Positions 1 to 64,000 of a stretch of 64,000 nucleotides of DNA are shown in pieces. The notes below the pieces were generated by a model, which saw only the letters and a list, made by a program, of their open reading frames with translations, had not been told where the DNA came from and searched no databases. The stretch is from a virus, in the IMG/VR virus record IMGVR_UViG_3300020045_010174, positions 678-64,677 of that record; one strand, 5' to 3'. The translations under genes were made by a program, and so were the position numbers. Numbering within the stretch: the stretch's first letter is position 1; each line of letters opens with the position of its first letter.

Positions 1-4
1 TCGG

Positions 5-2416
5 TCAGTTTTTATTTTGAAATTCTTTATCTAATTTATTGATAAGTTTTTCCATGTCACCCATTGAACGAACCAAAAGTTGATCAATGACTTTCCCACC
101 CTCCTGGACATAAATAATTCCAGCGGTGGAATCATATTTAATTATACGTGTATCCATCTGCCACGTTCCATCTGTATTCTTTGAATACGTGGCATCAAGT
201 TTTTTCTTGACTTCTTCTGGTGTAATATACTCACGGTTGGGAATGTCTGCTTCGGGAGTACCTTCTGCTTTCAATGCCTTTCTATGTGCATCGGCATAAG
301 TCATGCCCTCATCTTTCATCGCCATTCGTTCCACAAGTTCGTGATATGCTGTGTTCCCCGGTGCCAAATCTAAATCAGATACCCAGACTTCATTCTCTGG
401 GATGTAATCGAATACGAAATGATGACCACCTATATAATCATGTTCACCATCTGATCCCGAATGTTTCCAGTCTTTACTGTATCGAGCAGCAACTTTGTCA
501 CCAGATACCAACCAGACTTCAACACCGCTCACGGTGGCAACTTTCTTTATCTTGACACTTGTAAGATCCTTTGGGGGTTCCTCACCCTGTCCGGTAGATT
601 TGCCGAGTTCGGCTTCAATACTGGCTTTCTTCTTTTTCAAAAGAGGATACATCAATTCGGCCGGTCTATGATCGGGCTTCTGAGCTTGACCATTTCCAGA
701 CGGAGTTCCGGGTTCTGTAAACGAGTCACCCGCAACATTAGGCTGCTCCATCTCCAAATACTTTTCTTTCTTTGGCATGAAGACATATGGTTCTTTGATT
801 TTTATATCAGAGAATTCTTCTTCCTCTGCCTTCATTGGTTCAGATTCATCTTCAAGAATCGCATCCTTGGGTGGCATCTCTGGTCCAACTTTTTTATCAA
901 CCCCACCCTCGGTAGGCATAAATGCCGCCGGGGGTAAGAGAGAATCACCAGATGTCACTGGTTCGAGAGTATGTCCACTCTCACCCAACATTGCTCTTGC
1001 TTCGTTAGTTGTGATGATGTTGGCACTTCTGAGTGAGATTGTCTTCTGAACTTCAGCTGAATCATCCTTCTCATATACTTGGTTCCATACCATTCTTGGT
1101 ATTGGAGTTCCTTCTCCAAAGACACCTTCAATAATAGATTTAAACAATTGTTCTTGAAGAGCATCTCCGAGTTGCTGTTGTAATAATTGAATAGTATTAA
1201 TCCAATCATCGAATGTGACCATGGCTGTAGATCTGTTAGATCCACCATGAATACCCAATAGATCGGGAGGAACACCTAGAGAGATCATTCTCTGCTGCAT
1301 ATGAATATCCAAATGCGCTATAAGTGGCGCCAAGGATGATGCAGGGAACGGTAAAGGTGTGGCTGCGACATCTCCCCTATGGTAGATATCTCCACCTGGC
1401 CCACGGGCACTAGTGGATGCAACAAACGCCGTTAGCTGAGATTCCGTCCAGGGATCTTCATCTGTACCACAAGAAAATACAAGTGGGGGTTTTGCACATG
1501 CATGGGAAATTAATATAAGATCGTTTTCGATTGTCCAAATTGCTTCTTGGGTTCTGACCAAGGACAGTAACATTGAAGTACCATAAGCATTCTCAGTCCA
1601 CCACGATTTGGGATTGAATCGAACATGGATAATTTTTGAAGTTGTGAAGGCGACTGGGGGTGTGCTAAGGTACTGCAAGTAACCGAAAACGTTGCCGTAG
1701 GAATCCCTGCGAACTCTCATCCATAGAGGGTCGAGAGGTTTAATCCATACTGGATTTCCTTCAGACGCTATCTCTAAATAACGACCATTACCATTATAAT
1801 TAACTGTTGGTAAATATGGAACACCATCCCCACCCATCTTATAATCTTCGTTGGGATCGGGTATGGCTACACGATGAAATTCATTATCATTACTGTACTT
1901 CTCTTCAACGGTGCTTCCGGTATAAACAACTTCAGCATATGCATTACCATAGGTAAGTGCATCAGATGCTATCATCTGTAATGTGAGTTTGAAGTTTTGC
2001 TGTTGATTAATCCAGCTCTGGAGATACTCGAGAATCTCTTCTCTTCTATCAACATCTGGATCCAACTCGAGTTTAAATCCTTTACTGATAGCTGTCGCTA
2101 CTGTCTTATCAATTGCCTTTTTAACTATAGGAACTGTCCTATACATCATCCTATATTTAGGAAGATCTGTGATTGGGGCAACACCCCACATCTTAGACCA
2201 CTGTGATACATAAGGCGACTGTGTATAACCATAACCTGATGCTGGAGGAGTTTCCTGCCCCGGAATTATTGGTAATTGTTTAAACCAATTCTGGGGAGTA
2301 TACTTATCGTAATTAGCAGAGTCTTTATCATTGAGTCTGCGTTCCGCAACATTCGCGGGTTTACCCATCATTCCTTTAAGCTCGGTTATTAATTTTGTAA
2401 TTCTGGGATATGCCAT
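5..2416 (-). CDS. Large virion morphogenesis protein, putative portal protein (803 aa) with a low-complexity acidic/Lys-rich C-terminal region
   Basis: Long uninterrupted ORF immediately downstream, on the minus strand, of the large terminase and one small ORF, which is the typical position for a portal. Its size fits a portal or portal-fusion protein. I recognise no diagnostic motif by eye, so the call is positional. Confidence 0.4.
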   Translation of the reverse strand: MAYPRITKLITELKGMMGKPANVAERRLNDKDSANYDKYTPQNWFKQLPIIPGQETPPASGYGYTQSPYVSQWSKMWGVAPITDLPKYRMMYRTVPIVKKAIDKTVATAISKGFKLELDPDVDRREEILEYLQSWINQQQNFKLTLQMIASDALTYGNAYAEVVYTGSTVEEKYSNDNEFHRVAIPDPNEDYKMGGDGVPYLPTVNYNGNGRYLEIASEGNPVWIKPLDPLWMRVRRDSYGNVFGYLQYLSTPPVAFTTSKIIHVRFNPKSWWTENAYGTSMLLSLVRTQEAIWTIENDLILISHACAKPPLVFSCGTDEDPWTESQLTAFVASTSARGPGGDIYHRGDVAATPLPFPASSLAPLIAHLDIHMQQRMISLGVPPDLLGIHGGSNRSTAMVTFDDWINTIQLLQQQLGDALQEQLFKSIIEGVFGEGTPIPRMVWNQVYEKDDSAEVQKTISLRSANIITTNEARAMLGESGHTLEPVTSGDSLLPPAAFMPTEGGVDKKVGPEMPPKDAILEDESEPMKAEEEEFSDIKIKEPYVFMPKKEKYLEMEQPNVAGDSFTEPGTPSGNGQAQKPDHRPAELMYPLLKKKKASIEAELGKSTGQGEEPPKDLTSVKIKKVATVSGVEVWLVSGDKVAARYSKDWKHSGSDGEHDYIGGHHFVFDYIPENEVWVSDLDLAPGNTAYHELVERMAMKDEGMTYADAHRKALKAEGTPEADIPNREYITPEEVKKKLDATYSKNTDGTWQMDTRIIKYDSTAGIIYVQEGGKVIDQLLVRSMGDMEKLINKLDKEFQNKN

Positions 2417-2805
2417 TATTTCATCTCAATGAGTTTGTTTATTATTTCTCTAGCTACCTGTCCACGGTTTACTTTAACCGGGTATGACTTAATTAACTTA
2501 CCATTTCTTTTGACTTGAACTTTAGCAACCAATTCAACTTCATATTTATCTTTATGGAGGCTGAGTCCAGCAACACCGAAATCTTCAAAGTTTTCTATGA
2601 AGTCCACTTCCCATTCTTTTGCTGGCCCCTTAGGAACAACCACACTCTCATGTTCCTGACGTGGTATACGTTTAACCGCATAACCTTTTTCTTGCTGTTC
2701 GAGAAATTTCTCTAATGAGAGCCAGTATGTTTGTGTGGAGCCATCTGGATGTGTGCGGATAACAGGTATCAATACTCCACCCGTTGGGTGAACTGGTGCT
2801 GGCAT
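2416..2805 (-). CDS. hypothetical protein (129 aa) between terminase and putative portal
   Basis: ORF in a compact operon arrangement; its stop overlaps the downstream start. No recognisable motif. Confidence 0.5.
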   Translation of the reverse strand: MPAPVHPTGGVLIPVIRTHPDGSTQTYWLSLEKFLEQQEKGYAVKRIPRQEHESVVVPKGPAKEWEVDFIENFEDFGVAGLSLHKDKYEVELVAKVQVKRNGKLIKSYPVKVNRGQVAREIINKLIEMK

Positions 2806-2806
2806 T

Positions 2807-4384
2807 TTAATATCCTTGGGGTACTTGACCCCACATTGTGGGTCTATCTACTTGAACAGTGGGTGTACTCATATCAAATTTTTTCATATCTAAAGTTGGA
2901 TTAAATCCATCAATTGGTATTGCTGCACCTGTGCTATGGAAGAATGCATCACCTTTCCATCTTCGTGCTTTCTTCAGTAATGAAAATGCACCTTCTATTG
3001 CGTCTGGTCCATCATCATGACCTGCTAATGGGAAGTATACAAATTGATTTATTAATTCCTTATAATTTCTGTCATCACGCCAATCAGATCTGATCTTCAA
3101 TAGTCCCTGTTTTATTAGGGGCTGCAATGATTGAATACGAAGTTCTTTATTGGATGAATGTCCTACTTCAACCACGGGTAAATATTCCTTATTCTCCGCT
3201 GAAAACTTTTTTATTTGTTCGGCAAAGAGTGATTGGAATACGTTAGATTCAACACCAAAACTTCTGTAATCAAATATACGATGTTTTGCAAAGATAATAT
3301 CCATCGTTCTATCTGGTGGCATTCGTTCGAGTACAACATCTATGATATAGACAGTACCTTCTTTTCCGCGTCCGAGTGTGACGATACCAGTAAAGTCTGC
3401 AGACTTAGATTTACCTATGGATAAGTCACAGTATCCTACGAATTCTACATCGTATACTGTTCCAGCATCTAAGACTCTATTTGTTCCAAGATACTCAAAT
3501 GTTTTGAAATCGTTTTCAAAGAAGATTTGTGCCTCTTGGGGCATGACTTTTACCATATACTGACTGCTGAATTCAAGTGGACCTTTTTCCACCTTCAGTC
3601 GTTCCAGTACATCTATTGGTAAAATAGTTGGGAACCGGGGAGTTACCCCATCTTCGAGATAACAACCCTCTTTTATAATTAGGTATTGTTCTTCCGGTTT
3701 AAGTTTTAAATTTAAATCGGTTTCTATGTATGCGTATAAATCAGAAAATGCCCACGGCGTTCCGACTACAATGATTTCCCCATCGGGTTCCAGAATAGAA
3801 AGTAAGTCTTTATACCAGGCTTTCTTTTTTTCTCGGATGGAATCGGATTCTCGATCTGCCGCATTACACAAGTCGTCACATATGATTAAATCATAGTGAG
3901 CGGACACTATACTACCAAGTACACCAACACAAGCTACGGTTGGTTCTTTGACATGGCGTGTTCTAGTATTTACTGTGATACTCGAAACTTTAGAAGATCT
4001 GTCATCTAGCAACTTACCGAAGATATCGATGAATCTTTCATTACGCATCAAATGAGATGTGACTTCTCTAAGAAATGCCTCTGCGTTATCCGAAGTAGCA
4101 TTTGCAATGAGTATTCTTAAATTGGGATTCTGAACAATTCTCCAGAGAATATATGATACTGTATGTACAGTACTTTTATAACTTCCCCTGGGTCTTAAAA
4201 TAAGTTTTCTCTTGGCAACATTCTCAGCATCTATGCACCATTTCTTATGCACTTCATCAAGTTTTTTATAACCAAGTATGTGCTTAGTAAATGTATAGAA
4301 ATCAATTTCTTTGATTGCTCCATTACCAATATCGATTCTAAGATTTGCCATGTTATGATTGGGATAATAGGAATGCAATTTCAT
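2807..4384 (-). CDS. terL: terminase large subunit (ATPase + RNaseH-like nuclease)
   Basis: 525 aa. N-terminal P-loop-like 'LILRPRGSYKST', Walker B-like 'YDLIICDD' and a C-terminal acidic nuclease segment 'VGYCDLSIGKSKSADFTGIVT...IIDVV' typical of TerL. Confidence 0.85.
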   Translation of the reverse strand: MKLHSYYPNHNMANLRIDIGNGAIKEIDFYTFTKHILGYKKLDEVHKKWCIDAENVAKRKLILRPRGSYKSTVHTVSYILWRIVQNPNLRILIANATSDNAEAFLREVTSHLMRNERFIDIFGKLLDDRSSKVSSITVNTRTRHVKEPTVACVGVLGSIVSAHYDLIICDDLCNAADRESDSIREKKKAWYKDLLSILEPDGEIIVVGTPWAFSDLYAYIETDLNLKLKPEEQYLIIKEGCYLEDGVTPRFPTILPIDVLERLKVEKGPLEFSSQYMVKVMPQEAQIFFENDFKTFEYLGTNRVLDAGTVYDVEFVGYCDLSIGKSKSADFTGIVTLGRGKEGTVYIIDVVLERMPPDRTMDIIFAKHRIFDYRSFGVESNVFQSLFAEQIKKFSAENKEYLPVVEVGHSSNKELRIQSLQPLIKQGLLKIRSDWRDDRNYKELINQFVYFPLAGHDDGPDAIEGAFSLLKKARRWKGDAFFHSTGAAIPIDGFNPTLDMKKFDMSTPTVQVDRPTMWGQVPQGY

Positions 4385-4410
4385 TCTGTATATGCATCCT
4401 ATGTATCAGT

Positions 4411-4686
4411 TTAATAAATTATGTTTGGTTTTATTATTCCATCCAATGGATATGTTGATGTGCCGTCTGATCTATTCCAGTGAATAACATATGTGCTGCC
4501 GGTATAAGTGCGCGGGATTTCTTTTCCGCAGGCCGGACAGAATTTGAAATCGTTCAGTACCTTGGTGCCACAGTATGGACAGAAATTAACTAGATCATAT
4601 ATGGGAAAATTCCCAAAGGTCGTGGTTGTTCCTGTGGTGGTTGGAACTGTATAGTTTCCGTTAAAATTATTTATTTCATTTGACAT
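4411..4686 (-). CDS. small zinc-ribbon protein
   Basis: 'CPYCGTKVLNDFKFCPACGKEI' C4 zinc ribbon; directly upstream of terL. Confidence 0.5.
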   Translation of the reverse strand: MSNEINNFNGNYTVPTTTGTTTTFGNFPIYDLVNFCPYCGTKVLNDFKFCPACGKEIPRTYTGSTYVIHWNRSDGTSTYPLDGIIKPNIIY

Positions 4687-4688
4687 AT

Positions 4689-5078
4689 TTACTTCACGTC
4701 ATTTAACCATTCTAATTTGATTTTCTTTTCTTCTTTTATGTCACCCAATACTTCGTGCTTTAATTTGAGTGCACGTAAGACATCTTGCATAGTGACACTA
4801 TCCATCAGAGTTGGAGCTTTAGATATAATGAGATCCAATACTTCAACACTGTTGAGAACTCGATTGACACCGCTCTCTTGACTTTTTGCATCCAGGATTC
4901 TAATAGCCTCGTCGGTTATAGAAACCATATGATCCTGCTTATGCCTCAATACAGATGCTGCTGTAATTTTATATCTCTTCACCAATGCAGTTACTGTATT
5001 GGCCGGTCCTCCGTCGGAGATAGCATTCTCTATATCGATTCGCTTCTCGTGATAACAAATTGGACATCTAGTTGCCAT
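4689..5078 (-). CDS. Zn-finger/HTH DNA-binding protein; candidate small terminase subunit or regulator
   Basis: N-terminal 'CPICYH' pair plus an HTH-like segment 'TVTALVKRYKITAASVLRH'; it occupies the position upstream of terL expected for TerS. Confidence 0.35.
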   Translation of the reverse strand: MATRCPICYHEKRIDIENAISDGGPANTVTALVKRYKITAASVLRHKQDHMVSITDEAIRILDAKSQESGVNRVLNSVEVLDLIISKAPTLMDSVTMQDVLRALKLKHEVLGDIKEEKKIKLEWLNDVK

Positions 5079-5208
5079 AATGATCTATGATTGGAAAGAG
5101 AACTCCTAGAGTAAAAGTATGAGAGAAGGAGTCCTTCCAAAGTTTCCTTAGGTAAAAAAAATTATCTCTCATATATATAAGGATGGTTGCTACGCCAAAT
5201 TTATATTT

Positions 5209-5814
5209 TTACTCCCCTTCTGGCATATATATATTTTCTCGTTCTCGATCTATATATGTCGTTGAATCCCTTATGAAGTGGCGATTGAATTCTGGATCCA
5301 TACGCATACTTCTTAAAGCAATTGCTTTAGCATCCGTTCTTCTTTTATTATATTTACTCTTAAGAAGATTATATTCCAGTAACCAAATAGCTCTCTTACA
5401 TTCATCTACTGTGTTGAGACCAAAATGATTTTTAGCAAACCCATATAAGAATTTTTCAACTTTGCGATAGTGGAAATTCTTCTCACACAATTCTTGAACT
5501 TGTAGATCTAATTCATAGAGTTCTAATCTACCTTCGTCTTTGGCCAATTGTCTTTTAACACGAGCCATATGACTATGTTCAGTATGACATTTGTTGCAAT
5601 GGTAAACACGAGCTCTCATTCGTGGATATGTCCAGTTCTTATCTAATAGTAGTATGGTTCCGCATTTGCTGCAAAGTTTATTCATGATTGTCACCGAGGA
5701 GGTTTCCCCGCCAGACACGAAAAGGCACGTTCCAGCGGGGCGAATATGAAAGATCTGGTCAAAAGATCTTACTCTTCTATATGTATGTTCTAGTATATAT
5801 ACTTTTCGGTCCAA
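5209..5814 (-). CDS. C4 zinc-finger protein, hypothetical
   Basis: 'CSKCGT...HCNKCHTEH' zinc-ribbon pair. First gene of the minus-strand block, divergent from the plus-strand genes at ~5830. Confidence 0.5.
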   Translation of the reverse strand: MDRKVYILEHTYRRVRSFDQIFHIRPAGTCLFVSGGETSSVTIMNKLCSKCGTILLLDKNWTYPRMRARVYHCNKCHTEHSHMARVKRQLAKDEGRLELYELDLQVQELCEKNFHYRKVEKFLYGFAKNHFGLNTVDECKRAIWLLEYNLLKSKYNKRRTDAKAIALRSMRMDPEFNRHFIRDSTTYIDRERENIYMPEGE

Positions 5815-5854
5815 TCGAAAGCTTTATATACTAGAAGCTACTATTAGATACTAT

Positions 5855-6355
5855 ATGAATCTAGATTGGAAACTCCGCTCTTCTAAACTACGTCTACATG
5901 TATTTTTACCCACCGAGACGTATGAACGTTTACAGAAGATGGCATTGATTGAAAACACCACGAGGGAGAAACTACTTGAAAAAATGATAGCAAATTATTC
6001 CCCCACACCAGCAATTATTGCAGAAGGTGAATTTCGTTATATTTATGCCAACGAAGTAAAGAATTTGATGCGGATAAATCCCTTTATAATTGTTATTTCG
6101 TTATATAGAAATGCATTGATCGGAAGAAACCGAGAGGAGATGAAAGAATTAAAGGAAGGTAAAATAACTTGGAATGAATTTAAGAGGAAATATATTGAGC
6201 GGTTAAATATGCCAGATGCTATTGAAGAAATAGCTAGATTGAGAAAGTTAAAAACAACACAAGATATATATATCACAAGCTTTGAAAGACACGAAGAGTT
6301 TTCTATAAGAAAATTATTCTGTGATTATGTTAATGGGAAATTAATATGGACATGA
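5855..6355 (+). CDS. hypothetical protein (166 aa)
   Basis: First plus-strand ORF; a TATA-like 'ctttatatac' lies ~30 nt upstream. Confidence 0.5.
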   Translation: MNLDWKLRSSKLRLHVFLPTETYERLQKMALIENTTREKLLEKMIANYSPTPAIIAEGEFRYIYANEVKNLMRINPFIIVISLYRNALIGRNREEMKELKEGKITWNEFKRKYIERLNMPDAIEEIARLRKLKTTQDIYITSFERHEEFSIRKLFCDYVNGKLIWT

Positions 6356-6486
6356 TATATCAGATGATAGTACCGAGAGTTCGCGAATCTAATGGTATAC
6401 AAACACCTACAGGATTAAAAACCATACATTTCAGATGGACTAGCGATGGTCCAGATGAGGATGTGTGGTAGAGGTAAATATGAAAT

Positions 6487-6759
6487 GTGATAAATGTAGA
6501 AACTATGGCACTTGGAAATGCGATGAATGTAGATCTAACCAAGATATGCCATATTATAGAGGAGACGAGGATTGGTTTGATGAATAAAAATTTAAGTAAA
6601 GAAACATGTACAATATGTGGAGAAAAAATCGGCAACGAAGAATCCACATCACACAGATACTTCGGAGTTAAACACGTTAAGTGTCTCGACCAGGGAATCA
6701 AACAGGCGAAATTGGATATTATAGAGTTAGATAAAGAAATAAAGGAGTTAGAGAAATGA
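6487..6759 (+). CDS. hypothetical small Cys-containing protein
   Basis: ORF with 'CTICGEK...HVKC'; overlaps the next ORF by 4 nt (ATGA coupling). Confidence 0.45.
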   Translation: MINVETMALGNAMNVDLTKICHIIEETRIGLMNKNLSKETCTICGEKIGNEESTSHRYFGVKHVKCLDQGIKQAKLDIIELDKEIKELEK

Positions 6760-7034
6760 ATCTTAGAGTAAGAATGTGGATCTTTCCTATGTATAAGGAT
6801 CCATTCCCGTATGAAATAGTAGAGCCAGATGGAAAACAATATCTCCCAGCACTCCCAACCGAGGATGATCTGGTCGATGATGCACATAAAGCAGCTCGCG
6901 TATTGAATTTGTCGTGTATGCTACAATATATCGGTGAACCAATTGATGTTTATATCCAGGGAGTTAAGCAACCCGATGCAAAATTGAGTAAGGTTGGAAT
7001 GAAAGATGGTCTCTGGTACTTTGAAACGGAGTAA
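6756..7034 (+). CDS. hypothetical protein (92 aa)
   Basis: ORF in operon context. Confidence 0.45.
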   Translation: MNLRVRMWIFPMYKDPFPYEIVEPDGKQYLPALPTEDDLVDDAHKAARVLNLSCMLQYIGEPIDVYIQGVKQPDAKLSKVGMKDGLWYFETE

Positions 7035-7036
7035 TA

Positions 7037-7510
7037 ATGAAGCAAAATGATGGTGGCTTTTTAGTAACAGACCTTCCAAAGGACGTGTACAGGTTTTTGA
7101 GAGACAATCACAAGTGTGTTGGGTGCGGAAAATGTTGTCATTGTTACCCAATCGTGATCATGCCTCAAGATATTAAGCGAGCAGCATGTGCTTTGGGTCT
7201 ATCACCCCGGGATTTTAAGAAAGAATATACGATGCCATACCCCGGAGATGCGAGATTAAGCACGTTTAAGAAGGCCGCACCGTGTGTTTTCCTCGACGAA
7301 AATAATAAATGTAAAATTTATGCAGCCAGACCGGACGTTTGTAAGAACTATCCCCTTATGAAAGGCGCAAGAATCCCCCGTGAATGTCAAACATTGCTCA
7401 ATTTGTTTAGCGAATTGGTTGATATCAACGGTCAAGTAAGTAATTTGTCAGTGATTGAGGCACAAAAAAAGAGATTAATGATGGCTACTGAGCCAAAAGG
7501 AGAGTTATGA
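7037..7510 (+). CDS. YkgJ/UPF0153-like CxxCxxCC zinc/iron-chelating domain protein
   Basis: 'CVGCGKCCHCYP...YAARPDVCKNYP' matches the CxxCxxCC putative Fe-S/zinc-chelating domain pattern. Confidence 0.55.
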   Translation: MKQNDGGFLVTDLPKDVYRFLRDNHKCVGCGKCCHCYPIVIMPQDIKRAACALGLSPRDFKKEYTMPYPGDARLSTFKKAAPCVFLDENNKCKIYAARPDVCKNYPLMKGARIPRECQTLLNLFSELVDINGQVSNLSVIEAQKKRLMMATEPKGEL

Positions 7511-7971
7511 ATATAATATTTGAGTTCAAAGACGAGACAAGAATAGAATTTGGTGGTATAAAACTAAATAAAATCAATGAAAGAACATCAATTCATGCCG
7601 AGATCGATGCATGTTTGAGTGATCCCACCCTAGAAAGAATGTATTTGATTGCTGAAGGCAACAGGTTGTGGTAATATGTGGATCCCCGAGAACCTAATTA
7701 GATACAGAATACTGGGTAAAGACCGCATAGAACCATGTAAATGTGGTCATTATCATGTCTCGAAGGTATATATTTTGCCCGAATTAACCACAGAATCCAT
7801 ATGCGACTTAGTAATTGCGGTATGTGATGAGCTAGATAATGAGCCAACAAGATGATATTTGGGCAGTAAAAGGTGGGGGAACCCACCGAAAATGCCTTAA
7901 ATTGGGCATATTCGTATCGAATTGTACGATAAATAACGATTGTAAGGCATGTATTGCCAAGGAGAAAGTAG

Positions 7972-8781
7972 ATGATAAAACGACAATTGGGGGCACTAAA
8001 AGACCCAAAAGACGACAGAGATTATAAGATTAGGGCTTATTTAACAGTATCAAATGAGCAGTTGCCGGTAAGATTGGATGTATCCGGTATAATGATGCCG
8101 GTAAGAGACCAGGGTAATGAGGGAAGCTGTGTATCTTTTGCAGCTACCGGGTTCAAGGAATTCCAGGAAAAGGACTTTAAGACCTATCTAGCACCCAGAT
8201 TCTTAACCGATAGAATACAGAAGATATATGATGGCGGCTCCTATCCCCGCGATGCAATGGAAGTATTGCTTAAAGAGGGGGTTTCTCCTGAGATGTGTCA
8301 GCCATATACTGCGAAAACGCCCACCGATCCATGTCCGAGATCCGCCGATCTTGCCAAAGAGAATAAGATTAAGGCATACGCAAGGATATATAATATAGAT
8401 GAGATGAAGAAATGCCTGTATGAAAACGGAGCATTCCTGGCATCATTCACAGTTACTGATAACTGGTTCAAACCCGTGGGTGGATTAATCATCCCAGAGG
8501 GTAAAGTTGTCGGTGCCCACGCAGTATGTGTAGTTGGATATGATGATGTCGCCCAGGTTCTTAAGTTCAGGAACTCTTGGGGAAGAGATTGGGGCCAAGA
8601 TGGCTACGGATATCTACCCTATGTTAGCGTCACCCAGCATTTATTGGATGCATGGTCGAGTGTAGATGTCCCAGAAGCGGAGGAAGAGAAGGTTAACCCA
8701 GAACCTGCTCCGAAAAATAAAACACTCTGGCAGGCATTGATAGAACTTCTTCTCAGATTACTTGGGAGGAAGAATGTGTGA
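7972..8781 (+). CDS. papain-like (C1 family) cysteine peptidase
   Basis: 'QGNEGSCVSFAATG' (catalytic Cys motif QGxCGSCWAF-like), 'GAHAVCVVGYDD' (His motif) and 'KFRNSWGRDWGQDGY' (NSWG..WG..GY motif). Confidence 0.7.
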   Translation: MIKRQLGALKDPKDDRDYKIRAYLTVSNEQLPVRLDVSGIMMPVRDQGNEGSCVSFAATGFKEFQEKDFKTYLAPRFLTDRIQKIYDGGSYPRDAMEVLLKEGVSPEMCQPYTAKTPTDPCPRSADLAKENKIKAYARIYNIDEMKKCLYENGAFLASFTVTDNWFKPVGGLIIPEGKVVGAHAVCVVGYDDVAQVLKFRNSWGRDWGQDGYGYLPYVSVTQHLLDAWSSVDVPEAEEEKVNPEPAPKNKTLWQALIELLLRLLGRKNV

Positions 8782-9239
8782 GCGAGCCTGGGGAACCTGC
8801 TCACATTGTGGATGGTCTGGATTGATCGATTTGGAAAGATGTGGATGCCCGGATTGTGGGTATGGTGTGAGTATTGGAGGAAAATGAATGAAGTATTAGA
8901 ATTAATGCATAAAGCGTTGGAAGATTATACAGCTTCGGGAATGTACTTAAGCCGGAAATTCCATAAACAGTATGGTAAAATTGGATTGCGAACATATGGA
9001 CAAACTCATTTAAAACAGGAGGGTATCAATGCTACCTGATTCGGTTATATTCATGGGACTGTTGATATTTTTTTACATGATATATCCCATCACACAATCC
9101 ATTGATCTTAGAAGATTATGGAGAGAGTATGGCCTGAGAAGTATATTAGCCGCCGAGATAGGTGCGATTGTATATCTACTCGTTAAAATCGTGGTGTTGC
9201 TGTATGGAGTTTGAAGGATGGGGAGAGAGATGTGGGAAT

Positions 9240-9850
9240 TGCGGGAAGATAGTAATTAAATTCGCGTATCCAACATCTTTAAATTCTCCGATAGAATGTA
9301 TGTATTGCTACGTCGAGAGAATGAATCGGGTATAATTTTTTTTTTATAAATTTTTTCGGGGTACCCCATACGGTATTCCTAATACGAATTGTATTTCTTT
9401 TTTAGAATAATTATCGATTAGCTTTAGCTATAATTTTTTACACCTACATACCCCTCGAATGACCCATGCCATCACTTTGGTTTTATTTTTTTTCTGTTAT
9501 AATGTTTACGCTTAACGATTAATCGTATTTAAGAATCACTCCATAAACTATTGTGTAAAGATTTAATGCTCATGCGTTTTTTTCGTGTCAATGCATAACG
9601 ATTCATATAAAACATGTTTACACTTTGCGGTTTAATTCAGCCTACATATAACGATAAATCGTATTTTATTTAATTCTCCTCTTATCGTTTTTTCCAATCG
9701 TGTCATTGCATCACGTTTAATCAAACGCATATATGTATTTAAATAATTTACACAGACATACATTTAAAACGAAATACCGATATGCAGCGACGTTATATAA
9801 ATACACAACCGCAACGATACATTTATATACTCATAAACTAATGTTTGATT
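9240..9850. repeat. AT-rich non-coding region with imperfect direct repeats / iteron-like repeats built around a palindromic core
   Basis: No ORFs. Repeats include 'ttacgcttaacgattaatcgtatttaagaa' (9506-9535), 'acatataacgataaatcgtattttatttaa' (9644-9673), 'aacgattcatataaaac' (9598) and repeated 'ttacacNNacatac' (9435, 9616, 9745). A perfect palindrome 'ggggtacccc' sits at ~9357. Confidence 0.5.
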
Positions 9851-10392
9851 GTCAGTAAGTAACACTGATAGAGTGAAGCAACACTCATCATCATGATGAG
9901 CATTGCTCACAGATGCAAACGAACAGAGTAAACGGACATGCACAAATAGCGCAAGCTATGCATGAGCATGCACCGATATAACCGGATATAAGACCGTTAG
10001 AGATGTCATCAAATACGGTTAAGTATCCAAATGAATGCCTGATGAGGCGTGGCCAATAACCACGATTAGTTACGTATAGGGCACGATATAGGCCAAACTG
10101 AGCAGTAGCTCTAACCAAGGAATTATAGGGGCTCTACACAGTATCTTCCCCGAAAGGAACTATATACTATTAGGGATCGGGGTAGGTCACCTGAGTGGAC
10201 TCGTGTTAATACAGAAATTCATCGGGGTTAGATGTCATAAGCTGAAATTAGGGGATACTTATTAGTACCCTCTTAAGACGAAACTTCATTTACTACTGCC
10301 CAGTAAGTTAAAATACCACATGGAACAAATGCGGTTAAAGTCCGCAGTCCCCGTATCATATAGGGGACATGTTCCCCAATGAGGTATAGAAA

Positions 10393-11070
10393 ATGAGCGA
10401 AAATTTCAAACTACAGAGCGTAGCAGAACCGAAGAATAGAAACACAGTATTGAGAATAGCGGGAGCTATAAACCACGCTGAGAAGGTACTTGAGAATTTA
10501 CGTACCATGGATGCGGGCGATGCAAAAGACCTACTCCACGTAGTACGTGAAGAATCCAAAGTAATGACCTCTCAATCCCAGCTACTCGCATTACTGGCAG
10601 GCGGGGAAATCCCAGATAAGGCCATGAAAGCCATCGAAGAAGCACAGCCGATAAAATACGTCGAGGCTCGTGCTATGGGCGGGATTCCCGTTAGTCGAGC
10701 AGATGATACGGGCAAGATTGACGATAAGGGTAACCGGATATTTAAGATAGTCTGGTTCATGCCACAAGCAGTTAAAGCCAAAAAGGAATTGGGCGCAAAA
10801 GGACTGCTTAACGTCAAAGACGGCGAGTTCTCATCCAATAAAGAAGGAACTGAAAAAGTATTGAATGAGCTTGACCTTCAGAGAGGAAAAATCAACTTCC
10901 ACAAAACGGCCATAACCCAGTATGTAAAGGCAGCCAAAATCATCAAGCAGGAAGAACTTAAGGCACTACATGACGCCAAGAAAACAGCAAGCATAAACAT
11001 ATATGCACTCGGTCAGGCAATGCTTAAAGACACGCCACATATCCAGGTAGAAAAACCATTGACAGCTTAA
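10393..11070 (+). CDS. hypothetical protein (225 aa), first gene after the 1.1 kb non-coding region
   Basis: Long ORF; SD-like 'gaggtat' upstream. Confidence 0.5.
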   Translation: MSENFKLQSVAEPKNRNTVLRIAGAINHAEKVLENLRTMDAGDAKDLLHVVREESKVMTSQSQLLALLAGGEIPDKAMKAIEEAQPIKYVEARAMGGIPVSRADDTGKIDDKGNRIFKIVWFMPQAVKAKKELGAKGLLNVKDGEFSSNKEGTEKVLNELDLQRGKINFHKTAITQYVKAAKIIKQEELKALHDAKKTASINIYALGQAMLKDTPHIQVEKPLTA

Positions 11071-11100
11071 GAGATGTGAATTTTTTATATCTCTTATGAG

Positions 11101-11550
11101 GTGATTACTATGAATGACCCCTTAACATGCAACCGAAATAACCCAAAGTGGACATACGGAAGCTCAAAATCTGATGCAGTCCCCTATAGTCCATACGAAG
11201 TATCAAATATGAGGCAGGCAAATCCATGTAAGTTTTGCAAATCTCGTAAATCATGCAGAAATGTTACGGGTCATCATACACCCCATAAAAAGGTCAAGTA
11301 TGTGGAAATACCCAAGTCCGGTAACGTACCAGCTCCCATCGTAAAAGGTGAACTCATCAACGGACGGAAGCAGACGGGTCTTAAACCGGTGCTCACCTTC
11401 AAACCTGACGGTACACCAAAAATCATCATCGAAAAACCCTTCTATCCAAGATTATCCGATTCACACGTCAAAGTTCACTCACCAAAGACCCCACAAGTAC
11501 CAATATCCCCAAAACCCCAAGATGCAAAACACAGAAAATTCACAGAGTGA
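11101..11550 (+). CDS. basic Pro/Lys-rich hypothetical protein with Cys cluster
   Basis: 'CKFCKSRKSCRNVTGHH'; SD 'gaggtga' upstream. Confidence 0.45.
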   Translation: MITMNDPLTCNRNNPKWTYGSSKSDAVPYSPYEVSNMRQANPCKFCKSRKSCRNVTGHHTPHKKVKYVEIPKSGNVPAPIVKGELINGRKQTGLKPVLTFKPDGTPKIIIEKPFYPRLSDSHVKVHSPKTPQVPISPKPQDAKHRKFTE

Positions 11551-12528
11551 TACACATGATCATAGATAACAAACATGTTACCATCATCCATATGGATGAC
11601 ATACAGCTAATGCAAATATTTGAATTTCTCCCATCCGGTGAGGTCGAATATTCCGAAGCATACGTATCCGAAAAACAAGGAATCAAAGTAAGTGAATCAC
11701 AACCATATTAAGCGAGTGATGATCATGCAATTTCACAGAATAATTACCGAAAGAAACGATAACACCATGGAATCAAGAATGAACAATGCAGCGAGGGAAG
11801 GTTTTAAACTTCACCAATTCGAAGTTGTCGTTACAGGTGAACGATTAACACCAACATTTTGCGCACTAATGATAAAGGAAGTACCATGAAAACTCCAATA
11901 TGCAGCGACTGCATAAATTTACAAACCTGCGATGAACCCTTCATCTATTCATTTCTTGAATGTATAAACTTCGAATACATCCCCTACATAAAGGAGTAAT
12001 ACTATGAGTATGAAAAGAATTTCAACAAGAATCCAAAGCACAGTAATGGAAAAACTGGGAATCCGTCCAAAGTCCATCAAGCAAATACTCAATGATGAGT
12101 ATGTAAAATCTTTACAGGTGTGTTGATTATGCAACGAAACGATTTTCTTTACATGATCATCCATCTTCCACTTACATTACTATGCATCTACTTAATCTAT
12201 GATTTACTATCCTCTCCCATTATCCATCCATGAGCATATAAAATACTCCAGATAGTATCCTTTATATACTCACGTTTTAATCATTACTGAGCAACTTCAA
12301 AAATAAACTATCTAAAACATTTTAGACCACACACTTAAAAGAATTTTATACTTCACAAATTCCTTTGACATGACGGGTCTAAATTCTTTAAGATAGTCAC
12401 GAATGATTCACCCGACATCATTTCCAAGGCAAAATATGAGGTGAATTTATTTTTAAAAACCAGCGGTTTTACCCATATTTTCCTAAATTCTGTCTTAAAC
12501 TCTATCCTCTACTCTTTTTCTTTTATGC

Positions 12529-12598
12529 AAAAAAAATAAATAGAAGAAAGAAAAAAAGAATAGAAAAAATAAAAGTATAAACCCTTAAGTTTAAGACA
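12529..12598. repeat. ~70 bp A-rich intergenic element, copy 1 (second copy at 59632-59702)
   Basis: 'aaaaaataaatagaagaaagaaaaaaaga...gtataaa...ttaagtttaagaca' is shared with 59632-59702 (about 85% identity by eye). Confidence 0.6.
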
Positions 12599-12853
12599 CT
12601 TTCTTTAGACAGTGTGGTCTAAACTTTTAAGTGAAGTTCAAGGATGCGTTATAAGCAATTAAAATTATCGTTTCCTCCAAAGATATAGGGGTATATTCGA
12701 TCTCTTCTCCTGGATAGAATTTACCCTTATGCTGATGATCTGGGACTAAGCCACATGTCCCACTCCTAAACCACGGTTAATTCCCTGCGAAGTCTTAGGG
12801 AAAGTGAGTCCGTTTACGGGCATGAAACCCTACCGTGGAAGCATTTATAAAAG

Positions 12854-13063
12854 GTGATACTTATGGAACTAATAAAAGGAACGAAAGTATATTATGATGG
12901 CTCTTTGATAGGTCGCAACAGTGGAATGGGCGGCTCAAAGGGAACTGGTGTTATTACAAAGACACATTTAACAGATGATTGGGTGGAAGTAACACTCGAC
13001 AAAACCGGATACAAAATAGCAATGTCAAAAGAGCGTATGAAAATTGCAACCAATACAAAGTAA
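12854..13063 (+). CDS. small hypothetical protein, distant relative of the tandem mini-gene family
   Basis: 69 aa; G-x-x-V/Y...W-V-E-V pattern; SD 'aaggtga' upstream. Confidence 0.4.
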   Translation: MILMELIKGTKVYYDGSLIGRNSGMGGSKGTGVITKTHLTDDWVEVTLDKTGYKIAMSKERMKIATNTK

Positions 13064-13374
13064 TGGAGTTGATACAATGCCAAACCAATCTGAAACATTT
13101 ATACTCGACCGTGAAAACGGAGCTATGATCTGGATAGATATAGACATTGAAGTACATAAAAAGAAAAAGGAAAATGAAGGTTAATAACATGAAACTAATA
13201 TCAGCAAAGCCTGTGAAACAATTTCGACCATTCGACATAAGAATAGAAACAGTAGCAGAAGCAAGATCCTTGTGGCTCGAATTGGAAAACGATATGATTG
13301 AAGCAGAAGCACCAAGTCAAAAGTTAGCAGAAATGATACGCATCGAACTCAGTAATCAAGAGTTATTATAAGAG

Positions 13375-13671
13375 GTGATAATTATGCCAAAACTAAGATA
13401 CAAACGCAGTAAAGATACATCAAGAAAGGAAGCAAAAATAAAAGAATCAATTGCTTCCCAAGAAAGAAGAGAACAACGGACTGTCGAATCCATCAAATCA
13501 AAACCAATGGGGACACAGTATCCTAAAGGATATAAAACCTGCAGGCCAGACCTTGCAGTCCGGGAAACATCAGACAACAGTATTGAAAAACTCAAGGAAG
13601 AACTGCGGAAACTTCCCTCAATCATAACCGAAAACAAACCAAGCGACCCATCATCTCCCCGCTTCAAGTGA
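13375..13671 (+). CDS. basic hypothetical protein
   Basis: ORF with Lys/Arg-rich N-terminus; 'gaggtga' SD. Confidence 0.4.
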   Translation: MIIMPKLRYKRSKDTSRKEAKIKESIASQERREQRTVESIKSKPMGTQYPKGYKTCRPDLAVRETSDNSIEKLKEELRKLPSIITENKPSDPSSPRFK

Positions 13672-13970
13672 TGAGTATGCCACTCGCCGAGAAATACAAT
13701 AAAGATAAATTAAATACACAGATTGAGTTTCCATTTTGGGAAATTAAAGATGCATATAAACAGGATAAGATGCGGGTTAAGTATCAAGATAACATCAGAG
13801 CTATCCAAAGAAATTTTAGAGCGGATCTTATTCAAACATATCTACCTGGAAATAGAAAGGCAGAAAAGGTTTTTTTTATCGCTTGGAAAACTGCACATAA
13901 CCGCGGATATGAAGAGGTAGAAAAATGCTTCAAAGAACTTGCAGAACTGGTGACATCAGACGACGATTAG
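13668..13970 (+). CDS. hypothetical protein (100 aa)
   Basis: ORF whose start overlaps the upstream stop. Confidence 0.4.
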   Translation: MMSMPLAEKYNKDKLNTQIEFPFWEIKDAYKQDKMRVKYQDNIRAIQRNFRADLIQTYLPGNRKAEKVFFIAWKTAHNRGYEEVEKCFKELAELVTSDDD

Positions 13971-14560
13971 AACTCAGTAATCCAGAATCATTTCCCACAT
14001 CGGAAGAGCTTGAAGTGAGAAGAGAATTCGCATCTGATGTCATGCTCATGGGTTTGAATATAAGTATGATCTTTATGATACTGGGTGCAGTAATAGTAGC
14101 ATTCGTATCGACCCGATATATGGGGTATACTGGATTCAACATTGCTTTCTTTGGCACACTCTTAGATGTATTGTGTGGTGCATTGATTGCATATCATTTC
14201 GGAAGTAGACAGAGGATGATTGTATGAAAATAGAACATGAAATAAAAGAAAAAAAATTCGAACCGTTTAAGATAGCAATTGAAACGGAAGAAGAAGCGAT
14301 GACTTTCTGGGTGAGGTTTCTTCAAGGTGATATCTCATTTGCAAATGGGTTCGGAGATCCTATAATGAGGGCGGCATCAGCGACACTTGAAACAAGAAGC
14401 ATCTTCAATAAGCTATCTGAAGAGATGGAAAGGCAAGGTATAACGAGAAGTAAAATTATTTCCCGGGTGAAAAAATGAACATCAATATAAAAATGTATGG
14501 GTTACTATCCGTAGTGACCTTAATAACAGCAGCGGCGATAGCAGTATTTGCGGAGAATAT

Positions 14561-15031
14561 GTGAAAAGAAATATAAAAGAATCTGTCTGGAAACAAATAG
14601 ATAAGAGGGGAGAAGATGATTGTTGGGAATGGATGGGATATAAAAATAAAGATGGATATGGTAGGATTAGTATTGGCCGTAAACTTTATTCCACACATAG
14701 GTTGGTATATGAATTAATGAAAGGTAATATATTACATAATGAGGTCATAATGCATTTGTGTAATAATCCATCCTGTTGCAATCCAAAGCATCTTAAGTGT
14801 GGAACCCAAGAAGATAATATATATCAAATGTATGAAGAGGGTAGAGATAGACATATGATTCAAGAAGGGGAACTTAATAATAATAGTAAATTATCAAATG
14901 AAAAAGTTATTGAAATTAGAAAATTATATTCTTCTGGAAATCATTCTCAAAGACAGATTGCAAATCAATATAATATAAATCAGGCACTGGTTTCTGGAAT
15001 TATAAATAAAAAATTATGGAAACATATATAA
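14561..15031 (+). CDS. HNH homing endonuclease with C-terminal HTH
   Basis: 'HRLVYELMKGNILHNEVIMHLCNNPSCCNPKHLKCGTQEDN' HNH motif; C-terminal 'RQIANQYNINQALVSGI' HTH. Confidence 0.75.
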   Translation: MKRNIKESVWKQIDKRGEDDCWEWMGYKNKDGYGRISIGRKLYSTHRLVYELMKGNILHNEVIMHLCNNPSCCNPKHLKCGTQEDNIYQMYEEGRDRHMIQEGELNNNSKLSNEKVIEIRKLYSSGNHSQRQIANQYNINQALVSGIINKKLWKHI

Positions 15032-15035
15032 GGAA

Positions 15036-15272
15036 GTGAATGAAATGGTTTCAGACGCAGGACTAATAGCAATAGGTGCAGGAATAGCAGTAGGACTAAC
15101 AGGAATCGGGGCTGGTTTAGCCGAGGCTACTATCGGTGCAGTAGCTGTGAGAGCGATGAAAGAAGATAGTAAATTCTTAGGAAAAGGATTACTCATGACA
15201 GTGATCCCCGAATCAATAGCCATCTTTGGCTTAGTAGTAGCCCTCATCTTACTGTTCGTATTCAACACATGA
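15036..15272 (+). CDS. A/V-type ATP synthase proteolipid (subunit c/K)-like two-helix membrane protein
   Basis: 78 aa. Helix 1 is 'GAGIAVGLTGIGAGLAEATIGAVAV'; helix 2 is 'IPESIAIFGLVVALILLFV' with a conserved carboxylate in a PE(S/T)xxI(Y/F)GLV context, as in archaeal AtpK / V-type c subunits. Confidence 0.6.
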   Translation: MNEMVSDAGLIAIGAGIAVGLTGIGAGLAEATIGAVAVRAMKEDSKFLGKGLLMTVIPESIAIFGLVVALILLFVFNT

Positions 15273-15282
15273 GGGGACAGAT

Positions 15283-15570
15283 ATGGATAATAAATTTGCA
15301 GAGTTTGTAAGTGCTTGTATTTTGGAGAAGTTAAATGAGATAACTTTCTCAGTAAGACATGCTGACTTGATTAAAATTCAAGAGAGTATATACTCAAAGA
15401 GAATGTATGCTCCGGGTTATAGAGTCTTCGGTGGATTTTTCTGCCCTTGTTGTAAGAAGAATTTAACTAAAGAGGAAGTGGATAATAAATATATCCTAAA
15501 ATGTACATGCGGATATGAGTATGCAGGATCAACCTATCCAGATGATGATGATGAATCATATAGATTCTAG
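15283..15570 (+). CDS. zinc-ribbon hypothetical protein with acidic tail
   Basis: 'FCPCCKKN...KCTCGYEY'. Confidence 0.45.
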   Translation: MDNKFAEFVSACILEKLNEITFSVRHADLIKIQESIYSKRMYAPGYRVFGGFFCPCCKKNLTKEEVDNKYILKCTCGYEYAGSTYPDDDDESYRF

Positions 15571-16147
15571 GGGTTAATTATGAATGAATATAAACTTATT
15601 TCTCCTCACGGACATACAGTAATTGTGATGGGTGATATGTTTACACGTGATCAAATTTGGGTGGGTGATCTTTGGCAGGCGAGAGTACCAACCGATTGGT
15701 TGGTTATAGTTACCAGGGGTGTTGATAAGAAATGAACGATGAAGAACGAACAGAAGAAATTGATAGACTATATTCAGCTCTTCGGGTAGAACTCGATGAG
15801 ATCGAAAGAGTTTCCAATGAAGCCATGGAGAAAAGGAAATCTAATCTGATCACCAAGTTTAATAAGCGTATGGTAAAACTTATAAAGCTATGGGAAAAAT
15901 TAGATAAGCAGGAAGAAGTAATCAAAACCAAAGCAACCCTATATAAACTCAACCACGAATCCAGTGAACTCGACGAACAGATAAACGAACTCTCACAATA
16001 AACCGGGGGATGGTATGTTCGAATCAAGAATCGAAAGAGTGTTAGCCCTTAAATGTGGAATCGAAATGAAACAAATCGAAAAGTATTACATCAAATCAAA
16101 TTGCATTACTGTACTCAGATTCAGTAAATAAAATCAGGGAGGTCATC

Positions 16148-16501
16148 ATGTCAGAAACAGAATTAATAATGAACACATTGATAGCACTATCTGATAAGAT
16201 CGGGATAGCTGCAACGGAAATCTCCCGTATCTTCATCGAGGCACAACCCAAAATAGCGATGGTGAATTTAACATTAGCGGGAATCATTATAATATTAACC
16301 AGTATATCAATGGCGATTGTAGCATACATAGAATATAATATCAATCATTCCGATGATTGTCTATCTGCAATACTGGTTGCTGGAATAGTAACATTGGTTA
16401 TCTCTATATTCATAGCAGCAATTATTGCACCAAATCTATATGCTATCGTAGCTCCAGAATACATTGGTCTCAAAGATATGATCAGTACAATAAGAGGATA
16501 A
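16148..16501 (+). CDS. small multi-TM membrane protein (holin-like candidate)
   Basis: Strongly hydrophobic 117-aa ORF; followed by another small TM ORF (~16513-16695). Confidence 0.4.
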   Translation: MSETELIMNTLIALSDKIGIAATEISRIFIEAQPKIAMVNLTLAGIIIILTSISMAIVAYIEYNINHSDDCLSAILVAGIVTLVISIFIAAIIAPNLYAIVAPEYIGLKDMISTIRG

Positions 16502-17004
16502 TAGGTGAGAGCATGCTCGGACAATTAATATTACTTTATGTAATTATATTTTTAGCATTCGCATTTCACCAAAATAAAACGAATGATATTATATCAACAT
16601 TCGTCACTGTTGCGTTAAAATTTTTTATTGTAACAGCCTGTATAATGTTGATACTCATCGTCGGATCTATAATCATTGCGCTATGGAATGTATAAAATAA
16701 ACGGAGGTCGCCATGTATATACTGGACATCATTAAAAACTACATCAGTAATTTCTTTAAGGGGATAGAAGAAAAACATGGTGGCCTCAGCAGAGAGTCAA
16801 CCGAAGAATATAAAATAAAGAAACCATTCAAATGCACATCAAAAAAGATCAGAGTTCCAGAAAAGATTATCAAAGTAAAGGAAAGAAAACCCACAGTAAT
16901 AAAACATAAGAAATTAAACCTTGAGTTTTATCCAATACATGAAGCCCCAAAAGCAAGGGTGATGAAGCAACAAGACTCGTGTCAGCTGAAGTATAATTAA
17001 GGAA

Positions 17005-17376
17005 GTGATGATCATGAAATATCCCGAAGCTTTAAACTTAATAGAAGGTTATCTTATATCAACCGGCATTCGAAAGTATTGTACTGAAGTATGTCATGGT
17101 GATTGCTGTAGGACATGTGACTCACATCAATGTAATACACAAAGAAACATTGCATGTTCAACATACGTATGTGATAAGATAAAGGATAAGAGGATACACA
17201 TCATACTGTGGATGCAATCACTCAGACACATATCAAATACAATAGGTAGATCGGCCTTCTGTGTATATGATGGACTGACAGATGAGGAATATAAAAAATT
17301 AAATGAGTCTGAGTTACCCCGTGGATTTGTAATAGACCTATTAAATCTTTTAGAAAAACCCAGGATAAAACAATAA
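17005..17376 (+). CDS. Cys-rich hypothetical protein
   Basis: 'CTEVCHGDCCRTCDSHQCNTQRNIACSTYVCDK'. Confidence 0.45.
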   Translation: MMIMKYPEALNLIEGYLISTGIRKYCTEVCHGDCCRTCDSHQCNTQRNIACSTYVCDKIKDKRIHIILWMQSLRHISNTIGRSAFCVYDGLTDEEYKKLNESELPRGFVIDLLNLLEKPRIKQ

Positions 17377-17383
17377 AATTAAT

Positions 17384-17477
17384 ACTCCGGTATCTCAGTC
17401 AAGTATGTATGCATCATACTGCAGAAGAGAGCTGGTGTTAAACCAGAGTGTCGTGGGTTCAAATCCCACCCGGAGTT
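17384..17477 (+). tRNA. tRNA-like gene (unusually long, ~94 nt; probable intron or long variable arm; isotype undetermined)
   Basis: 7-bp acceptor pairing 'actccgg' / 'ccggagt' flanks a canonical T-arm 'gtggg-ttcaaat-cccac'. A perfect 5-bp/7-nt-loop hairpin 'gtatg-tatgcat-catac' sits inside. I could not fold a canonical D-arm by eye. Confidence 0.5.
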
Positions 17478-17735
17478 TTGGCCAAATAAACGGCCATATT
17501 AAAACGGAAGTATTATATGTAAGTAGTTATGAATAAGGCTGCCCGGATTGGGCGAGAGAGGCGATCGGATTATGAATAGGATAAGAGGTTGTCGTAAATA
17601 AAGATAGAAGATTTAACTATTTATATCAAAACAAAACCATATAAAAGACATACCGAGATGAACCACTTCTCTGTTGAGTAACATTGGATCAGGATCATAA
17701 TTAAAAGTGGCTGTGTATGTTAGTCATAATCTCGT

Positions 17736-17827
17736 GCTTCGGTAATCTAATGGCGAGGTGCTAGTCTAGGTAGGAGTGGGTGGCCTATCGGAAACCTGTT
17801 AAGTGAGTTCGATTCTCACCCGGAGCA
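17736..17827 (+). tRNA. tRNA gene (~92 nt; long variable arm or intron; isotype undetermined)
   Basis: Acceptor 'gcttcgg' / 'ccggagc' (one U-G), D-arm 'atct-aatggcg-aggt', T-arm 'gtgag-ttcgatt-ctcac', discriminator a. Confidence 0.55.
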
Positions 17828-17868
17828 TTTGCCAGATTCGGCAATAGTATTTCAGAGGTGAAATAAAT

Positions 17869-18993
17869 ATGAACAATAAATTGTGGATAGTCTTGATCGC
17901 CCTTGTTGGGATCGGATTGTATGCACTGCCAGCGACCATGTCGCTCTTCGCGGGACAACATTCGTTCGTTAACATCGACGCAACAGGCAATCAGATCGAC
18001 TGTGTGAAATGTCATGGCGACGTAAAAGCAGAATTAAATTCTGGTGGAGTCAATGCCAAGACAGGAACAGTAGGCCCACACGCTTCGTTCAAATGCGAAT
18101 ACTGTCACAGAATAGAAGCCGGTGCTTCAAGCGGTGACAACGCCTACGCAATAGTCACATATACAAACGGAACAATTCCGACTGTATCTGGGATCAGTAA
18201 TATGAGAACCATTGCTATTAGCATGGCTGACTTTGAGGAAGAGAACTTCCCAGCAACCATAACAAATGATGTGACAACCATAACACAGGTTGAAACAGCA
18301 TGGGGTAATACATTCGCTAAGGCATATGGTGGATCCGCTCAGGCTGCAATCAGTCCTCAGGCAATAGGAACTGAACTGGACACAACAGTATTAACAATAT
18401 ATAATGAGTACGAGAAGCCTTTGTATTCAGCAGGCGCACCCATAGATACCTCCGCTAGAAAAACCGAGGGTATGATCCTTAATAAGAATGGTGCTACCAA
18501 CTGGACGAAGAGTTCAAGGTACTGGACACCATCGTTGTATGGTGTAGGTTCCAGAGTAATTAATCCAGGCTCAGAGTATCACGCCGCATCATTGGTATCA
18601 TGTCTTGAATGCCACGGTGGTTCAGAACCACTCGGTCATTACAGCAGAGTACTTGATGGTGAATCAACCGCCTCATGTGAACAGTGTCACTATGGTTCTA
18701 CAAATAGATGGACAGAACTTAGTGCTGGAGGATTCGGTATACTCGGTGGAAAAGATACTGGAGCAACAGAAGCCCACAAGGATTTCGTCACAACCAATGA
18801 TGGAATGACAAGGCAGAAAGATGGTATAAGTAATGGTGCATGTGTTGCATGTCATACTCACGTAGCAGTAGACATCACATACAACAAACCAGATACATAT
18901 ACATTCAATGCAGCAAACACAATTGGAAATGGTGACTGGACAGTCGGCCCATATACAGCAGCAGGAAACGTAACAAGTAACAGCAGCCCGTAA
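17869..18993 (+). CDS. secreted multiheme c-type cytochrome (5 CxxCH)
   Basis: N-terminal TM/signal 'MNNKLWIVLIALVGIGLYALPATMSLFAGQHSF'. Heme motifs CVKCH, CEYCH, CLECH, CEQCH, CVACH. Confidence 0.8.
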   Translation: MNNKLWIVLIALVGIGLYALPATMSLFAGQHSFVNIDATGNQIDCVKCHGDVKAELNSGGVNAKTGTVGPHASFKCEYCHRIEAGASSGDNAYAIVTYTNGTIPTVSGISNMRTIAISMADFEEENFPATITNDVTTITQVETAWGNTFAKAYGGSAQAAISPQAIGTELDTTVLTIYNEYEKPLYSAGAPIDTSARKTEGMILNKNGATNWTKSSRYWTPSLYGVGSRVINPGSEYHAASLVSCLECHGGSEPLGHYSRVLDGESTASCEQCHYGSTNRWTELSAGGFGILGGKDTGATEAHKDFVTTNDGMTRQKDGISNGACVACHTHVAVDITYNKPDTYTFNAANTIGNGDWTVGPYTAAGNVTSNSSP

Positions 18994-19000
18994 AGAGAAC

Positions 19001-19423
19001 GTGGGGGTCAAATCCCCACACTTTCTATCACGAGGAGATGAAATGAAATATTTATTAATAGTTATATTTATATTACTCGTGCCTCAAAACACAATGGCCT
19101 TAAAACAACCATTGGAGTATGGAATAAATCAATGTGAATTGATAGCAAAAGATTATCAAAACATATATGGTGGTTCATTAGTCTGGATACAACCACTCAA
19201 AGACAATGGTGCGTATGATCTCGGTGAATACAATGCCCATATAATCAATCGTGTATATATATATAATGAGGGAATTATTTATATTGATTATCAATCTGGA
19301 TTCAGCGGGCATAATTTATCAGATGTCGGTAATTGGTATGAAGTATATAGTGGGAACAATGCTTTCATGATTTTTGAATTATATAAAGAAAGACCACCCT
19401 TCCCTATGTGGTGGCATTACTAA
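19001..19423 (+). CDS. secreted hypothetical protein
   Basis: Signal peptide 'MKYLLIVIFILLVPQNTMA'. Confidence 0.45.
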   Translation: MGVKSPHFLSRGDEMKYLLIVIFILLVPQNTMALKQPLEYGINQCELIAKDYQNIYGGSLVWIQPLKDNGAYDLGEYNAHIINRVYIYNEGIIYIDYQSGFSGHNLSDVGNWYEVYSGNNAFMIFELYKERPPFPMWWHY

Positions 19424-19437
19424 CATCAGAGGTGACC

Positions 19438-19893
19438 ATGAGACTATATCTTTTTATACTATTACTGTGCCTCATTCCACTCGCAAATGCGGATGATGGT
19501 GTATGTATATTCTGTCATAAAAATATAGATAGCTTCATGTTCCAATCAGCATGTAAGGATTGTCATGATACAGAAGATCCCACACATGCCATCAACAGAT
19601 GTATCGGTTGTCATCGAGCAACCAATGTAGATTCCTATCATCGACTACACAACAACACACCATGTTCAACCTGCCATGCTGATGCGGAAAAACCAAAGGG
19701 AATAACCCTGTCAGCATGTGCTTCATGTCATAAGAATACTGTGGTTAATATCCACTTAAATAAAACGATGACTCCAGAAACATCGTTACCTATTATTAAA
19801 CCAGCACTCATAGACACATGGAAAAAATATACAGTAAGTTCCATAATACAATTCTTCTATAACGTATACAGTAAAGAAATAAAGGTGATATAA
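19438..19893 (+). CDS. secreted pentaheme c-type cytochrome
   Basis: ATG preceded by SD 'gaggtga'. Signal 'MRLYLFILLLCLIPLANA'. Heme motifs CIFCH, CKDCH, CIGCH, CSTCH, CASCH within ~120 aa. Confidence 0.8.
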   Translation: MRLYLFILLLCLIPLANADDGVCIFCHKNIDSFMFQSACKDCHDTEDPTHAINRCIGCHRATNVDSYHRLHNNTPCSTCHADAEKPKGITLSACASCHKNTVVNIHLNKTMTPETSLPIIKPALIDTWKKYTVSSIIQFFYNVYSKEIKVI

Positions 19894-19894
19894 A

Positions 19895-20311
19895 ATGGCA
19901 AACAAACTAATGATATTATTCGGATTGACTCTCATGATTGTGGCAGTAACAAGTTTACAATCTGCTGCAAATGAAACCAAACCGGGTCTGAGCTTAGAGA
20001 TTACAGTGAAGGATGATGTCGTTACCAATGTAAGTATGAAGCAGGTTGAACTTCCATTCTTCTATAAACAAACCAGCGGCACAGTTGACTTCCCGGATAT
20101 AAGTGTCAACGCAAAACCTGGTCAGCTTGAAGCAAAGCCAATAACATACTGGGCATCTTCTCCATATTCAGGGGACGGTATCTATACAATGACCCTATCA
20201 TTTGATGGAACTATACCGAAGGTAGATGACTTCCTAATACTTCCCATCAGAATAACAAATGACAGAGGCCACATCATCTATAAACAAACCGGGTTTTATA
20301 CCTGGAGATAA
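19895..20311 (+). CDS. secreted hypothetical protein
   Basis: Signal peptide 'MANKLMILFGLTLMIVAVTSLQSAANE'. Confidence 0.45.
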   Translation: MANKLMILFGLTLMIVAVTSLQSAANETKPGLSLEITVKDDVVTNVSMKQVELPFFYKQTSGTVDFPDISVNAKPGQLEAKPITYWASSPYSGDGIYTMTLSFDGTIPKVDDFLILPIRITNDRGHIIYKQTGFYTWR

Positions 20312-20628
20312 ACATGTATGATAGAATAGAACCTATCATGATGTTTGTATTCATACTCATGATGTTTATATCAGTGGGTATGGTGATGATTGCATCATAT
20401 AATTTATTAGTGGGTGTAGGTAATCTCCCCTGCAACGAACCATTGATAGTATTATATATCAATCCACCCTGAGTAAAGATAACTAAAGTTATATTCGGAG
20501 GTAAGTATGAAAAAGTCTACGGAGATAATATTAAGTCTTGTGTTAGGATTAATCGCAATGGGTGTGGGAATATACATGAGTGGATCACCATGTACATGAG
20601 ATTCATATATGAAGAAATGAGGTGACTT

Positions 20629-20985
20629 ATGAAAGCGTTGGTAGTAATGGTAGCATTGATAGGTATATTGTTTTGGAATCTACCCGCTACCAACTCATCA
20701 TTTAAAGGACAGCATTCCTTCTACACCGAAGTAGATTGTACCAAGTGTCACTTAGAACAAACCAATTATCTAACCCATACATCAACACTCAACCATACAA
20801 TGACCTGTAAGATATGTCACCCGCAAGATAGAATGTCATCTCACTCAGCAAGGAGAGGATCATGTTATGTTTGTCACTATACTATTCCTTCTGTTGTTCC
20901 TTCTACTGTGCTTGTGGATGCGGGGGTCACCGAAACTCTTACAGTTAATAGCGACCCAATACAAATTCAAACCAGCCCAACTTGA
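20629..20985 (+). CDS. small triheme c-type cytochrome, paralog of the 17869 N-terminus
   Basis: 'LPATNSSFKGQHSF' parallels 'LPATMSLFAGQHSF'. Heme motifs CTKCH, CKICH, CYVCH. Confidence 0.7.
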   Translation: MKALVVMVALIGILFWNLPATNSSFKGQHSFYTEVDCTKCHLEQTNYLTHTSTLNHTMTCKICHPQDRMSSHSARRGSCYVCHYTIPSVVPSTVLVDAGVTETLTVNSDPIQIQTSPT

Positions 20986-21025
20986 AAAGGATACTCGCAA
21001 AGAGGATTGGATCATCTTAATAATA

Positions 21026-21505
21026 ATGATCACCCTCATTATAATACTGGGTGTTAAACTAATAACACTGCAGGTTATAGTATCCGATAGTATGAAGCCC
21101 GAATTCCAACGTGGTGATATCATAGTATCCCAATCAATTGATCTCAATGTTTCAGTTGGGGACATCATCACATTCAATACAATCAGTAGTCAATACGCAG
21201 TCACACATAGAGTTATAGAAATCAGAGATGATAGAATCATAACCCGCGGTGATGCTAATCCCTGGAACGATGACTACTACACCACAAACAAAGATGTAAT
21301 ATTCAAAGCTATAAATCTTTCCGGCCCCATCGTAATTAAAAACCTCGGTGGATTCTTCATAACAGATTACAGTAAGCAGGGAATGATTTATAAGTTTGGA
21401 GACCAGTACACCTTCATGCAAAATCTATCAGCCACAATTAAAGTGTGGGGTAGATTGATTACATTAATAGCAATAGTAATATACATTCTTTCTATGAAGA
21501 GGTGA
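21026..21505 (+). CDS. signal peptidase I, ER/archaeal (Sec11-like) type
   Basis: Box B 'SDSMKPEFQRGDIIV', box C 'GDIITF', box D with His 'THRVIE', box E 'GDANPWNDD'. The six-frame ORF begins at 20867 but would overlap the cytochrome by 118 nt, so the internal ATG at 21026 is preferred. Confidence 0.65.
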   Translation: MITLIIILGVKLITLQVIVSDSMKPEFQRGDIIVSQSIDLNVSVGDIITFNTISSQYAVTHRVIEIRDDRIITRGDANPWNDDYYTTNKDVIFKAINLSGPIVIKNLGGFFITDYSKQGMIYKFGDQYTFMQNLSATIKVWGRLITLIAIVIYILSMKR

Positions 21506-21508
21506 GTT

Positions 21509-22255
21509 ATGAAACTACAAAGTATCTGTTCAATAATACTTGGAGGCATCATAGGTATAGCAGGCACAGTATCCCTTGTGATTGATATCCTTACCATGCT
21601 TGAACCAATGAAACTATTAATAGATATGGTAGTCATGATTATGGGATTCCTCACCGCATATCAGGGACTCACAGCACATCTCTTCGAGACGATGCTTAAG
21701 AATAAGATGGAAGCAGAGTGGGATTATAAAATGAAACCACTCATTGATCTCATAACAATTACCGCTGGTAAAGTAAATAGTCTTGAGGAAAATGCCCTTG
21801 AAACAAATCTAAAGGTATCTCATACATTAGATCAGTTGAATAATAATAGGATTGAGAACATTGATATCATACCGGGTGCATCATTCAAGTTTATTATTAA
21901 GTCAATGATGCTCTTGACATTTACATTCTCCGCACTGGTATTCGTTAGTGAATATCCCCTAGGAATAATACATTACTTCCTTACTGTATTATTTGTAGCG
22001 TGGTTCGCACTCATAACTTCCGAATATAAGTTGTGGGGAAATACAAATGCAATGGTGATAGGTGTCATGCCTGTCCTGATAGTACCAACACTGGCAATGC
22101 TACTCGATACATTAATAGGAATCAATAACATGATTGGTCTAATGTTTGTATGTCTCTTTATATATACTTATAGTTATTATACATGGGCATCATATACAAC
22201 AACAGGTTATCAACTCATCAGCCTGAAACCAATCAAGCAATTACTTCGGAGGTAA
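21509..22255 (+). CDS. polytopic membrane protein, hypothetical
   Basis: 248 aa with multiple hydrophobic helices. Confidence 0.5.
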   Translation: MKLQSICSIILGGIIGIAGTVSLVIDILTMLEPMKLLIDMVVMIMGFLTAYQGLTAHLFETMLKNKMEAEWDYKMKPLIDLITITAGKVNSLEENALETNLKVSHTLDQLNNNRIENIDIIPGASFKFIIKSMMLLTFTFSALVFVSEYPLGIIHYFLTVLFVAWFALITSEYKLWGNTNAMVIGVMPVLIVPTLAMLLDTLIGINNMIGLMFVCLFIYTYSYYTWASYTTTGYQLISLKPIKQLLRR

Positions 22256-22617
22256 TATGATGGAAGATATACTGCAAAGAAGTATTGAGGAAAGAAATCA
22301 TCACACAACTTATCATGTAGTTCATTTGGGTGGGGGTAAGTATGTAATCCTAAATAGATTTTCACCACACTTGAAACCAGGTTGGTGATAACAAACCATT
22401 CCCCGATGTCAAGATTGGGGATGTGGTATAGCGATATAGATATCGTGTAGTAAAATTCGGAGGTAAAAATATGAGCTTAGTAAAACATCTATGGATGGAC
22501 ATCGTTCCACAAACAACACATAAAGCAAGAAAATATATACCATCGTATGAAACAAGACTCAAGAAAGCAGAGGCTAATGTGGCCAGACGAATGGCCAAGG
22601 TTAAGTAAATAGATTTG

Positions 22618-22681
22618 ATGGTGTCAGGTAGACGCGCTGAAACTTTGAGATTACCTGGGTTCAATTCCCGGGCACCATCAT
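22618..22681 (+). other. tRNA-like fragment / truncated tRNA (acceptor + T-arm, no canonical D/anticodon arms)
   Basis: 'atggtgt'...'ctggg-ttcaatt-cccgg'-'gcaccat'-c. Only 28 nt lie between the acceptor and the T-arm, too short for a full tRNA; the internal hairpin is ggta...tacc. Confidence 0.3.
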
Positions 22682-22816
22682 TGTGTGGGAGCCTTGGATT
22701 TCAAATATCCGGGCTCTATTAAAAAGATACGCTCGAGTATATAGGAGTGGTCGCGTGAATCTAATTTTTATGTCCCGCCTTAATAGCAGTCCGCGATGAC
22801 TGCCGTATCTTTTGAA

Positions 22817-22899
22817 GCGAGTATTGCTGAGTGGTCAAAGGCGCGAGACTCAAGATCTCGTCTAGTAGTAGTTCAGGAGTTCGAATCTCCTTACTCGCA
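22817..22899 (+). tRNA. tRNA-Leu(CAA), type II with long variable arm
   Basis: Acceptor 'gcgagta' / 'tactcgc', D-arm 'gct-gagtggtcaaa-ggc', anticodon arm 'cgaga-ctCAAga-tctcg', variable 'tctagtagtagttc', T-arm 'aggag-ttcgaat-ctcct', discriminator a. Confidence 0.65.
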
Positions 22900-22912
22900 T
22901 AGAGGTGATTAC

Positions 22913-23119
22913 ATGGTTAAAGTTGGAGAGGTGTGGGTAAAAGATCCGTGTAAGGAATGGTATTGGGGAGATCATTGTGGTGAACCTGTAATCGTCATGG
23001 GAGTAACGTCCCGTGAAATTTATTATAGATATGTATATATAGATTATAATTATCATTTGGTGGGTATGTTGATGCGAGATGATTTTTTATCTTTCTATAA
23101 ATTGATTAAATCTGTTTAG
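22913..23119 (+). CDS. tandem mini-gene family member A1 (~68 aa, M-V-K-V-G-E-V-W ... Y-R-Y ... KSV)
   Basis: ATG directly after tRNA-Leu, with 'agaggtga' SD; paralogous to the next four ORFs. Confidence 0.6.
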   Translation: MVKVGEVWVKDPCKEWYWGDHCGEPVIVMGVTSREIYYRYVYIDYNYHLVGMLMRDDFLSFYKLIKSV

Positions 23120-23138
23120 ATTATGGAGTGATAATCAT

Positions 23139-23354
23139 ATGGTTCTAGTTGGTCAGATCTGGATGAGAAATCCAAAGATGAAAAATTACTGGGGAGATGA
23201 CGCTGGTAAATTAGTTGTCGTTACTACTCTAACTAATAGCACAGTATATTATAGATATGTGGATTATGAATCCTATGATGAGTTTGTTCACTTCCAGGGG
23301 GCTAGAGAATTAGATGCCTTCATAAAAAGATTCGTATTATATAAAGATGTGTGA
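23139..23354 (+). CDS. tandem mini-gene family member A2
   Basis: 'MVLVGQIWMRNPKMKNYWGDDAGKLVVV...YYRYV...FVLYKDV'. Confidence 0.6.
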   Translation: MVLVGQIWMRNPKMKNYWGDDAGKLVVVTTLTNSTVYYRYVDYESYDEFVHFQGARELDAFIKRFVLYKDV

Positions 23355-23578
23355 GGTATCATATGATTGAACCCGGTCAGATTTGGATGAGAGATCCAGA
23401 GATGAAAATTTATTGGGGAGATGCGGCTGGTAAATTGGTTATCATTATTTCTATACTCGATGACAATATAAGGTATAGATATATATCTTGGTATAATGAT
23501 GAGTCAGATCACCACCACGTGGGGGAGTACAGTAGATTTTCTTTTTTAAGAAAATTTAAATTATATAAAGATGTATGA
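23351..23578 (+). CDS. tandem mini-gene family member A3
   Basis: 'MIEPGQIWMRDPEMKIYWGDAAGKLVII...RYRYI...FKLYKDV'; ATGA overlap with A2. Confidence 0.6.
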   Translation: MRYHMIEPGQIWMRDPEMKIYWGDAAGKLVIIISILDDNIRYRYISWYNDESDHHHVGEYSRFSFLRKFKLYKDV

Positions 23579-23590
23579 GGTGATAATCAT

Positions 23591-23806
23591 ATGGTTAAAG
23601 CAGGGCAGATCTGGGTAAGAGATCCCACGATGGCATATTACTGGGGGGAGGATGTTGGAAAATTAGTCATCATTACCAGTGTATCAACTCATGAGATTAA
23701 TTATAGATATGTTGAACATTCTTGGGAGGATGGATTCAAACATTATATTGGATGCAGACCATTCGATAATTTTCAAAATAGATTTAAATTATATAAAGAT
23801 ATATAA
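23591..23806 (+). CDS. tandem mini-gene family member A4
   Basis: 'MVKAGQIWVRDPTMAYYWGEDVGKLVII...NYRYV...FKLYKDI'. Confidence 0.6.
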   Translation: MVKAGQIWVRDPTMAYYWGEDVGKLVIITSVSTHEINYRYVEHSWEDGFKHYIGCRPFDNFQNRFKLYKDI

Positions 23807-23817
23807 GGTGATATGAC

Positions 23818-24024
23818 ATGGTGAAGGTAGGTGAAGTATGGGAAAAGGTTGATCCAGTGGGGGACTATTGGCAGTATGAGGAATACCCATTAGTAATTGT
23901 TACCAAGGTGACTGAGAATTATGTAAAGTATAGATGTCATGTTACTAATATAGTAGGTCATTATAAAAATATCAGACCACTTAAAGAGTTTGAATCTATG
24001 TTTGCACTACACAAATCCATATAG
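23818..24024 (+). CDS. tandem mini-gene family member A5
   Basis: 'MVKVGEVWEKVDPVGDYWQYEEYPLVIV...KYRCH...FALHKSI'. Confidence 0.55.
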   Translation: MVKVGEVWEKVDPVGDYWQYEEYPLVIVTKVTENYVKYRCHVTNIVGHYKNIRPLKEFESMFALHKSI

Positions 24025-24475
24025 GAGAGAGTATGATAGAACAACTACCAACCAGAAGGGAAATGTTTTTAATAGCCATCGCAATAATACTATACCTGAC
24101 CACAGCTTATACAATGATTGAACCCACTGAGTCTCTTCAAGTGGATGAGGAAATAATATATCTTATTAACCCAAGTGACTATGATGGTATTATTATCAGG
24201 GCACTACCACCCACCTCATACTTGGATGAAGAGAATGTCCTCCGAAGATATGGGAGATGAATATGTGGGGTTGAATACCTATGGTCTCGATACTATAATA
24301 ACCCTCCTCTGGACACATAAAAATAGTACCATAGAGTTATCTTGCTTCGAGGCAAGCAATCCCGATTAAAAGTTACCCCTGTGTAACAGCAGGTTTAACC
24401 GGTGGGATAAAGATACTACGCGCAAAACCTAATCAATACCCCCAAGTCCCACCGTCTTATTTATGAGGTGATAAT

Positions 24476-24946
24476 ATGAAAGTAAGTAAAATAACATTTG
24501 CTATGATTATAATTGCTATAAATATAGCACTATTAATTGCAATAGTATCAACGGATATTGGTGTCAAATCATCCACCACATTATATTATATCAACGACTC
24601 AGATCGACATACTGCAGATTATATCTTAGGGAATACTTATGCAATACATGATGAAAATTTGAGGATGGTTGATACATCGATGACACCATCGATGATTCCA
24701 ACTATTCAACCCGGGCAAAATGTATTGGTAAGTAATAATGTATCTAATATAAATTTGGGTGACATTGTTATTTATAAATATGATGAGAACTTTGCTGCAT
24801 TCCCAACGTCCTATAATTTAATTATACATAGAATCATCTTTATAAATGAAACGCACTTCATAGCGATGGGTGATAATAATTCAATCGATGATGGACTTTA
24901 TCCAAGAAGCGCATTGAAAAGTGTGGTGGTTGCAATTTTATTTTGA
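24476..24946 (+). CDS. second signal peptidase I paralog (ER/archaeal type), N-terminal TM anchor
   Basis: Box B 'DTSMTPSMIPTIQPGQNVLV', box C 'GDIVIYKY', box D 'IIHRIIF' (His), box E 'MGDNNSIDDGLY'. Confidence 0.6.
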   Translation: MKVSKITFAMIIIAINIALLIAIVSTDIGVKSSTTLYYINDSDRHTADYILGNTYAIHDENLRMVDTSMTPSMIPTIQPGQNVLVSNNVSNINLGDIVIYKYDENFAAFPTSYNLIIHRIIFINETHFIAMGDNNSIDDGLYPRSALKSVVVAILF

Positions 24947-25090
24947 GGTGATAACATGAGAATAGAATTATTTGGTAAAGAAGTTGTGGATACATACATG
25001 TCTAATACAGAAGGAGAGTGTGTGGTTATTCTAGGAGTTGTTATCTTTTTAATAATGATGATAGCTCCACTTTGGAAATGGTGGTGAACT

Positions 25091-25537
25091 GTGGTCTTAG
25101 ATATTTTGGTGGGGAAAAAGATAGAAAGAATATTTTTCAATGAATCATATCTTAAATTCCAAACCGATTCGGGATCATTTGTTTTTTATGTAGATGGTGA
25201 TTGCTGCTCACGTTCTATATTTTATGACTTCATTGGTGTTAAAAAATTATTAGAGAATGGAAGAGTGGTATCCATAGATAGTATTGCACTCGATCCAGAT
25301 GATATAAGAGAGAATGAGGATGGGGAAATGCAAGATAAAAAAAGAAGTGATGAAGCTATTAAAGTATACGGTTACAGAATTGTAACGGAAGATCCCACAT
25401 TCGGTCTACTCAGTTCTGTATTTTCATTCCGTAATTATTCTAATGGATACTATGGAGGAAGTCTGGAAGACAATGGTGGAGACAGAGATGTTCAACCGGA
25501 AATATTTGATGATGTTTTTGAGACAGTAAGTGAATAA
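25091..25537 (+). CDS. hypothetical protein (148 aa)
   Basis: ORF; acidic C-terminal half. Confidence 0.45.
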   Translation: MVLDILVGKKIERIFFNESYLKFQTDSGSFVFYVDGDCCSRSIFYDFIGVKKLLENGRVVSIDSIALDPDDIRENEDGEMQDKKRSDEAIKVYGYRIVTEDPTFGLLSSVFSFRNYSNGYYGGSLEDNGGDRDVQPEIFDDVFETVSE

Positions 25538-25917
25538 AAATAATACGAGGTAAAATATGGATAAAAATAACTGTGCATTTGGTCAAGCAATACTTGGTGG
25601 GGACACCATTAAGTTCCCTGTATGTAAAGGCGATTGTCCTGATGACTGTAAATATCATGTGGCTCCAGTAACATTATCATCTAAGAAGGCACGTAAACAA
25701 AACATTATCAAGTGAGGTGATTCGATGGAATTTAGAATGATGATAGCGAGGACATATATGCTTTTCCTTGGGCTACTGATGTTGATATTATATTTTACTT
25801 CAACACTTCCCGACCCCACCCTTACAATACGTTTCAAAATAATATGGGGAGTAATAACTTCAATAGGAACTTCATTCTGTTGGAGTACAGCTATAACATA
25901 AATGGAGGTGAATTGTT

Positions 25918-26187
25918 ATGACTTTATGCGACTGGTATAATGATGTAATGAATTGGATGGATGTGGTGGGAAATAAATTAACAGATGATGATTCCCACCG
26001 CAGAGAAAATGTGAAAGAAATAAATATATTATTAATTCCAATTCATATAGTGGGGTATTTTATATTAGCCTCCATCCTAGTATTAATTATATTGGGTGGT
26101 AGGTGGATTTTAAAATTCTCCACATCAAAGGAAAGTGATGCACACAGAGAAAAATATTTTCAGAGACGGGTGGATTACGATCTATGA
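25918..26187 (+). CDS. small TM hypothetical protein
   Basis: ORF with one strongly hydrophobic helix. Confidence 0.4.
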   Translation: MTLCDWYNDVMNWMDVVGNKLTDDDSHRRENVKEINILLIPIHIVGYFILASILVLIILGGRWILKFSTSKESDAHREKYFQRRVDYDL

Positions 26188-28110
26188 CAGAATCAATCCA
26201 ATTCACTTGTAAAAAATGTGGGCGAGGATATCAATCTCTCCCACAATGTGCCTGTGAGATATGCGGGAATACGATTTTTATTGCGGAGAAAAGAAAAAGT
26301 TTACAGTTAATATAAGAGGTGAAACTATGGCAAGAGCAAATCAAAAATTTAAATCACATAAAAATAAACATGAGATACTTGAAACGAAAAGAAAATCACA
26401 CGGAGGCAAGCCCATCAAAGTTAAAGCGGAGATAGTGGTATGAAGTACATAGCCCGGGCAGGTTCATATGAGGATGGGAATATAATCACCATCCCAGACG
26501 GTTCAATTGGAGTCACCACATTAAAAACTGCATATGAGGGATGCTTATGTGTAACGTGGCTTGAGCCATACGAGAAATGAAACATGAAGCTTATAACGAA
26601 AGAAGAGATAAATGATTACGAGGTGGAGATCGGCCCCGGTGATACTGTTCCCCTATCCACATTAGTACATAAGATGCAAGAACGCATTAGGGCAACAGCA
26701 TTTGAAGTTGATCTCTGGAGAAAATAATGAAAAGATATTGCTTGAAAGATGGAACTATCTTCGATGATGATCCTGCTCGTGAAGGTGGGGAACGATTCAA
26801 GTGTCCAACATGCGCATTAAGAAAAGAAATGCAAGAAGAGATACAGAATCTTAAAGATGAGATTCTTTCTCTTACAATACGTCTCGGAGATATTAAGAGG
26901 TGAAACTATGGTACTTACATACTATGAAGTCTTAAAACGAATTGATGAAATTTTAGTTGCGATCGAGGGGGAAGTGGCAGTTGATCCATACGAATTGATC
27001 CAAGAACTTAGAAATGATATGGTGGCATGATTATGTTTCAAGTCTTAATAGGATGTAATCTTACCAAAGGACATGTGGATCCAAACGCTGGTATGTTCGG
27101 GGTATTACACGAGGGATCATTCCCAAATCTAATACGACATTCTCCTATACTTGCAAGAGATAATACTGAGTGTCATGATAGGAGAACTAACAAATGCAGC
27201 TCCAATTGCAGACATTCAGTCTATGCTATCGCCGGAACAAAACTTTCATTCAGAAATACGGGGGCTCGGATATGAAATTTTCACACATTCTTGGGGGTAT
27301 ATTATGTCATATCATACCACCTACTGCTCTTGTTTTATTATATCTCCATCTGGTTTTACCATATGTGCGTAATGGAAATGATATATTCGCAGCAATACTT
27401 GTTGGGTTAATTGCTTGGATAGTATTATACTTTTCATTTGGTAATACGTGGGGAGAGATAATAGAAGTATATATGAGAGATGATAAGTAATGGATCTCAT
27501 AACCAATCTTATCAATGGAGGATTATTGATACTTTCCTTCATGGCAATAATAATAAATCGAAATAAAAACAGAGATGCGGCGATCTGGGCAACGGTTGCT
27601 TTTCTATCAGTCATACGATTATTATGAAGCTAATTAATTTAAGTGATCAAAGAATATGGGTTGAATTCCAAGGAGAAGATTTTACACAGGATGCAGAAAT
27701 GATTCCCCCCGGTAAAACTATCGAGATCCCAGAAGATTGTGGGGAAATAATAGTGAGGTGAATAGAATGTTTCAAGATGAACGCTCTGTAATTGGAGGTA
27801 TAGTTCATTCACCAGAGATATATATTATGGATCGGATATGTATAAATTGTGGAAAACGATACGGTAATCATTTTGGTGAAATGTGTTGGGAAGAATTTAT
27901 TAAGTTGAAAAGAAGTCCCACACCAACTGTTCCTGTACCCCTGTATTCCCCAACCCAGTGAAGCAACCACATTAAAAGCTGGGGAAGAAACTCGGATCAG
28001 ATCAGCAGGAATGTGTTGATATAAAGGGGTAAGAGAATAAGACACAACATAAATCTGGGGGTACATTGCCCGGGTTAGGGAGTCCCGGGCTTATATTTTA
28101 GGAGGATACT

Positions 28111-28296
28111 ATGTCAGATTATATTGAGGTGGGTGAGATATGGGAAATGAGTGCGGGTGGAAAGTTGATTGGGGTAGTATGTCGTGTCACACACCATGAA
28201 GTTAAATTGAGATTCTCAATGAGTGGGGGACATAGTATGCATAGTGTTTCTATACCTGCATTAAAATCCTGTTATAAGAAGGTATCATATGATTGA
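28111..28296 (+). CDS. tandem mini-gene family member B1
   Basis: 'MSDYIEVGEIWEM...KLRF...KKVSYD'; SD 'taggagga'. Confidence 0.6.
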   Translation: MSDYIEVGEIWEMSAGGKLIGVVCRVTHHEVKLRFSMSGGHSMHSVSIPALKSCYKKVSYD

Positions 28297-28492
28297 GATT
28301 GGAAGTATATGGGAACTGTTTGGTAGAAATCCAACTAACTCCGTCATTGTAATTGTTATATATACAACACCAGAAACTGTTTTTATCAGATTTTTATATA
28401 ATCATGCTGGTGCTATTAGACCCGGGCACGTTACCGCAATGGAATGTATGGATATGTTTTTAAAATACTACCGAGAGGTGACATATGATTGA
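28289..28492 (+). CDS. tandem mini-gene family member B2
   Basis: 'MIEIGSIWELF...VIVIVIYT...FIRFLY...YREVTYD'; 8-nt overlap with B1. Confidence 0.6.
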   Translation: MIEIGSIWELFGRNPTNSVIVIVIYTTPETVFIRFLYNHAGAIRPGHVTAMECMDMFLKYYREVTYD

Positions 28493-28688
28493 AGTTGGTA
28501 GTATGTGGATGTTGGGGAATGGTGTAATCAGCACACCCATGATTGTAATTGTTACTAATGTAACTAACGAATCCATTCATTTTAGATTTTTATATACTAC
28601 CAATTATCATAATGAACCCAGGCATTATATGGCAAGTGAATCTAAGAATGTATTTCTAAGATTTTATAAAGAGGTGACATATGATTAA
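28485..28688 (+). CDS. tandem mini-gene family member B3
   Basis: 'MIEVGSMWML...IVIVTNV...HFRFLY...YKEVTYD'. Confidence 0.6.
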   Translation: MIEVGSMWMLGNGVISTPMIVIVTNVTNESIHFRFLYTTNYHNEPRHYMASESKNVFLRFYKEVTYD

Positions 28689-28866
28689 GATTGGTAGTGT
28701 ATGGGAACTTCCCAATTGGAATCCTCCCCTTTCATTAATAGTAATTGTTACCAACGTTGATAGAGAATACGTTTCAATTAGATATTTATATGATTCACAA
28801 GGTCATTATTCCGGTCGTGAGGAAATGAATAGGTTTTTAAAATATTATGTGGAGTTGATATATTGA
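28681..28866 (+). CDS. tandem mini-gene family member B4
   Basis: 'MIKIGSVWELP...IVIVTNV...SIRYLY'. Confidence 0.6.
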   Translation: MIKIGSVWELPNWNPPLSLIVIVTNVDREYVSIRYLYDSQGHYSGREEMNRFLKYYVELIY

Positions 28867-29243
28867 CACCGGAAGAAGAGAGAACTCTTGCATTAAGAAT
28901 ATTAAATGATCTTCTCGAGTTCAAAGGATTCGTGAGATCAATTAATATTAATTTTAAAACCAATTTATTTTTTAATTTTGAGTGGTGTTATTGGATAGAA
29001 TATTCCAGCAGATCAACTCGAGATATTAAAATCTTTACCCATTATAAAACAAATCGATTGGGATTTGTAAATAAATTTATAGAATCTTATAGTGATGCCA
29101 TACTTAGTTTAAAAAACGAGATTAGACCAACGTGTTCTATAGAACCACAATATGCAGAAATGCTTAAAGATGTTCATACTGATTCCCTTTTTGTTGCCAT
29201 ACCAAATTTAGATGAACCATTAATATGTGACTACCGAAGTTAG
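28863..29243 (+). CDS. hypothetical protein (126 aa) interrupting the B arrays
   Basis: ORF overlapping the B4 stop. Confidence 0.45.
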   Translation: MTPEEERTLALRILNDLLEFKGFVRSININFKTNLFFNFEWCYWIEYSSRSTRDIKIFTHYKTNRLGFVNKFIESYSDAILSLKNEIRPTCSIEPQYAEMLKDVHTDSLFVAIPNLDEPLICDYRS

Positions 29244-29424
29244 AATAAGATGTAGGAGGTAAATATCATGTGTATAAAATATAATGGAAGTAAACACCCA
29301 TCGTTATTTGCATGGTATTTTTTTAATCATACCTCCAGATTAGCCAGAGATAGCGGTATTAAATTATTGATGCGAGTAAGTAAATACAAATTTGAATTCA
29401 ACTTTACTGTTGAAAAGGTGAAGT

Positions 29425-29628
29425 ATGATTAAGGTGGGGGATTTGTATAGGAAGAGTGGATCCAGATGGACAGATGATAAAGATGATATTGTAGTTATTG
29501 CAGAAGTTTCAGGTGACTGGTTAAGATATCGTTATATTACTTCGGGAGATGATTCCTATCATTCTCATAGTGGACGTTGGTCATTCGAAGGATTTAATAG
29601 AGAATTTACGAAGGTGACATATGATTAG
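29425..29628 (+). CDS. tandem mini-gene family member B5
   Basis: 'MIKVGDLYRK...IVVIAEV...RYRYI...FTKVTYD'. Confidence 0.6.
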   Translation: MIKVGDLYRKSGSRWTDDKDDIVVIAEVSGDWLRYRYITSGDDSYHSHSGRWSFEGFNREFTKVTYD

Positions 29629-29824
29629 GGTTGGAGATATCTATCAAAAGGTTGGGAAAGGTAGGTGGGGTGATGAAGAGAATGATTTAGTGGTCATTGT
29701 ATGGTCCACACCTTTACAAATAAGATATCGTTATATTGATAGGGCATCACATGATCATCAACTAAGTTCTAGCTGGGATCTCAAATCATTCGATAGATGG
29801 TTTAGAGGGGTGAAATGTGATTAA
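29621..29824 (+). CDS. tandem mini-gene family member B6
   Basis: 'MIRVGDIYQK...LVVIVW...RYRYI...FRGVKCD'. Confidence 0.6.
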   Translation: MIRVGDIYQKVGKGRWGDEENDLVVIVWSTPLQIRYRYIDRASHDHQLSSSWDLKSFDRWFRGVKCD

Positions 29825-30017
29825 AATTGGTAGTATCTGGGAGAGAGTATTAACACTCGACAGAAATATACACGTGGGAGATATTGCAATTGTCACGGAT
29901 ATAGTTGGTAATGATATCAAATATCGATTTATGGTACATGAAGGTAATAGACATTTAAATTTCCAAAGATCCCATGAAGAGTTTTTAAATATTTTCAGAG
30001 AGGTGAAGTATGATTGA
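29817..30017 (+). CDS. tandem mini-gene family member B7
   Basis: 'MIKIGSIWERV...IAIVTDI...KYRFM...FREVKYD'. Confidence 0.6.
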   Translation: MIKIGSIWERVLTLDRNIHVGDIAIVTDIVGNDIKYRFMVHEGNRHLNFQRSHEEFLNIFREVKYD

Positions 30018-30207
30018 ACCTGGTAGTGTATGGGAAAGATCGGTTTTTATAGGAGGAATTCCAGCAGGTAGTTTAGTTATAGTTGAGAGGGTTAATAGTA
30101 GAGAGGTTCAATATAGATTTGTAGATGCCGAAGACAACAATCATTCTTATTACAGTAGACATGTTAGCGATTTCCAGAAAAATTTTAAGGAAGTGAAACA
30201 TGTATAA
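30010..30207 (+). CDS. tandem mini-gene family member B8
   Basis: 'MIEPGSVWERS...LVIVERV...QYRFV...FKEVKHV'. Confidence 0.6.
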   Translation: MIEPGSVWERSVFIGGIPAGSLVIVERVNSREVQYRFVDAEDNNHSYYSRHVSDFQKNFKEVKHV

Positions 30208-30388
30208 AGTAGGTGATGTATTAAAACGAGTTGGACCTCTCTGGGATTCGAGATGGTTGGGTGCATTTGTAATAGTAATTTTTATTGATGAAGAATATAT
30301 GTTGTATAGATATCCTTCACATGCTATATCAAAGCATTCTTCTGGTCATGTATCCAAAGAAGACTTTGATTCATTTTCATATCCATAG
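30200..30388 (+). CDS. tandem mini-gene family member B9
   Basis: 'MYKVGDVLKRV...FVIVIFI...LYRYP'. Confidence 0.55.
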   Translation: MYKVGDVLKRVGPLWDSRWLGAFVIVIFIDEEYMLYRYPSHAISKHSSGHVSKEDFDSFSYP

Positions 30389-30398
30389 GATAATATTT

Positions 30399-30608
30399 AT
30401 GACGATTAAAGTTGGTCAAGTATGGCGCCGAGTAGGAGAAGCATGGTCTATATATTATAAAGAAAAACCCGTTGTTATTATACAGGTATCTCGTATCGGA
30501 GTTAAGTATAGATATACAGATCAACATGAACAAGAGCATGTTGATGGTGAAATATTATCATTCAGTAGATTTGAAGATATTTTTAGATTGTGGAAGGATG
30601 TGGATTGA
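30399..30608 (+). CDS. tandem mini-gene family member B10
   Basis: 'MTIKVGQVWRRV...VVIIQV...KYRYT...FRLWKDVD'; internal ATG of the six-frame ORF 30285-30608. Confidence 0.55.
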   Translation: MTIKVGQVWRRVGEAWSIYYKEKPVVIIQVSRIGVKYRYTDQHEQEHVDGEILSFSRFEDIFRLWKDVD

Positions 30609-30817
30609 TGACGGTTGAAGTTGGACAAGTATGGGTGAGATATGGAGATACCTGGCTACCAGATGATCGTGAGAATCCAGTCATTATTATAAGCGCGACT
30701 ATTCTTGGAATTGTATATAGATATTTAGATATGTATGAAGAAGAACATGCTTGTAGTAGTGAGTGGCCAATAGAACAATTTGAAGAATCTTTTAAATTAT
30801 ATAAGGATGTGAAATAA
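30608..30817 (+). CDS. tandem mini-gene family member B11
   Basis: 'MTVEVGQVWVRY...VIIISA...VYRYL...FKLYKDVK'; ATGA overlap with B10. Confidence 0.55.
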   Translation: MTVEVGQVWVRYGDTWLPDDRENPVIIISATILGIVYRYLDMYEEEHACSSEWPIEQFEESFKLYKDVK

Positions 30818-31048
30818 TGAAAGGTGAAATAAGTATGGGTCACGGAGATAGATTGGTTCTATCCAATGAAGATGGTGTCCGAATGTTAGAAATCCAGAAG
30901 ATGGGTAAATTATTTTACATCAACCCAATTCCAAATTGTGTAATGGAATCACCCAGTGAAGATTGTGGATCAACAACCATAGGTACAAGAAAGAGGAAAT
31001 CATCATGTCTGAAAAAATTCATAACTATAGAATAATTGTGGAGAGAGA

Positions 31049-31561
31049 ATGTCAAATAAAATAAAGAAAGCAGAGTCATTAGCTCGCTTTGTACATGAAG
31101 GTCAGAAGAGAGGAGACGGAGAAAATTATATTAAACATTGCGAACGAGTAGTAGACGAGACAAGAAAATATATATATAGTCATTTCGAAAGTAAAGAACA
31201 ATCGGAAAATCTTATTTGTGCAGCATGGCTTCATGATTGTATCGAGGATGCAGATCTCAAACTTGAAATGAATGACTTTATATTGAAAGCATTTGGTTAT
31301 GATATATGGGATATAGTTGCAACACTGACACATGATCCTAAACTTGAATCTTATAATCAATATATCGAGGGAGTATTCAAACACCCCACAGCATGGCAAA
31401 TCAAGTGGCTTGATATGATAGATAACACATCATACAAGACCACAAAGAAACAAATTATTAAATACAAAGATGCCTGCACACACTTAATGATTCATGGGGT
31501 TACTGTGCCCCCAATCCTAATAGAACGATTAGGACTTTCAGAATCATCAATTGATGAATAA
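31049..31561 (+). CDS. HD-domain phosphohydrolase, RelA/SpoT-type (p)ppGpp hydrolase-like (small alarmone hydrolase / Mesh1-like)
   Basis: 'ARFVHEGQKRGDGENYIKHCERV' (H...GxxRxxGxxYxxH) followed by 'AAWLHDCIEDADL' (HD...ED), the signature arrangement of the SpoT hydrolase HD domain. Confidence 0.6.
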   Translation: MSNKIKKAESLARFVHEGQKRGDGENYIKHCERVVDETRKYIYSHFESKEQSENLICAAWLHDCIEDADLKLEMNDFILKAFGYDIWDIVATLTHDPKLESYNQYIEGVFKHPTAWQIKWLDMIDNTSYKTTKKQIIKYKDACTHLMIHGVTVPPILIERLGLSESSIDE

Positions 31562-31574
31562 AAGAGGTTTAAAT

Positions 31575-32471
31575 ATGAGTAATGAAAAAATCGACAAAGG
31601 AATCTTCTTCGATATAGATTCTTATGGAGATATAACAAAAATGCACTACGAGAGGATAGTAACGACAGTGATATTAGTATTATTACTTTCGTCAATGATC
31701 TTGGGTGGAATCTATCGTATCAATACAGGTGAAGGTGCTATCCTCACCGGAGCAAGTGGAGTAAAAGAACCTATCACAAAAGTAGGATGGGGTTTAAAAG
31801 TCCCAGTATTTTCAAGCATTGAAATCAAAACTGTTGTGAATAGAAACATTTACTTCCCATCGGACTATGTTGCATTGGAAGCTAATTTTAAAAGTGATTC
31901 GCAGACCGGCGCAATAGGTATCGATATCAAAACAACGGATGATAAAGTTGTAGACACTGGCGCAGTAATGACATATTCAATCACCGATCTATATCAATAT
32001 GGTGTAATGAATGCATACCCAGAAGAACAATTACAAAAAGCATTCGATGCAGCAGTGTTTAATCATCTGCAGACACTCGATTCAAACAAGATCACCAGTG
32101 AAATTTCCACAGTAAATGCTGAATTATTAACTAAAATAAAAGCATCAAACCTGGAACAGCAGTATGGTATTGTAGTGACATCAGTCCAATTACTGAGGCC
32201 AACATTCACCAAGGAAGCACTTAGTGGATTATCACAGAAACAGGCGATCCAAGCAATAGCAGAAGGTAAACTCAATGCAGCCAAATCCGAAGCCTTAGCC
32301 ATCGAAACTATAGCAATGGCTACTAAGAATCAGGCAGATACATTGGCTGGTATTAGTGACGAGCGGTTAGCATACACTGCCAAGATGACTCTATACAATA
32401 ATCTGAAAGGCCAGACAAATGTAATATGGGTTATCCCAGACAACGTGAACTTAAATCTAGTTGCAAAGTGA
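31575..32471 (+). CDS. SPFH/band-7 (stomatin/prohibitin-like) membrane protein
   Basis: N-terminal TM 'IVTTVILVLLLSSMILGGI', then an SPFH-like core and a coiled-coil 'QAIQAIAEGKLNAAKSEALAIETIAMA'. The ATG at 31575 has an 'agagg' SD; the upstream ATG at 31551 overlaps the previous gene. Confidence 0.55.
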   Translation: MSNEKIDKGIFFDIDSYGDITKMHYERIVTTVILVLLLSSMILGGIYRINTGEGAILTGASGVKEPITKVGWGLKVPVFSSIEIKTVVNRNIYFPSDYVALEANFKSDSQTGAIGIDIKTTDDKVVDTGAVMTYSITDLYQYGVMNAYPEEQLQKAFDAAVFNHLQTLDSNKITSEISTVNAELLTKIKASNLEQQYGIVVTSVQLLRPTFTKEALSGLSQKQAIQAIAEGKLNAAKSEALAIETIAMATKNQADTLAGISDERLAYTAKMTLYNNLKGQTNVIWVIPDNVNLNLVAK

Positions 32472-32503
32472 GGATATATTCCTCCTTTCTTTTTTGGAGG
32501 ATT

Positions 32504-32695
32504 ATGGAAATTGGTTCAATTGTAAAAATTAAAGATAATGCTGGGACATATGGAGAAGCACTCGGAGCAATTGGTATATGTACACGTATAGAATATATTG
32601 CAAGAATTAAAACTATTCTAATATATGTAAGGATTCCGGGTAGGTTATCACACACGGGTGTAATGTTACTTGAGACGGAGGTAGACTTAATATGA
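32504..32695 (+). CDS. small protein distantly resembling the tandem mini-gene family
   Basis: 'MEIGSIVKIKD...GAIGICTRIEYI...'. Confidence 0.35.
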   Translation: MEIGSIVKIKDNAGTYGEALGAIGICTRIEYIARIKTILIYVRIPGRLSHTGVMLLETEVDLI

Positions 32696-33585
32696 TAGAT
32701 ACAACTATAGGTAGCGATCCAGAATTCATGATTATAGATTCTAATGGGGAAATATTACCAGCAGTTAAAATTTTATCGGGATGTGATGATTGCAATCCTT
32801 GTGATACATGTAGTAAAACACGCGACGAGGATGCGTGTGTTCGTGGATGTGGTGGGGATTGTGATGTATGTCATATGTGTAGCAGTGAACCAGGAAATTG
32901 CGATTCATGCTATGAATGTCAGGAACCTCTGGAACATTCGGAAGTTGGTATAGATGGGAACAGTACAGTTGGAGAACTTCGACCGATTTATTCATTTGAT
33001 CCTATAATGCATCATGCAGCCATCAAATCATTGATTCGACATATTAATCTTCCAAAAGAATATAAATTATTGGGAGGTACAGTACAATGTGGATTTAAAC
33101 TGGGAGGACATATTCATATAGGTTATAATGAATCTGGTATTGATAATGATCATTTCGCAAAATATCTTTCATACTATTGTGGGATACCCCTCAAGAGAAT
33201 AGAGAATCCAGACGATATTGAATGTCGTGGTAAATACGAGGAGACATATGGATACTACGGTTCTTATCATGATACTGATTATGGTATAGAATTTAGAATG
33301 CCTGCATCATGGTTAGTTGATTCTACCATTGCAAAAGCAGCATTGTGTTTAGCTAAGGTGGTAGCATATGAATATCTCAATGTGGATTCATCAGCTGATG
33401 TTGACTTATCTCATGATGAGTATGTGGAATTACTTGATGCTAGAAACATAGATGATATCATAGAAGAAATAAAAGATATGGAAGAATTTTCTAAATATGC
33501 TAATGAAATAAATCCCCTGCTTACAATGATTGAGAATCATCAAACATGGGATACAGATAAAAACATACGGGAGAACTGGAAATGA
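32692..33585 (+). CDS. Amidoligase_2-family (glutamine-synthetase-like) amidoligase paralog 1, with Cys-rich N-terminal insert
   Basis: 'IGSDPEFMII' N-terminal motif and 'LGGHIHIGY' / 'YGIEFRMPASW' core, shared with the ORFs at 39834 and 42237. A 60-aa insert carries ~16 Cys ('CDDCNPCDTCSK...CGGDCDVCHMCSSEPGNCDSCYECQEP'). Confidence 0.6.
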   Translation: MIDTTIGSDPEFMIIDSNGEILPAVKILSGCDDCNPCDTCSKTRDEDACVRGCGGDCDVCHMCSSEPGNCDSCYECQEPLEHSEVGIDGNSTVGELRPIYSFDPIMHHAAIKSLIRHINLPKEYKLLGGTVQCGFKLGGHIHIGYNESGIDNDHFAKYLSYYCGIPLKRIENPDDIECRGKYEETYGYYGSYHDTDYGIEFRMPASWLVDSTIAKAALCLAKVVAYEYLNVDSSADVDLSHDEYVELLDARNIDDIIEEIKDMEEFSKYANEINPLLTMIENHQTWDTDKNIRENWK

Positions 33586-33893
33586 AACTAAAAAAATTTA
33601 TATTGTATCTGATGGAATGGTTGACCCCCTCCTGTACCGCAGCATACATTGTCTTAACAGATAAGATACAGTGGGGGACATATATGTTTTGGGGATATGC
33701 GGTTAACATCCCCTCATATATCTTGGCATCACTCGCGGGTGCAGCTATCTTTTATTATCTGAATAAATATATATTTAAATCAGATGTAAAAGAAGTAATA
33801 GTAACAGTTGATGGCTCTACTTATACCATGCGTGATGGTGATAATATTAGAGCAGTTAATAATATAGTAATCGTAAAACATAAGGAGGTATAA
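33582..33893 (+). CDS. small TM hypothetical protein
   Basis: Two hydrophobic helices. Confidence 0.4.
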   Translation: MKLKKFILYLMEWLTPSCTAAYIVLTDKIQWGTYMFWGYAVNIPSYILASLAGAAIFYYLNKYIFKSDVKEVIVTVDGSTYTMRDGDNIRAVNNIVIVKHKEV

Positions 33894-34041
33894 GATGGAA
33901 AATTTTATTGAAATTGCACCCCTAACACCGTTTATAGAGCGAGAGGTTTTTGAAGATACAAGACATGTGTTTGCAAAACCCCGGGAAATATTTGCACAAA
34001 CAGATACGACAACAATCACTAAACCAACATGAGGTGAATAC

Positions 34042-34410
34042 ATGACCAAAAAACAAAAAGAAAGGACGTGGAAAAATCCAGAAGAACCTCCACACAACGT
34101 TTATTATTTTATTGATCATCTTGATCCCCAGAAGAGATTGAGAGTGTGGGGAGGACAACACATGAATGATGTAATTGAGTCATTGAAGCCCTCAAATTAT
34201 TTAACCGAGTTTGTTCGGTTCATGAAAGGCTGCGACAGCCTTAGCCGATGTTATCCACTCCATGAAGAATTGGGTCATGTTGACGAGATTCGACTTGAAT
34301 TTTGGTCACGATATCAAACAAAAGTTAAGACAGTAATAAAACCAATGATCAAAAGAATGATAAAGGACGAGATAAAGAAGGATTTGGAGAGGATGAAATT
34401 TTATGAGTGA
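34042..34410 (+). CDS. hypothetical protein (122 aa)
   Basis: ORF with 'gaggtga' SD. Confidence 0.45.
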   Translation: MTKKQKERTWKNPEEPPHNVYYFIDHLDPQKRLRVWGGQHMNDVIESLKPSNYLTEFVRFMKGCDSLSRCYPLHEELGHVDEIRLEFWSRYQTKVKTVIKPMIKRMIKDEIKKDLERMKFYE

Positions 34411-34828
34411 TGAAGTTTTTACTCAAATAATTTTTCCTCCACTCCCCAAAGTAATTTATAATCAAACGCCTTTGGCAAACCAACGGTTTGATATCAATAA
34501 CAAACCAATGAAGTCAGAAATTCCAACGTACAACGTTCCACCAGATAAACCATATTGGTTTGAATTTTATCCCGACAGATCGGATTTTATGTGTAAGTGT
34601 CCTGCATGTAATTTGGTATATTGTTATAGTTCAATGCGACCCGATACGGATCCTGATGCATTGATGAAGACAGTCCTTGCTTTAAAATCGTATTATAATC
34701 AGGAATTTGAATGGTTCTGCCCCAATAAAAAAGATCATGAAGTAATATCATTCAATGATCGAAGGAAGGCGAACGAAGGATACGAGGAATATTCCGAAGA
34801 ATACTGGTCGGAGTTCATGATGAGGTAA
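34403..34828 (+). CDS. 'FTQIIFPP'-tagged Zn-ribbon protein 1 (candidate substrate / precursor of the ligase locus)
   Basis: 'MSDEVFTQIIFPPLPK...' then a variable body with 'CKCPACNLVYCY...FCPNKKDH'. Confidence 0.55.
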   Translation: MSDEVFTQIIFPPLPKVIYNQTPLANQRFDINNKPMKSEIPTYNVPPDKPYWFEFYPDRSDFMCKCPACNLVYCYSSMRPDTDPDALMKTVLALKSYYNQEFEWFCPNKKDHEVISFNDRRKANEGYEEYSEEYWSEFMMR

Positions 34829-34830
34829 GT

Positions 34831-35124
34831 ATGGATAATGTATTTACTCAGATAATATTCCCACCCAAACCAAGACAAGAACTCGTTATAAAATCAAGCG
34901 GTGATAAAGATATAGATTATTGGGTTGTTGCAGAAGAATCGCATAAGGCATTATATGTTCAATGTCCCATCTGCTATACTTCGTTTAGATTGGCAATGGT
35001 TATGAATGAGGCAGCATTGAAAGAATATATAAATAGATATCCTGATATGTATTACAATGCGGCAATCAGAGAATGCCCGGAAAAAGATAAGCATGGACAA
35101 CAAGTCTGGCACACGGTGATATGA
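34831..35124 (+). CDS. 'FTQIIFPP'-tagged Zn-ribbon protein 2
   Basis: 'MDNVFTQIIFPPKPRQ...QCPICYTSF...ECPEKDKH'. Confidence 0.55.
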   Translation: MDNVFTQIIFPPKPRQELVIKSSGDKDIDYWVVAEESHKALYVQCPICYTSFRLAMVMNEAALKEYINRYPDMYYNAAIRECPEKDKHGQQVWHTVI

Positions 35125-35125
35125 A

Positions 35126-35443
35126 ATGGAAACTTTTACTCAGATAATATTTCCACAGAAGAAAAAAGATACTCCATTACTAATGAAACCCGCGGGATCT
35201 ACAGATGGAAAACAATTCATATTTTGGTTTAAGGATGTATTGGATTATAATACTAAGGAAGAAGAATCATTCGTTATGGTAAAATGTCCAGAATGTAATT
35301 TTATCTACGAGTTTATTAAAATAGATCCCAGACAAAAAGAATTGATAAATGAAAATCTCCACACAAATCTATCCTACTATAAAATACGTGCAATAAGCGG
35401 TTGCCCAAGATGTAAAGGAAATTATAATTCGGGGTATGCATGA
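35126..35443 (+). CDS. 'FTQIIFPP'-tagged Zn-ribbon protein 3
   Basis: 'METFTQIIFPQKKKD...KCPECNFIY...GCPRCKG'. Confidence 0.55.
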   Translation: METFTQIIFPQKKKDTPLLMKPAGSTDGKQFIFWFKDVLDYNTKEEESFVMVKCPECNFIYEFIKIDPRQKELINENLHTNLSYYKIRAISGCPRCKGNYNSGYA

Positions 35444-35690
35444 TCATTCAAATCCTGGAAGAGTCAGATCGTTTTCTTGTTCAGGAAATGGAAGATATGG
35501 AATTTCATCTTTTAGAAGAAATAAAATATTCCGATTTAATAACATATCAAAAGTGGCTTAAAGAGCAACTTGAGTTGATAGATAAAATATTTAAATAGGA
35601 GGAATTGTTATTTGGGAAGAATTTATAGGGAAAAGAATATATGTAAAAAGATTTGATACAGATGATACTTACGAGAATCTCAGTATAGAA

Positions 35691-36041
35691 ATGATGACAG
35701 TATTGGAAATAATACCAATCATAAGAAATACTTTGGCAAAAATACTTACGAAAAATAATCTTATCAATTGTATATATCCTTCGGCATACGAGGTTTTAAG
35801 TTCGGAATCTCTTACTGAATCCACGGATGATTGGAATCAATATGTGGGGAAACGTATTTTAGTTTCACAACATGATAGAGAGGAAGATAGAACGTTGGGG
35901 TATCCTATACAAGAGTATCTTGTTGTGGCAACGAAAGGAAAGTATGTCATGTTATATGATGTAAATACCCGTGATGAAGTTTATGGGCATCAGGTAATAT
36001 GGAGAGATACAAACGATTATGATGTATTGGGTACGTTGTGA
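35691..36041 (+). CDS. hypothetical protein
   Basis: ORF; 4-nt gap/overlap to the next. Confidence 0.4.
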   Translation: MMTVLEIIPIIRNTLAKILTKNNLINCIYPSAYEVLSSESLTESTDDWNQYVGKRILVSQHDREEDRTLGYPIQEYLVVATKGKYVMLYDVNTRDEVYGHQVIWRDTNDYDVLGTL

Positions 36042-36440
36042 ATGGTAAATACATATAAAATATTATTCAAGAAGAATGGTATTCGGGTTACTCCCAGTAG
36101 ATTGCGGGGAGCCGATGCTCGCATATTCCAATTACATCTTAAAAGGTTGAGTAAAGGATTTGAAGATAACCACACCGATGTATTGGATAATATAGCTTTA
36201 TTAGTTGCTATAGATGGAGAAGAGCATTATCGAAAAAGAGACAATTTAAAAAAGAAAGAGATATTAACAATAGATGATATGATCATCGACTACGAGCTAA
36301 ATAATATAACTCATATATTAGTCGATGGCATACTCACTAAAGACAAAAATACTCTGCTGGATAATATCTATGTATTAGAATTGTTTAGTGAGAGTATGTA
36401 TCAATCTCCTCAACTCGATGCAAAACTAAGAAAGAGGTGA
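36042..36440 (+). CDS. hypothetical protein
   Basis: ORF. Confidence 0.4.
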   Translation: MVNTYKILFKKNGIRVTPSRLRGADARIFQLHLKRLSKGFEDNHTDVLDNIALLVAIDGEEHYRKRDNLKKKEILTIDDMIIDYELNNITHILVDGILTKDKNTLLDNIYVLELFSESMYQSPQLDAKLRKR

Positions 36441-36526
36441 TATAATGACAGAAGAAGAAGAAAAAGAAGTGAAGGTATTTGTACCCCACGACACTCGGAT
36501 GTTGATATATGATCCCGAATTAACGG

Positions 36527-36892
36527 GTGATACATATGTTTGAAAAAGGAGACGTGGTTAAATATATTGGTGATAGCCAGCGATGGAAAAATAAAGAATT
36601 TACAATAGTAAATGATCCCGTTCAACGTGATCGTAGTGTACTTCATTGTATACGAAATAATATGACATATTTTAGGATATTTACTACAGATCAAGTGGAG
36701 AAAGTAGAATCAATTCCTAAATTTCAAACGGGAACTATTGTTGATGTTAAAACTTTAATTTACAATGATCCAAATAGAATTGGTATTATTAAATTATCAA
36801 ATCATTTGGGATCAATTGTTAGATATCCACTCGGTGGATTCGCTCATAGAGAAGATTATATTCCAAATAGTAGGCTGAGGTTATCAAAATAA
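36527..36892 (+). CDS. tandem-duplicated SH3/KOW-like small-barrel protein (two G-x-V-V/I-x-V repeats)
   Basis: 'FEKGDVVKYIGDS...' and 'FQTGTIVDVKTLIYND...' internal repeat. Confidence 0.35.
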   Translation: MIHMFEKGDVVKYIGDSQRWKNKEFTIVNDPVQRDRSVLHCIRNNMTYFRIFTTDQVEKVESIPKFQTGTIVDVKTLIYNDPNRIGIIKLSNHLGSIVRYPLGGFAHREDYIPNSRLRLSK

Positions 36893-37282
36893 TGGAAATA
36901 AATGTAAAGGATGTTATAGAAACAGTTTCATTATCGAATGGATTTATATTATTTCAAAATGATACTGGATACTATCTGGGAATAGTGTGTGAAAATACGG
37001 GTATCGCAGCCGTTCATGCGATCGATAAAAGAACATATGAGTGTGTAAAAAGACGAGAAGGCAAGAAACAATGATGGATACATTACTTCTATATGCAAAT
37101 TATCAGTATACTATAAAGGTTACTGATGTCCTTGTAGATATGTATGTGAATAATTATCCGCATATAAGTGGATATGGTATATCGGTTATGCTCCCCGATC
37201 ATCATACCAAGAGAGCGGGAATAGCAAAAGGATTATTATCCGATATTCCAAATCATGGAGCTATTATAACAGAGGTAGAATA

Positions 37283-37570
37283 ATGACATTGGATGACTTG
37301 GTATTAGAAATATATACCGATATGAAAAAAGCATTTGCTGATGGTAATGCATTAGTATATGCTAATAAATTGGCGCAAAAAATAATGATAGTAGAAGGTT
37401 CAAGGGAAACAGTAAGTAGAGCAGAAACAACTAGACCAGTGATCTCTCAACCCAGGCCAGTACAACCTGCCGTGGAAGTGAGAGAAGAACTGCGTGAAGT
37501 TCCTAGACCTCCGGCGAGAACAAATACAGCAACTGAGCAAAGAGATAACGTGAGAGTATCACGGGGTTAA
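37283..37570 (+). CDS. hypothetical protein with Pro/Arg-rich tail
   Basis: ORF immediately upstream of the ATP-grasp. Confidence 0.4.
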   Translation: MTLDDLVLEIYTDMKKAFADGNALVYANKLAQKIMIVEGSRETVSRAETTRPVISQPRPVQPAVEVREELREVPRPPARTNTATEQRDNVRVSRG

Positions 37571-37580
37571 GAGGTAGAAT

Positions 37581-38312
37581 ATGCCAGATTTTATATTATA
37601 TCATGAAAATAGTTTAGATACGGGAAAAGCTTTACAGAGAGCACTTGGAATCGAAGGTGGAGAACATATGCCAGATAGGAGATATGATCATCTTATCAGA
37701 TGGGGGAACCGAGAAAAAATCCACTATGCATCACCAAAGACACTTAACAAATCATCGGCGATGGATAATGCATCTAACAAAACAAGAGCGATCGAAGTCA
37801 TGCAGGCGAATGGAATTTCCCATGCACCAATAAAAACAAGGTTCGATGGAGTTCTTCTTCTTGCAAGAAAGTCATCTCATATGCACGGTTCGGGATGTTA
37901 TTTCGTGACATCACAGTATGACTTTGATAATGCCAGAAGAATCGGATGCACATCATTTACCGAGTTTATTCCAACCAAGCGTGAATTCAGAGTTCATGTG
38001 ATCAATGGAGAAGCTGTATTCATATTTGAGAGAGTATGTCCCAGCGAACCAGAGAGTCTCAACATAAGGAATGAGTGGAATGAAGAGAGAAGAACAGTAA
38101 ATGAAGTTCCTTCAACAGTTATTGCAGAAGCAATTAGGGTTGTTGAAGTCATGGGTTTACATTTCGGTGCGGTGGATATCGGGTTCAGTATGAATGATCG
38201 GCCATATGTGTATGAAGTCAATACAGCACCTGGTCTTGTGAATGATGATACCCATATGAAACCATCGTTCGCTGTATATAAGAATGCATTCGCTGCATGG
38301 TTAAGAACATAA
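37581..38312 (+). CDS. RimK-like ATP-grasp ligase (alpha-L-glutamate/peptide ligase family)
   Basis: C-terminal 'GLHFGAVDIGFSMNDRPYVYEVNTAPGL' matches the RimK/ATP-grasp 'G.D.AGVD.......V.EVN.SPG' signature; 'FRVHVINGEAV' is a central beta-strand motif. Confidence 0.7.
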   Translation: MPDFILYHENSLDTGKALQRALGIEGGEHMPDRRYDHLIRWGNREKIHYASPKTLNKSSAMDNASNKTRAIEVMQANGISHAPIKTRFDGVLLLARKSSHMHGSGCYFVTSQYDFDNARRIGCTSFTEFIPTKREFRVHVINGEAVFIFERVCPSEPESLNIRNEWNEERRTVNEVPSTVIAEAIRVVEVMGLHFGAVDIGFSMNDRPYVYEVNTAPGLVNDDTHMKPSFAVYKNAFAAWLRT

Positions 38313-38323
38313 GTTTGAGTATT

Positions 38324-38560
38324 ATGACAGATACATTTACTCAAATAATTTTTCCACCAAAAATAAAACCAATCGAACCCAAGCAATCTAATATAGTTAA
38401 TACGTTAGCAAGTATCTATGAAAATTCTAGTCGTAAATATACCCCCCTACAAGTTTATTGTAGTGAGAAGAGGGGGATGGTTTTACTAATAGGTTGTCTT
38501 AGATGTGAGAAAAGAACTGTTCCACTTGAATCGATATTCACAGTAATGATGGGGTGTTAA
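38324..38560 (+). CDS. 'FTQIIFPP'-tagged small Cys protein 4
   Basis: 'MTDTFTQIIFPPKIKPIEP...YCSEKRG...GCLRCEKR...MMGC'; internal ATG of the six-frame ORF 38297-38560. Confidence 0.5.
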   Translation: MTDTFTQIIFPPKIKPIEPKQSNIVNTLASIYENSSRKYTPLQVYCSEKRGMVLLIGCLRCEKRTVPLESIFTVMMGC

Positions 38561-38561
38561 T

Positions 38562-39071
38562 ATGTCTTTACTTATGATGCATATAAGTACCACGCAAACT
38601 GCATTAGAAACATTATTGCACGTATTTCATTCCCAAATGAATGGTGGATATAAAAATCTATCATTGAGTATTAAACATGTGGATGGCACTAATCAATGGG
38701 TTCGAGGAAATCTTGATACAGTATTTGGAAGTGATATAATATTAGATATGGAATATCATGATCTTGTCATACTTGAACATTACAATGATAGAAGTGCCAC
38801 CTCTACAACGTGGCTCAATGGGAACACGACACTGGCTACGTTGATCGATATGTACAGTGATCAAGAATACTGCATCATGGCAACTCTTGCGTCGGGTGGA
38901 CCGCATGCATATTTCATATTTAAAAATGAACCGATGTCGAGATATAAATTGTTGGGCAATGAAGTTATTTCTTTCTTTGTCCCGAACGGTGCAACACAGG
39001 TATCGATTATGAATAACATCAGCGGAAAATTAACATGTGATAGAGGTCTATCGCATATGATGAAATTATGA
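38562..39071 (+). CDS. hypothetical protein (169 aa) inside the ligase locus
   Basis: ORF; no recognisable motif. Confidence 0.4.
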   Translation: MSLLMMHISTTQTALETLLHVFHSQMNGGYKNLSLSIKHVDGTNQWVRGNLDTVFGSDIILDMEYHDLVILEHYNDRSATSTTWLNGNTTLATLIDMYSDQEYCIMATLASGGPHAYFIFKNEPMSRYKLLGNEVISFFVPNGATQVSIMNNISGKLTCDRGLSHMMKL

Positions 39072-39074
39072 GAG

Positions 39075-39815
39075 GTGAGTATTATTTGCAGATTAGCATT
39101 TATTACAAGTAATAATATAGACAGAAGAATCTTAAATGAACTATTCATCGCCCTGGAGAAATCTATGGGCGGTGATGGAAATGGTATTGGTGGATTTATT
39201 GGAGGACATCCTCTCGTATCTAAATCAACGAAAGCAACGGCAGATAAATTTGTATCTGATATGCAATGGGATAACAACAGATATATATTCCATACCAGAC
39301 GAGCGTCAGTAGGTAGTATTGATGATGATAATTGTCACCCCTTTATATGGGGAAATACAATCACAATGCATAACGGACATATTGATGGAGCCGGAGTTCT
39401 GAAGCTTATGATGCTTGAGAATCTTGATCAGTATGAAGATGATGGGTGGACACTTGAAAAGTTAAGTAATTCCACAGACAGTAATATAATGGCATATTTT
39501 ATCTGGAAGCGAGGATTTGAGATAGTGTCATTATTGTCGTGTGGAACAGTAGTAACTATGTATCCGCATCAGACATTACTGCATGCTGGCAATGCTTTGG
39601 AAGCCATCAGAGTTAATGGTGAATGGATCTTCGCATCCGAATTTCCCGACACTATGGGTATGGCATCAGATCAGTGGCTGGTATTTGAAAAAGGTACCGA
39701 GATAACAGTAAAGAACACAGATGAATATATTATCACCAAAGGATGTTGTTTTGATGGTAAGAAAATTTATCTATTAAAAAAAGAGAGCGAAAGAAAAAAT
39801 AAGAAAAGAAAATAA
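39075..39815 (+). CDS. class-II glutamine amidotransferase-like (Ntn-hydrolase fold) protein 1
   Basis: 'MHNGHIDGAG' (HNG motif) and 'FHTRRASVGS' with an N-proximal Cys ('..SIICRLAFI'). The annotated start is GTG; an in-frame ATT directly before the Cys would make it N-terminal. Confidence 0.45.
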   Translation: MSIICRLAFITSNNIDRRILNELFIALEKSMGGDGNGIGGFIGGHPLVSKSTKATADKFVSDMQWDNNRYIFHTRRASVGSIDDDNCHPFIWGNTITMHNGHIDGAGVLKLMMLENLDQYEDDGWTLEKLSNSTDSNIMAYFIWKRGFEIVSLLSCGTVVTMYPHQTLLHAGNALEAIRVNGEWIFASEFPDTMGMASDQWLVFEKGTEITVKNTDEYIITKGCCFDGKKIYLLKKESERKNKKRK

Positions 39816-39833
39816 AATTATGGAGGTAGCAAT

Positions 39834-41486
39834 ATGAAAGGTAAAATAAAAGGAAATATCCCAACGTCAAATGTTGAATGTCTTTCTCAGAGAGAAAGTA
39901 TGCAGAGTTATATAGGCACTTTTGGTAAATATTTTTCCAGAGTTGGTAACTGGTTAAATAATATTGATGCATCTAGTGCAAGAGATACCGCACTTATATA
40001 CACAAAGGTAAATAAGATGTCAGCATGTGCTTCATGCACCAATGAAACATGTCTTCAAATTCCCGATAAGTGGAAATTTGGTCCAGAGTCCCCGATATGG
40101 GAGCATAGCTTCTTGAATCAAAAAACTCCCGAATTCATGAGAGTAGAATCATCTGTATTTGAGAGAAGACTTTGTGATAAATCCATCATGATAACACTTC
40201 AAACAAATACATATGATAGAGTTATCGCAGAGTTTTGTCCATCCAAAAAAGTATTATTAACAACCGACTGGACCCACGATGAAACAACGATGGAATTTGT
40301 AAGAGAGGTGTTGGATATGATGGCAGATATGGGATTACTTTCAACCCGTTCAAATAAACCCATCAAGCCTAATATCACACTCGGTGCAGATCCAGAATTA
40401 GAATTTGTGGATCAAGATACGAAGATGGTATTACATTGTGGTGATGCTGGAATTCAGGATAGAATTCCAATGAGTCCAGGTTCAAGTACAGGTAGAATCG
40501 GAAAAGATGGATCCGCAGCACAGAGAGAAATAAGACCAGAACCATCCCCCACACCAGAGGGTCTTGTCGAAAATATAGACAAACTCATTGGTGCTGCATT
40601 AGATGAGCAGTGGTCATTGAAGGGAGAAAAATATTCCCTCGGTGGACATATACATATTGGAGGAATAACAGAGTCAAGGGACTTTATTAAGTTGCTTGAT
40701 TATTACCTTGCACCTCTCTCAATATTGAATTCTTCAATGAGATCGGGTTCTTCGTATGGAAAATCCGGCGACTATAGAAAGCAGCCATATGGTCTTGAAT
40801 ATAGAGTTCCACCGGCTGGATGGTTAGCATCCAGAAGATTAGCAACAATTACATTAAAGATAGTTAAGCTTGTTGCTGAGAAACATTATACTGGGGAAGA
40901 TATAGAACTTACAGATGACCTCAATCGTGACCTAACAACACTTGGATTAACTATGGAAGAAGTAGTAACATTCTTCACAGAAATAAAATCTTTCCAGGAA
41001 AATGGTCTTCCAGATAATCTACAGAAAGCATGGGGATATAAAAATCCAATAAAGTTTTCTCTAGAATTTAGAGATGGGTGGAACGAAGATGTTAAAAAAT
41101 ACATCAACGGTCTTGTAATCGAGATGGCTAAAAAGGAAGAATTGGGTGGACGTGTGGTTCTATATGGGCTTGATGCATCGAGGGGAAATGTTTTCTCATT
41201 GGTCATGGCTCATATGAATGGAATAGATATGCCGGAGAACTATGGGTTTATGCCGCCACTAAAACAAGGTGCAGGTATAAATCATGTTGGTATACCATCA
41301 TCCATTAGAAGTAGTCTACCGGAGGCTAAACATATGGCAGAGGTTGTTCTTGAGGTAATCAGAAGAACTATCAACCCGCCCAAACCAAAGAAAAATAAAA
41401 AATCCAAACATGAGGAAGAAGAGGCAGTGGAAGTCGATATACCTACCGGATGGACATACACACAAACCTTATCCAGGAGATCATAA
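39834..41486 (+). CDS. Amidoligase_2-family amidoligase paralog 2 (N-terminal ~190-aa extra domain)
   Basis: 'LGADPELEFV', 'YSLGGHIHIGG', 'YGLEYRVPPAGW'. Confidence 0.6.
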   Translation: MKGKIKGNIPTSNVECLSQRESMQSYIGTFGKYFSRVGNWLNNIDASSARDTALIYTKVNKMSACASCTNETCLQIPDKWKFGPESPIWEHSFLNQKTPEFMRVESSVFERRLCDKSIMITLQTNTYDRVIAEFCPSKKVLLTTDWTHDETTMEFVREVLDMMADMGLLSTRSNKPIKPNITLGADPELEFVDQDTKMVLHCGDAGIQDRIPMSPGSSTGRIGKDGSAAQREIRPEPSPTPEGLVENIDKLIGAALDEQWSLKGEKYSLGGHIHIGGITESRDFIKLLDYYLAPLSILNSSMRSGSSYGKSGDYRKQPYGLEYRVPPAGWLASRRLATITLKIVKLVAEKHYTGEDIELTDDLNRDLTTLGLTMEEVVTFFTEIKSFQENGLPDNLQKAWGYKNPIKFSLEFRDGWNEDVKKYINGLVIEMAKKEELGGRVVLYGLDASRGNVFSLVMAHMNGIDMPENYGFMPPLKQGAGINHVGIPSSIRSSLPEAKHMAEVVLEVIRRTINPPKPKKNKKSKHEEEEAVEVDIPTGWTYTQTLSRRS

Positions 41487-42226
41487 TGTGTGGGATTTCT
41501 GGTATCATCCCACTTTCAAATGATGTAAGTAAAGAAACCACGTTAGAAGTAACGAAATTTCTTTTATTAGAAAATGAAAGTAGGGGAAGAGATGCCACAG
41601 GAATAGCAACGATGAATATTGCAGATAAGAAAGTTTTAATCTGCAAGCAAGCCGAAACAGCGAAGGAATTTATTACTCACCTCACAACGGAACATATCTG
41701 GGGGCCAGTAATATGTCATAATAGAGCAAAGACGAGAGGTGAACCAGAAGATCCAGAGAATAATCATCCTATGTTTGGACCAAAATTTTGTATGGTTCAT
41801 AACGGAATGGTTCATTCTATGAAAGAATTACCGGAATATAAACTGAAAGGTAAGTGTGATACTGAGGTTCTTCTATCATATTTTGAAGTAAAGGGTATAA
41901 AGCAAGCTATCCCCGAAATTGATGGTAGTGCAGCAGTAGCAATATTTAGCCCCCTCGATCGTATGTTTTATCTTTATAGACATACAAGCCCGTTATCGAT
42001 AGCATACTTCCCGGGTAAGGCAATCGTATTTTCAAGTTTGGATTCCCCACTCAAAAAAGTAGGAGCCATGCTCGGTGTAGAAAAGACACTAGGTCTTTTT
42101 AACAATTACCACCTTGTGGATGTGGAGGAGGGACAGTTAATAACAATGGATCTATCGACAAACAATATATCCCTCGATATGATAAAAATTGAATACAAGG
42201 CAGGCAATTGGTGTAATGTAAAATAG
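41486..42226 (+). CDS. class-II (Ntn) glutamine amidotransferase domain protein 2
   Basis: Begins 'MCGISGII' (catalytic N-terminal Cys). 'RGRDATGIA' and 'VHNGMVHS' motifs follow. Its ATG overlaps the stop of 39834-41486. Confidence 0.65.
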   Translation: MCGISGIIPLSNDVSKETTLEVTKFLLLENESRGRDATGIATMNIADKKVLICKQAETAKEFITHLTTEHIWGPVICHNRAKTRGEPEDPENNHPMFGPKFCMVHNGMVHSMKELPEYKLKGKCDTEVLLSYFEVKGIKQAIPEIDGSAAVAIFSPLDRMFYLYRHTSPLSIAYFPGKAIVFSSLDSPLKKVGAMLGVEKTLGLFNNYHLVDVEEGQLITMDLSTNNISLDMIKIEYKAGNWCNVK

Positions 42227-42236
42227 AGGTGATAGT

Positions 42237-43547
42237 ATGAAAAAAGTTATAAGAAGAAATGAACTTCTTGTAAAAAATGCTGCATCTGATGAATGTATCG
42301 ATGAGTATATAGATATACTCAAACCATACTTCAACAAAATCACGCATCATTATACTACAAATCACAATCTAAATCACGATTGTATTTTAGTATACTCGTA
42401 TTTCCCCAATGAAATATGTTGTGATAATTGTAGGCAAAAACCAATCACAATAAATATTTCTCAGTTGGATTCATCTATTCCTATCAAAAAGGGATTTGGT
42501 GACAATAGATTCCGAGATGAGCCGTGCTCGAGACTTTTACGTATTCGATATGGTTCATTAACTTTTGGATATTATTGTGTTAGAAACAATATGATGTTGG
42601 CAGCAGACTTTGCACATGTGGATGGAAATCAACCTCATCTAAAGGTCATACTTGAAACTTTATATGATACGGATATTCTCATACACATGGAAGATAAAAG
42701 AGGACAATGCGAAATCACTCTCGGAACAGATCCAGAAATGGAAGCTATGGTGGATGGAAAAATTATTGCGGGTAATTGTTTGCCAAGTATTCGTAGCAAC
42801 GATAAGGCATATATATCTCATGATGGTGCAAGAAATCAACGGGAACTTAGACCAGATCCATCGAAATCACCAGAAGAATTAGTTGAAAATATTCGAGACC
42901 TAATCCGCATATCTTCCTTCTTCGGCGAAGAACTGATTATTGCGGGGAATAATTATTCCCTTGGTGGACATATACACATTGGGGGAGCTTATCCAAGCGC
43001 TGAAATTATAGAAGTGTTGGATTACTTCTTATATCCATTAAACGCATTATCTGGTAAAATAAGAAAAGATAGTCAGTATGGGAAAATGGGTGATTTTAGA
43101 TATCAGCCGCATGGTTTTGAATATCGTACCCCTCCCGCCGCATGGCTATTAACACCGGAATTGGCCTTAAAAACTCTACAGCTTACAAAAGTTTCGATAG
43201 AAACTCTGTTAAATACTGGAGAAGTTATTGTCTCGGAGGAAAATACCTGGTCTAATTATTTAGAAGATCTTCGTCAATTTCCTATATGTACCGAGGAATG
43301 GATCGAAAAATATAAGAATGAATTCAAATGGGCATCCGATAATTTAAATAAACCTCTCAGTGAAACTTGGGGTGTAGATATTCCAAAAGAATTCCGAGCC
43401 CAGAAAAAATACCAATATAGTCCTGATGTCGAAGTATCACGTGTTAATCCAGTGAGGGTAGTTCAATTATGTTCGGATGATGAAGATGAAAATGGTGTAG
43501 AACCTTTAATAAATACTGTCTCATCTCCAGATGTGGATGCATTATGA
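42237..43547 (+). CDS. Amidoligase_2-family amidoligase paralog 3 (N-terminal ~160-aa extra domain)
   Basis: 'LGTDPEMEAMV', 'YSLGGHIHIGG', 'HGFEYRTPPAAW'. Confidence 0.6.
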   Translation: MKKVIRRNELLVKNAASDECIDEYIDILKPYFNKITHHYTTNHNLNHDCILVYSYFPNEICCDNCRQKPITINISQLDSSIPIKKGFGDNRFRDEPCSRLLRIRYGSLTFGYYCVRNNMMLAADFAHVDGNQPHLKVILETLYDTDILIHMEDKRGQCEITLGTDPEMEAMVDGKIIAGNCLPSIRSNDKAYISHDGARNQRELRPDPSKSPEELVENIRDLIRISSFFGEELIIAGNNYSLGGHIHIGGAYPSAEIIEVLDYFLYPLNALSGKIRKDSQYGKMGDFRYQPHGFEYRTPPAAWLLTPELALKTLQLTKVSIETLLNTGEVIVSEENTWSNYLEDLRQFPICTEEWIEKYKNEFKWASDNLNKPLSETWGVDIPKEFRAQKKYQYSPDVEVSRVNPVRVVQLCSDDEDENGVEPLINTVSSPDVDAL

Positions 43548-43915
43548 AACATAAATCAATACGGTACTTTTTGTCGAAGACTATCTCAGATAGATCTTCT
43601 TCATTTTCTATAGAGAATAGAAATGGAGGAAAATGGTTATGCTATATGGAGAGGCATTCTATAATTGCAGATATGCAAATCAGCAAAAAAAGCTTCAATT
43701 CCTTGATGCGATTCACAAGTGGAGTCACCTGTCAAGAATGTATACATGATGATTGTGATGATTTAGCAGATGAAGTTGAGGAAGCTTTGATAGATATGGT
43801 ATCAAAACATAATAAGAAGCATGGTAGAAAAATGCATACATCTTTCGTTAATGAGCCTCAACCTAAAAGAGAAATGAATCCTTTCGTTGTACAAATATTT
43901 GATCCATCATTATGA
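43544..43915 (+). CDS. hypothetical Cys-containing protein
   Basis: 'CQECIHDDCDD'. Confidence 0.4.
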   Translation: MKHKSIRYFLSKTISDRSSSFSIENRNGGKWLCYMERHSIIADMQISKKSFNSLMRFTSGVTCQECIHDDCDDLADEVEEALIDMVSKHNKKHGRKMHTSFVNEPQPKREMNPFVVQIFDPSL

Positions 43916-44094
43916 AAAATAAAGGAGATGTTATAGAATTTCGTATAAGTGACTTATTCTGGAAAATAGGAATTATTATAGATACAGAAACTTTTCGCGA
44001 AGGATTTGTATATACAATAAGATATCCAGGTGAATATATACACAAACATTTACATATTACTCTTGATGAGATATATACTCGTGATTTAATATGA
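43912..44094 (+). CDS. degenerate member of the tandem mini-gene family
   Basis: 'MKNKGDVIEF...IGIIIDTE...VYTIRYP'. Confidence 0.4.
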   Translation: MKNKGDVIEFRISDLFWKIGIIIDTETFREGFVYTIRYPGEYIHKHLHITLDEIYTRDLI

Positions 44095-44819
44095 CCATTT
44101 ATAAAAAACCATTAAGCCCATCGAGTATTAACACATATTTAAATTGCCCCTATAGTTGGTATCTTAGATATGTTAAAAAAATAAAACTCGGATCAAATGA
44201 TGCTGGAATATTTGGATCGTTCGTTCATAAAGTATATGAATATTTCTGGGATTTTTATACTTCGGGATCAAATATTACATCAGCTGTAATAAATGCCACC
44301 GATAAATATATGTCTTCTCCAAAAGAAACGCATCCAAATATAGAGCCAGAATATGAAGAGGCCGCACACATTTGCCTCGAAAACTTTATTTCTAAAATAG
44401 AAAAGTATCCAACCTACATACCAATATATAAAGAGCTGAGGTGCGAAAACCCCATCAATAATACTGTGGCCATCATTGATACTGTATATGAAGATAAAAT
44501 CGTAGATTATAAAACTTCAACACAGTATACAATAAAACCTAAGCTACCGAATAAAATACAGGCTTTAATGTGTAGTCAAAATCTTTTGGAAGTATATGGT
44601 CTAAATATAAAAGACGTGGAATTTTGGTATGTTAGATTCAACAAATATCAAAATGTAAAGATTGATGCTGCTCTTACTGAAGAAGTGAATAATATCATTG
44701 AGAATGTGAAGGAGTCTATAAAGAAGGACGAGTTTCCAAAACAAGAAACAAATTGTTTTTTCTGTGATTATAAATTAATTTGTGAATCAGAAAAAAGATA
44801 TAATAACAAAAGGAGGTAA
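44091..44819 (+). CDS. Cas4-like PD-(D/E)xK nuclease with Fe-S cluster cysteines
   Basis: N-terminal Cys 'CPYSWYLRY', 'IIDTVYEDKIVDYKTS' (D..E.K core) and C-terminal 'CFFCDYKLICE' (three-Cys cluster). Confidence 0.6.
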   Translation: MTIYKKPLSPSSINTYLNCPYSWYLRYVKKIKLGSNDAGIFGSFVHKVYEYFWDFYTSGSNITSAVINATDKYMSSPKETHPNIEPEYEEAAHICLENFISKIEKYPTYIPIYKELRCENPINNTVAIIDTVYEDKIVDYKTSTQYTIKPKLPNKIQALMCSQNLLEVYGLNIKDVEFWYVRFNKYQNVKIDAALTEEVNNIIENVKESIKKDEFPKQETNCFFCDYKLICESEKRYNNKRR

Positions 44820-44820
44820 A

Positions 44821-45015
44821 ATGACATTAAAGGTAGGGGATATTTTACATACCCGATCCCATATAAATAATTTTTATGTGGGTATATTTCTGGGAAAAAT
44901 ACGTGATTATTATACGGTGCGATACTTTGTCGAGGGTGATACAACCGGACATTCGACTACCAGATACACCTCTTTAAATGAAATGTATGGCTCATGGGAG
45001 GATTACGAGATATGA
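44821..45015 (+). CDS. tandem mini-gene family member C1
   Basis: 'MTLKVGDILHT...YYTVRYF...'; SD 'aaggaggtaaa'. Confidence 0.55.
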   Translation: MTLKVGDILHTRSHINNFYVGIFLGKIRDYYTVRYFVEGDTTGHSTTRYTSLNEMYGSWEDYEI

Positions 45016-45200
45016 AACCAGGAACCATCTTATTTACCAAACCGAGTATAAATTATTTATATGCGGCAATATATGAAGGTATAAATAATGATTATGGATA
45101 CTACGCAGTGAGATATACCGGTGGAATATCCCCTATACCTCAGCATACTGTTGTTCATTATAAAACATTAACTGAGTTATTTGAAGTATGGGGGAGATAA
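45012..45200 (+). CDS. tandem mini-gene family member C2
   Basis: 'MKPGTILFTKP...YYAVRYT...'; ATGA overlap. Confidence 0.55.
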   Translation: MKPGTILFTKPSINYLYAAIYEGINNDYGYYAVRYTGGISPIPQHTVVHYKTLTELFEVWGR

Positions 45201-45202
45201 TT

Positions 45203-45373
45203 ATGGAGTTAGGTGATATATTAACTTATCGAACAGCTTTACTTATAGGAGTTTATGCTGGTATACGAAGAGGTGATAAAAAGCACATTGTTAGGTGGAT
45301 TAATAAGGATCATCATTCAGATGCTTCATATGAAGATATGGATGAAATATTTTTCTTCTGGGAAAAAATATGA
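45203..45373 (+). CDS. tandem mini-gene family member C3
   Basis: 'MELGDILTYR...HIVRWI...'. Confidence 0.5.
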   Translation: MELGDILTYRTALLIGVYAGIRRGDKKHIVRWINKDHHSDASYEDMDEIFFFWEKI

Positions 45374-45543
45374 CAATTAAAATAGGGGATGTAATTACAC
45401 ATACAAGTCATCTGGGTATCGTGGGTATATACATCGGTAAAGTTAATGGTTTATTACAGGTGAGGACTATTGATACAAGCACTCATAAATCATATGTTTA
45501 TGAGGAAAAAGATCAACTTGAGTATTTTTGGAGGCATTTTTAA
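45370..45543 (+). CDS. tandem mini-gene family member C4 (57 aa, not in ORF track)
   Basis: 'MTIKIGDVITH...LLQVRTI...LEYFWRHF'; ATGA overlap with C3. Confidence 0.5.
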   Translation: MTIKIGDVITHTSHLGIVGIYIGKVNGLLQVRTIDTSTHKSYVYEEKDQLEYFWRHF

Positions 45544-45586
45544 AACGAGCGAAATATATTAGAGGTAGCTTCTTAGTTATACCTAA

Positions 45587-46828
45587 ATGACCACAAGCTT
45601 TATATACTTGGGAGTCATATTAGGATATAATATCAAGGACAAGTGTCCAAGAGGTTACGGAATGTTTGAAGAACTAGCAAAAGATTTCAATATAACAACT
45701 GCCAGAGTGGCAGAAGAATATGCAAGGATAGAAGCTTCTTATAAAAGAGATTACGATCTATCTGGAAAAGAATTAGAAAATGAAGTTCTCGGTATGCTAC
45801 GGTTCCACCTGGGTGCATTAACCGGAAAATCAAAAGGAGAATTGTTAAAGGGGATAATCTTGGGGGCAGATAAAGTAAAAGACCAAGCCAACCCTACAAA
45901 TAAAGCATCGAGAAGAAATCAGTATGTGGATGAGTATGTATCTAACCCAACCGAAACAATTGCAAGTGGTAAAGTCGCTGTCTTGAAATTGGGAGCTGAT
46001 GGAATACTCGTTAGAACAATGAAGAATGTAAAAACAGGAGAAGTTACATCTGATACTGTCACAGAAAATATATGGAAGGAAGAGAGAATCCGAGTAAAGG
46101 ATGACTTTGTAATTCCACTTGAAGATAAACCAAAGTGGCCCAATGGATCTGATAACCGGGGTTATCTTAAGGCCCTCCCATTACATCAATATCAAACCAC
46201 ATTGTTGATATCCTTAAAGACAGATACTGGATATAAGCTCGCGGAATTCAATTATAATAGTGAGAGACATCCGGGAAAAATTCCAATGTATGTCCCAATA
46301 GAATTCGTGGCTACAGTAAGGGAAGAGAAGAATGGAATAATCCAGTTGGGAACAAGTAAGTTAACATCCTTTGAACCAGTCAATGAAGACTTCGGAAAGA
46401 CACCAAAGGAATTAATAGAAGCATTCCTAGCAGACATAAAATATCCTATAGCAAAACTCACCGAATATCATCAGGCGATGGTAGCTGCCGGTAAGCAATG
46501 GGATACACTTGTCATGTTGGAGGCATGGGTTGGTGAAATCAAGGGTCTTGATAAAATACCATTCCTACTCGTAGGAGATGAATCAACAACTGACCCGAAG
46601 CAACACATAAGAGTATTCTTACACGAGGGATTAATGCCGATAATATATGCTCAGAACAGTAAAGTATATATAATTGGTAGAACATCCCAAGGCGATAAGT
46701 ACGATATCGAAACCAAGAAAGTGCTCAAAGGAGTTCTTGGCGACATTACTGTGTGGGCCCTCGGAGTATTTCCAAAATATAACATGAAACCATCGGGTGT
46801 TAAACCATTAACAGGAGTCACGTTATAA
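45587..46828 (+). CDS. hypothetical protein (413 aa)
   Basis: Long ORF at the start of the replication module; no recognisable motif. Confidence 0.5.
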   Translation: MTTSFIYLGVILGYNIKDKCPRGYGMFEELAKDFNITTARVAEEYARIEASYKRDYDLSGKELENEVLGMLRFHLGALTGKSKGELLKGIILGADKVKDQANPTNKASRRNQYVDEYVSNPTETIASGKVAVLKLGADGILVRTMKNVKTGEVTSDTVTENIWKEERIRVKDDFVIPLEDKPKWPNGSDNRGYLKALPLHQYQTTLLISLKTDTGYKLAEFNYNSERHPGKIPMYVPIEFVATVREEKNGIIQLGTSKLTSFEPVNEDFGKTPKELIEAFLADIKYPIAKLTEYHQAMVAAGKQWDTLVMLEAWVGEIKGLDKIPFLLVGDESTTDPKQHIRVFLHEGLMPIIYAQNSKVYIIGRTSQGDKYDIETKKVLKGVLGDITVWALGVFPKYNMKPSGVKPLTGVTL

Positions 46829-47059
46829 TGAGATTTGTACTGGCTACAGAAGAAAGTATGACAGTCGAGGAAGGAGAGAAGACTCTTCTTCTTTTGGAAG
46901 AAGTATTCCATGGTCTCAAATTAACTCTCACTGAGTCAGAGCTCAGTGAAATAGATGTAGAGGAGACAAAGATTGGGGATGGTGTTCTTATACAGGAACA
47001 TTTTTTCGAATCTAAAATTGTCAGAAAAAAAGAATCCAAGAAAAGAAAGTAGGTTTTAA

Positions 47060-47887
47060 ATGGCTATAAGTGGTTTAATATTACCAGTGAAACCGAAGAA
47101 GGATGAGCCGGTGGTTCCTCTTTTTTCAGAAGCAGATATAAAGGGATGGATGACAAATGGTACATCCGTAGATAGTGAAATATGTGCTTTATTTGTTGGT
47201 GATCCTAAGACATGTAAGACGGGAACAGCTCTCGATAGAAGAACTCCAGAGGAAAAAGCAGCCGGAAAGAAAATCATTTGTATTGAATTAAATTCAGATA
47301 ATGGATGTAAGATTAATAAGAAAGTATTCCATGCAGATGATCCATCGATAATTGTAATTGATCCAAGAGAATTCACAGTCAATGATGAAGGTGATTGGGA
47401 ATTTGATTATATCAAAACAATGGCTAAAATTAAAGCCTTCCTCGCATACATCAAATCAAATTTGGATACCTTAAACGTTAAGACAATTGTATTTGATGGT
47501 GCGGATGTATATCTATCTGAAATTTGTGAAAATCAAATGAGGATGGATGAACATCTGGATGTATCCGGTGGTGTCAAAATGACATTCTGGAAGAGGCGTA
47601 ATAAATATTTCTACGATGTTATGAATATGTTATTCACAATTGACGTCGATAAAATTATTATTACTCATTTCAAGAAGGATGAGGCGGGAAAAGAAGTCTA
47701 TAATATTCAAAAAGATTTCCCGGATAAAGTCCACCAGATCGTAGAGTTCCGAAAGGATACAAAAACAAATAAACACACCGCAAAGATTGTCAGTGATAGA
47801 CGCGACAAGCCCGCTGTTCTCAATAAAGAACAGGTCGTTATGGAGACAGTAGATGGAAAGAAAATATGGCACAAGTTGGATCTATAA
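47060..47887 (+). CDS. putative P-loop NTPase with deviant Walker A
   Basis: 'VGDPKTCKTGTAL' (GxxxxCKT) and 'IVFDGADVYL' (Walker B-like hhhhDxxD); weak call. Confidence 0.3.
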   Translation: MAISGLILPVKPKKDEPVVPLFSEADIKGWMTNGTSVDSEICALFVGDPKTCKTGTALDRRTPEEKAAGKKIICIELNSDNGCKINKKVFHADDPSIIVIDPREFTVNDEGDWEFDYIKTMAKIKAFLAYIKSNLDTLNVKTIVFDGADVYLSEICENQMRMDEHLDVSGGVKMTFWKRRNKYFYDVMNMLFTIDVDKIIITHFKKDEAGKEVYNIQKDFPDKVHQIVEFRKDTKTNKHTAKIVSDRRDKPAVLNKEQVVMETVDGKKIWHKLDL

Positions 47888-48100
47888 TTACTTCTGAAAT
47901 AATTGTAGATAATGTAATATGGTTTGATCGCTTTGATACTATATCAAGGGAGATCTTATTATTTTTTGAAAAAACAATTTTATTAAATGTCCGTGTGGAA
48001 TCACTCCACATAGAAGCTAATAAACCAACAACTGCCAAAATATTCTACCATTCGGATGTAATAATCCCATGGGCGAAAGTATAATAAATAGGAAAGGAAT

Positions 48101-48397
48101 ATGAATAAAATATCAGTAGTGCTCATAGTAGCACTTATATTAGCACTTCTAAGTGCAGCACAGCCAGCAACCGCAACAGAGTTGGAGGTATATAATTATG
48201 TCACAACTCATCAAGATAATCCACGCAATGCAGTAATCCTGAATGACCTTGTCTATCAGTATGGAACGATGGAAAAGCTCGTAGCAAAGATGAATTACTT
48301 AGCAACTCAGCCAGTATTCATACTGAACTTCGATGAGAAATATGACCCAACCTCAGGAAACATTCGCTACACTGGTGTGTGGGCAGTAGTGAGATAA
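48101..48397 (+). CDS. secreted small protein
   Basis: Signal peptide 'MNKISVVLIVALILALLSAAQPATA'. Confidence 0.45.
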   Translation: MNKISVVLIVALILALLSAAQPATATELEVYNYVTTHQDNPRNAVILNDLVYQYGTMEKLVAKMNYLATQPVFILNFDEKYDPTSGNIRYTGVWAVVR

Positions 48398-48630
48398 CAT
48401 GGCAGCACCCAACCTTAAGCAGAAAGAAATTGTTAAGCCGGGGGCAACCGAACCAGATATGACTGCTACCACTATGGGAATGCAGGATAGAATAAAAATG
48501 GATAACACACTCGGTACATTAAAAAGTACTGAGAAAGATACTGCCAAGAAAACCTTAAAAGGTTTGATACAGTAAAGATAGAGGGTGGACTTGTAAAAAA
48601 GTTCGCCCTTTTTTATCTACGGAGATTTAT

Positions 48631-50943
48631 ATGATTATTGAGGCGAAGGATCATTATATGATAACATTTTCCAGGGATCCCAGTGGAAACAGAGTTATCA
48701 ACAGATGCGATAATTTTAACAATTATTTTTATGTGGGATTAAACGAGCAATCCATCTACGATAATCGTATAATGAAAGTGGAATTGTCGGAAAAGAAAAC
48801 TCTTTTTGGGGAAGAGGTTAGAAAAATCACAGTAAAGAATGCGTGGGATATTCATGCACTCAAATCTAATTTTTACAAAACATATGAATCTGATATACCT
48901 ATCACGTGGAGATATTATATAGATAGGATTGGGGAAATTCCACAGGAGAATTTGAGAAAGCTTTACTTAGATATTGAGACGGCAGATATGCCCGGGCCCC
49001 AATTAAATAATCAACCCATTACTTGTATAGGGTGGTGGGACAATTATACTAAAGCTTATACCACTTTAATTATAGATACAGATAAAGGATCCAATAAGGT
49101 AGAAGACAGAGACGAGCATAGAATATATTACTTTCCAGATGAATATGCTTTACTATCAAAGTTTGTTTCCATCGTTCAAGAATTAGATCCCGATATGATT
49201 ATTGCCCATAACGGGGATAAGTTTGACTTTCCCGTTATTGTGGGGAGACTTATAGAATTAACAGTAATGGGATATGGAAGCATGTCCCCACTGGGAATAG
49301 TTAAAAGAGATAATTCTTTCGGGGAGTGGAAGACCAAATGCGCCGGGAGAATTTTATTTGATTTCTTGGGCACCAAAACCAATCATGGAATAAAAGGAGG
49401 CATACGTGGTTTACTCGATGGCCGTGACATTACTATCAAAGATAAGAACGGTGAAGATAAGATTGTGCGAATTAAGCGATGGAGTTTGTCATATCTTGCT
49501 CAATTCGTGGGTATGAAGAAAGGGGATTATATGGGCGTCCAGACGCTCGATGAAATGATAACGTATAATAAACTGGACGTATCCATTATGGTAGAGTTGG
49601 ATCGCTACTTCAATGTTACTGAATACTATCACAATATGCAAATTTTAATAGGTTGTCCATATGAGGCGACTTATTTTAATACAAACATGATAGATTTCTT
49701 CCTATTGAAAAGATATAGTAGCAATGTATTCCCGACTAAGCCAGCTCGTAATCAATTTGAAAGTGATGCTACGATAGAAGGTGCACTGGTAGATGATCCT
49801 ATACAAGGACTGTATAAGATATTGTATGTGGTCGATCAGACCTCTCTCTATCCTACTGTGGTCGTATCTGGAAATCTTTCAATTGAGACTGTTGATCCCA
49901 ATGGTAATATCATTCTTGGTAATGGTATGAGATTTAGAGATGGTAAATTGGGAGTAATTCCAGATGCAGTTCAGTTTCTGTTAAGTATCCGTCTTAAATA
50001 TAAGAAGCTTGCAAAGAGTGAGCAGGACTCATACAAAGCCCAGATGTATGATTTACTATCTAATGGATATAAAACTTTGCTGGTGAGCTTCTATGGAGCT
50101 CTATTGTACAAGGGATTTAGGTTATATCAGCACGATGTTGCTGAGAGTATACCCTACATGGGAAGAGTTATCAAAGCTCATGTACGGAAGCTCGTAGAAG
50201 ACAATGGCTATCAAGTAATTGCTGGGGATACAGACAGTTCATTCTTAAATCCGATTCGAGCAGATGCAACTCCAATCGATGAAATGATTGCAATAATCAA
50301 TAAATCATTCGATAAGTTTGCAGCAGATCGGGGAATGAAAACTCATATCTTTAATATTGAACTTGACAAGACATACTCACCCATCATCATGTCAGACGTC
50401 AAAAAACGTTATGTGGGCTACTTAATCAAGAACGGTAAGAAGATATATAAAGTAACTGGATGGGAAAGTGTCAGAAGAGATACTGCACCTGTCACTGAGT
50501 TTTTCCAGGAGACGGTATTCAAAATGATTCTTGATGGTAAATCCCAGAAAGAGGTTGAGGCATTCGTAAAAGATTTGCAAGCCAAATGTATTAGTGGAGA
50601 AATTCCACTATCACAGCTTATGCTTCCGAAAGGATTTTCAAAAACGTTTGGTGAGTATAAAACTGAGAATCTATGGATGCGAGGAGTTCAATACAGTAAT
50701 GAAAATCTGGGAACGCACTTTGATCACTTCAGCGAGATAGGTGCTTTTCATATCAAATACTGTCCCGAAGATAAAGCAGTAACTGATGTATTATGCGTTG
50801 ATGAAGAATCATTACATATATTAAAGGGATTTATAATTGACTGGAAGACACAGCTCGATAAAACAATAGGATCTAAATTCGAAAATATAAAGAATATGAT
50901 GGGGTGGCTGGATTTACAGCAAAGAACCCTGGGAGATTTTTGA
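48631..50943 (+). CDS. polB: family B DNA polymerase with 3'-5' exonuclease domain
   Basis: Exo I 'LYLDIETAD', Pol motif A 'VVDQTSLYPT', motif B-like 'KTLLVSFYGAL', motif C 'IAGDTDSSF'. Confidence 0.9.
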   Translation: MIIEAKDHYMITFSRDPSGNRVINRCDNFNNYFYVGLNEQSIYDNRIMKVELSEKKTLFGEEVRKITVKNAWDIHALKSNFYKTYESDIPITWRYYIDRIGEIPQENLRKLYLDIETADMPGPQLNNQPITCIGWWDNYTKAYTTLIIDTDKGSNKVEDRDEHRIYYFPDEYALLSKFVSIVQELDPDMIIAHNGDKFDFPVIVGRLIELTVMGYGSMSPLGIVKRDNSFGEWKTKCAGRILFDFLGTKTNHGIKGGIRGLLDGRDITIKDKNGEDKIVRIKRWSLSYLAQFVGMKKGDYMGVQTLDEMITYNKLDVSIMVELDRYFNVTEYYHNMQILIGCPYEATYFNTNMIDFFLLKRYSSNVFPTKPARNQFESDATIEGALVDDPIQGLYKILYVVDQTSLYPTVVVSGNLSIETVDPNGNIILGNGMRFRDGKLGVIPDAVQFLLSIRLKYKKLAKSEQDSYKAQMYDLLSNGYKTLLVSFYGALLYKGFRLYQHDVAESIPYMGRVIKAHVRKLVEDNGYQVIAGDTDSSFLNPIRADATPIDEMIAIINKSFDKFAADRGMKTHIFNIELDKTYSPIIMSDVKKRYVGYLIKNGKKIYKVTGWESVRRDTAPVTEFFQETVFKMILDGKSQKEVEAFVKDLQAKCISGEIPLSQLMLPKGFSKTFGEYKTENLWMRGVQYSNENLGTHFDHFSEIGAFHIKYCPEDKAVTDVLCVDEESLHILKGFIIDWKTQLDKTIGSKFENIKNMMGWLDLQQRTLGDF

Positions 50944-51392
50944 TATGGATAAAAAAGAATATATTGAATGGTATTGGAAACATATCTCCGATCTATCCAA
51001 AGATCATAGTATAATATGTACATGTCATCTTTGCATTCAACTTGTGGAAAAAGGTTATATTAAAATACAAAAACAGTGGTTGAAGAAAATATGACCTTAA
51101 GATTCCCAGAAGACGCGAGAAAGTGTCAATACTTACAACACGCAGTGTCTGGTCTTCAGCAGTGTATTACTCCAATTAGTGCAGGCACTGCTGCCCTATG
51201 GGCAACCGGTAATACAAATTTCTGGGTGGCAGCAATACCATTTGCATTAAATTTTATACTGGGAAGACTAAGTAGTGAGATAAGTTATCAAACAAGTATC
51301 AGATTATTTAAGGAATATAAGAAATAAAAGAATTGTTCAGGAAAGAACTCAGAGTTTTTAATGAATATAGGGTTTAAACCCACGAGGTATAA

Positions 51393-51869
51393 ATGGTAAG
51401 TAAAAAAATAAAATTCATTGGAGCAATAATATTATTATTTATAATATTAGCATCCATGGGTGATAATAACACCAACACAGTATCGAAAACAACTACACCA
51501 ATAACAGATACATACACTGAAATTGGAAATAAGTTACGTACCTGCGGAACTTTATTACAATGTGATACATTCGTAGATTCCTACGTAAATACAAATAGAA
51601 TCCAGTGGACGGGTGTGGTGGCAGATGTTGGTGATAATGTTCTTTTGTATGTAAGTAAGGAAGCAAACAATCCTAATGTACGACTATATGGAATAGATGA
51701 ACCGATAAGATTAAAGCTTAAACAGAATCAAGAAATAACATTTACTGGGCAGATGAAACTCGAAAAGTCCATGACAGATAATCCTTATGGTAGTGGAAGA
51801 ATAACATGGGGTGATGCGTGGGGTAGAAAAGTACTTAATATCTACAATGCAGAAATCCAAAATATTTAA
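51393..51869 (+). CDS. secreted/lipoprotein-like hypothetical protein
   Basis: N-terminal TM/signal 'KIKFIGAIILLFIILASMG'. Confidence 0.4.
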   Translation: MVSKKIKFIGAIILLFIILASMGDNNTNTVSKTTTPITDTYTEIGNKLRTCGTLLQCDTFVDSYVNTNRIQWTGVVADVGDNVLLYVSKEANNPNVRLYGIDEPIRLKLKQNQEITFTGQMKLEKSMTDNPYGSGRITWGDAWGRKVLNIYNAEIQNI

Positions 51870-52173
51870 ATTTAAACCAAGTATAGTGATATTTAAGGAG
51901 TATAAGAAATGAAAAGAAAGTATGATAAATATATTATTATAATATCATTATTTATAATATTAAGTTTAATCGCGTTGGTTGATATCAATGCGGATGCTGC
52001 AAGTGAAAAGAATGTTCATACAATAGAAGAAGGTCAATATTCGTCTGCTTGGAGATTTTGGTATTTTATTATACATGATGATAAAAGAGATGTAACATGT
52101 TATATTACAAATTATGGCATGTCATGTTTACCAGATAAGGATTTGAAAACATAAAAATTGTGGAAAAAATATT

Positions 52174-52440
52174 ATGGATATTGAAATAATACCATATTGG
52201 AATTGTGTTTGTATAAATAAAAGAAGTCCATTAAAACCGAGTAAGTATTTTGGATGGTGTTTATTTAAACCACCTTCTTCTTTTATGATTGGATTAACTA
52301 AATTTGTAACAGAAGAATATATTATACAGATTCTTATTCATGAAATCACACATATATTATTATATGAATTGGAAGGTAATATAGCATATTCGAAATTCGA
52401 TAATCTTGATAATAACATAATACCGTGGTATGAGGAGTGA
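52174..52440 (+). CDS. mini zincin-like protein with HExxH motif
   Basis: 'QILIHEITHILLYELEG' (HEITH). Confidence 0.3.
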   Translation: MDIEIIPYWNCVCINKRSPLKPSKYFGWCLFKPPSSFMIGLTKFVTEEYIIQILIHEITHILLYELEGNIAYSKFDNLDNNIIPWYEE

Positions 52441-53510
52441 AAAATATGAATAGAAAACTATGTACAATACAAACTATTGCATCTATATCCCCGATAGATG
52501 GTGCAGATAAGATAGAGTTAGCAACCATGAATGATCTTGGGTGGCAAGTAATTGTCAAGAAAGGCGAATTTGATGTAGATGATCTATGCATCTACTGTGA
52601 GTTAGATAGCCTATTCCCAGAGAAACCTGAATTTGAATTTCTCAGATCCAAACATTTCCGCATTAAAACTATGAAAATGAAGGGGACACTGAGTCAGGGA
52701 ATAATATTTCCAATGTCTATAATGGGAGAAGATGTATGTAATGGTATGATACGAGATTTCAATTCGGGTAAATCGAATATCATTGGAATTGATGTATCAG
52801 ACATACTCGGAGTAACTAAATTTGAATTACCGATAAGCCCAGGCCAGAAAGGAAATACTAAAGGCAATTTCCCAACCGACATACTTCCAAAAACAGATGA
52901 GATGCGCTTACAATCAGTTCCAAAACTATTGAATGAAATCAAGGGAAAGGATGTTTACATCACCGAAAAGCTTGATGGTACATCATTCACTGGAATTTAT
53001 CTTAACAATGAACTTCGCGTATGTTCAAGGAACTTGGAACTTAAAGAAGGAGACCCAGTTAATATCAATCTCCCGGAAGATGTATACTGGAGAGTCGCTC
53101 ATAATATAAATCTAAAAGAGAAGCTCAGTAAGTATGATGGAAATATTGCAGTGCAGGGTGAAATATGTGGGGAAGGTATTGCTAAAAATCCTCTGGGGTT
53201 AAAAGGTCAACACCTATTCCTTTTCAATATCTATGATATAGATGCTCATAAGTATATGGATTACACACAATTTATCCAAACTGCAAAGAATCTCGGATTA
53301 ACAACAGTTCCCATTCTGGAAGTCAAACAAAATTTCAATATGAGTGTAGAGGAATTATTAAAATATTCCGAGGGTCATTATACTGGAACCAAGAATCATA
53401 GAGAAGGTATTGTAGTCAGACCACTCATTGAAACATTTTCAAAAGTTCTGGGTGGGAGAATGTCATTCAAAGTGATAAACAATCAGTTCTTATTGAAAAG
53501 TGAGGAGTAA
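52437..53510 (+). CDS. ATP-dependent RNA ligase-like nucleotidyltransferase (KxDG motif I)
   Basis: 'YITEKLDGTSFTGIY' lysine-adenylation motif; N-terminal OB-like region; downstream 'EGIVVRP' (motif IV-like) and 'FKV' (motif V-like). Confidence 0.5.
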   Translation: MKNMNRKLCTIQTIASISPIDGADKIELATMNDLGWQVIVKKGEFDVDDLCIYCELDSLFPEKPEFEFLRSKHFRIKTMKMKGTLSQGIIFPMSIMGEDVCNGMIRDFNSGKSNIIGIDVSDILGVTKFELPISPGQKGNTKGNFPTDILPKTDEMRLQSVPKLLNEIKGKDVYITEKLDGTSFTGIYLNNELRVCSRNLELKEGDPVNINLPEDVYWRVAHNINLKEKLSKYDGNIAVQGEICGEGIAKNPLGLKGQHLFLFNIYDIDAHKYMDYTQFIQTAKNLGLTTVPILEVKQNFNMSVEELLKYSEGHYTGTKNHREGIVVRPLIETFSKVLGGRMSFKVINNQFLLKSEE

Positions 53511-53513
53511 TAT

Positions 53514-53843
53514 ATGAAAGTAAAACAAAAGGAAAAGATCCCGCGCATGATGTGGCGTATGAATTTATTAAAGAGAGTAGTGGAGGTATATGGTCAGGAT
53601 GCTCAATTAAATCAATTGATTGAAGAATTGGCAGAACTGATAGTAGCTATTCAACATCTCAGAAGAGATCGCATCGGTTGGGATAAAGTTGCCGAAGAGT
53701 GCGCAGATGTAAGGATAATGATTTCCCAAATAGGAACAATAGCTAATATGGGAGATGCAATGGCCATACACGAAACTGCAAAACTCGAACGATTGGAAGC
53801 AAGATTGAATAAACATTTGGAAGAGAAGAATGATACCAACTAA
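53514..53843 (+). CDS. MazG-like nucleoside triphosphate pyrophosphohydrolase
   Basis: 'LIEELAELIVAIQHLRRDR...ECADVRIMISQIG', the EExxE...D helical MazG pattern. Confidence 0.55.
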   Translation: MKVKQKEKIPRMMWRMNLLKRVVEVYGQDAQLNQLIEELAELIVAIQHLRRDRIGWDKVAEECADVRIMISQIGTIANMGDAMAIHETAKLERLEARLNKHLEEKNDTN

Positions 53844-53983
53844 ATGTAAGTGTGGGGAAACATTGTTGGATATAAATGATCCCGAGATACTGGGGAGAAC
53901 CGGACAAACGTGGTATGTTTGTCCACTTATTTTATGGGGTTGTGAAGAAGAAAATCACACTTCAATATATGAGGAACAAGTGA

Positions 53984-54403
53984 ATGATGAGGGTAAGTAA
54001 AGATCAATATTATCAAAATATAGCTAAAGCTGTTGCAGAACGGGGTACGTGTCTTCGGGCTAAAGTCGGTGCAGTAATTGTGAAGAATGATGCAATCATA
54101 TCTACTGGATATGTTGGGGCAGCTCGCGGCGAAGTTAATTGTTGCGATGTTGGGGAATGTGAGAGGATCAAGCTTGGTGTATTACCAGGTCATAGATATG
54201 AGCTATGTAAATCAGTTCATGCAGAAGCAAATGCTATAATCAATGCTGCTCGTAATGGACAGAATGTTGTGGATGGTGTTATGTATGTTTACTTCGAACG
54301 CCTCGATGGTGGCAAGATAAAACACACTGGGCCATGTATGATGTGTGCTCGTATGATTACAAACGCTGGAATCAAACGAATACATTCAGAGGAAATAGTA
54401 TGA
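53984..54403 (+). CDS. dCMP / cytidine deaminase (zinc-dependent)
   Basis: 'SVHAEANAIINAA' (H-A-E) and 'GPCMMCARMI' (PCxxC). Confidence 0.8.
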   Translation: MMRVSKDQYYQNIAKAVAERGTCLRAKVGAVIVKNDAIISTGYVGAARGEVNCCDVGECERIKLGVLPGHRYELCKSVHAEANAIINAARNGQNVVDGVMYVYFERLDGGKIKHTGPCMMCARMITNAGIKRIHSEEIV

Positions 54404-54502
54404 TTGAATGTGATGGTGATTGTCTCAATTGTAAATACTGGGATCATTCTATACCACACGATTCACATAGTGAGAGTAATTGTTGTACAAGAGGTGTGGA
54501 TA

Positions 54503-54697
54503 ATGAATGATGTTTCACTTAAGGATGTTATAAAAGTTCTTATTGATGTGGGTGTTCTTAAAAGCGGTATGTTTATATTACCAAAGAAACCAACACATGG
54601 TGAATGTTGTATGTGTCGATGGTGTGGATATATGCATGAAGATTGTGTGTGTACACATAATGAAATATTAGCAAAGTTAATGAAATTGAAGGAATAG
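54503..54697 (+). CDS. small Cys-rich hypothetical protein
   Basis: 'ECCMCRWCGYMHEDCVCTH'; internal start of the six-frame ORF 54404-54697. Confidence 0.35.
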   Translation: MNDVSLKDVIKVLIDVGVLKSGMFILPKKPTHGECCMCRWCGYMHEDCVCTHNEILAKLMKLKE

Positions 54698-54700
54698 AAT

Positions 54701-54943
54701 ATGAATAAGAGAATGAAAAAACTTTCAGAAATAAAATCTACAATAGATTGTAAGTGTAAAGAAGGACACCTTATTTTAAAAAGAATTACTGTTAGTCCAA
54801 AGACTGGTAACGTTATACTTTCATATTCTTCTTGTGATAAATGTCATTATGGGTGGATAAGAGAAGGAATTCTTGCTGGAACACCGGGTAATATTACAGT
54901 ACTTACAGATATAATAATTCCAGAATTAATTTTAGGAGAGTGA
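54701..54943 (+). CDS. zinc-ribbon hypothetical protein
   Basis: 'CKCKEGH...CDKCHYGW'. Confidence 0.4.
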   Translation: MNKRMKKLSEIKSTIDCKCKEGHLILKRITVSPKTGNVILSYSSCDKCHYGWIREGILAGTPGNITVLTDIIIPELILGE

Positions 54944-55656
54944 ATTATGAAGAAAAAAATATTAATAATATGTATAATTGTACTATTATTGAGTAGTGTG
55001 ATTATAGTTAGTAGTAAAACTACTTTAAGTGATACGAAAATAAATGGACAGAAGGTATATATATCACATATCACCGATGATAATGGTATGAAATATGTTT
55101 GTTTCTATATGTCCGGTGGTGGAATTCAACGTAATCCAACGTTGTCTTGTCTGAGAGAATAATATTAGAGGAGGTATATCATGAATGGAGCATTTAAAAC
55201 AATAATTATGGATAAGGATGCGGTAATTGAAATGTATGCATCCATTAAAAACGAAGAGGGAAACCCAGTTGCATTGGCAATGGAGGGAAAAAGCAAAACA
55301 AAGTATGATGAAGAGATTACTGTGTGGGTTCCCGCCGGTAGTAAGATGGGAACTTTCAATAATGTATCTGGTTATCAGAAACGTGGAACCTGGTAATGTC
55401 AAAATATTTAACAATTTATGTTAAGTGTCCGATGTATGGGGGCACTCCAATTGAGGAGTGTTATGACTGTGAATCTTTTAAGGGGTTAAATGATTCGAGG
55501 GATTTAGTCGAGTGCGCCTTTGTGGGAGACGACTCGAATTAATAATTACAAAGTTAATGTATGGGCAATCTTCCGCTACCTCGGATCCCTGTACAGGTGA
55601 TGTAGGTATTCTTCGCTCGGATACATACTATATCACCACTAACATTTATAAAGGAG

Positions 55657-56586
55657 ATGAATATGAATTATTACGATTTTGCTATACCCGCGAGAATAGC
55701 AAGAGTATCCACAGCTGAGGAGGTTGTGGGGCTGGTTAATATATGGAATGGGATAGTTCCATGTTATCTTAGTGTGAATCCATATACAGTATTGAGTGTG
55801 GATGAATTTGATAATGAAATACGTCAGGCTTTCATTAGTAAAGCATTTTTCGATTTCGACAATGATTTAGAATCAGTTAAAAAATTTGTAGGATATCTTC
55901 TTAATCACGATATTAAATTTGAAATTAACCATTCGGGAAATGGTCATCATGTCTATGTTCATTTGACTGGATATGGAAATGGTCAGAATCTTAGGATTCT
56001 CCAGCTTTCATTATTGAATGAAGCTAAATCAACCTGTGATATGCACGTTGTGGGGGATACCCAGAGAGTAAGTAGAATCCCCAACACCTGGAATTTTAAA
56101 TCCAAGTCATACTGTATACCAATCAAAGTAGAAGAATTGGGACATGAAGATGGGAGCATCCAAAGACTGGGGGAAAAATATATTTACGGAACACGCTTAT
56201 TAGATCTTTCAACTTTCACGGAGGATAAATTTGAATATATAAAATCTGAAGTACTAAAAGATATGAAGATCGAATCTAATATTTTACTGATTCCCTGCAT
56301 AAAAAACATTGTTCGTAAGATCAATCCAACTCAGATAGAGAGATATTTACTCGTAGTATTTTTATCAAATGCTTTGAGAAATGGAAGAGATCTTAGATAT
56401 TTTGATCAAGTATTTTTACTGGAAGAAATTAAAGCCTTCTTCATATCAAACTGTAAACATTGGATGGACTTTGATTTGGGGAAAAGTATGTATCAAATAA
56501 AGAATATCCTACCAAAAACGAATATCATATGTGGATGTCGATTTTTAAAATCAAAAGGTATTTGCATTGGATGTATGGAGGAATAA
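55657..56586 (+). CDS. archaeo-eukaryotic primase (AEP)-like primase-polymerase with C-terminal Zn-binding region
   Basis: Motif I 'FFDFDND', motif II 'HSGNGHHVYVH', C-terminal 'CGCRFLKSKGICIGC'. Confidence 0.55.
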   Translation: MNMNYYDFAIPARIARVSTAEEVVGLVNIWNGIVPCYLSVNPYTVLSVDEFDNEIRQAFISKAFFDFDNDLESVKKFVGYLLNHDIKFEINHSGNGHHVYVHLTGYGNGQNLRILQLSLLNEAKSTCDMHVVGDTQRVSRIPNTWNFKSKSYCIPIKVEELGHEDGSIQRLGEKYIYGTRLLDLSTFTEDKFEYIKSEVLKDMKIESNILLIPCIKNIVRKINPTQIERYLLVVFLSNALRNGRDLRYFDQVFLLEEIKAFFISNCKHWMDFDLGKSMYQIKNILPKTNIICGCRFLKSKGICIGCMEE

Positions 56587-56587
56587 T

Positions 56588-56774
56588 TATGAAAGGAAAA
56601 CTTAATTTAGGAACGGGTGCATTATACGTACCATGTCATAATAATCATGATGTAGATAATTGTACACATTGTGAGTTGGAATGCATAGACCCGGCATGTA
56701 ATGGTAGTATGTGTGATGTACATCATAATTGTATGTGTCAACGAACACAATGTATTTGCCTCGGAAGACCTTAA
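56588..56774 (+). CDS. Cys/His-rich mini-protein
   Basis: 'CHNNHDVDNCTHCELECIDPACNGSMCDVHHNCMCQRTQCIC'. Confidence 0.4.
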
Positions 56775-57013
56775 TGAAACAAAAAGATTTTGAAGACTGG
56801 AAAAGAAATTGGTTTAAATATGTTCCACAATGTTTTGATTTCGTATGTTGTCATGAGATGACATCATGCGGGGTTGAAAGATTTTGTGGAGATTGTACAA
56901 TTTATCCAACATGGAATACAGCCATTGAAAAAAAGTTTAAAATTCCAACTTGTAATGATGTTGGATGTGATGATTGTTTACGTAATCATGATTGTAAACG
57001 GAGGAAAGTATGA
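56774..57013 (+). CDS. Cys-rich mini-protein
   Basis: 'CFDFVCCHEMTSCGVERFCGDCT...CNDVGCDDC'. Confidence 0.35.
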   Translation: MKQKDFEDWKRNWFKYVPQCFDFVCCHEMTSCGVERFCGDCTIYPTWNTAIEKKFKIPTCNDVGCDDCLRNHDCKRRKV

Positions 57014-57621
57014 CAGATATAACAGCATTTTGTATAACATGTAGAGTTGATGTTGAAGTAAAGACTATAAATATAGCCAGTGGTTGTATTTATACAAGAC
57101 TTGCATGTGGTCATGAAAGAACAATATATATGAATCCTGGAAGACATTTATGATAGATTTACATTTTTGTTTAAAATGTAGAAGTTATCAAGTATCAGCA
57201 ACTCATTGGTGGCATATGTATTTATCAATGAATCCGCATGATAGATCAACGTGTTTAGCATGTCAGTGTAGGAAGGTCGATGATGAATAAAAAATATATT
57301 AGATGGAATGATGTAATAAATACATGGTTGGCAATGTTTCCACATATTACTTTAAGTGACGAAGAATATAAATCGCTTGATAATGCTATAAGTGATTATG
57401 GAGATGAACGATGGTCAAGTGGAATACAAGTTGGGCAGGAATCTGCTTATGAATAAAGAATGTTTCGGGTGTTTCGGAAACTGCCCCATAGAAATACCAG
57501 ATGGATTGGATGAGAATTGGGATGCACTCTATTGGAGAATAGATTGTCCCGATAAGTTCGAATGTTATAAACATATGACGAATGTATATCAAAATCCAAT
57601 TTTATATTTAGGAGATGGAAA

Positions 57622-57897
57622 ATGACATCACAGGATAAAATAAAGGAAGTATATGACAATATGAAAAGTTTGTCATTGTATAAGAATGAAAAGTATGGGG
57701 ACTCAGCACTCAATCCAATGCAGATTTTCTGCAAGGATTCCGCTGGTTCACAGATATTATCACGACTCGATGATAAATTATCTCGGATAAAAAATTCTTC
57801 AGAGCTAAGAAAAAATGATGTCAGTGATATAATGGGATACTTAGTATTATTATGTATCGATAAAGAATGGTTAAACTTTGAAGAGTTTAAGGATTAA
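57622..57897 (+). CDS. hypothetical protein (91 aa)
   Basis: ORF; possible all-alpha nucleotide-binding fold, not resolved. Confidence 0.35.
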   Translation: MTSQDKIKEVYDNMKSLSLYKNEKYGDSALNPMQIFCKDSAGSQILSRLDDKLSRIKNSSELRKNDVSDIMGYLVLLCIDKEWLNFEEFKD

Positions 57898-58071
57898 ATA
57901 AAGGAGAATATAAATGGTTAAAACAACACAAATCAGTTATCATGTGACCGCAGATGTCACATCATTGAGTGATGATGCATTATTAGAAATCGCAGATAAT
58001 CTGAGTAGAAGAAAAAATTCAGTTGAAAAGGATCTCATAATCATTCGTGAGGAAATAACACGAAGACGTCT

Positions 58072-59601
58072 ATGAAACTTCTCGATGAATTAAAAGAGAA
58101 AAGCATATTAACTAAAACGATGGTGAAAGAAAATACCCAAAAACTGAAATCGATGAAGGGTGAAGATGCTATAGATTATCCAGCGATTGCACACGGGATG
58201 ATGCAGAAATTCACCATTAAAACAACTCGCGATAATCAAAACGTCTTGTTATATAAACCAGAATTTGGATATTATGTCCCAGGAATTACCTACATCAATG
58301 AACTTGGATATGGTGAATATAATATAACTACCAAAAATCAGATGGTAAATGTTATTGAAAACATCAGAGCCAGAACATTTGTTGAGAGAGAACTATTCGA
58401 AAAACATGATGGCTTCGTGAATCTTAAAAATGGAACGCTCGAACTAGCCACCATGACACTACATGAACATAGTCCAGAATATCACTTTCTCAACCGTGTG
58501 GAAGTAGATTATGTTCCCGATGCAATATGTCCTCGCTGGGAGTCAGTAATTCAATTCGCATTAAGCGATGAGAAAGATAGACTCACCCTACAGGAATGGT
58601 TCGGCTACCAACTATTCAGCGGCCAACCATTGGAATCTGCTATGTTCATGATCGGGAAACCGAGCACATCCAAATCAACTATATTGGGTATTCTCAAGTT
58701 ATTACTCGGAATCAATAGCACGGTAAGTTTTGCACTACAAGATTTCGATAAGGAGAGTACCAAGGCAGTTCCATCATTATACGGTAAAATGGCCAATATA
58801 TGTTTTGATATGGGCATGGAGACAGTAAGAGATACTGGAAAGTTTAAACAACTGACGGGATCCAATGATACTTTAAGTGCCAGGATGTTATATGTAATGC
58901 CATTTCAGTTTAATAACTCGGCTAAATTAACATTCGCAGCAAATAATACACCACAACTTTCCCCCACAGTAGAGAAAGATGAAGCCTTTTGGAAGAGAAT
59001 TATTCTCCTACACTTCATTAATCAGATTACTACGGAACAAAAAGATGTGGAGTTAAGTAATAAACTTAAAGCTCATGAACTACCGGGTATTTTGAATTGG
59101 ATGTTGGTGGGATATAGAAGATTACAGACCAATAAACGATTTACTAATCAAGATAGTAATACGATTTATTCAAGATGGGAAGCCACAAAAGTATCTGAAA
59201 CTGAATCGGATAGATTTTTCGATGAATGTTGCTATTTCAATCCAGAAGGATATGTTGTTAAAGAAGTCCTCAGGATGCATTATATGAAATGGTGCTCAAC
59301 TGAATCTATAAGATTGGGTAAAAGTATTATTCCCCTATCACCGTATAAATATGTGGAATGTCTTGCTCGAATTTATCCAGAAGTCACGGGTAGACAGGAA
59401 CGGATAAACGGAGAACGAGAATATGTATGGAAAGGTATAAGTATAAATACAAATCCCGTCGTAAAAGTTGCTACTGATACTGACCAATTAACATTGCGAA
59501 CTAATTTTATGGCCAGAATGGATAAAATTAACGCAGATGAAGAGGCATTATTAGAACATTTGATCAATCAGCACGAAGAAGAATCTTCAGAAGTGTCTTA
59601 A
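58072..59601 (+). CDS. D5/P4-family primase-associated SF3 helicase (NTPase)
   Basis: 'MFMIGKPSTSKSTIL' Walker A, 'ICFDMG' Walker B-like, 'LTFAANNTP' motif C. The N-terminal D5_N-like region carries 'VNLKNGTL'. Confidence 0.7.
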   Translation: MKLLDELKEKSILTKTMVKENTQKLKSMKGEDAIDYPAIAHGMMQKFTIKTTRDNQNVLLYKPEFGYYVPGITYINELGYGEYNITTKNQMVNVIENIRARTFVERELFEKHDGFVNLKNGTLELATMTLHEHSPEYHFLNRVEVDYVPDAICPRWESVIQFALSDEKDRLTLQEWFGYQLFSGQPLESAMFMIGKPSTSKSTILGILKLLLGINSTVSFALQDFDKESTKAVPSLYGKMANICFDMGMETVRDTGKFKQLTGSNDTLSARMLYVMPFQFNNSAKLTFAANNTPQLSPTVEKDEAFWKRIILLHFINQITTEQKDVELSNKLKAHELPGILNWMLVGYRRLQTNKRFTNQDSNTIYSRWEATKVSETESDRFFDECCYFNPEGYVVKEVLRMHYMKWCSTESIRLGKSIIPLSPYKYVECLARIYPEVTGRQERINGEREYVWKGISINTNPVVKVATDTDQLTLRTNFMARMDKINADEEALLEHLINQHEEESSEVS

Positions 59602-59631
59602 ACTATATCCTTATACTTACTTTTTAATCTT

Positions 59632-59702
59632 AAAAAAATAAATAGAAGAAAGAAAAAAAGAGTATAAAAAAAATAAATGTATAAATGGTTAAGTTTAAGA
59701 CA
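59632..59702. repeat. ~70 bp A-rich intergenic element, copy 2 (see 12529-12598)
   Basis: 'aaaaaataaatagaagaaagaaaaaaagagtataaaaaaaataaatgtataaatggttaagtttaagaca'. Confidence 0.6.
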
Positions 59703-59722
59703 AAATTAAATAGGAGAACTAA

Positions 59723-60175
59723 ATGGTAAAAAAAGAAACAAAAGAAGAAGTGAAAAATACAGTAGATGATGCAGAATCAGAACAACCCCAGGATGTTATC
59801 ATTGAAAGTGATAAACAATTCACTATCTTTCATACGATTGGAGCAGATCCCGAGTTTTATGTATCACATGGAACTGATTATAAATTGGCAACAATTGATA
59901 TCCAATCACTACATACCGGAGAAATATATGCTCATCCAGTAGTATTTGTGATTGATTCGAAGGAAGATACTATGGATATGATTCCTTTCGGTGCTGTTGC
60001 TAAACTCAGATATAACTGGGGATATAAAGAGGAGTCTGCAAAATTTGTTACTGACCTGAAAGAACTTAAAAAACAGGCAGCAACCGCCAGGAAGAAAAAT
60101 CAAAAACAAAAAGAGGGGAAAGTAGCCGATATGGTTATGCCAAAAGAAAATGACTATCTTCATCAGTATGGATAA
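59723..60175 (+). CDS. truncated Amidoligase_2-like N-terminal domain protein with Lys-rich tail
   Basis: 'TIGADPEFYVSHG' matches the GxDPE motif of the three amidoligase paralogs; the GGHIHIG core is absent. Confidence 0.35.
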   Translation: MVKKETKEEVKNTVDDAESEQPQDVIIESDKQFTIFHTIGADPEFYVSHGTDYKLATIDIQSLHTGEIYAHPVVFVIDSKEDTMDMIPFGAVAKLRYNWGYKEESAKFVTDLKELKKQAATARKKNQKQKEGKVADMVMPKENDYLHQYG

Positions 60176-60297
60176 AATATGAAATTGAGTAAAATTTTAT
60201 GTATACTCAATTGGCATCTTCATGTTAAATGGGAAGATAAAAGAGAGATGGTTATAGTATGCAGAACATGTGGTTTTAGTGAAAGCATATATTACAT

Positions 60298-60537
60298 ATG
60301 AGAAAAATTATGGATATAATACCAAAAACAACTTTAGATGTGATGGCTAATATAGCCATTCTTGGAGCAATAGTGGTATCCTTAGGATACCCCTTCATTG
60401 CAAATGTATTGTGGATGATAAGTAATCCATATATGTTGTGGCACAATAGGAAAATAAATCAACCCGAACAAGCAAAAATGTTTCTTACATATACTCTGGT
60501 GAGTCTGTTTGGAATTATAAATCTATGGCCAAAGTGA
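60298..60537 (+). CDS. small TM protein
   Basis: Two hydrophobic helices. Confidence 0.4.
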   Translation: MRKIMDIIPKTTLDVMANIAILGAIVVSLGYPFIANVLWMISNPYMLWHNRKINQPEQAKMFLTYTLVSLFGIINLWPK

Positions 60538-61145
60538 TAACACTCGACACGAGAGAAAATAAAGATTCATTTATAGCATATTTAATAGATGCTGCAAATA
60601 AGAGGGGCTATACAATTCAGTTGAAAGCCCTTCCTTTTGGTGATATACAATTCGAAAATATCATCATAGAGAGAAAAGAGATAAATGATTTCTGCTCAAG
60701 TGTATGTGGTAATAGAATGTATGAACAACTCGCTCAAATGAAAGCAAATCTTGAATACACATCTATTATTGCATTGTCCGGCACATACAATAACTTGTGG
60801 AAAAATAATAAAGATAAAATCCCAGCACTTAATGGTGCATTGATGCAAATTTTAGCATGGGGTGTTCCAGTTATGCACTGTATAAGCGATGAAGATCTTG
60901 TGGATAGAGTTCTAAATGTATTTGAGTATTCCAGACCGATAGATGTTCCTATCAAACATGTCACCAAAGATACTCAAATTTCTCTATTTGCAGCACTCCC
61001 AAGAGTTGGGAGAAAAAATGCTAAAAAAATACAGAAGAAGTATAATAATATGATAACACTCTGCACCATACCAAAAGAAGAATTGCAAACTTTATTGGGC
61101 CCAGTAAAGGGAGAGGAGATATTCAATGCCCTCAGAAACATCTAG
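60525..61145 (+). CDS. XPF/ERCC4-family nuclease with C-terminal helix-hairpin-helix
   Basis: 'FGDIQFENIIIERKEINDF' (GD...ERK...D nuclease motif); C-terminal 'ALPRVGRKNAKKI...LGPVKGEEI' HhH. Confidence 0.55.
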   Translation: MAKVITLDTRENKDSFIAYLIDAANKRGYTIQLKALPFGDIQFENIIIERKEINDFCSSVCGNRMYEQLAQMKANLEYTSIIALSGTYNNLWKNNKDKIPALNGALMQILAWGVPVMHCISDEDLVDRVLNVFEYSRPIDVPIKHVTKDTQISLFAALPRVGRKNAKKIQKKYNNMITLCTIPKEELQTLLGPVKGEEIFNALRNI

Positions 61146-61392
61146 ATGTTGTATATGCAACAGGGTAGTTAAGATAAATTGCACTGGTAAAATATACAAT
61201 GATCTCATTTACTGTATGCCGGACTATAGGGAATTTATTTTAATGCCAAAACTTAAAGGAAAAATATGAGTAATATGACAAGGCTAATGGGTAAAGAGTT
61301 CAAAGAAAAACATTCTTTCAAATTACTGAGCCCGGAGGAGATGAAAGAACACATGTTGAAATTTAAAAAATCTGGGGGAGGAGGATAATTTT

Positions 61393-63201
61393 ATGAGTGA
61401 AAAATTAATAGAGGAATATGTGGGGAAAAGTAGTTGGAGATCAAATGCCAATGCTAATTGGAATTATAGTTTTAGTGGTTTACAGTCTCATATAGCGGGA
61501 ACCATATTAGCTAAAGATGCTATAAATAAATATGGGAAATATGGGAAACGACATTCGGATGGAAGTTATCATATTCATAATCTCGAGGCTGGAGTTTATG
61601 GAAGATATTGTAATGGTAATGATCTTATGGGATTATTACAAAAAGGTTTATATAATCCATCTGGTGTATCGGCAAAACCCGCCAAACATTTCTCAACGGC
61701 CTTGGATCATATTGTTAATATGACCTATATTTTGACGGGGGAATTCGCTGGGGCACAAGCCTGGAGAGATATGGATATCTTACTGGCTCCATTTGTGAAG
61801 AAAGATAACCTTGATTACAATGAAATAAAGCAAGAAATTCAAGAAATGATATGGTCGTTTTCATTTCCAATGAGACCATCATTCCAAACACCATTTATAA
61901 ACCTTACATTTGGACTCAAGCCTTCGAAATATTATAAGGAATTGACTCCAATAATCGGGGGAGAATATATAAAAGGTGATACCTATTCCGATTACCAGGA
62001 TGAAATTGATACAATCAATGAAGCATTTTTAGATATTATGATCGAGGGGCCGGGGGATGGTAAACCATTTACCTTCCCACTCCCAACTTATAATATCAAT
62101 AAAACATTTGATTGGGATAACAATATCAGTGATAAAATATTCGAACTTGCAGCAAAATGGGGAACACCATACTTCGCCAATTACATTAACAGTACAATGA
62201 GTGAAGAAGATGCTCTCAGTATGTGTTGTAGACTTCGTTTGAATTTAAAAGAAGTTCAAAGAGTATCTGGTGGTATCTGGAATTTCGGTTCCAATACTGG
62301 ATCCCTCGCGGTATTTACTGTGAATTTGCCTCGAATAGGATATATGGCGAATGGTAATGAGGAAAAATTCTTCAAGATTCTTGATACTGTACTTCAAGAC
62401 GGTAAAGAATATTTACTGATGAAGAAGGATTATATTAAGAAATCTACGAAGCTTGGTTTATTTCCAATGACAAATAGTTATGTTGGAGATAAATTAACTA
62501 AAACATATTTCCTAACTATAGGCATCAATGGATTAAATGAGTGTTCTATCAACTTTTGTAATGAAGATATTCTAAGCAATAATGACTGGTGTGAGAATGT
62601 TTTAAAACATATTGCAGCCAAAGTGCTTGAGTTCCAAGTTGAGACCGGACATCTGTTTAATTTCGAAGCAACTCCCGGTGAAGGATGTAGCTACTCATTG
62701 GCAAGAATTGATACAGAAAAGTTTCCTGGTATATTTACACAGGGATCTGTGGATTCACCATACTATACTGGATCATCTTTAATCCCATCCAATATGGAGA
62801 TAGGAATTATTGATGCGTTAAAACATCAGGAACAACTTCAGAGACATTATACCGGAGGAACTGTTTTCCATATAGATATGGGAGACAATTCTGGTTGTGG
62901 TATATCTGGGATAAAAGATATGATACGAGCCACATGCACTCACAACACACTTCCATATATCACATGGTCTCCTTCCTACAGTATCTGCCCAATACATGGA
63001 AAGAACTTAGGAAAAGGAAATTGTTGTGAAAAATCTGAAGTGTATAGTAGAGTAGTGGGATACTATCGTCCAGTCGATAGATGGAATATTGGTAAAAAAG
63101 AAGAGTTTAAAACAAAACAGTTTTTTAAAGAAATGAAACCAACGGATATAAAAGAAATTCCGTATACAATAGATGAAAATGGTGAAGTTATAGTAGAATG
63201 A
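61393..63201 (+). CDS. nrdD: anaerobic ribonucleoside-triphosphate reductase (class III RNR)
   Basis: 602 aa. C-terminal zinc ribbon 'CPIHGKNLGKGNCCEKSE' followed by glycyl-radical motif 'RVVGYYRPV'. Other conserved regions include 'FANYINS' and 'MCCRLRL'. Confidence 0.85.
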   Translation: MSEKLIEEYVGKSSWRSNANANWNYSFSGLQSHIAGTILAKDAINKYGKYGKRHSDGSYHIHNLEAGVYGRYCNGNDLMGLLQKGLYNPSGVSAKPAKHFSTALDHIVNMTYILTGEFAGAQAWRDMDILLAPFVKKDNLDYNEIKQEIQEMIWSFSFPMRPSFQTPFINLTFGLKPSKYYKELTPIIGGEYIKGDTYSDYQDEIDTINEAFLDIMIEGPGDGKPFTFPLPTYNINKTFDWDNNISDKIFELAAKWGTPYFANYINSTMSEEDALSMCCRLRLNLKEVQRVSGGIWNFGSNTGSLAVFTVNLPRIGYMANGNEEKFFKILDTVLQDGKEYLLMKKDYIKKSTKLGLFPMTNSYVGDKLTKTYFLTIGINGLNECSINFCNEDILSNNDWCENVLKHIAAKVLEFQVETGHLFNFEATPGEGCSYSLARIDTEKFPGIFTQGSVDSPYYTGSSLIPSNMEIGIIDALKHQEQLQRHYTGGTVFHIDMGDNSGCGISGIKDMIRATCTHNTLPYITWSPSYSICPIHGKNLGKGNCCEKSEVYSRVVGYYRPVDRWNIGKKEEFKTKQFFKEMKPTDIKEIPYTIDENGEVIVE

Positions 63202-63269
63202 TGGGGTACTCTTACCCATACTCACTATGCGATCGGGCCTCATATCGAATCCTGGAGGCTCGTTTTTTT

Positions 63270-63593
63270 CTATTTTAGAAAAATACTTGACAAAAATTGC
63301 AATATAATTATTGCACTTGCTCCGACACCCATGAAATAATATTGTCTTTTTTCAATTGTTTCTAGCTTCTCATCGAGTTTATCTACACGCTTACTTACGA
63401 GACAATCTTCACATGATATGCCCTCAATCTTCGATATGAATAAAGTTTGCATTGCTGCATGTGATTCGTCATTACTTTTTTGGAATTGCATAAATAACTC
63501 CGTGATTCTTTCGTTCAATACCTCAAATTCATCCATGTTTTTTCTCCTTCGTTTTTTTAATTCTTCTAAAATAGGTGATCCCACCCGGGGCAA
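63270..63593 (-). CDS. coiled-coil protein with C-terminal TM anchor, hypothetical
   Basis: 107 aa, convergent with nrdD; 'YYFMGVGASAIIILQFLSSIFL' TM segment. Confidence 0.4.
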   Translation of the reverse strand: MPRVGSPILEELKKRRRKNMDEFEVLNERITELFMQFQKSNDESHAAMQTLFISKIEGISCEDCLVSKRVDKLDEKLETIEKRQYYFMGVGASAIIILQFLSSIFLK

Positions 63594-63626
63594 TTGCCCA
63601 CTAACCCCTTTTCCCCTACGTTGATT

Positions 63627-64000
63627 TTGGTATACTCACCGTTTTATTTCCAACCGCATTTGGATCTTCTGGTGATAATGACCAGTTTTTATTATAAGTT
63701 ATTGTTGTTTGTGCTGAGTAATCACCCGTGGCTACGTGCATCGTTGTATTGGTATCAAGTAGTGCATAACCCGCAGCCATTGTTTTTTTGGCATTTGCCC
63801 AAGAAAATCCATCTCCGCTATCATCAGATTTATTTATATCAACATATACATCGGTGATGGATATAGTTGCAAGTATACTCGTATCCCCGTGAGAAGTGAA
63901 AGATGTGGAAAAATTTATATTTGTACCAGTTTGTTTTCCGCTTTCCCTATAATAAGTATGGCTCCCAGAAAGATCGTGGGCAATTTCACCATTTGAATCT
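63627..64000 (-). CDS. C-terminal part of a minus-strand protein running off the window edge
   Basis: Manual reverse-strand translation gives an open frame '...DSNGEIAHDLSGSHTYYRESGKQTGTNINFSTSFTSHGDTSILATISITDVYVDINKSDDSGDGFSWANAKKTMAAGYALLDTNTTMHVATGDYSAQTTITYNKNWSLSPEDPNAVGNKTVSIPKST*' with a stop at ~63627. It is absent from the track because the start lies outside the window. Confidence 0.4.

Follow-up and report, generated by a model that had tools for sequence, protein, structure and literature searches.

A stand-alone A/V-type ATP synthase subunit K of Methanoperedens origin in a tailed archaeal virus, with a candidate role in the host rotor ring

The 64,000-nucleotide (64-kb) stretch of IMG/VR virus record IMGVR_UViG_3300020045_010174 analysed here, hereafter the window, encodes on its plus strand a stand-alone subunit K (AtpK) of the A/V-type ATP synthase, which sequence comparison traces firmly to the operon-encoded K of Methanoperedens archaea, with purifying selection maintained since. 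Taken jointly with assembly into the host ring, the reading that this protein is a functional, anciently captured and since remodelled Methanoperedens A1AO rotor subunit K is one that we hold as evenly balanced between right and wrong. Across the orphan family to which the gene belongs, the parts of the protein expected to lie toward the ion site, the neighbouring subunits and the a-subunit stator appear to have been kept host-like, and the opposite face of helix 1 appears to have been rebuilt. Both this one-face remodelling and the conserved cassette in which K follows a gene for a small membrane protein seem not to have been reported before.

The open reading frame at 15036..15272 (+) is present in the window with the translation given in the earlier note, which had called a 78-aa gene there; frame and translation are thus real, and it is the start that should probably be moved, from GTG 15036 to ATG 15045, giving a K protein of 75 aa (15045..15272, +). 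GTG 15036 falls within a Shine-Dalgarno-like element read from the sequence, GGAAGTGA (15032..15039, +), 5 nt ahead of ATG 15045; every K gene compared, orphan or host, has an ATG at the equivalent place, with a GAGGT or GGAGG motif 6-9 nt upstream, and the protein database calls the same gene at 75 aa (P0001). The shorter gene is preferred on these three grounds, and residue numbering throughout is that of the 75-aa protein. An 84-aa ORF also overlaps K on the minus strand (15014..15268, -). It is an antisense shadow of this Gly/Ala-rich gene and 'matches' other loci only because K does.

Identification as an A/V-type c/K proteolipid, as first proposed from the letters of the sequence, was borne out by profile, structure and fold. 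K scored 59.9 bits (E 2.9e-16) with Pfam PF00137 (ATP-synt_C), for which the gathering cutoff is 24, covering model positions 1-60 of 60. The reading as a generic Gly-zipper hairpin fails. Its best solved-structure relative among PDB sequences was subunit K of the Thermus V/A-ATPase (6qum_O, E 6e-14, ~50% identity). A single-chain AF2 model built with 27 relatives gave a confident two-helix hairpin (pLDDT 85.8; helix 2-40, loop 41-46, helix 47-71), and Foldseek with this model returned V/A- and F-type c/K chains, led by Thermus V/A-ATPase c chains (TM ~0.75, probability 1.0). The best NCBIfam equivalog, NF004888, scored 58.5 bits, below its cutoff of 101, which counts for little because these equivalogs model other lineages. 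No PHROG family was matched by K, holins included, and none of 50,697 deposited phage genomes was matched by K in tblastn; nor did scans of viral contigs return relatives of K (as single sequence or alignment), of the neighbouring cytochrome or of the terminase.

The ion-binding carboxylate noted earlier stands in its proper context. It lies in IPESIAIFGL of helix 2, where P55-E56-S57 is invariant in all orphans and hosts compared, and ungapped alignment ranges with literature numbering equate E56 with Thermus c/E63 and with E139 of E. hirae NtpK. The other ion-site residue, E27, aligns by the same ungapped ranges with E. hirae Q110, and the roles of the ion-site residues follow those described for the Thermus enzyme (PMC7367684) as well as those generally given to their counterparts in NtpK. 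Three of the four glycines of the GxGxGxG packing motif are retained (G20-I-G22-A-G24-L-A26), the fourth being Ala as in Thermus. The Thermus thermophilus V/A-ATPase K/L subunit (c12 ring; PDB 6qum, 5gar) resembles viral K in being a single hairpin with one carboxylate per hairpin; it differs in being bacterial and operon-encoded and in carrying Gln where viral and host K have E27. In the Thermus enzyme c/E63 pairs with a-subunit arginines and c/R49 also contacts the a subunit (PMC7367684); by alignment offset, position 42 of K corresponds to c/R49.

By its gene content (TerL, portal and PolB), the window is a tailed archaeal virus of Methanoperedens. The large terminase matched PHROG_38 at E 5e-90 and a portal gene was also present, which upholds the view that K is virus-encoded; the closest deposited relative of the terminase is that of ANMV-1, a virus of ANME archaea (41% identity, E 5e-104). 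A D5-type primase-helicase, NrdD, an RNA ligase, a Cas4-like nuclease and a dCMP deaminase are encoded alongside PolB. Queried by tblastn with AtpI, AtpE, AtpC, AtpA and AtpB of Methanoperedens, the 64-kb window returned nothing at E<=1e-5, so that K is indeed stand-alone, as the earlier note had it. K is not situated between atpI and atpE but next to an HNH endonuclease gene and small viral ORFs.

With respect to layout, a minus-strand block at 1..5814 (portal, terminase and others) is followed by plus-strand coding over 5855..64000, and cumulative GC skew rises steadily. This arrangement of two unequal replichores is that of mini-Borgs, here with a terminase, and may bear on the relation between mini-Borgs and viruses. 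The possibility that the window is itself a mini-Borg was rejected: low GC and the replichore-like layout fit, but a large terminase and portal are present, and the 64 kb hold only five tandem repeats, all weak and imperfect, with none of the pervasive or perfect repeats of Borgs. A 2026 follow-up study states that canonical viral genes, terminase among them, are absent from mini-Borgs and Borgs. Among described viruses, the window can be likened by description to Mp_virus_94kb_34_22 and Mp_virus_71kb_34_13, which Shi et al. (2023) present as low-GC (~34-36%) genomes of 70-94 kb with a five-haem cytochrome and a single Cas4-like gene, both of which the window, itself part of a 74-kb contig, has. 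The lone Cas4-like gene reported there for Methanoperedens viruses of 71 kb and 94 kb and 34% GC has its counterpart in a Cas4-like PD-(D/E)XK nuclease at 44091..44819, and for this reason the window may belong to the same virus group. The accessible text of Shi et al. (2023) makes no mention of AtpK for either virus.

The nearest proteins to K are Methanoperedens V/A-type K subunits (75-85% identity), and every one whose context was examined, by three look-ups and in roughly a hundred loci drawn from scans of genomes and metagenomes, is located in a canonical H-I-K-E-C-F-A-B-D operon. Viral K and Methanoperedens operon AtpK share 81-84% of their residues, and the highest DNA identity to any sampled K was 74%. 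For orphan-orphan and orphan-host pairs, pS was 0.5-0.8 (saturated) with dN of 0.08-0.21 and dN/dS of ~0.04-0.2. The DNA identity of at most 74% and the saturated synonymous sites rule out a recent capture, and with it the near-identity to a host gene that had been entertained. Viral K has the same length, ion-site residues, loop tip and helix 2 as Methanoperedens operon AtpK; it differs in being an orphan, in changes at positions invariant in the cellular copies, and in having Ala for one Gly of GxGxGxG.

A short, host-derived gene on a metagenome contig could in principle reflect a mis-joining of host DNA to viral sequence during assembly, or be a fresh capture with no role, but either is barely credible here. 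The GC3 of K (0.35) is virus-like, close to the GC of the window (0.365) and below the 0.43-0.47 of host loci; viral genes on the same strand flank it on both sides; synteny around K is conserved in independent contigs from other samples; and its DNA identity of at most 74% to any host is coupled with purifying selection.

The matches to K fall into two classes, an operon class that is nearly invariant and a variable class to which the K of the window belongs. Every variable-class member that could be placed is a stand-alone gene amid a one-strand array of small ORFs, with genes for RNA ligase, Endo VII, an RFC-like ATPase, a PD-(D/E)XK nuclease, HNH endonucleases and multihaem cytochromes. 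The placed loci are L009 (the end of a 236-kb contig), L010/L011, L012, L089, L145, L146 and L147/L148, of which L012 is closely syntenic with the window. In a neighbour-joining (NJ) tree all orphans fell into a single long-branched clade of 28 tips (nine verified orphans, including L128 on a short contig, and 19 unverified variable-class sequences), which lies next to the operon clade of Methanoperedenaceae; bootstrap support for monophyly of the orphan clade was 85/500 (17%), too weak for a single capture event to be claimed.

Other carriers of orphan K differ in kind from the window. In L009 (the last 10 kb of JBINOC010002867.1), L145 and L146, the partner-K cassette described below follows a block of RNA ligase, RFC-like AAA ATPase and PD-(D/E)XK nuclease genes, and L145 starts with a TnpB/Cas12f-like gene; the 236-kb length of the L009 contig suggests a jumbo virus or a Borg-like carrier. 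A further orphan K, at 9989..10216 of L098 (Ga0209323_10000050, 63 kb), is host-like, retaining Q28, G36 and all four glycines of the packing motif, and has no partner. Its element is of another type and low in GC (32%), with a multicopper-oxidase-like gene near K, and its K is probably an independent, more recent capture.

To our knowledge, no viral c/K subunit has been experimentally characterised, and in that sense the statement in the earlier note that no characterised viral example was known stands. It does not stand as regards the kind of gene, as stand-alone AtpK has already been described on Methanoperedens mini-Borgs and Borgs, in long-branched clades sibling to the host (bioRxiv 10.1101/2023.08.02.551345). 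The genes described there are lone, host-similar K genes whose long branches form clades beside that of the host, and whose carriers are Methanoperedens extrachromosomal elements with low GC; in these respects the mini-Borg and Borg genes resemble that of the window. Within the accessible main text of that preprint there is no mention of AtpK in viruses, of an upstream partner or of face-specific substitutions, and in the other literature on Borgs and extrachromosomal elements that we searched we found no mention of AtpK, nor for viruses. What is first documented here is therefore orphan AtpK, a kind of gene already reported, in a virus that encodes terminase and portal.

The substitutions that set the orphans apart were located by comparing eight diverged orphans with 74 unique operon K sequences (44 close and 30 distant). 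In all eight, E27, P55-E56-S57, residues 46-73 (helix 2) and most of the loop tip are of the Methanoperedens type. Cellular K of other lineages vary at positions 47-52, 57, 59 and 65-70, and the retention of a host-type helix 2 that is variable among other lineages argues that the orphans would still be fitted to Methanoperedens-specific partners. Orphan-specific substitutions, often to Lys or Arg, occur at positions 26, 28, 32, 33, 36, 37, 39 and 40. Three of these positions, A33, G36 and E40, are invariant in 74 of 74 unique operon K, distant lineages included; the orphans have S, V, E, I or T at 33, K, R or H at 36 and K or R at 40. On a helical wheel the changed positions centre 166 degrees from the E27 face (clustering P ~0.04). 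Net charge over residues 28-47 is -1 in hosts, whereas 8/8 orphans have a charge between +1 and +3 (+2 in the K of the window), and the roughly ten substitutions separating the K of the window from host K are concentrated in residues 19-45. As the eight orphans are phylogenetically non-independent, these enrichment counts overstate the evidence.

Given the orientation of E27, we infer that the changed face of helix 1 looks into the ring lumen, near its cytoplasmic mouth. In the general architecture of the V/A-ATPase, the lumen is covered by central-stalk subunit d. A lipid cap has also been described in the ring lumen (PMC7367684). The packing motif G20-x-G22-x-G24-x-G26 carries at least one Gly-to-Ala change in 8/8 diverged orphans, against 6/44 close and 8/30 distant operon K. 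An enlargement of the ring by these changes was considered and is a weak idea because the same variants occur in cellular K and Thermus likewise has Ala at 26.

Since a ring needs many copies of K per enzyme, the virus might simply add host-equivalent subunits, with the helix-1 differences reflecting neutral drift at tolerant sites. The host-identical ion site and helix 2, the strong purifying selection overall and the existence of a host-like, partnerless orphan in L098 all agree with such a dosage effect, and it is the reading offered for mini-Borg AtpK by Shi et al. (2023). We nevertheless regard it as unlikely: the substituted sites are not tolerant, A33, G36 and E40 being invariant in 74 cellular K; the changes are directional (Lys, Arg or His at 32, 36 and 40) and limited to one face of the helix; and a dedicated partner gene is co-inherited.

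This partner is a 100-aa protein with two transmembrane (TM) segments, encoded at 13925..14227 (+) and assigned to no known family; it was recognised through tblastn synteny, alignment and AF2 modelling. A homolog is found directly upstream of K in seven loci by tblastn (L009, L010/11, L012, L089, L145, L146 and L147), that is, in every diverged orphan locus having upstream sequence, and it is absent at the host-like L098. The alignment drawn from these seven loci, in which the L089 partner was read from a frame translation, shows an N-terminal RRRxELxxPE region, a two-TM hairpin, an STRYMGxTG turn and a D/N in TM2, and the AF2 model is a confident two-TM hairpin (pLDDT 84.7). Exhaustive HMMER searching of 1.84e9 representative proteins yielded only 15 relatives, all of 75-124 aa. 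No credible relative emerged from Pfam, PDB-sequence profiles, hhalign to K or Foldseek against PDB: five of 18 family members gave sub-threshold matches to Pfam Phage_holin_3_6 (Holin-X; best E 8e-4), and one of 18 gave a likewise sub-threshold match to PF03899 ATP-synt_I (UncI) at E 0.001, the partner in the window itself not matching. The candidate identities of divergent c-subunit or AtpI fragment were unsupported, both by hhalign between the partner and K families (1% probability) and by tblastn with AtpI.

Between the partner stop and the K start there are -7 to 135 nt at the other loci (-7 to 19 nt at several) and 817 nt in the window. The intervening sequence contains an 84-aa ORF of unassigned function (14224..14478, +, from the ORF list; no Pfam or PHROG match) and, immediately upstream of K, an HNH (homing-type) endonuclease gene (14561..15031, +; PHROG HNH families, E 1.7e-32 to 5e-29). 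The region 14224..15031 looks like a free-standing homing-endonuclease insertion into the partner-K cassette, and the 84-aa ORF is probably part of it, since it is present at this place only in the window. Related HNH genes adjoin cytochrome genes in L010 and L012.

The tight linkage of the cassette in diverged elements, where several loci have the two genes spaced by -7 to 19 nt as in translational coupling, and the small size of a partner family without known homologs would also suit an autonomous complex, in which K and partner form their own ring-shaped membrane structure, ion-conducting or lipid-organising, independent of the host enzyme. We know of no precedent for such a viral complex. 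The outer, lipid- and stator-facing helix 2 stays of the Methanoperedens type though freely variable among cellular lineages, which is difficult to account for unless K makes a host-specific contact, so that we consider this reading very doubtful.

The same cassette could instead be inhibitory, with K and partner blocking central-stalk docking or leaking ions, and the host consequently shut down or depolarised in a holin-like manner, for lysis timing, or in superinfection exclusion; we judge mechanism and outcome together to be distinctly improbable. The remodelled surface, with its E40 charge reversal, lies where V/A-ATPase architecture would place the central-stalk subunit, and the partner family has the sub-threshold holin matches given above. 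Those scores are typical of TM-hairpin composition, however, and K itself matched neither a PHROG nor a holin family. Strict retention of the ion site and of the a-subunit-facing helix would be needless in a simple pore or poison, a toxic product would be costly to mini-Borgs and Borgs with orphan AtpK if those persist in their hosts, and the cassette sits amid replication and metabolic genes with no lysis genes recognised nearby. Of the roles that the earlier note had raised, the sequence evidence favours insertion into the host rotor as the more probable over an altered ion specificity or a free-standing holin function, a change of the ion site being disfavoured by the invariance of E27 and P55-E56-S57.

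The surroundings of K in the window suggest an energy-metabolism island, with multihaem cytochromes and a signal peptidase. A 374-aa multihaem c-type cytochrome with five CxxCH motifs (17869..18993, +; Pfam Cytochrome_C7 and c3) is encoded 2.6 kb downstream of K and is syntenic with K in L012 (92% identity) and L010 (46%). It is followed by a small cytochrome-c-like gene (161 aa; 19408..19893, +; weak Pfam Cytochrom_CIII and C7 matches), a homolog of which is placed directly downstream of K in L010/L011 (by tblastn, L010 10238-10687; also found in L012). Together with a 212-aa S26-type signal peptidase, which could process secreted cytochromes, these genes make up an energy and secretion island at 17869..21505.

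Several other features of the window were recorded. A tRNA-Thr(GGT) at 17735..17828, directly upstream of the 374-aa cytochrome gene, possibly contains an intron, as its 94 nt are unusually long, and a second virus tRNA, tRNA-Leu(CAA), is encoded at 22817..22899. An SPFH/Band 7 (stomatin/prohibitin-like) membrane-scaffold protein (31551..32471, Pfam 52 bits) could act on host membrane complexes. Over 32692..43547, three phiEco32-like COOH-NH2 ligase genes (starting at 32692, 39834 and 42237) alternate with two glutamine-amidotransferase-like genes (39075 and 41450), which suggests a peptide- or metabolite-modifying module.

In the mechanism that we favour, viral K would be made during infection together with its two-TM partner, insert into the host membrane and assemble into the host A_O rotor ring, either mixed with host K or as an all-viral ring running against the host a subunit (AtpI). 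Such a ring would keep normal ion binding and the a-subunit interface, and its inner surface at the cytoplasmic mouth would be altered, gaining in bulk and in basic charge, with Gly-to-Ala changes in the packing motif. The partner may serve as a ring-assembly or ring-lumen factor. The likely purpose would be that host ATP synthesis is maintained or re-tuned while virus is produced, with the multihaem cytochromes acting alongside. As one part of this whole, to which we give evenly weighted credence, viral K would work in the host A_O sector and alter the inner, cytoplasmic surface of the ring, probably with the partner.

That viral K would join the host enzyme, what the partner might do and which way any physiological effect would run are read here from conservation and gene neighbourhood, and several points weigh against them. 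Host-ring assembly is deduced from conservation alone, and host K helix 2 is likewise invariant over the same timescale, so the conservation of helix 2 in orphans could reflect ring formation itself, not contact with AtpI. Unless K is the limiting subunit, supplying it alone would not let more complete enzymes form, and the remodelled face could equally disrupt docking of central-stalk AtpC (d), making the protein inhibitory. A supportive or re-tuning role is favoured nonetheless because the ion machinery is strictly conserved, the neighbours are cytochromes, and mini-Borgs and Borgs may persist in their hosts. A role in ATP production or proton translocation has been proposed for mini-Borg AtpK by Shi et al. 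(bioRxiv 10.1101/2023.08.02.551345).

More speculatively, and in our estimation improbably, partner and K might constitute a portable two-gene module for rotor modification, common to Methanoperedens viruses and other elements, that builds an altered host ring. Under that same tentative proposal the alteration could concern the number of subunits and hence the ion-per-ATP gear ratio, a lumen that is re-lined or plugged, or a changed coupling to the central stalk. If this is true, a virus would here for the first time be seen to re-engineer the rotor of a host ATP synthase and not just to top up a subunit.

Cyanophage psbA, which encodes D1, is a virus-encoded single subunit of a host energy complex. 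Phage pmoC (cited by Shi et al. 2023) and the amoC-phages also place single subunits of host energy complexes on viruses. Like the window, these phages carry one subunit of a multi-subunit host bioenergetic machine, sustaining or steering host energy during infection; unlike the window, they involve a different complex and their genes are generally host-like, whereas viral K is remodelled on one surface and has a dedicated partner. What the window adds is an orphan K in a genuine tailed virus, old and under selection, in a cassette with a membrane protein and with one face remodelled, so that the vague label of 'auxiliary metabolic gene' can be replaced by specific hypotheses on how the ring assembles, how the central stalk docks and how the gear ratio is set. 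In bioenergetics, engineered variants of the c-ring are a classic tool, and a natural set of c-ring variants evolved by viruses would be of interest to that field. Methanoperedens archaea carry out anaerobic methane oxidation close to the thermodynamic limit, and any change in their conversion of ion gradient to ATP could alter methane turnover.

Follow-up and report, generated by a model that had tools for sequence, protein, structure and literature searches.

A putative Methanoperedens virus carries a probably host-derived operon for cell-surface multiheme cytochromes

In Archaeoglobus veneficus, extracellular cytochrome filaments are built from the subunit AvECN (F2KMU8, PDB 8E5G; Baquero et al. 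2023, Cell, as presented in PMC12954529). Methanoperedenaceae hold AvECN homologs, and the formation of nanowires there was left as an open question (PMC13046784). Cytochromes have also been described on extrachromosomal elements of these archaea. The predicted Methanoperedens virus Mp_virus_94kb_34_22 encodes two of them, with 5 and 6 hemes, as genes 44 and 50; the 5-heme one groups with proteins of Methanoperedens and of Borgs, was compared by alignment with the nanowire protein of A. veneficus, and was proposed to augment electron transfer (bioRxiv 10.1101/2023.08.02.551345). The Borgs of Methanoperedens carry a host-derived, highly expressed OmcZ cluster with OmcZ, the OzpA protease, and a prolyl isomerase (PMC11208441). 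Finally, Chadwick et al. (2022, PMC9012536) reported, next to multiheme cytochrome clusters of ANME, Ferroglobus, and Geoglobus, a signal peptidase paired with an unannotated polytopic '8x TMH' membrane protein, and proposed a role for the two in maturation.

Here we analysed a 64-kb window, by which we mean the whole stretch of DNA under study, and suggest that it is part of a tailed dsDNA virus infecting Candidatus Methanoperedens (ANME-2d), that it holds an operon acquired from a Methanoperedens chromosome, and that the virus carries with it a complete small cell-surface cytochrome system, a wire or surface conduit for electrons. Taken as a whole, we consider this explanation reasonably probable. 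The window encodes portal, terminase, family B polymerase (PolB), D5 primase-helicase, and NrdD, and viral hallmark genes are found both left and right of the cassette. This bears out the original prediction, which had placed the cytochromes on a viral-type genome with an anaerobic NrdD. The virus carries no heme-attachment (Ccm) genes and is therefore host-dependent for this step. It also encodes an ATP synthase c subunit.

The cassette is a contiguous block of eight genes (17869-22255, ~4.4 kb), six of them copying a host operon, and it lies between intron-bearing tRNA genes:

17736..17827, + strand: tRNA-like gene, Thr-GGT, the left flank of the cassette (ARAGORN; Rfam tRNA model, 33.6 bits, E 2.8e-5)
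17869..18993, + strand: major cytochrome, 374 aa, 5 CxxCH, AvECN family (phmmer, Pfam, motif conservation)
19043..19423, + strand: secreted ORFan, 126 aa, signal-peptide-like N-terminus (ORF, ribosome-binding site, hydrophobic N-terminus)
19438..19893, + strand: small pentaheme cytochrome, 151 aa, Sec-type signal peptide (BLASTP, host synteny)
19895..20311, + strand: non-heme operon member, 138 aa, one N-terminal membrane helix and a predicted beta-sandwich (host homology)
20314..20472, + strand: single-helix membrane ORFan, 52 aa (ORF, ribosome-binding site, hydrophobic segment)
20629..20985, + strand: minor AvECN-like cytochrome, 118 aa, 3 CxxCH (BLASTP, N-terminal alignment)
20867..21505, + strand: archaeal/ER-type (Ser/His) signal peptidase I, 212 aa (TIGR02228, Pfam S26, host homology)
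21509..22255, + strand: conserved polytopic membrane protein, 248 aa, ~6 helices (host operon homology)

The tRNA-like gene has an insertion of ~26 nt in its anticodon loop and is separated by 41 nt from the first cytochrome gene. It is 84% conserved in the relative L009, a colinear viral contig that was assembled independently from another sample and holds the cassette at the same site. The original prediction had drawn the cassette as 17869-21505; its content stands, but its end has to be moved, as the conserved membrane gene at 21509-22255 belongs to it too. It had also passed over the AvECN homology, the copying of a host operon, the true peptidase start and cassette end, and the preprint on virus-borne cytochromes.

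Three + strand ORFs with 5, 5, and 3 CxxCH account for 13 motifs in 3.1 kb. The six-frame translation of the whole window contains 22 such motifs, 16 of which fall in 17869-20985 (13 of these within the three ORFs), and 300 shuffles of 17869-20985 gave 0.2 on average and never more than 2. The count of three multiheme cytochromes made at the outset is thus upheld. Moreover, a GAGGTGA-type ribosome-binding site lies upstream of every cassette gene.

The major cytochrome has its CxxCH motifs at residues 45, 76, 245, 270, and 325. Following the proposal of an HMM or structure search as a check, the protein was matched to AvECN (8E5G_A) by phmmer (E 2.7e-19; query residues 3-91 and 231-361) and to Pfam Cytochrome_C7 above its cut-off (32.2 vs. 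24.8 bits). Like AvECN, to which it is homologous in both halves, the protein has the N-terminal L-P-x-T-x-S-L-F-x-G-Q-H signature, four equivalent heme motifs (45, 76, 245, and 325), and four conserved distal histidines (H31, H71, H238, and H303). These histidines, together with H257 and H331, are invariant in 28 Methanoperedens homologs. Every named protein among its 257 homologs is from Methanoperedens, and one host protein is 78% identical to it. The Methanoperedens affinity guessed at first is in line with this, the nearest relatives of the cytochromes being Candidatus Methanoperedens proteins.

Unlike AvECN (262 aa), the viral protein has 374 aa, a fifth heme motif (CEQCH, 270-274), and a beta-rich insertion of ~140 aa at residues ~90-230; the fifth motif is also found in an unsolved 5-heme A. 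veneficus paralog. It does not have the compact tetraheme architecture of AvECN (~230-320 aa), and this protein type is a distinct Methanoperedenaceae subfamily of AvECN-like cytochromes. In an AF2 model built without heme, the insertion reached a pLDDT of ~87 and the heme parts stayed below 50, and the fold search found 8E5G at E 0.1 only; the AvECN assignment is therefore one by sequence. The PDB matches at E up to 10 were 8E5G and one non-cytochrome entry, carcinoembryonic antigen (E 4.4e-4), which was judged to be due to chance. An identity as Geobacter-type OmcS, OmcE, or OmcZ was rejected, as none of them matched at E up to 10.

As first noticed in the translations, two of the cytochromes have a common N-terminal region, which reads LPATMSLFAGQHSF in the major and LPATNSSFKGQHSF in the minor one, with the signature followed by the first CxxCH in both. 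A set of 14 subunits, major and minor, from the virus, the host, A. veneficus, and other archaea shows no variation at the N-terminal P, T, and H or at the first CxxCH. Across 120 AvECN-family proteins these positions are 97-100% conserved, and four non-motif histidines are invariant. The minor cytochrome matches a host 194-aa protein in its N-terminal part only (BLASTP E 2.7e-13), and is a shortened form of this 4-heme protein or of a 275-aa 8-heme one; its ortholog in L009 has 176 aa and 5 hemes. It is truncated and fast-evolving, and since its dN/dS against L009 is ~0.57, we regard it as relaxed or rearranged.

For the small cytochrome (ORF 19408-19893), the likeliest start is the ATG at 19438, which gives 151 aa with 5 CxxCH. 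It matches a host 180-aa 6-heme protein (BLASTP E 5e-13) and the 196-aa 5-heme neighbour of AvECN in A. veneficus (E 3e-5), and it corresponds to the cytochromes of 180-212 aa with 5 or 6 hemes whose genes lie close to AvECN-like ones in archaea including Methanoperedens and A. veneficus. The cassette thus resembles the AvECN locus, where a small 5- or 6-heme cytochrome is also encoded alongside. PDB searches with the two smaller cytochromes gave weak c7/c3 matches only.

The non-heme 138-aa protein shares 38-45% identity with host proteins of 150 and 186 aa at the same operon position. AF2 predicts beta strands in it (pLDDT 63), and the best PDB match in a fold search was not significant (E 0.06). 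Together with the 126-aa ORFan it makes up the two signal-peptide partners of the original prediction, each of which indeed has a single N-terminal hydrophobic segment (19043-19423 and 19895-20311). The gene of the 126-aa ORFan separates the first two cytochrome genes; the protein was seen in this virus only, with no counterpart in the host loci or L009 and no Pfam or PHROG match. The 52-aa ORFan is likewise confined to this virus: none of the fetched loci contains a homolog, and its position in L009 is taken by an unrelated zinc-ribbon ORF of 51 aa.

The signal peptidase scored 76.4 bits against TIGR02228 (curated cut-off 51.85) and 24.4 against Pfam S26 (cut-off 22.9), which confirms the type first proposed for it. 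It has two N-terminal and one C-terminal hydrophobic segments, and its translation reads an SDSM(K)P motif, a single His (H114) in a THRV box, and GDANPWNDD; these Ser, His, and Asp boxes are presumably catalytic, as in Sec11 and archaeal signal peptidase I. The start given earlier, 21026, did not hold. The alignment with host homologs begins at residue 1 of the longer ORF (the peptidase of the host operon with 50% identity over residues 1-212), and a good ribosome-binding site precedes 20867, whereas 21026 lacks a properly spaced one; therefore, the gene is 20867-21505. It overlaps the 3' end of the minor, triheme cytochrome gene by 119 nt, and L009, too, has the long ORF with its overlap. 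An assignment to the SipW equivalog was rejected (NCBIfam SipW 38.1 bits, cut-off 190).

The 248-aa membrane protein shares 44% identity with a host 293-aa protein that comes after the peptidase in the host operon, and 94% with its L009 counterpart. Its relatives form 63 clusters among 1.84 billion representatives, no Pfam domain was found in it, and it has a loop with a single Trp. It is possibly a maturation or assembly factor.

In Methanoperedenaceae chromosomes, the major cytochrome gene is followed by those for the small multiheme cytochrome, the non-heme protein of ~140 aa, the minor AvECN-like cytochrome, the archaeal signal peptidase I, and the polytopic membrane protein. This order, the same as in the cassette, was found in M. 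nitroreducens and other host contigs. Among the 23 loci with enough downstream sequence, the small cytochrome is present in 19, the 138-aa homolog in 17, and the downstream peptidase in 16. In a neighbour-joining tree, the viral copies nest inside one host clade. The three c-type cytochromes with the highest expression in a culture of M. nitroreducens were homologs of ANME2D_02830, ANME2D_02824, and ANME2D_02827 (PMC4683180). By gene order, we map these tags to the minor and major AvECN-like genes of the host locus L001.

All six conserved genes, with their motifs, are intact in L009. The cassette is maintained by purifying selection in the viral lineage, as five of its genes have a dN/dS of 0.04-0.19 in the comparison of the two viruses: 0.08 for the major cytochrome, 0.17 for the small one, 0.19 for the 138-aa protein, 0.06-0.09 for the peptidase, and 0.04 for the membrane protein. 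The high G+C of the major cytochrome gene (45 vs. 36.5% for the window) stems from the amino acids that it encodes: at 0.38, its GC3 falls in the viral range (0.317 ± 0.068), as does that of the other cassette genes, whereas host accessory genes have 0.45-0.49. In the unrelated element L004, the GC3 of the cassette homologs matches that element's own values. The GC3 of the cassette has adjusted to that of the virus.

Like Mp_virus_94kb_34_22, this is a putative Methanoperedens virus with a 5-heme cytochrome. A lone Cas4-like gene is present in our window, as in that virus. Compared by description, the two differ in that here 5 + 5 + 3 hemes are encoded within eight contiguous genes, whereas a peptidase or operon is unmentioned there. 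The Borg OmcZ cluster is another case of an extrachromosomal element of Methanoperedens with a putative nanowire cytochrome and a processing protease, but the cytochrome family is a different one, the protease is the subtilisin-like OzpA rather than an S26 signal peptidase, and the carrier is giant and linear rather than a capsid-encoding virus. The cassette is more complete than the virus-borne Methanoperedens cytochromes reported before; it is not the first such case, because of the two cytochromes of the 2023 preprint virus and the Borg OmcZ clusters. Unlike the A. veneficus locus, it links a signal peptidase and a polytopic membrane protein to the cytochrome genes, as in the pair of Chadwick et al.; compared by description with the '8x TMH' protein, ours has ~6 predicted helices and a single-Trp loop.

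By analogy only, the arrangement also recalls tapA-sipW-tasA of Bacillus subtilis, an operon that encodes an ER/archaeal-type signal peptidase together with its secreted fibre-subunit substrates. In both, a peptidase stands beside secreted major and minor subunits with common signal features, but the substrates are unrelated and the SipW model falls short, as noted.

We suggest that the Sec pathway would export the pre-cytochromes and the host Ccm system would attach their heme. Cleavage by the peptidase of the operon would most likely follow the conserved P-x-T-x-S, a motif that agrees with the -3/-1 rule of signal peptidase I cleavage, and would expose a mature N-terminus, L/S-F-x-G-Q-H, whose invariant His may serve as one axial heme ligand. 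The small secreted pentaheme cytochrome is likely an electron relay feeding the major subunit; the latter would assemble, with the minor cytochrome as end or adaptor subunit, into a heme wire outside the cell or a conduit on its surface, through which electrons released by methane oxidation would reach external acceptors. If expressed during infection, the viral copy could supplement or replace the host conduit and sustain energy for virus production; the virus may in this way alter the electron disposal of its host. Cleavage site, role of the N-terminal His, polymerisation, and timing of expression are predictions, as are formation of an AvECN-type filament and the putative benefit to host or virus. 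The auxiliary-metabolic interpretation made at the outset is the best supported one because of the viral embedding, the colinearity with L009, and the dN/dS of 0.04-0.19, and host derivation is in line with it; expression and an effect on the host are predictions.

A bolder version is that the virus pared the host locus to a minimal self-sufficient AvECN-type wire module, in which the peptidase and the 248-aa protein would be the long-sought maturation or assembly factors, the peptidase would create the N-terminus whose His completes inter-subunit heme ligation, and the minor cytochrome would be initiator, cap, or adaptor. We put this forward tentatively. The peptidase and the membrane protein are the two most constrained genes of the cassette, despite the host's own copies.

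Several observations weigh against a viral wire of the AvECN type: filaments have never been observed in Methanoperedens, the major subunit has an extra heme and a large insertion relative to the solved tetraheme protein, it is closer to the 5-heme A. veneficus paralog than to the 8E5G protein (this paralog is also the closest A. veneficus relative of its C-terminal half), and the minor cytochrome is truncated and fast-evolving. Moreover, no peptidase is adjacent at the A. veneficus locus or at two other archaeal AvECN loci, so that the system does not always include one. The first three points would fit unpolymerised cytochromes, either a short membrane-anchored or S-layer conduit with the N-terminal helix kept or soluble pseudo-periplasmic carriers, which would still be a respiratory auxiliary module. 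We find this somewhat unlikely: the filament family's four distal histidines and its N-terminal signature are all kept, a dedicated peptidase is co-inherited with the P-x-T-x-S-bearing cytochromes, and of the 262 precursor residues 220 are modelled in 8E5G, which fits a loss of the N-terminal helix.

The cassette could instead remodel or replace surface cytochromes, blocking superinfection by viruses for which these are receptors or altering cell-cell contacts, with no boost to respiration. Filaments serve as receptors for many viruses and surface-modifying genes are common in viruses, the 78% identity of the major subunit to the host protein is compatible with co-assembly, and the two virus-only ORFans lie within the cassette. 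However, purifying selection acts on the whole electron-transfer set, including the relay cytochrome and the heme ligands, which fits a redox function, and the viral ATP synthase c subunit points to bioenergetic manipulation, so that we rate a non-metabolic role as improbable. Least credible is an artefact, whether a host-virus chimeric assembly or a decaying, functionless passenger of a recent transfer. The G+C of the major cytochrome gene and the state of the minor one speak for it; viral hallmarks on both flanks, viral-range GC3, the same site in the colinear L009, intact motifs, and constraint on five genes speak against it. The chimera that the original prediction had asked to be checked is excluded, and the artefact as a whole is effectively refuted.

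Beyond the cassette, the window holds one more peptidase:

24476..24946, + strand: second, divergent S26-type signal peptidase, 156 aa (TIGR02228 below cut-off; motif boxes)

It had been described as a second peptidase of the same kind. With 45.4 bits it stays under the TIGR02228 cut-off of 51.85, and it had no match in L009. The S26-like part of the claim stands: the protein, encoded outside the operon, has SM.P, IHR, and GDNN..DD boxes.

At the gene level, reading of the ORFs confirmed the three multiheme cytochromes of the original prediction (5 + 5 + 3 CxxCH motifs) on the plus strand. By six-frame translation, 16 of the 22 CxxCH motifs of the 64-kb window fall inside 17869-20985, where shuffling the region gave 0.2 on average and never more than 2. 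A GAGGTGA-like ribosome-binding site precedes each cassette gene and the intergenic gaps are 1-50 nt, with a single exception of 156 nt, which fits one operon. The window DNA is viral: apart from portal and terminase, it encodes a family B DNA polymerase, a D5 primase-helicase, and NrdD, and numerous small ORFs lie on one strand across it.

Cassette genes, virus-only ORFs and viral hallmarks in the window
5-2416, minus strand: portal (viral hallmark)
2807-4384, minus strand: terminase (viral hallmark)
17869-18993, plus strand: major cytochrome, 374 aa, CxxCH at residues 45, 76, 245, 270, and 325
19043-19423, plus strand: ORF found in the window virus only
19408-19893, plus strand: small cytochrome ORF, likeliest start ATG 19438 (151 aa), five CxxCH
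19895-20311, plus strand: 138-aa protein
20314-20472, plus strand: ORF found in the window virus only
20629-20985, plus strand: minor cytochrome, 118 aa, three CxxCH
20867-21505, plus strand: signal peptidase
21509-22255, plus strand: 248-aa membrane protein

Two boundaries had to be corrected. The peptidase had been placed at 21026-21505, and its full ORF is 20867-21505. Host operon peptidases align to this longer ORF from residue 1 (44-50% identity), including an extra N-terminal membrane helix and a conserved P(A/R)..(L/I)(E/K/Q)KDT motif. The sequence AAGGAGAGG lies upstream of 20867, and no comparable ribosome-binding site at proper spacing was found upstream of 21026. The peptidase gene thus overlaps the final 119 nt of the triheme gene, and the same long ORF with overlap is retained in L009, a colinear relative of the window virus. 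The cassette, first drawn to end at about 21.5 kb, was extended through 21509-22255, since the gene next after the peptidase in host operons encodes a protein 44% identical to this polytopic 248-aa one.

The major cytochrome matched a single relevant solved structure, the Archaeoglobus veneficus extracellular cytochrome filament subunit AvECN (PDB 8E5G chain A, E 2.7e-19). The only other PDB match, carcinoembryonic antigen (E 4.4e-4), was judged a chance hit. The AvECN match covers residues 3-91, with the signature LP(A/S)T.SLF.GQH and hemes 1-2, and residues 231-361, with heme 3 and the last heme. The two stretches flank an insertion of ~140 aa that AlphaFold2 predicted as a beta-rich domain (pLDDT ~87). 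The heme parts, modelled without heme, stayed below pLDDT 50; because they cannot be modelled without heme, the Foldseek ranking of this model against PDB (8E5G first, E 0.1, not significant) carries no weight for or against the fold. The CEQCH motif at 270-274 has no AvECN counterpart, and an equivalent motif is present in the A. veneficus 5-heme paralog encoded beside AvECN.

The N-terminal likeness noted between the 374-aa and 118-aa proteins proved real on alignment, and the shared motif is the AvECN family signature, since it is conserved family-wide: across 120 AvECN-family proteins, conservation reaches 93-100% at P22, T24, S26, L27, F28, G30, Q31, H32, W34, and Y35. The non-motif histidines H32, H64, H108, and H165 are invariant in these 120 proteins, as are the corresponding H31, H71, H238, and H303 in 28 Methanoperedens homologs. 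In the mature protein, the signature histidine very probably ligates heme. The P-x-T-x-S stretch agrees with the -3/-1 rule for signal peptidase I, and cleavage would fall just upstream of L/S-F-x-G-Q-H.

The 118-aa protein is an AvECN-like cytochrome of the "minor" type, in shortened form. At this operon position, host proteins have 194 aa with four hemes or 275 aa with eight, and the L009 counterpart has 176 aa with five; two hemes have been lost in the window virus. The 151-aa pentaheme protein matches a small 5- or 6-heme cytochrome whose gene lies close to AvECN-like genes in several archaea, Methanoperedens and A. veneficus among them. In the A. veneficus locus (CP002588, L006), AvECN (8001-8789) and its 5-heme paralog (8961-9779) share a C-terminal stretch of ~75 aa, from SNEACIACHTYVPVKINW onward, with one substitution, the remainder being ~45% identical; these near-identical C-termini suggest gene conversion.

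Regarding the non-cytochrome members, the peptidase scored 76.4 bits against TIGR02228, the model for archaeal signal peptidase I (cut-off 51.85). Its Ser and Asp boxes are both present, and the box expected to carry the His has a single one. Another S26-type signal peptidase, a divergent one, is encoded at 24476-24946 (plus strand) and falls below the TIGR02228 cut-off; a strong ribosome-binding site of its own precedes it, and L009 has no counterpart. The 138-aa protein is a conserved operon member with one membrane helix and a weakly predicted beta-sandwich: AlphaFold2 with Foldseek gave a weak Ig-like beta-sandwich whose best match, the DsbD N-terminal domain, was not significant (E 0.06). 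The family of the 248-aa protein comprised 63 clusters among 1.84 billion representatives in an exhaustive HMMER search. None of the 63 contained a known or informative domain, and some distant relatives carry TPR repeat fusions. PHROGs returned no match for the cassette genes.

Every named homolog of the 374-aa protein comes from Candidatus Methanoperedens, and the nearest host protein is 78% identical. The host gene order (major cytochrome, small cytochrome, 140-190-aa protein, minor cytochrome, an optional 490-aa gene, peptidase, membrane protein) is present on the 3.3-Mb M. nitroreducens chromosome and on host contigs with housekeeping genes. A scan of one genome per species retrieved 27 loci, all from Methanoperedenaceae or unclassified archaeal MAGs. 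In the 23 loci whose downstream sequence reached 5.5 kb or more, the small cytochrome followed on the same strand in 19, the 138-aa homolog in 17, the peptidase in 16, and the 248-aa homolog in 8. The viral copies fell inside the host clade with the peptidase-membrane-protein arrangement, beside the loci L003 and L005, in a neighbour-joining tree without bootstrap. The peptidase link is a feature of Methanoperedenaceae, since A. veneficus and two other archaeal AvECN loci, all with cytochromes, have no adjacent peptidase.

The operon is host-derived, intact, and constrained. L009, a 13.9-kb contig from the separate sample Ga0485239, is colinear with window positions 9977-27519 at 70-88% nucleotide identity and carries the cassette at the same site, after the same tRNA, with all six conserved genes intact. 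Nei-Gojobori dN/dS between the window virus and L009 was 0.08 for the major cytochrome (374 aa), 0.17 for the small one (151 aa), 0.19 for the 138-aa protein, 0.06-0.09 for the peptidase, 0.04 for the 248-aa membrane protein, and about 0.57 for the minor cytochrome (118 aa). GC3 of the cassette genes (0.28-0.42) is within the viral range (0.317 +/- 0.068) and lower than in host accessory genes (0.45-0.49). A G+C bump was considered as a sign of chimerism and rejected, as it reflects Gly-, Ala-, and Cys-rich protein composition with no shift in GC3.

The same cassette is found at the contig end of L004 (JGI Ga0136847_10022267, 74.9 kb), an unrelated, very AT-rich element (31% G+C) with dozens of same-strand ORFs of 40-90 aa. 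At locus coordinates 10001-12365, it encodes a 5-heme 390-aa, a 6-heme 201-aa, and a 145-aa protein, followed by the start of a minor cytochrome, with GC3 of 0.11-0.23 matching L004 itself. Together, L009 colinearity, selection, GC3, and L004 exclude a chimeric assembly, which the original prediction had named as what would overturn it. The same results show the cassette to be a long resident of at least two kinds of mobile element, under selection there.

Viral carriage is rare or unsampled in the collections searched: IMG/VR scans with the 374-aa protein and a 28-sequence alignment, pattern-based and of limited sensitivity, found no relative, tblastn of 50,697 GenBank phage records found no cassette relative, and megablast of window 10-30 kb matched nothing. 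IMG/VR scans with the terminase gave no match, and those with the 148-aa gene at 25091 gave only unrelated viruses without cytochromes.

At the functional level, the cassette combines two AvECN-family cytochromes, which have the assembly-end signature in common, with a small partner cytochrome, an archaeal signal peptidase dedicated to the operon, and two further conserved proteins. The pre-cytochromes would be exported via Sec and, since there are no Ccm genes in the 64-kb window, heme would be attached by the host Ccm. The operon's peptidase would then probably cut after P-x-T-x-S, the N-terminal His would act as a ligand, and a wire or surface conduit would be assembled, supplied by the small cytochrome. 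Expression during infection would sustain or redirect electron disposal. Counted in support of this mechanism is a second bioenergetic gene of the window virus, a 78-aa A/V-type ATP synthase proteolipid (c/K subunit; 15036-15272, plus strand; PF00137, 59.9 bits), located 2.6 kb upstream of the cassette and kept in L009 (2874-3101). The same subunit was reported on Mini-Borgs (bioRxiv 10.1101/2023.08.02.551345).

Two published findings also lend support. The three most expressed c-type cytochromes in a M. nitroreducens culture were homologs of ANME2D_02830, _02824, and _02827 (PMC4683180), tags that were mapped, from the gene order of the host locus L001, to the minor and two major AvECN-like genes. 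Moreover, a peptidase and a membrane protein encoded together next to cytochrome clusters of ANME have been put forward as maturation machinery (PMC9012536). The chief competing reading is a conduit that does not polymerise, instead of a wire: the 5-heme, insertion-bearing subfamily has never been observed as a filament, and no Methanoperedens filament is known (PMC13046784). The auxiliary electron-transfer role first proposed for the cassette is supported by the host operon, the viral residence, and the purifying selection.

The idea of cytochromes borne by viruses or other elements is already published. A 2023 preprint described one Methanoperedens virus, Mp_virus_94kb_34_22, with two cytochromes, aligned one viral cytochrome to the A. 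veneficus nanowire protein, and proposed augmented electron transfer (bioRxiv 10.1101/2023.08.02.551345). OmcZ-type nanowire clusters with their own protease are highly expressed on Borgs (PMC11208441), and a 2026 review noted AvECN homologs in Methanoperedenaceae (PMC13046784). According to its published description, Mp_virus_94kb_34_22 has 5 and 6 hemes, whereas the window virus has 5 + 5 + 3, and its cassette is more complete than that published example. What appears to be new is this 5 + 5 + 3 gene set, the recognition that a virus carries the whole host operon including the dedicated peptidase and membrane protein, the purifying selection inside the viral lineage, and L004 as a third, unrelated carrier.

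Methanoperedens archaea live on methane, whose electrons they deliver to nitrate, metal oxides, or electrodes; the electron exit route and the existence of cytochrome wires in them are an open question (PMC13046784). Here, a capsid-forming virus lineage retains a host-type cytochrome operon under purifying selection beside an ATP synthase c subunit, which points to a rewiring of the last step in methane-driven respiration upon infection. The compact viral version also offers a short list of six conserved genes for reconstituting an archaeal cytochrome wire. The dedicated signal peptidase and the 248-aa membrane protein are candidate assembly factors, and wire secretion and assembly lack an explanation even in Geobacter.

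The cassette lies between tRNA genes. Upstream are two tRNA-like genes (17384-17477 and 17736-17827, plus strand) of ~93 nt, each with a ~26-nt insertion, one in the D region and one in the anticodon loop, that looks like an archaeal-type intron. ARAGORN called just the second (Thr-GGT), and Rfam at gathering thresholds just the first. Downstream is a normal tRNA-Leu (22817-22899, plus strand). HNH homing-endonuclease genes are variably inserted: at 14561-15031 in the window and, in L009, at 4993-5451, separating the tRNA from the first cytochrome gene, which in the window are just 41 nt apart (17829-17868 junction). Right after tRNA-Leu, at ~22950-24024 (plus strand), about five paralogous genes for proteins of ~70 aa (MV.(V/A)GQ(I/V)W..DP...YWG...) follow one another in a tandem array, which is also present in L009 (10158-11063); the one copy searched had no Pfam or PHROG match.

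Finally, several other genes deserve mention. Near the packaging genes, the plus strand encodes a papain-family cysteine protease (7972-8781), a CxxCxxCC protein with a putative metal-chelating domain (7037-7510), and a DUF488 protein (5855-6355). Three phiEco32-like COOH-NH2 ligase genes are found at 32692-33585, 39075-41486, and 41450-43547 (plus strand). In two cases, a gene for a class-II glutamine amidotransferase comes before the ligase gene, a pairing linked in phages to modification chemistry. Not far from the ligases, at 31049-32471, are genes of the HD-domain and SPFH/Band 7 types. A lone Cas4-like PD-(D/E)XK nuclease is encoded at 44091-44819 (plus strand; PF01930, 33.5 bits against a cut-off of 22.7). 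Mp_virus_94kb_34_22 and Mp_virus_71kb_34_13 each carry a single Cas4-like gene (bioRxiv 10.1101/2023.08.02.551345), a possible family link of the window virus to the published Methanoperedens viruses; the window virus may be related to Mp_virus_94kb_34_22.

Follow-up and report, generated by a model that had tools for sequence, protein, structure and literature searches.

Multigene families and gene accordions are known from large DNA viruses, examples being MGF110/360/505 of ASFV and the amplification of K3L in poxviruses, and the accordion model requires near-identical copies of recent origin. Archaeal viruses also encode small proteins with multiple paralogs, among them the AcrID1 family found in rudiviruses and lipothrixviruses of Sulfolobales. 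Viruses of methane-cycling archaea are, to our knowledge, almost uncharacterised, and we know of none that has been cultured. Here we describe a family of small barrel proteins encoded in tandem arrays by a tailed virus that probably infects an archaeon; the phenomenon and the fold were already known, and the family itself is new, being unannotated, rare and present in 16 copies in the DNA under study. With the ASFV and poxvirus families it shares tandem, same-strand, divergent paralogs located in non-core regions, as well as differences in copy number and pseudogenised members. Differently from them, it belongs to a virus of a prokaryotic host (putatively an archaeal tailed virus) and its proteins are far smaller; differently from the K3L accordion, it lacks near-identical recent copies. 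The likeness to AcrID1, drawn here by general description, lies in small non-basic proteins with several diverged paralogs per archaeal virus genome, the present family having an SH3-like predicted fold.

The other point of reference is DUF4222 (PF13973), in which RgdR is the one studied protein. Encoded by the PICI/prophage OI-51, RgdR (ECs1581 of E. coli O157 Sakai) is a protein of 99 aa with a pI of 10; it is an activator of LEE/T3SS and a repressor of motility, and its binding to DNA is non-specific (PMC3378721, PMC6092414). Its gene (23305-23604 of the Sakai locus retrieved, L014) gives a product matching the function-unknown family phrog_285 with an E-value of 2e-31, and at the one locus considered, Sakai Sp7, rgdR occurs as a single copy upstream of a primase gene, compared with up to seven copies per array in the barrel family.

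The window, that is, the whole stretch of viral DNA analysed, is 64,000 nt long (Table 1). A sequence-only reading of it had described five consecutive plus-strand ORFs of about 70 aa between 22913 and 24024 as paralogs, and both statements were borne out: the genes, called array A here, encode 68-71 aa each, and their products can be aligned over the full length, 12 columns being invariant (M1, G5, W8, Y17, W18, V26, Y38, R39, H, F, L and K). Pairwise identities among the five copies are 22-49% for amino acids and 40-64% for nucleotides, which rules out a collapsed or duplicated assembly; nucleotide-identical copies had been named as the mark of such an artefact. HMM E-values of 1e-21 to 1e-25 per copy place membership of one family, as judged from the sequences, far beyond chance. 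Several details had to be amended. Of the motif given for all five copies, the tail F-x-L-Y-K-D-(V/I) is confined to copies 2-4. An SD-like site does precede each of the five ATGs, at a distance of 5-8 nt, and its sequence varies (GAGGTGA, GGAGTGA, GAGGT, GAGGTGA and AGGTGA for A1 to A5), so that the GAGGTGA ascribed to every gene is found in A1 and A4. The genes of array A do not overlap through ATGA as had been stated; they are separated by 19, 8, 12 and 11 nt, and the sole overlap, a GTGA, depends on an alternative GTG start of A3 at 23351, over which the ATG at 23363 with its SD is preferred. Genuine overlaps, of 8 nt, are found in the sister arrays between 28111 and 30388. The tRNA-Leu(CAA) gene lies 13 nt, and not 14 nt, from the ATG of A1, whose SD begins 4 nt past the tRNA 3′ end. 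A codon-supply role of this tRNA was considered and rejected: TTG accounts for 22% of leucine codons in the arrays versus 17% in ten large genes, on tiny counts, and no family locus besides those of the window and L001/L002 has a tRNA beside its array.

Table 1. Features of the barrel family in the window, and copies at other loci (positions refer to the sequence named in each row)
Feature	Position	Strand	Size or copies	Remarks
tRNA-Leu(CAA)	22817-22899	+	83 nt	CCA not encoded; ARAGORN; Rfam RF00005, 53.8 bits
Copy A1	22913-23119	+	68 aa	HMM E 1e-21; SD GAGGTGA
Copy A2	23139-23354	+	71 aa	Copy used for AlphaFold model
Copy A3	23363-23578	+	71 aa	SD GAGGT
Copy A4	23591-23806	+	71 aa	HMM E 6e-25
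Copy A5	23818-24024	+	68 aa	YRC motif
Sub-array B	28111-28296, 28289-28492, 28485-28688, 28681-28866	+	four copies, 61-67 aa	HMM E 3e-12 to 3e-18
Sub-array C, copies 1-4	29425-29628, 29621-29824, 29817-30017, 30010-30207	+		HMM
Sub-array C, copies 5-7	30200-30388, 30399-30608, 30608-30817	+		HMM
Locus L004	7228-8240 (five contiguous copies)		7 copies	two further copies nearby; 8.9 kb contig
Locus L010			6 copies	tandem, within 2.5 kb
Locus L007			4 copies	tandem, within 1.3 kb
Locus L011			3 copies	
Locus L012/L013	10773-10984 (frameshifted copy)		8 copies	89.7-kb contig; frameshifted copy included
Locus L005			at least 2 copies	
Loci L003, L006			1 copy each	

The extent given for the array is right for these five copies and had missed 11 further family members, which were recovered when an HMM of the array copies was run against all six-frame ORFs of the window: four form sub-array B (28111-28866) and seven, of 62-69 aa and with HMM E-values of 3e-17 to 7e-23, form sub-array C (29425-30817), bringing the total in the window to 16 copies in three clusters that occupy about 3.4 kb. 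An overlap of 8 nt (ATGAT-TGA or -TAA) joins most adjacent genes of the sister arrays, and all of those in sub-array B. The SD of a copy is usually embedded in the conserved codons for the C-terminus (EVTYD) of the copy before it, so that the signals for starting translation of one unit are contained in the unit that precedes it. This is seen in sub-array B for B3 and B4, whose SD GAGGTGA sits within the 3′ end of the preceding copy; upstream of B2 no SD core was matched. Sub-array C lies directly upstream of an HD-domain gene. Taken together, the genes of the three clusters are real, translated-looking and selectively maintained, and their arrays have an operon-like layout. No decayed family copy was detected by HMM between sub-arrays B and C (28860-29432), and in the ORF at 29268-29432 the SD/start junction is carried by the last codons only. 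We also would like to mention that an all-versus-all BLAST of the ORFs of the window returned as other paralog sets three COOH-NH2 ligases, two multiheme cytochromes and two signal peptidases. Four small ORFs at 44782-45543 make up a second tandem set; as relatives of the barrel family these were rejected, the hhalign probability being just 7%.

The family is rare. When 1.84 billion cluster representatives were scanned exhaustively with HMMER (E <= 1e-3), 40 proteins or clusters were recovered, none of them annotated, all but four of which measure 61-77 aa and the remaining four 88-146 aa. The contigs retrieved are all virus-like: small ORFs on a common strand are numerous, and cytochromes, HNH nucleases and COOH-NH2 ligases are encoded. 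The family usually occurs on them in tandem arrays of 2-7 copies, and all its occurrences come from a single clade of putative tailed viruses of archaea. A related virus (L001/L002) shares 70-86% nucleotide identity with the window over the shared region and has, at the syntenic site, the tRNA-Leu(CAA) gene followed by just three copies instead of five. A difference in copy number between related viruses is thus found at this site, and elsewhere the number ranges from one to eight per locus. No tRNA was found beside the array at any locus other than these two, so that tRNA adjacency is specific to the lineage of the window and L001/L002. The position of sub-array C upstream of HD-domain, HNH and ligase genes is kept in L012, and L011 retains the order array-HNH-ligase, with no HD match recorded there. 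Searches of other collections added little: scans of IMG/VR, one using the alignment of the family and one the neighbouring gene for the 248-aa protein, gave no match, a scan of GTDB genomes with the N-terminal pattern of the array A type only gave no cellular or proviral copy, and INPHARED contained no DNA or protein (tblastn) match for array A. A JGI metagenome scan returned a single locus (L010), and a word-indexed search with the 48-sequence profile found only copies from the 74,458-bp contig that bears the array A proteins, presumably the window's own contig; an exact look-up of one window protein gave no record.

It had been suggested that the pattern represents a genomic accordion of rapidly diversifying paralogs. 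Taken strictly, the first part of this suggestion finds no support. The lowest dS values between copies are about 0.5 and the highest exceed 3, most of them lying close to saturation or past it, and, with the nucleotide identities given above and with several subfamilies common to distant viruses, they speak against a recent amplification. The dN/dS comparison proposed with that suggestion was run and yielded 0.14-0.6 for most pairs, each estimated on about 70 codons, with values near 1 in two pairs only (A2-A3, 1.07, and A3 versus the first L001 copy, R1, 0.98; again about 70 codons each). The duplications are old and, judged by these ratios, mostly under purifying selection. In a neighbour-joining tree, built with no support values, A1-A4 cluster with R1 and R2 of L001 and with single members of L007 (L007:855) and L003 (L003:967), and A5 clusters with R3 of L001 and members of L005, L010 and L012, a topology from which A1-A4 are read as a lineage-specific local expansion and A5 as a member of an older subfamily. 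The closest ortholog of A2 is R1 (58% amino acid identity) and that of A5 is R3 (56%, dN/dS 0.14). As to rapid diversification, the other part of the suggestion, a highly variable surface over a conserved core (see below) agrees with it, but the orthologs are fast without being outliers: between the window and L001, family orthologs share 45-58% amino acid identity and flanking genes 45-94% (92% for the cytochrome, 94% for the 248-aa protein). The family therefore stands at the fast end of divergence among the shared genes and is not a unique outlier. Tandem same-strand paralogs, differences in copy number and a frameshifted copy in L012 are all observed, and the multigene family is an old one that evolves by birth and death, unlike an accordion of recent origin.

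The structure of the family was predicted with AlphaFold2 for copy A2, using six sequences. The model has a mean pLDDT of 94.5 and contains strands at residues 7-10, 25-31, 35-44, 48-57 and 65-69 and helices at 15-21 and 58-64; it is confidently predicted as a five-stranded SH3-like beta-barrel with the order b1-b2-b3-b4-helix-b5, in line with the SH3/KOW/Tudor-like barrel that the earlier reading had expected. Conservation computed over 48 family members is concentrated at G5, W8, W18, G23, V26-V28, V31, I36, Y38, Y40, F61, F65, L67 and D70, with R39 invariant and H51 present in 47 of the 48, and nearly all remaining positions have an entropy above 3 bits. Read against the predicted elements, these positions describe a conserved hydrophobic core under a highly variable surface and loops, and, to judge by the strand register, the b3-b4 hairpin should present R39 and H51 together on one outer face. 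The proteins are soluble and near-neutral, of about 7-8 kDa, with a median pI of 6.1 and a typical net charge of about -1, which argues against a generic basic nucleic-acid binder. In Foldseek searches of the PDB with the A2 model, eL21 ranks first (E 0.02, TMq 0.66-0.68, 68 aligned columns), and in BFVD the matches are uncharacterised small phage proteins only (E about 0.01). Compared with SH3-like, Tudor and KOW barrels (NdhS, the C-terminal Tudor domain of UvrD/PcrA, CarD, the KOW domains of NusG/Spt5, and eL21/bL19), identity is 3-21% and no family-level sequence match was found; likewise, none of the 48 members matches the KOW profile at E <= 1. The likeness to known SH3-like barrels is thus one of fold level only and identifies no partner.

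At the level of sequence, no family member reaches the thresholds of Pfam, NCBIfam or PDB. DUF4222 is the sole Pfam family matched by more than one member, namely by 11 of 48 at E <= 1 (best E 0.01, best score 15.8 bits, below the Pfam gathering cutoff of 27 bits), and among PHROGs two function-unknown families recur, phrog_285 (9/48, best E 0.0012) and phrog_8021 (8/48, best E 1.8e-5). Alignment of the family to RgdR by hhalign gave a probability of 37% and an E-value of 3.5e-4 over 43 columns. The AlphaFold core of RgdR (strands 23-25, 31-37, 41-46 and 52-56, helix 57-63, strand 65-68) has, when compared by element order, the same b-b-b-b-helix-b succession as the barrel family. Common landmarks can be recognised (G-[DQS]-[IV]-[WY], a hydrophobic b2, I-x-Y-R and F-x-x-x-F-x-L-V), the weak profile matches recur in two independent libraries, all below family thresholds, and DUF4222/phrog_285 members and the barrel proteins alike are small proteins of mobile elements. 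However, in the barrel family the first loop contains an additional helix with a Trp, one His is near-invariant, and the basic C-terminal helix of RgdR is lacking (pI of about 6 versus 10); the family occurs in archaeal-type viruses, whereas DUF4222 occurs in enterobacterial elements. On balance, these profile matches make a true distant homology to DUF4222/RgdR probable, with room for appreciable doubt. A MazF/Kid-like toxin, suggested by the N-terminal G-x-I-W, was rejected, as the size does not fit and no profile matches.

The gene content of the window points to a tailed virus: it includes a portal protein, a T7-type large terminase, a family B DNA polymerase (PolB), a D5/P4-type primase-helicase, an anaerobic ribonucleotide reductase (NrdD), an RNA ligase, an ERCC4 nuclease and a Cas4-like nuclease (44091-44819), the last being the only CRISPR-related gene present. 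The portal protein has no match in INPHARED. From about 5.8 kb to the end of the window nearly all genes are on the plus strand, as the arrays are, and the arrays are found among small ORFs of unknown function between a host-derived cytochrome module and the replication genes. This module (17869-22255) comprises a multiheme cytochrome, a small cytochrome, a 138-aa protein, a signal peptidase and a 248-aa membrane protein, and chromosomal loci of two archaeal MAGs show synteny with it, the cytochrome having 63-72% amino acid identity; in both MAGs the block adjoins a PAS histidine kinase. The signal peptidase (20867-21505) is of the archaeal type TIGR02228 (78.6 bits versus an NCBIfam cutoff of 51.85). 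Viruses of Methanoperedens have been reported to be 40-94 kb in size, with multiheme cytochromes encoded by one of them and Cas4-like genes by two (preprint 10.1101/2023.08.02.551345). Together, the archaeal signal peptidase, the cytochrome synteny and the reported Methanoperedens viruses make it likely that the host is an archaeon, possibly a Methanoperedens-like organism or another methane oxidiser.

How firmly these results can be read differs from one level to the next. Anatomy, fold and evolutionary mode, taken jointly, are described with high confidence, and that array A might be an artefact or a non-coding repeat, for instance a collapsed assembly repeat or chance ORFs, is exceedingly improbable: the copies differ at 36-60% of their nucleotides, their conservation is restricted to the coding frame with dN/dS below 1, the same family is present on independent JGI, ENA, NCBI and Logan assemblies, and a confident fold prediction was obtained from just six sequences. 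As the best explanation overall we propose, at somewhat less than an even chance, a virus-restricted birth-and-death family of small binders or modulators serving host takeover or counter-defence; the binding and takeover function itself, which we infer from context, is put forward slightly more tentatively still. On this proposal, the tRNA-Leu gene and A1-A5 would, from their spacing alone, be co-transcribed, and after RNase Z-type processing at the tRNA 3′ end the first SD would stand in a leader of 13 nt. The paralogs would be made during infection of the archaeal host and attach to macromolecules of the host or of rival elements, with the shared Arg/His face as the common contact and the variable loops setting specificity. 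The family itself evolves through duplication in tandem, divergence and loss. The conserved core beneath surface columns of more than 3 bits of entropy, a pI unlike that of basic nucleic-acid binders, SD sites combined with tight gene spacing, a copy number that varies between viruses with one frameshifted copy in L012, and the rarity of a family seen on virus-like contigs only are all consistent with the proposal. Against it stand the purifying, not positive, selection in most pairs, the absence of clear outliers in divergence relative to other small ORFs, and the conservation of subfamilies across distant viruses, which could alternatively reflect 16 distinct viral housekeeping roles. A further point against it is RgdR, the one possible relative to have been studied, which is basic, binds DNA and acts as a regulator (PMC3378721).

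This last point leads to an alternative in which the family consists of remote, small SH3-like regulators of the DUF4222/RgdR type, binding to nucleic acid or to the transcription machinery and reprogramming gene expression of the host or the virus, with different paralogs acting on different promoters or stages. The DUF4222 and phrog_285 matches (11 and 9 of 48), the hhalign E-value over 43 columns and the element order of the RgdR model argue for it, as does the fact that RgdR alters expression of host T3SS and motility and binds DNA non-specifically (PMC3378721). The Pfam scores and the hhalign probability cited above are low, however, the family is near-neutral to acidic and without the basic C-terminal helix, and 16 paralogous regulators would be odd for a 74-kb virus, so that we consider this alternative rather unlikely. 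An origin as mimics or derivatives of the archaeal ribosomal protein L21e (eL21), acting on host ribosomes or their assembly, would fit an archaeal host, archaea possessing L21e, and agrees with the top PDB matches in Foldseek, all of them eL21, and with a weak alignment of the family profile to eL21 over the YRY...H...F..R segment in a PDB profile search (E 0.23); yet none of these values is significant, the Pfam L21e model is matched by none of the 48 members at E <= 1, and the family proteins are not basic, which leaves this origin very improbable. Hardly better placed is a role in the virion or in its assembly, for example as decoration, head-tail or chaperone subunits. Tail, baseplate and lysin proteins of phages are known to contain SH3-like barrels, but 18-28 kb separate the arrays from the genes for portal and terminase, which are on the other strand, the ORFs around the arrays are small and non-structural, 16 divergent copies in variable number are ill-suited to stoichiometric structural parts, and the matches include no recurrent structural PHROG, so that this role too is quite improbable. 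Returning to the proposal of small binders or modulators, its most specific form would be a counter-defence or takeover repertoire of Methanoperedens-like archaeal viruses, each paralog neutralising a different factor of the host or of a rival element by means of its variable loops, and forming at the same time an archaeal-virus branch of a DUF4222/RgdR superfamily; as a whole, this combination seems to us rather unlikely.

With about 3.4 kb of a 74-kb genome devoted to it and a copy number that varies, the family is a strong candidate for a component of the virus-host interface. Its members are small and confidently predicted to fold, and lend themselves to synthesis and to screens for partners. 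On the combined reading above, the DUF4222-type domain would be a general binder modulating the host of the mobile element that encodes it. Should the link to DUF4222/RgdR be real, it would tie a regulator that pathogenicity-associated islands of E. coli encode to a far wider class of mobile-element proteins.

The SH3-like small barrel family of array A, whose five tandem copies stand just 3′ of tRNA-Leu(CAA), also occupies two sister sub-arrays of the window (see table), where most neighbouring genes overlap by 8 nt (ATGAT-TGA or -TAA) and where the SD site of a gene usually falls within the C-terminal codons of the gene before it, which are conserved (EVTYD). Elsewhere, in the family-bearing locus of an 89.7-kb contig (L012/L013), the copy at L012 10773-10984 (also L013 4519-4730) is a decaying member, because a frameshift splits it, so that its N-terminal half is read in one frame and its C-terminal half in another; two solitary copies of the same locus (L012 6335-6547 and 8038-8253) are very divergent. 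The second tandem set of the window, aligned over cores of 56-65 aa, carries a G-D-I-L...V-R...H...W pattern that is superficially like that of the array A family; kinship between the two was unsupported by hhalign (probability 7%).

Features of the window outside array A, with their positions
Feature	Position	Remarks
Papain-family cysteine protease, ERCC4 (XPF/Hef-like) nuclease, anaerobic ribonucleotide reductase (NrdD)	7972-8781, 60525-61145, 61393-63201	
Multiheme cytochrome, small cytochrome, 138-aa protein, archaeal-type signal peptidase, 248-aa membrane protein	17869-22255	
Second signal-peptidase-like gene	24476-24946	
DUF7448 gene	25091-25537	
Sub-array with array A family copies	28111-28866	One of two; 11 extra copies together
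Sub-array with array A family copies	29425-30817	One of two; 11 extra copies together
Three paralogous phiEco32-like COOH-NH2 ligases, one glutamine amidotransferase	32692-33585, 39834-41486, 41450-42226, 42237-43547	
Cas4-like PD-(D/E)XK nuclease	44091-44819	
Second tandem set, four small paralogous ORFs	44782-45543	After the Cas4-like nuclease; 57-77 aa as listed

Immediately downstream of array A, about 1.1 kb of the window (24421-25532) is without a blastn counterpart in L001, the related virus with the same tRNA-Leu(CAA), which holds at this place a different stretch of about 0.85 kb (L001 11061-11911). The 1.1 kb of the window contains the second signal-peptidase-like gene and the DUF7448 gene, and the site looks like a hotspot of mosaic replacement. 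The cytochrome and signal peptidase block is syntenic with chromosomal loci in two archaeal MAGs (L008 and L009), to which its cytochrome shows 63-72% amino acid identity; it looks like an entire host operon taken up by the virus.

Two odd tRNA-like genes, each of 94 nt, were also seen, of which that at 17384-17477 is recognized as a tRNA by Rfam and missed by ARAGORN, while that at 17735-17828, which ARAGORN calls as a tRNA-Thr(GGT) whose variable arm is very long, is not reported by Rfam at gathering score. Note also that at 22734-22752, 84 nt upstream of the tRNA-Leu gene, stands a 19-nt imperfect match (79%) to the 5′ end of this tRNA; this partial copy could be a chance match, or the remnant of a duplication or of an att-like site.

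As for the enzymes encoded by the virus, the ligases and the glutamine amidotransferase may form a module modifying a peptide, a nucleotide or DNA, and the presence of NrdD fits an anaerobic host.

Follow-up and report, generated by a model that had tools for sequence, protein, structure and literature searches.

A rare family of 61-71-residue proteins, its copies still being gained and lost, with at least 16 diverged intact members in a tailed virus of about 74 kb

The window, by which we mean the whole 64,000-nucleotide stretch of DNA that was analysed, contains two neighbouring runs of very small genes, B1 and B2, and a further group of the same family upstream, array A (Table 1). As an earlier note on this DNA had proposed, the eleven + strand ORFs of the B runs are intact and belong to a single family, in runs of four and seven (HMM E 1e-17 to 1e-25); their length, which that note put at ~62-67 aa, measures 61-69 aa. 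The family HMM was built inside the window, from a motif-search seed that included ORF 44821, and was run against the six-frame translation, in which the next best unrelated segment reached only E ~0.02. Robust members in the window thus number 16 (5 + 4 + 7) and take up ~3.2 kb. The family is real and rare, its copies are still being gained and lost, and at least 16 of them, diverged but intact, are present in this tailed virus of ~74 kb.

Table 1. Small genes and neighbouring features, in window coordinates; positions of the B-run genes include the stop codon.
Feature	Position	Strand	Description
Array A	22913-24024	+	5 family members, 68-71 aa; directly 3′ of tRNA-Leu 22817-22899
Array A genes	22913-23119, 23139-23354, 23363-23578, 23591-23806, 23818-24024	+	
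Palindromic hairpin CCCGGG-N9-CCCGGG	28069-28099	+	Upstream of a T-rich stretch, AGGAGG and the ATG that opens run B1
Run B1	28111-28866	+	4 family genes, 61-67 aa; HMM E 1e-17 to 1e-22
Run B1 genes	28111-28296, 28289-28492, 28485-28688, 28681-28866	+	
126-aa gene between runs B1 and B2	28863-29243	+	TTG start overlaps stop of 28681-28866
54-aa ORF ending EKVKYD	29268-29432	+	8-nt overlap with first gene of run B2
Run B2	29425-30817	+	7 family genes, 62-69 aa each
Run B2 genes 1-4	29425-29628, 29621-29824, 29817-30017, 30010-30207	+	GTG start in 29817-30017
Run B2 genes 5-7	30200-30388, 30399-30608, 30608-30817	+	
Solitary 60-aa ORF, array-C type	43912-44094	+	Possible remote relative, as array C; 32% identity aligned with array C
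Array C	44821-45543	+	4 tandem ORFs, 57-64 aa; possible remote relatives
Array C ORFs	44821-45015, 45009-45200, 45203-45373, 45370-45543	+	

Array C and the solitary ORF of its type have the tandem layout and a Gly/Arg/His triad in common with the family. As proven family, array C was rejected: its score of E 1e-14 is circular, since ORF 44821 sat in the profile seed, and with a profile lacking that ORF it gives E of at least 1, while the hhalign probability drops from 96% to 9%. Because the non-circular sequence test failed, array C was demoted to a possible relative, and homology of the five array-C-type ORFs to the family is plausible. The count of at least 21 copies given previously is therefore borne out for 16, with 21 as the upper figure, and the family's share, first estimated at 8% of the window, comes down to 5.0% for the robust copies or 6.4% for all 21. 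The earlier judgement that a single small fold takes up an unusual amount of this DNA holds.

The 126-aa gene between the two B runs has no Pfam match and keeps the same place in a related virus (L001:1450-1842, 44% identity, E 3e-36). The 54-aa ORF that follows is absent from the family HMM matches and has no Pfam match either. The hairpin ahead of run B1 is a possible transcript boundary, a weak feature that the terminator scan did not call; promoter and terminator scans, which assume bacterial signals, gave background levels, and an Rfam scan of the window returned tRNAs only.

The genes follow one another head to tail on one strand. A purine-rich box of the GAGGTG/GGTGA/AGGAGG type lies 5-10 nt 5′ of every gene's start; for the GAGGTGA-type box the distance to the ATG is given as 3-6 nt. 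Within the B runs, the 8-nt overlap reported earlier is exact at seven of the nine junctions (3/3 in B1, 4/6 in B2) and reads ATGATTGA, ATGATTAA or ATGATTAG; the other two differ, one being a 10-nt gap (30388/30399) and one a 1-nt overlap (30608). At the 8-nt overlaps the reading frame shifts by +1 with each successive gene, in a fully regular manner. Array A genes are separated by spacers of 8-19 nt, with a GGTGA box in each, and synteny in related elements reveals the same separate-ORF organisation, with ATGA 4-nt or 8-nt overlaps. Within the gene end GAG GTG Axx TAT GAT TGA lie the following gene's ribosome-binding site and start codon, so that GAG GTG ACA TAT GAT TGA, for example, is dual coding, while codons 2-3 of the next gene (ATT GAx, ATT AAx or ATT AGx) contain the stop of the preceding one. 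The C-terminus (E/K)V(T/K)YD is thus mostly a side effect of the ribosome-binding site and start codon that overlap it, not a protein motif. It had been attributed to most copies; its strict form occurs in 4 of 11, with KVSYD and GVKCD as near-variants in two more. A general caution follows: where small genes stand in tandem, what looks like a "conserved C-terminal motif" may mark the place of the downstream gene's ribosome-binding site and start codon and not a feature of the protein. The 54-aa ORF also bears the junction module, though it has no detectable family membership.

With seven 8-nt overlaps, one 1-nt overlap and internal ribosome-binding sites, the layout is, at the sequence level, that of a translationally coupled operon. 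The tight packing argues for coupling, as the earlier note had held, and coupled co-expression of the paralogues is likely.

The AlphaFold model (pLDDT 94.9, pTM 0.81) predicts a five-stranded SH3-like barrel closed by a C-terminal helix, and structure comparison places it in the SH3-like beta-barrel class (~60 residues, bent antiparallel strands). In an alignment of 68 sequences, Gly5 and Arg37 are invariant and His46, Trp8 and Phe57 are found in ~88-96%; the conserved aromatics, considered with the methyl-Lys- or methyl-Arg-binding aromatic cage of Tudor/'Royal' readers in mind, are Trp8, Trp16, Tyr36, Tyr/Phe38 and Phe57. The central motif (R/K)(Y/F)R(Y/F) proposed earlier appears in its strict form in only 4 of the 11 B copies, the invariant part being the Arg within x-[YFIL]-R-[YF]. 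Judging only from strand register in the secondary-structure string, Arg37 and His46 would lie on one exposed face. Variation, length included, falls mainly in three places: the loop joining strands 1 and 2, the loop joining strands 3 and 4, and the stretch leading into the helix. The proteins are small, soluble and single-domain, with a pI of 4.3-7.9 and 8-18% aromatic residues.

The best matches in BFVD (TM 0.6-0.75) are small, mostly uncharacterised phage proteins. Those from Bacillus phages Mater and AR9, Salmonella phage 7-11 and Klebsiella phage KP8, 53-75 aa and without characterised function, have the same barrel-plus-helix and are viral, but show no significant sequence similarity, and no 16-copy tandem family has been reported for any of them. 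The SH3-like barrels matched in the PDB (FeoA, NdhS/PsaE, NusG KOW, Tudor, the PcrA/UvrD C-terminal domain, CarD) have 2-17% identity and no functional motif in common with the family, and give fold class, not function. A PDB sequence-profile search yielded only non-significant PsaE and L21e matches. Ferredoxin docking, suggested by the NdhS/PsaE fold matches together with the viral cytochromes, was rejected as a match of fold class only, with no common motif. The family has neither the Sm/Hfq arrangement, in which an N-terminal helix precedes five strands that carry Sm1/Sm2 motifs, nor the strongly basic character of the SH3-like, non-specifically DNA-binding Sso7d/Cren7.

How rare is such a family? 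An exhaustive HMMER search of 1.84 billion representative proteins recovered ~60 small relatives, all in related metagenomic virus contigs, none of them cellular and none annotated. Six long matches, to Ig-repeat or unannotated proteins, aligned partially and piecemeal and were treated as spurious. With both alignments as queries, a word-indexed protein search returned little beyond the source contig; the region had no megablast match among GenBank phages, and a two-junction DNA pattern found nothing in IMG/VR. Nor did 40 loci linked to the neighbouring HD-domain gene in IMG/VR and JGI metagenomes carry any family member; they include L022, whose HD protein is nevertheless 60% identical.

Among the relatives, copy number ranges from 3 dispersed copies, all that L050 has, to at least 7 in tandem. 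Near the conserved HD-domain gene there are 11 copies here, 6 intact and 1 decayed in L001, ~4 intact and 2 decayed in L053, and none in L022; decayed copies include L001:2961-3131 (no start codon) and L053:10192-10388 (frameshift). Array A has a syntenic counterpart in L006 with 3 copies against 5. Several sub-types persist as positional orthologues at 52-58% identity (23139/L006_10001, 23818/L006_10459, 30010/L005_2098, 29425/L005_1520), those of run B2 in L005 and L001 spanning 40-57%. Other copies are lineage-specific duplicates (28289/28485/28681, 30399/30608, 29425/29621): three of the four run B1 genes seem to have arisen by triplication, specific to this lineage, of a type of which L001 and L005 have one copy each. 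The old orthologous sub-types and lineage-specific duplicates, as read from a tree and a best-hit table, together with the pseudogenes show a family evolving by birth and death of copies.

The copies are almost certainly real, selected protein genes. All 16 frames are intact, each with its own start, stop and ribosome-binding site, and the predicted fold is confident and self-contained, in line with the earlier view of independently translated ORFs. Protein identity among copies is 10-53%, and Tandem Repeats Finder detected no array of ~200-nt (gene) period in 22500-31200; on the question of duplication age, to be judged by copy phylogeny, the copies are too diverged for recent DNA repeats. 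Synonymous sites are saturated (pS 0.44-0.73), so the Nei-Gojobori dN/dS of ~0.14-0.43 in 11 of 12 pairs is a rough estimate; the recent pair 30399/30608 gives 0.77, and there is no sign of positive selection over the 12 pairs.

The genome is that of a tailed virus, probably of a methane-cycling archaeon. The contig has 74.5 kb and a G+C of ~36%, and encodes two multiheme cytochromes and a Cas4-like nuclease as well as tailed-virus hallmark genes; in these respects it is like the published Methanoperedens viruses, described as 71-94 kb, with 34% G+C, Cas4-like genes and multiheme cytochromes (bioRxiv 10.1101/2023.08.02.551345). In the sections covered, that source makes no mention of the small-protein family. 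Because it lies between the structural and the replication module, the region is assumed to hold early genes.

The best explanation overall, which we put forward tentatively, is that the arrays may encode a co-expressed, diversified set of binders used against the host. Each run would be one transcript, on which ribosomes would terminate and re-initiate across the overlaps, so that the paralogues would be made together in similar amounts; unequal recombination between copies would alter their number. In the host cytoplasm the proteins would act as a set of binders with a common chemistry on the Arg/His/aromatic face of the strand 3-strand 4 hairpin and with specificity supplied by the loops, and they would serve the virus either in anti-defence or in takeover and regulation. 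A binder role in virus-host conflict is possible, though somewhat less likely than not. It is supported by invariant residues set against variable loops and by the accessory, virus-restricted nature of the family; by analogy, RgdR (see below), a small prophage protein of possibly related sequence that acts on host regulation, may serve as a precedent. The invariant Arg and His of all paralogues could equally fit a single common ligand. No family match was found in the PADLOC defence-system library, NCBIfam gave noise only, and PHROG 8021 was matched by two members at 1.8e-5.

Alternatively, these may be small regulators or nucleic-acid-associated proteins, whether a remote branch of DUF4222 or RNA-polymerase binders like the Tudor-like domains of CarD or the PcrA/UvrD C-terminus, each paralogue redirecting host or viral transcription. 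We regard this as unlikely. DUF4222 (PF13973) is the sole recurrent Pfam signal, in 11 of 69 members (best E 0.01), and its elements come in the order seen here: first an N-terminal G-D-I-Y/W strand, then a second, hydrophobic strand, Y-R in the third and a C-terminal F..F.LV helix. All scores are however at most 14.7 bits, the value of the best window copy (E 0.023), against a gathering threshold of 27. The profile-profile search suggested by the earlier note gives a weak link: with the 68-sequence family profile and 120 relatives of RgdR, hhalign aligns the second strand, YR motif and F..F.LV helix over 41 columns (P 1.6e-4, probability 50%) at low template diversity (Neff 1.7). RgdR (ECs1581), the one DUF4222 protein that has been studied, from the E. 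coli O157:H7 prophage Sp7/OI-51, is an activator of host type III secretion genes (PMC10877973). Like the proteins described here it is small and viral or prophage-encoded, but it has 99 aa and a basic tail, is single-copy and lacks His46, and DUF4222 is enterobacterial, whereas the present family is massively multiplied in a probable archaeal virus clade. Moreover, the neutral to acidic pI is unlike that of non-specific nucleic-acid binders, and 16 regulators would be many for a 74-kb genome.

Less probable still is dosage amplification, a genomic accordion of redundant copies that would, for instance, titrate a single host molecule as a sponge. All copies have the core and the Gly/Arg/His residues unchanged or nearly so, and copy number differs between relatives. 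Paralogous families of the anti-CRISPR AcrID1 occur in Sulfolobales viruses. Multicopy expansions are known in poxviruses, giant viruses and the Borg elements of Methanoperedens (PMC12660748). These conflict-related cases resemble the present one in local duplication, variable copy number, rapid divergence and lineage specificity. The unit here is instead a 65-aa protein in a ~74-kb tailed virus, with old copies and what appears to be tight translational coupling. Simple amplification would give near-identical copies, not such divergence without a detectable DNA repeat, and since positional orthologues of several sub-types persist from virus to virus, the copies can be argued not to be interchangeable.

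It is about as improbable, or slightly more so, that the paralogues are equimolar subunits of one hetero-oligomer, co-assembling like the seven Sm paralogues of a ring. Operons that encode stoichiometric complexes typically have overlapping genes with ribosome-binding sites inside them, rings are formed by SH3-like barrels of the Sm/Hfq kind, and run B2 has seven coupled or near-coupled genes. The helix of the family is C-terminal where that of Sm/Hfq is N-terminal, and Pfam and PDB gave no Sm/Hfq match; copies and their order vary in close relatives (11, 7 and 6 by the HD gene, 5 vs 3 in array A), which is hard to reconcile with a fixed stoichiometry, and decayed copies are tolerated.

Very improbable is a role as substrates or tags modified at, or conjugated via, their C-termini by neighbouring peptide ligases. 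Three COOH-NH2 ligase type 2 genes and a RimK-like ATP-grasp gene do lie 2-13 kb downstream, L001 and L053 likewise have a ligase gene a few kb downstream of their arrays, L050 has one too, and many copies end in an acidic residue. Yet this adjacency is the synteny of one virus clade, not independent co-occurrence, the C-termini vary (YD, KDV, KHV, SYP, LIY), the YD ending is accounted for by the overlapping start codon, and there is no ubiquitin-like or Pup-like feature.

Finally, the idea of non-functional remnants of a degraded repetitive gene, named in the earlier note as a repetitive structural one, or of chance ORFs, is of negligible probability despite the repetitive appearance and two decayed copies in relatives, given 16 intact frames of 61-71 codons in 36% G+C DNA, individual starts, stops and ribosome-binding sites, dN/dS below 1, a pLDDT of 95, separate ORFs kept in five other contigs, and a regular +1 step at each 8-nt overlap that is not expected of a decayed long gene.

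To return to the diversified binders, a more specific version, which we consider distinctly unlikely, is that the arrays form a germline library in which a single SH3-like scaffold bears a fixed Arg/His/aromatic centre together with diversified loops, with sub-types neutralising different variants of a host defence or signalling component. Its members would, for example, soak up different nucleotide immune signals or inhibit different defence effectors in a Methanoperedens-like host, and the library would grow and shrink through unequal recombination at the conserved ribosome-binding-site/start/stop junction. If true, the arrays would amount to a new family of anti-defence proteins, and to a compact viral counterpart of the multigene families deployed in host-parasite arms races.

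Hardly any work has been done on viruses of methane-oxidising and related archaea, and the majority of the genes in these viruses lack annotation. With 5-6% of the genome, purifying selection, variable copy number and a confident fold, this family is a rare tractable entry point: the proteins are tiny, soluble and easily made, with the invariant Arg and His as evident residues to mutate. Should they bind components of host defence or regulation, they would constitute a new anti-defence or takeover family, and a pointer to the host systems that count in these archaea.

Between 28111 and 30817 the plus strand carries eleven ORFs of 61–69 aa, each exactly where the earlier note had placed it. When a profile of the copies is run against the six-frame translation of the window, every one of them is recovered at E-values of 1e-17 to 1e-25, and nothing unrelated does better than ~0.02. 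The minus strand of this stretch holds no comparable ORFs, only a few of 40–86 aa with zero family signal in the profile search. Tandem Repeats Finder detects no DNA repeat at the period of the genes, and an Rfam scan of the window returns only tRNAs. The genes and their surroundings are listed below, copies being named in the text by their first coordinate and related metagenomic loci by L numbers.

Features of the window and arrangement of related loci
Feature	Position	Strand	Remarks
Portal protein	5-2416	-	
Terminase	2807-4384	-	
Papain-family cysteine protease	7972-8781		
tRNA	17384-17477		Rfam
tRNA-Thr	17735-17828		ARAGORN, 94 nt
Multiheme c-type cytochrome	17869-18993		374 aa
Multiheme c-type cytochrome	19408-19893		
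S24/S26-type peptidase-like proteins	20867-21505, 24476-24946		flank array A
tRNA-Leu	22817-22899		Rfam and ARAGORN; directly upstream of array A
Array A	22913-24024		5 family genes, spacers 8-19 nt
Run B1	28111-28866	+	4 family genes
126-aa gene	28863-29243		between runs B1 and B2
54-aa ORF	29268-29432		between runs B1 and B2
Run B2	29425-30817	+	7 family genes
HD_4 (RelA/SpoT-type hydrolase-like) and SPFH/Band 7 proteins	31049-32471		directly downstream of array B
phiEco32-like COOH-NH2 ligase type 2 (three genes)	32692-33585, 39834-41486, 42237-43547		
RimK-like ATP-grasp gene	37581-38312		
Tandem paralogues of a second, unrelated family	34403-35443		three consecutive ORFs (141, 97, 105 aa)
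Solitary array-C-type ORF	43912-44094		
Cas4-like PD-(D/E)xK nuclease	44091-44819		directly upstream of array C; PDDEXK_1 E 2e-19, Cas_Cas4 E 5e-8
Array C	44821-45543		4 ORFs
Cysteine-rich small ORFs	54300-57300		dense run, 46-97 aa, many with CxxC pairs; on both sides of a 309-aa gene (55657-56586), upstream of the D5-like primase-helicase gene
L001 (14 kb)			syntenic with array B; order: 1 copy, 126-aa gene orthologue (44% identity), 1 copy, 86-aa gene, 3 copies, 1 copy without start codon, 1 copy, 73-aa gene, HD-domain gene (63% identity), Band 7 gene
L005			at least 7 tandem copies
L006			syntenic with array A; 3 copies versus 5
L022			HD protein 60% identical; family members undetected by profile
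L049			at least 5 tandem copies
L050			3 dispersed copies
L053 (89.7-kb contig)			upstream of the HD gene ~4 intact copies, 1 truncated, 1 frameshifted; more divergent dispersed copies

Consecutive genes had been described as overlapping by 8 nt; this is exact at seven of the nine within-run junctions, which take the forms ATGATTGA, ATGATTAA or ATGATTAG, and fails at the other two (one 10-nt gap, one 1-nt overlap). As the unit length is 3n+1 nt, the genes occupy the three frames in regular turn. The overlap sequence is read twice, as GAG GTG ACA TAT GAT TGA (E V T Y D stop) in the upstream frame and as ATG ATT GAx (M I E) in the downstream one. The upstream codons GAG GTG A form a GAGGTGA box, which can be read as the next gene's ribosome-binding site because it is complementary to the 3′ end of 16S rRNA. 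The next ATG is contained in the upstream TAT GAT, and the upstream stop in codons 2–3 of the following gene (ATT GAx, ATT AAx or ATT AGx). The overlap thus largely dictates both the C-terminus (E/K)V(T/K)YD and the N-terminus MI(E/K/R); the C-terminal motif previously pointed out is thus present at the overlaps, but as a feature of the protein it is largely their product. In relatives with a shorter ATGA overlap, the C-terminus is ...EV(L/V/I) and only a GAGGT box is kept, while in array A, with its short spacers, the GGTGA box is not part of the preceding gene. Such an arrangement has the look of translational coupling, which is accordingly predicted from the sequence. Just ahead of its AGGAGG box and first ATG, run B1 has a perfect hairpin-forming palindrome (CCCGGG-N9-CCCGGG, 28069-28099) with a T-rich stretch behind it. 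This is a possible transcript boundary, one that a bacterial terminator scan does not call.

Are these ORFs genes, or the remnants of a repetitive structural gene? Pairwise protein identity among the copies in the window is 10–53% (median 26%), and synonymous sites are saturated (pS 0.44–0.73). Of 12 pairs compared, orthologous or paralogous, 11 have dN/dS of 0.14–0.43, and the twelfth, 30399/30608, which looks recent, has 0.77; given this saturation the values are rough. No copy lacks a start, a stop or an upstream purine-rich box of its own. Intact copies that have diverged with dN/dS below 1, together with a confident AlphaFold2 model, contradict non-coding remnants, a reading that can practically be dismissed.

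That model, of copy 29621 and built on an alignment of just the 17 in-window sequences (pLDDT 94.9, pTM 0.81), is a small SH3-like barrel with strands at 7–10, 23–29, 33–40, 45–48 and 61–63 and a helix at 54–60. Its best BFVD structure matches are small phage proteins, mostly uncharacterised (TM 0.6–0.75, E ~0.01–0.1). When 68 sequences, window copies plus relatives, are aligned, Gly5 and Arg37 never vary, His46 occurs in 96%, Phe57 in 93% and Trp8 in 88%, and conservation extends to Trp16, Tyr36, Tyr/Phe38, Phe61 and a hydrophobic second strand. The loops between strands 1 and 2 (9–22) and strands 3 and 4 (40–45), as well as positions 47–56, are highly variable, in length too. The strand register predicts that Arg37 and His46 share one face of the strand 3–strand 4 hairpin. 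The proteins are aromatic-rich and neutral to acidic (pI 4.3–7.9), which argues against an Sso7d-type non-specific nucleic-acid binder; the alignment contains no conserved cysteines, which argues against a zinc site. No hydrophobic leader or membrane segment is seen in the translations.

Adding the five clear members of array A, the window holds 16 robust copies (~3.2 kb, 5.0% of its length). At least 21 tandem copies and ~5 degenerate members, together covering about 8%, had been proposed; the difference in tandem copies lies in the array-C-type ORFs. The inclusion of ORF 44821 in the seed alignment made the evidence for their membership circular; once 44821 is left out, all five fail to match the profile (E 1 or worse) and the hhalign probability of array C falls from 96% to 9%. 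They are possible remote relatives, and counting them raises coverage to 6.4%, still short of the proposed 8%.

The fold is common, the sequence family undescribed and very rare. Pfam, NCBIfam and PADLOC give no significant match to it, and PHROG 8021, of uncharacterised function, matches two copies. The sole recurrent database signal is DUF4222 (PF13973), touched by 11 of 69 members with a best E of 0.01 (14.7 bits against a 27-bit threshold). The only DUF4222 member to have been studied is RgdR (ECs1581), from E. coli O157:H7 Sakai. Compared by hhalign with 120 RgdR relatives, the family profile reaches P 1.6e-4 at a probability of 50%, and the parts that align are the Y-R motif, the second strand and the F..F.LV helix. 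The signal hints at remote kinship and does not make the family part of DUF4222.

HMMER, run exhaustively against 1.84 billion representative proteins, yields 77 matches at E ≤0.001. The proteins retrieved comprise 12 window copies, ~60 other small proteins (55–124 aa) and six long ones treated as spurious, five being Ig-repeat or similarly repetitive proteins matched piecemeal and one (371 aa) lacking a Pfam match. All relatives are metagenomic, none named beyond “hypothetical protein”, and the contigs of the small ones are relatives of this virus: the family is confined to one virus clade. A neighbour-joining tree combines positional orthologues at 52–58% identity (23139/L006_10001, 23818/L006_10459, 30010/L005_2098, 29425/L005_1520) with lineage-specific duplicates (28289/28485/28681, 30399/30608, 29425/29621, 23139/23591). 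Decayed copies sit inside otherwise intact arrays, at L001:2961-3131 (without N-terminus and start codon) and at L053:9632-9802 and 10192-10388 (one truncated, one frameshifted). The pattern is that of an accessory family evolving by birth and death, as opposed to a recent amplification. Two further ORFs, 36527-36892 (121 aa) in the window and L022:6974-7384 (136 aa), each apparently contain two SH3-like KxGD... modules; the latter is family-like by eye, its C-terminal half being MKVGSTIFINGYVVIITEIKGDIFKYRG. Both are missed by the family profile and may be fused distant relatives.

The window belongs to a tailed virus encoding a family B DNA polymerase, a D5-like primase-helicase, an anaerobic ribonucleotide reductase and an RNA ligase. 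No GenBank phage is a close relative, and the polymerase is nearest to those of haloarchaeal tailed viruses (26% identity). The 374-aa cytochrome has counterparts at 72% and 63% identity on MAG contigs (Methanobacteriota archaeon, Euryarchaeota archaeon), one of them 240 kb long, and the genes around it are syntenic with these contigs (L051, L052) across window 17.8–21.8 kb. Contigs related to the virus include JBINNZ010004827.1 (89.7 kb), CAWCBK010000006.1 (240 kb), JAYTKX010000042.1 (28 kb), Ga0494780_000439, Ga0494780_000278 and Ga0485239_001043. Cytochrome and polymerase matches point to an archaeal, Methanoperedens-like host, with integrated relatives possible. Published Methanoperedens viruses are 71–94 kb long with 34% G+C, and stand-alone Cas4-like genes are reported in those of 71 and 94 kb (bioRxiv 10.1101/2023.08.02.551345); the present virus resembles them in its second cytochrome, Cas4-like nuclease, 36% G+C and 74.5-kb contig. 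Given these common features, the host is probably an archaeon of that kind, for which bacterial promoter and terminator scans are uninformative. There may be as many as three tRNA genes, some of them perhaps of unusual length or containing introns. The paralogues at 34403-35443 share the N-terminus (D/E)(V/T)FTQIIFPP.PK and zinc-ribbon-like CPxC...CP motifs, the first having no Pfam match; the cysteine-rich ORFs may be zinc-ribbon proteins.

What, then, would so many small barrels do? The family is under selection, expands and contracts, and consists of co-oriented, tightly packed genes whose products combine a fixed Gly/Arg/His set and aromatic core with variable loops. Our tentative proposal is that each run would be co-transcribed and its genes translationally coupled, the products being cytoplasmic binders with a common binding chemistry and differing specificity, deployed against the host in anti-defence or in takeover and regulation. 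Polymerase-binding or DUF4222/RgdR-like regulators, as the sub-threshold DUF4222 links and the fold class would suggest, are a less likely reading. That the copies merely supply dosage is improbable given their divergence and retained sub-types, and subunits of one hetero-oligomer are more doubtful still, copy number being variable and pseudogenes tolerated. The sizeable peptide or amide ligase toolkit is conserved in related contigs L001, L050 and L053; that the small proteins serve as substrates of these neighbouring ligases is very improbable, since their C-termini differ and the adjacency reflects the shared synteny of one clade. Local multigene expansions are already known in viruses and in Methanoperedens elements (PMC12660748). 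That a 74-kb virus, probably of an archaeon, should carry 16 to 21 copies of one 65-residue protein is striking, and the case is experimentally tractable.
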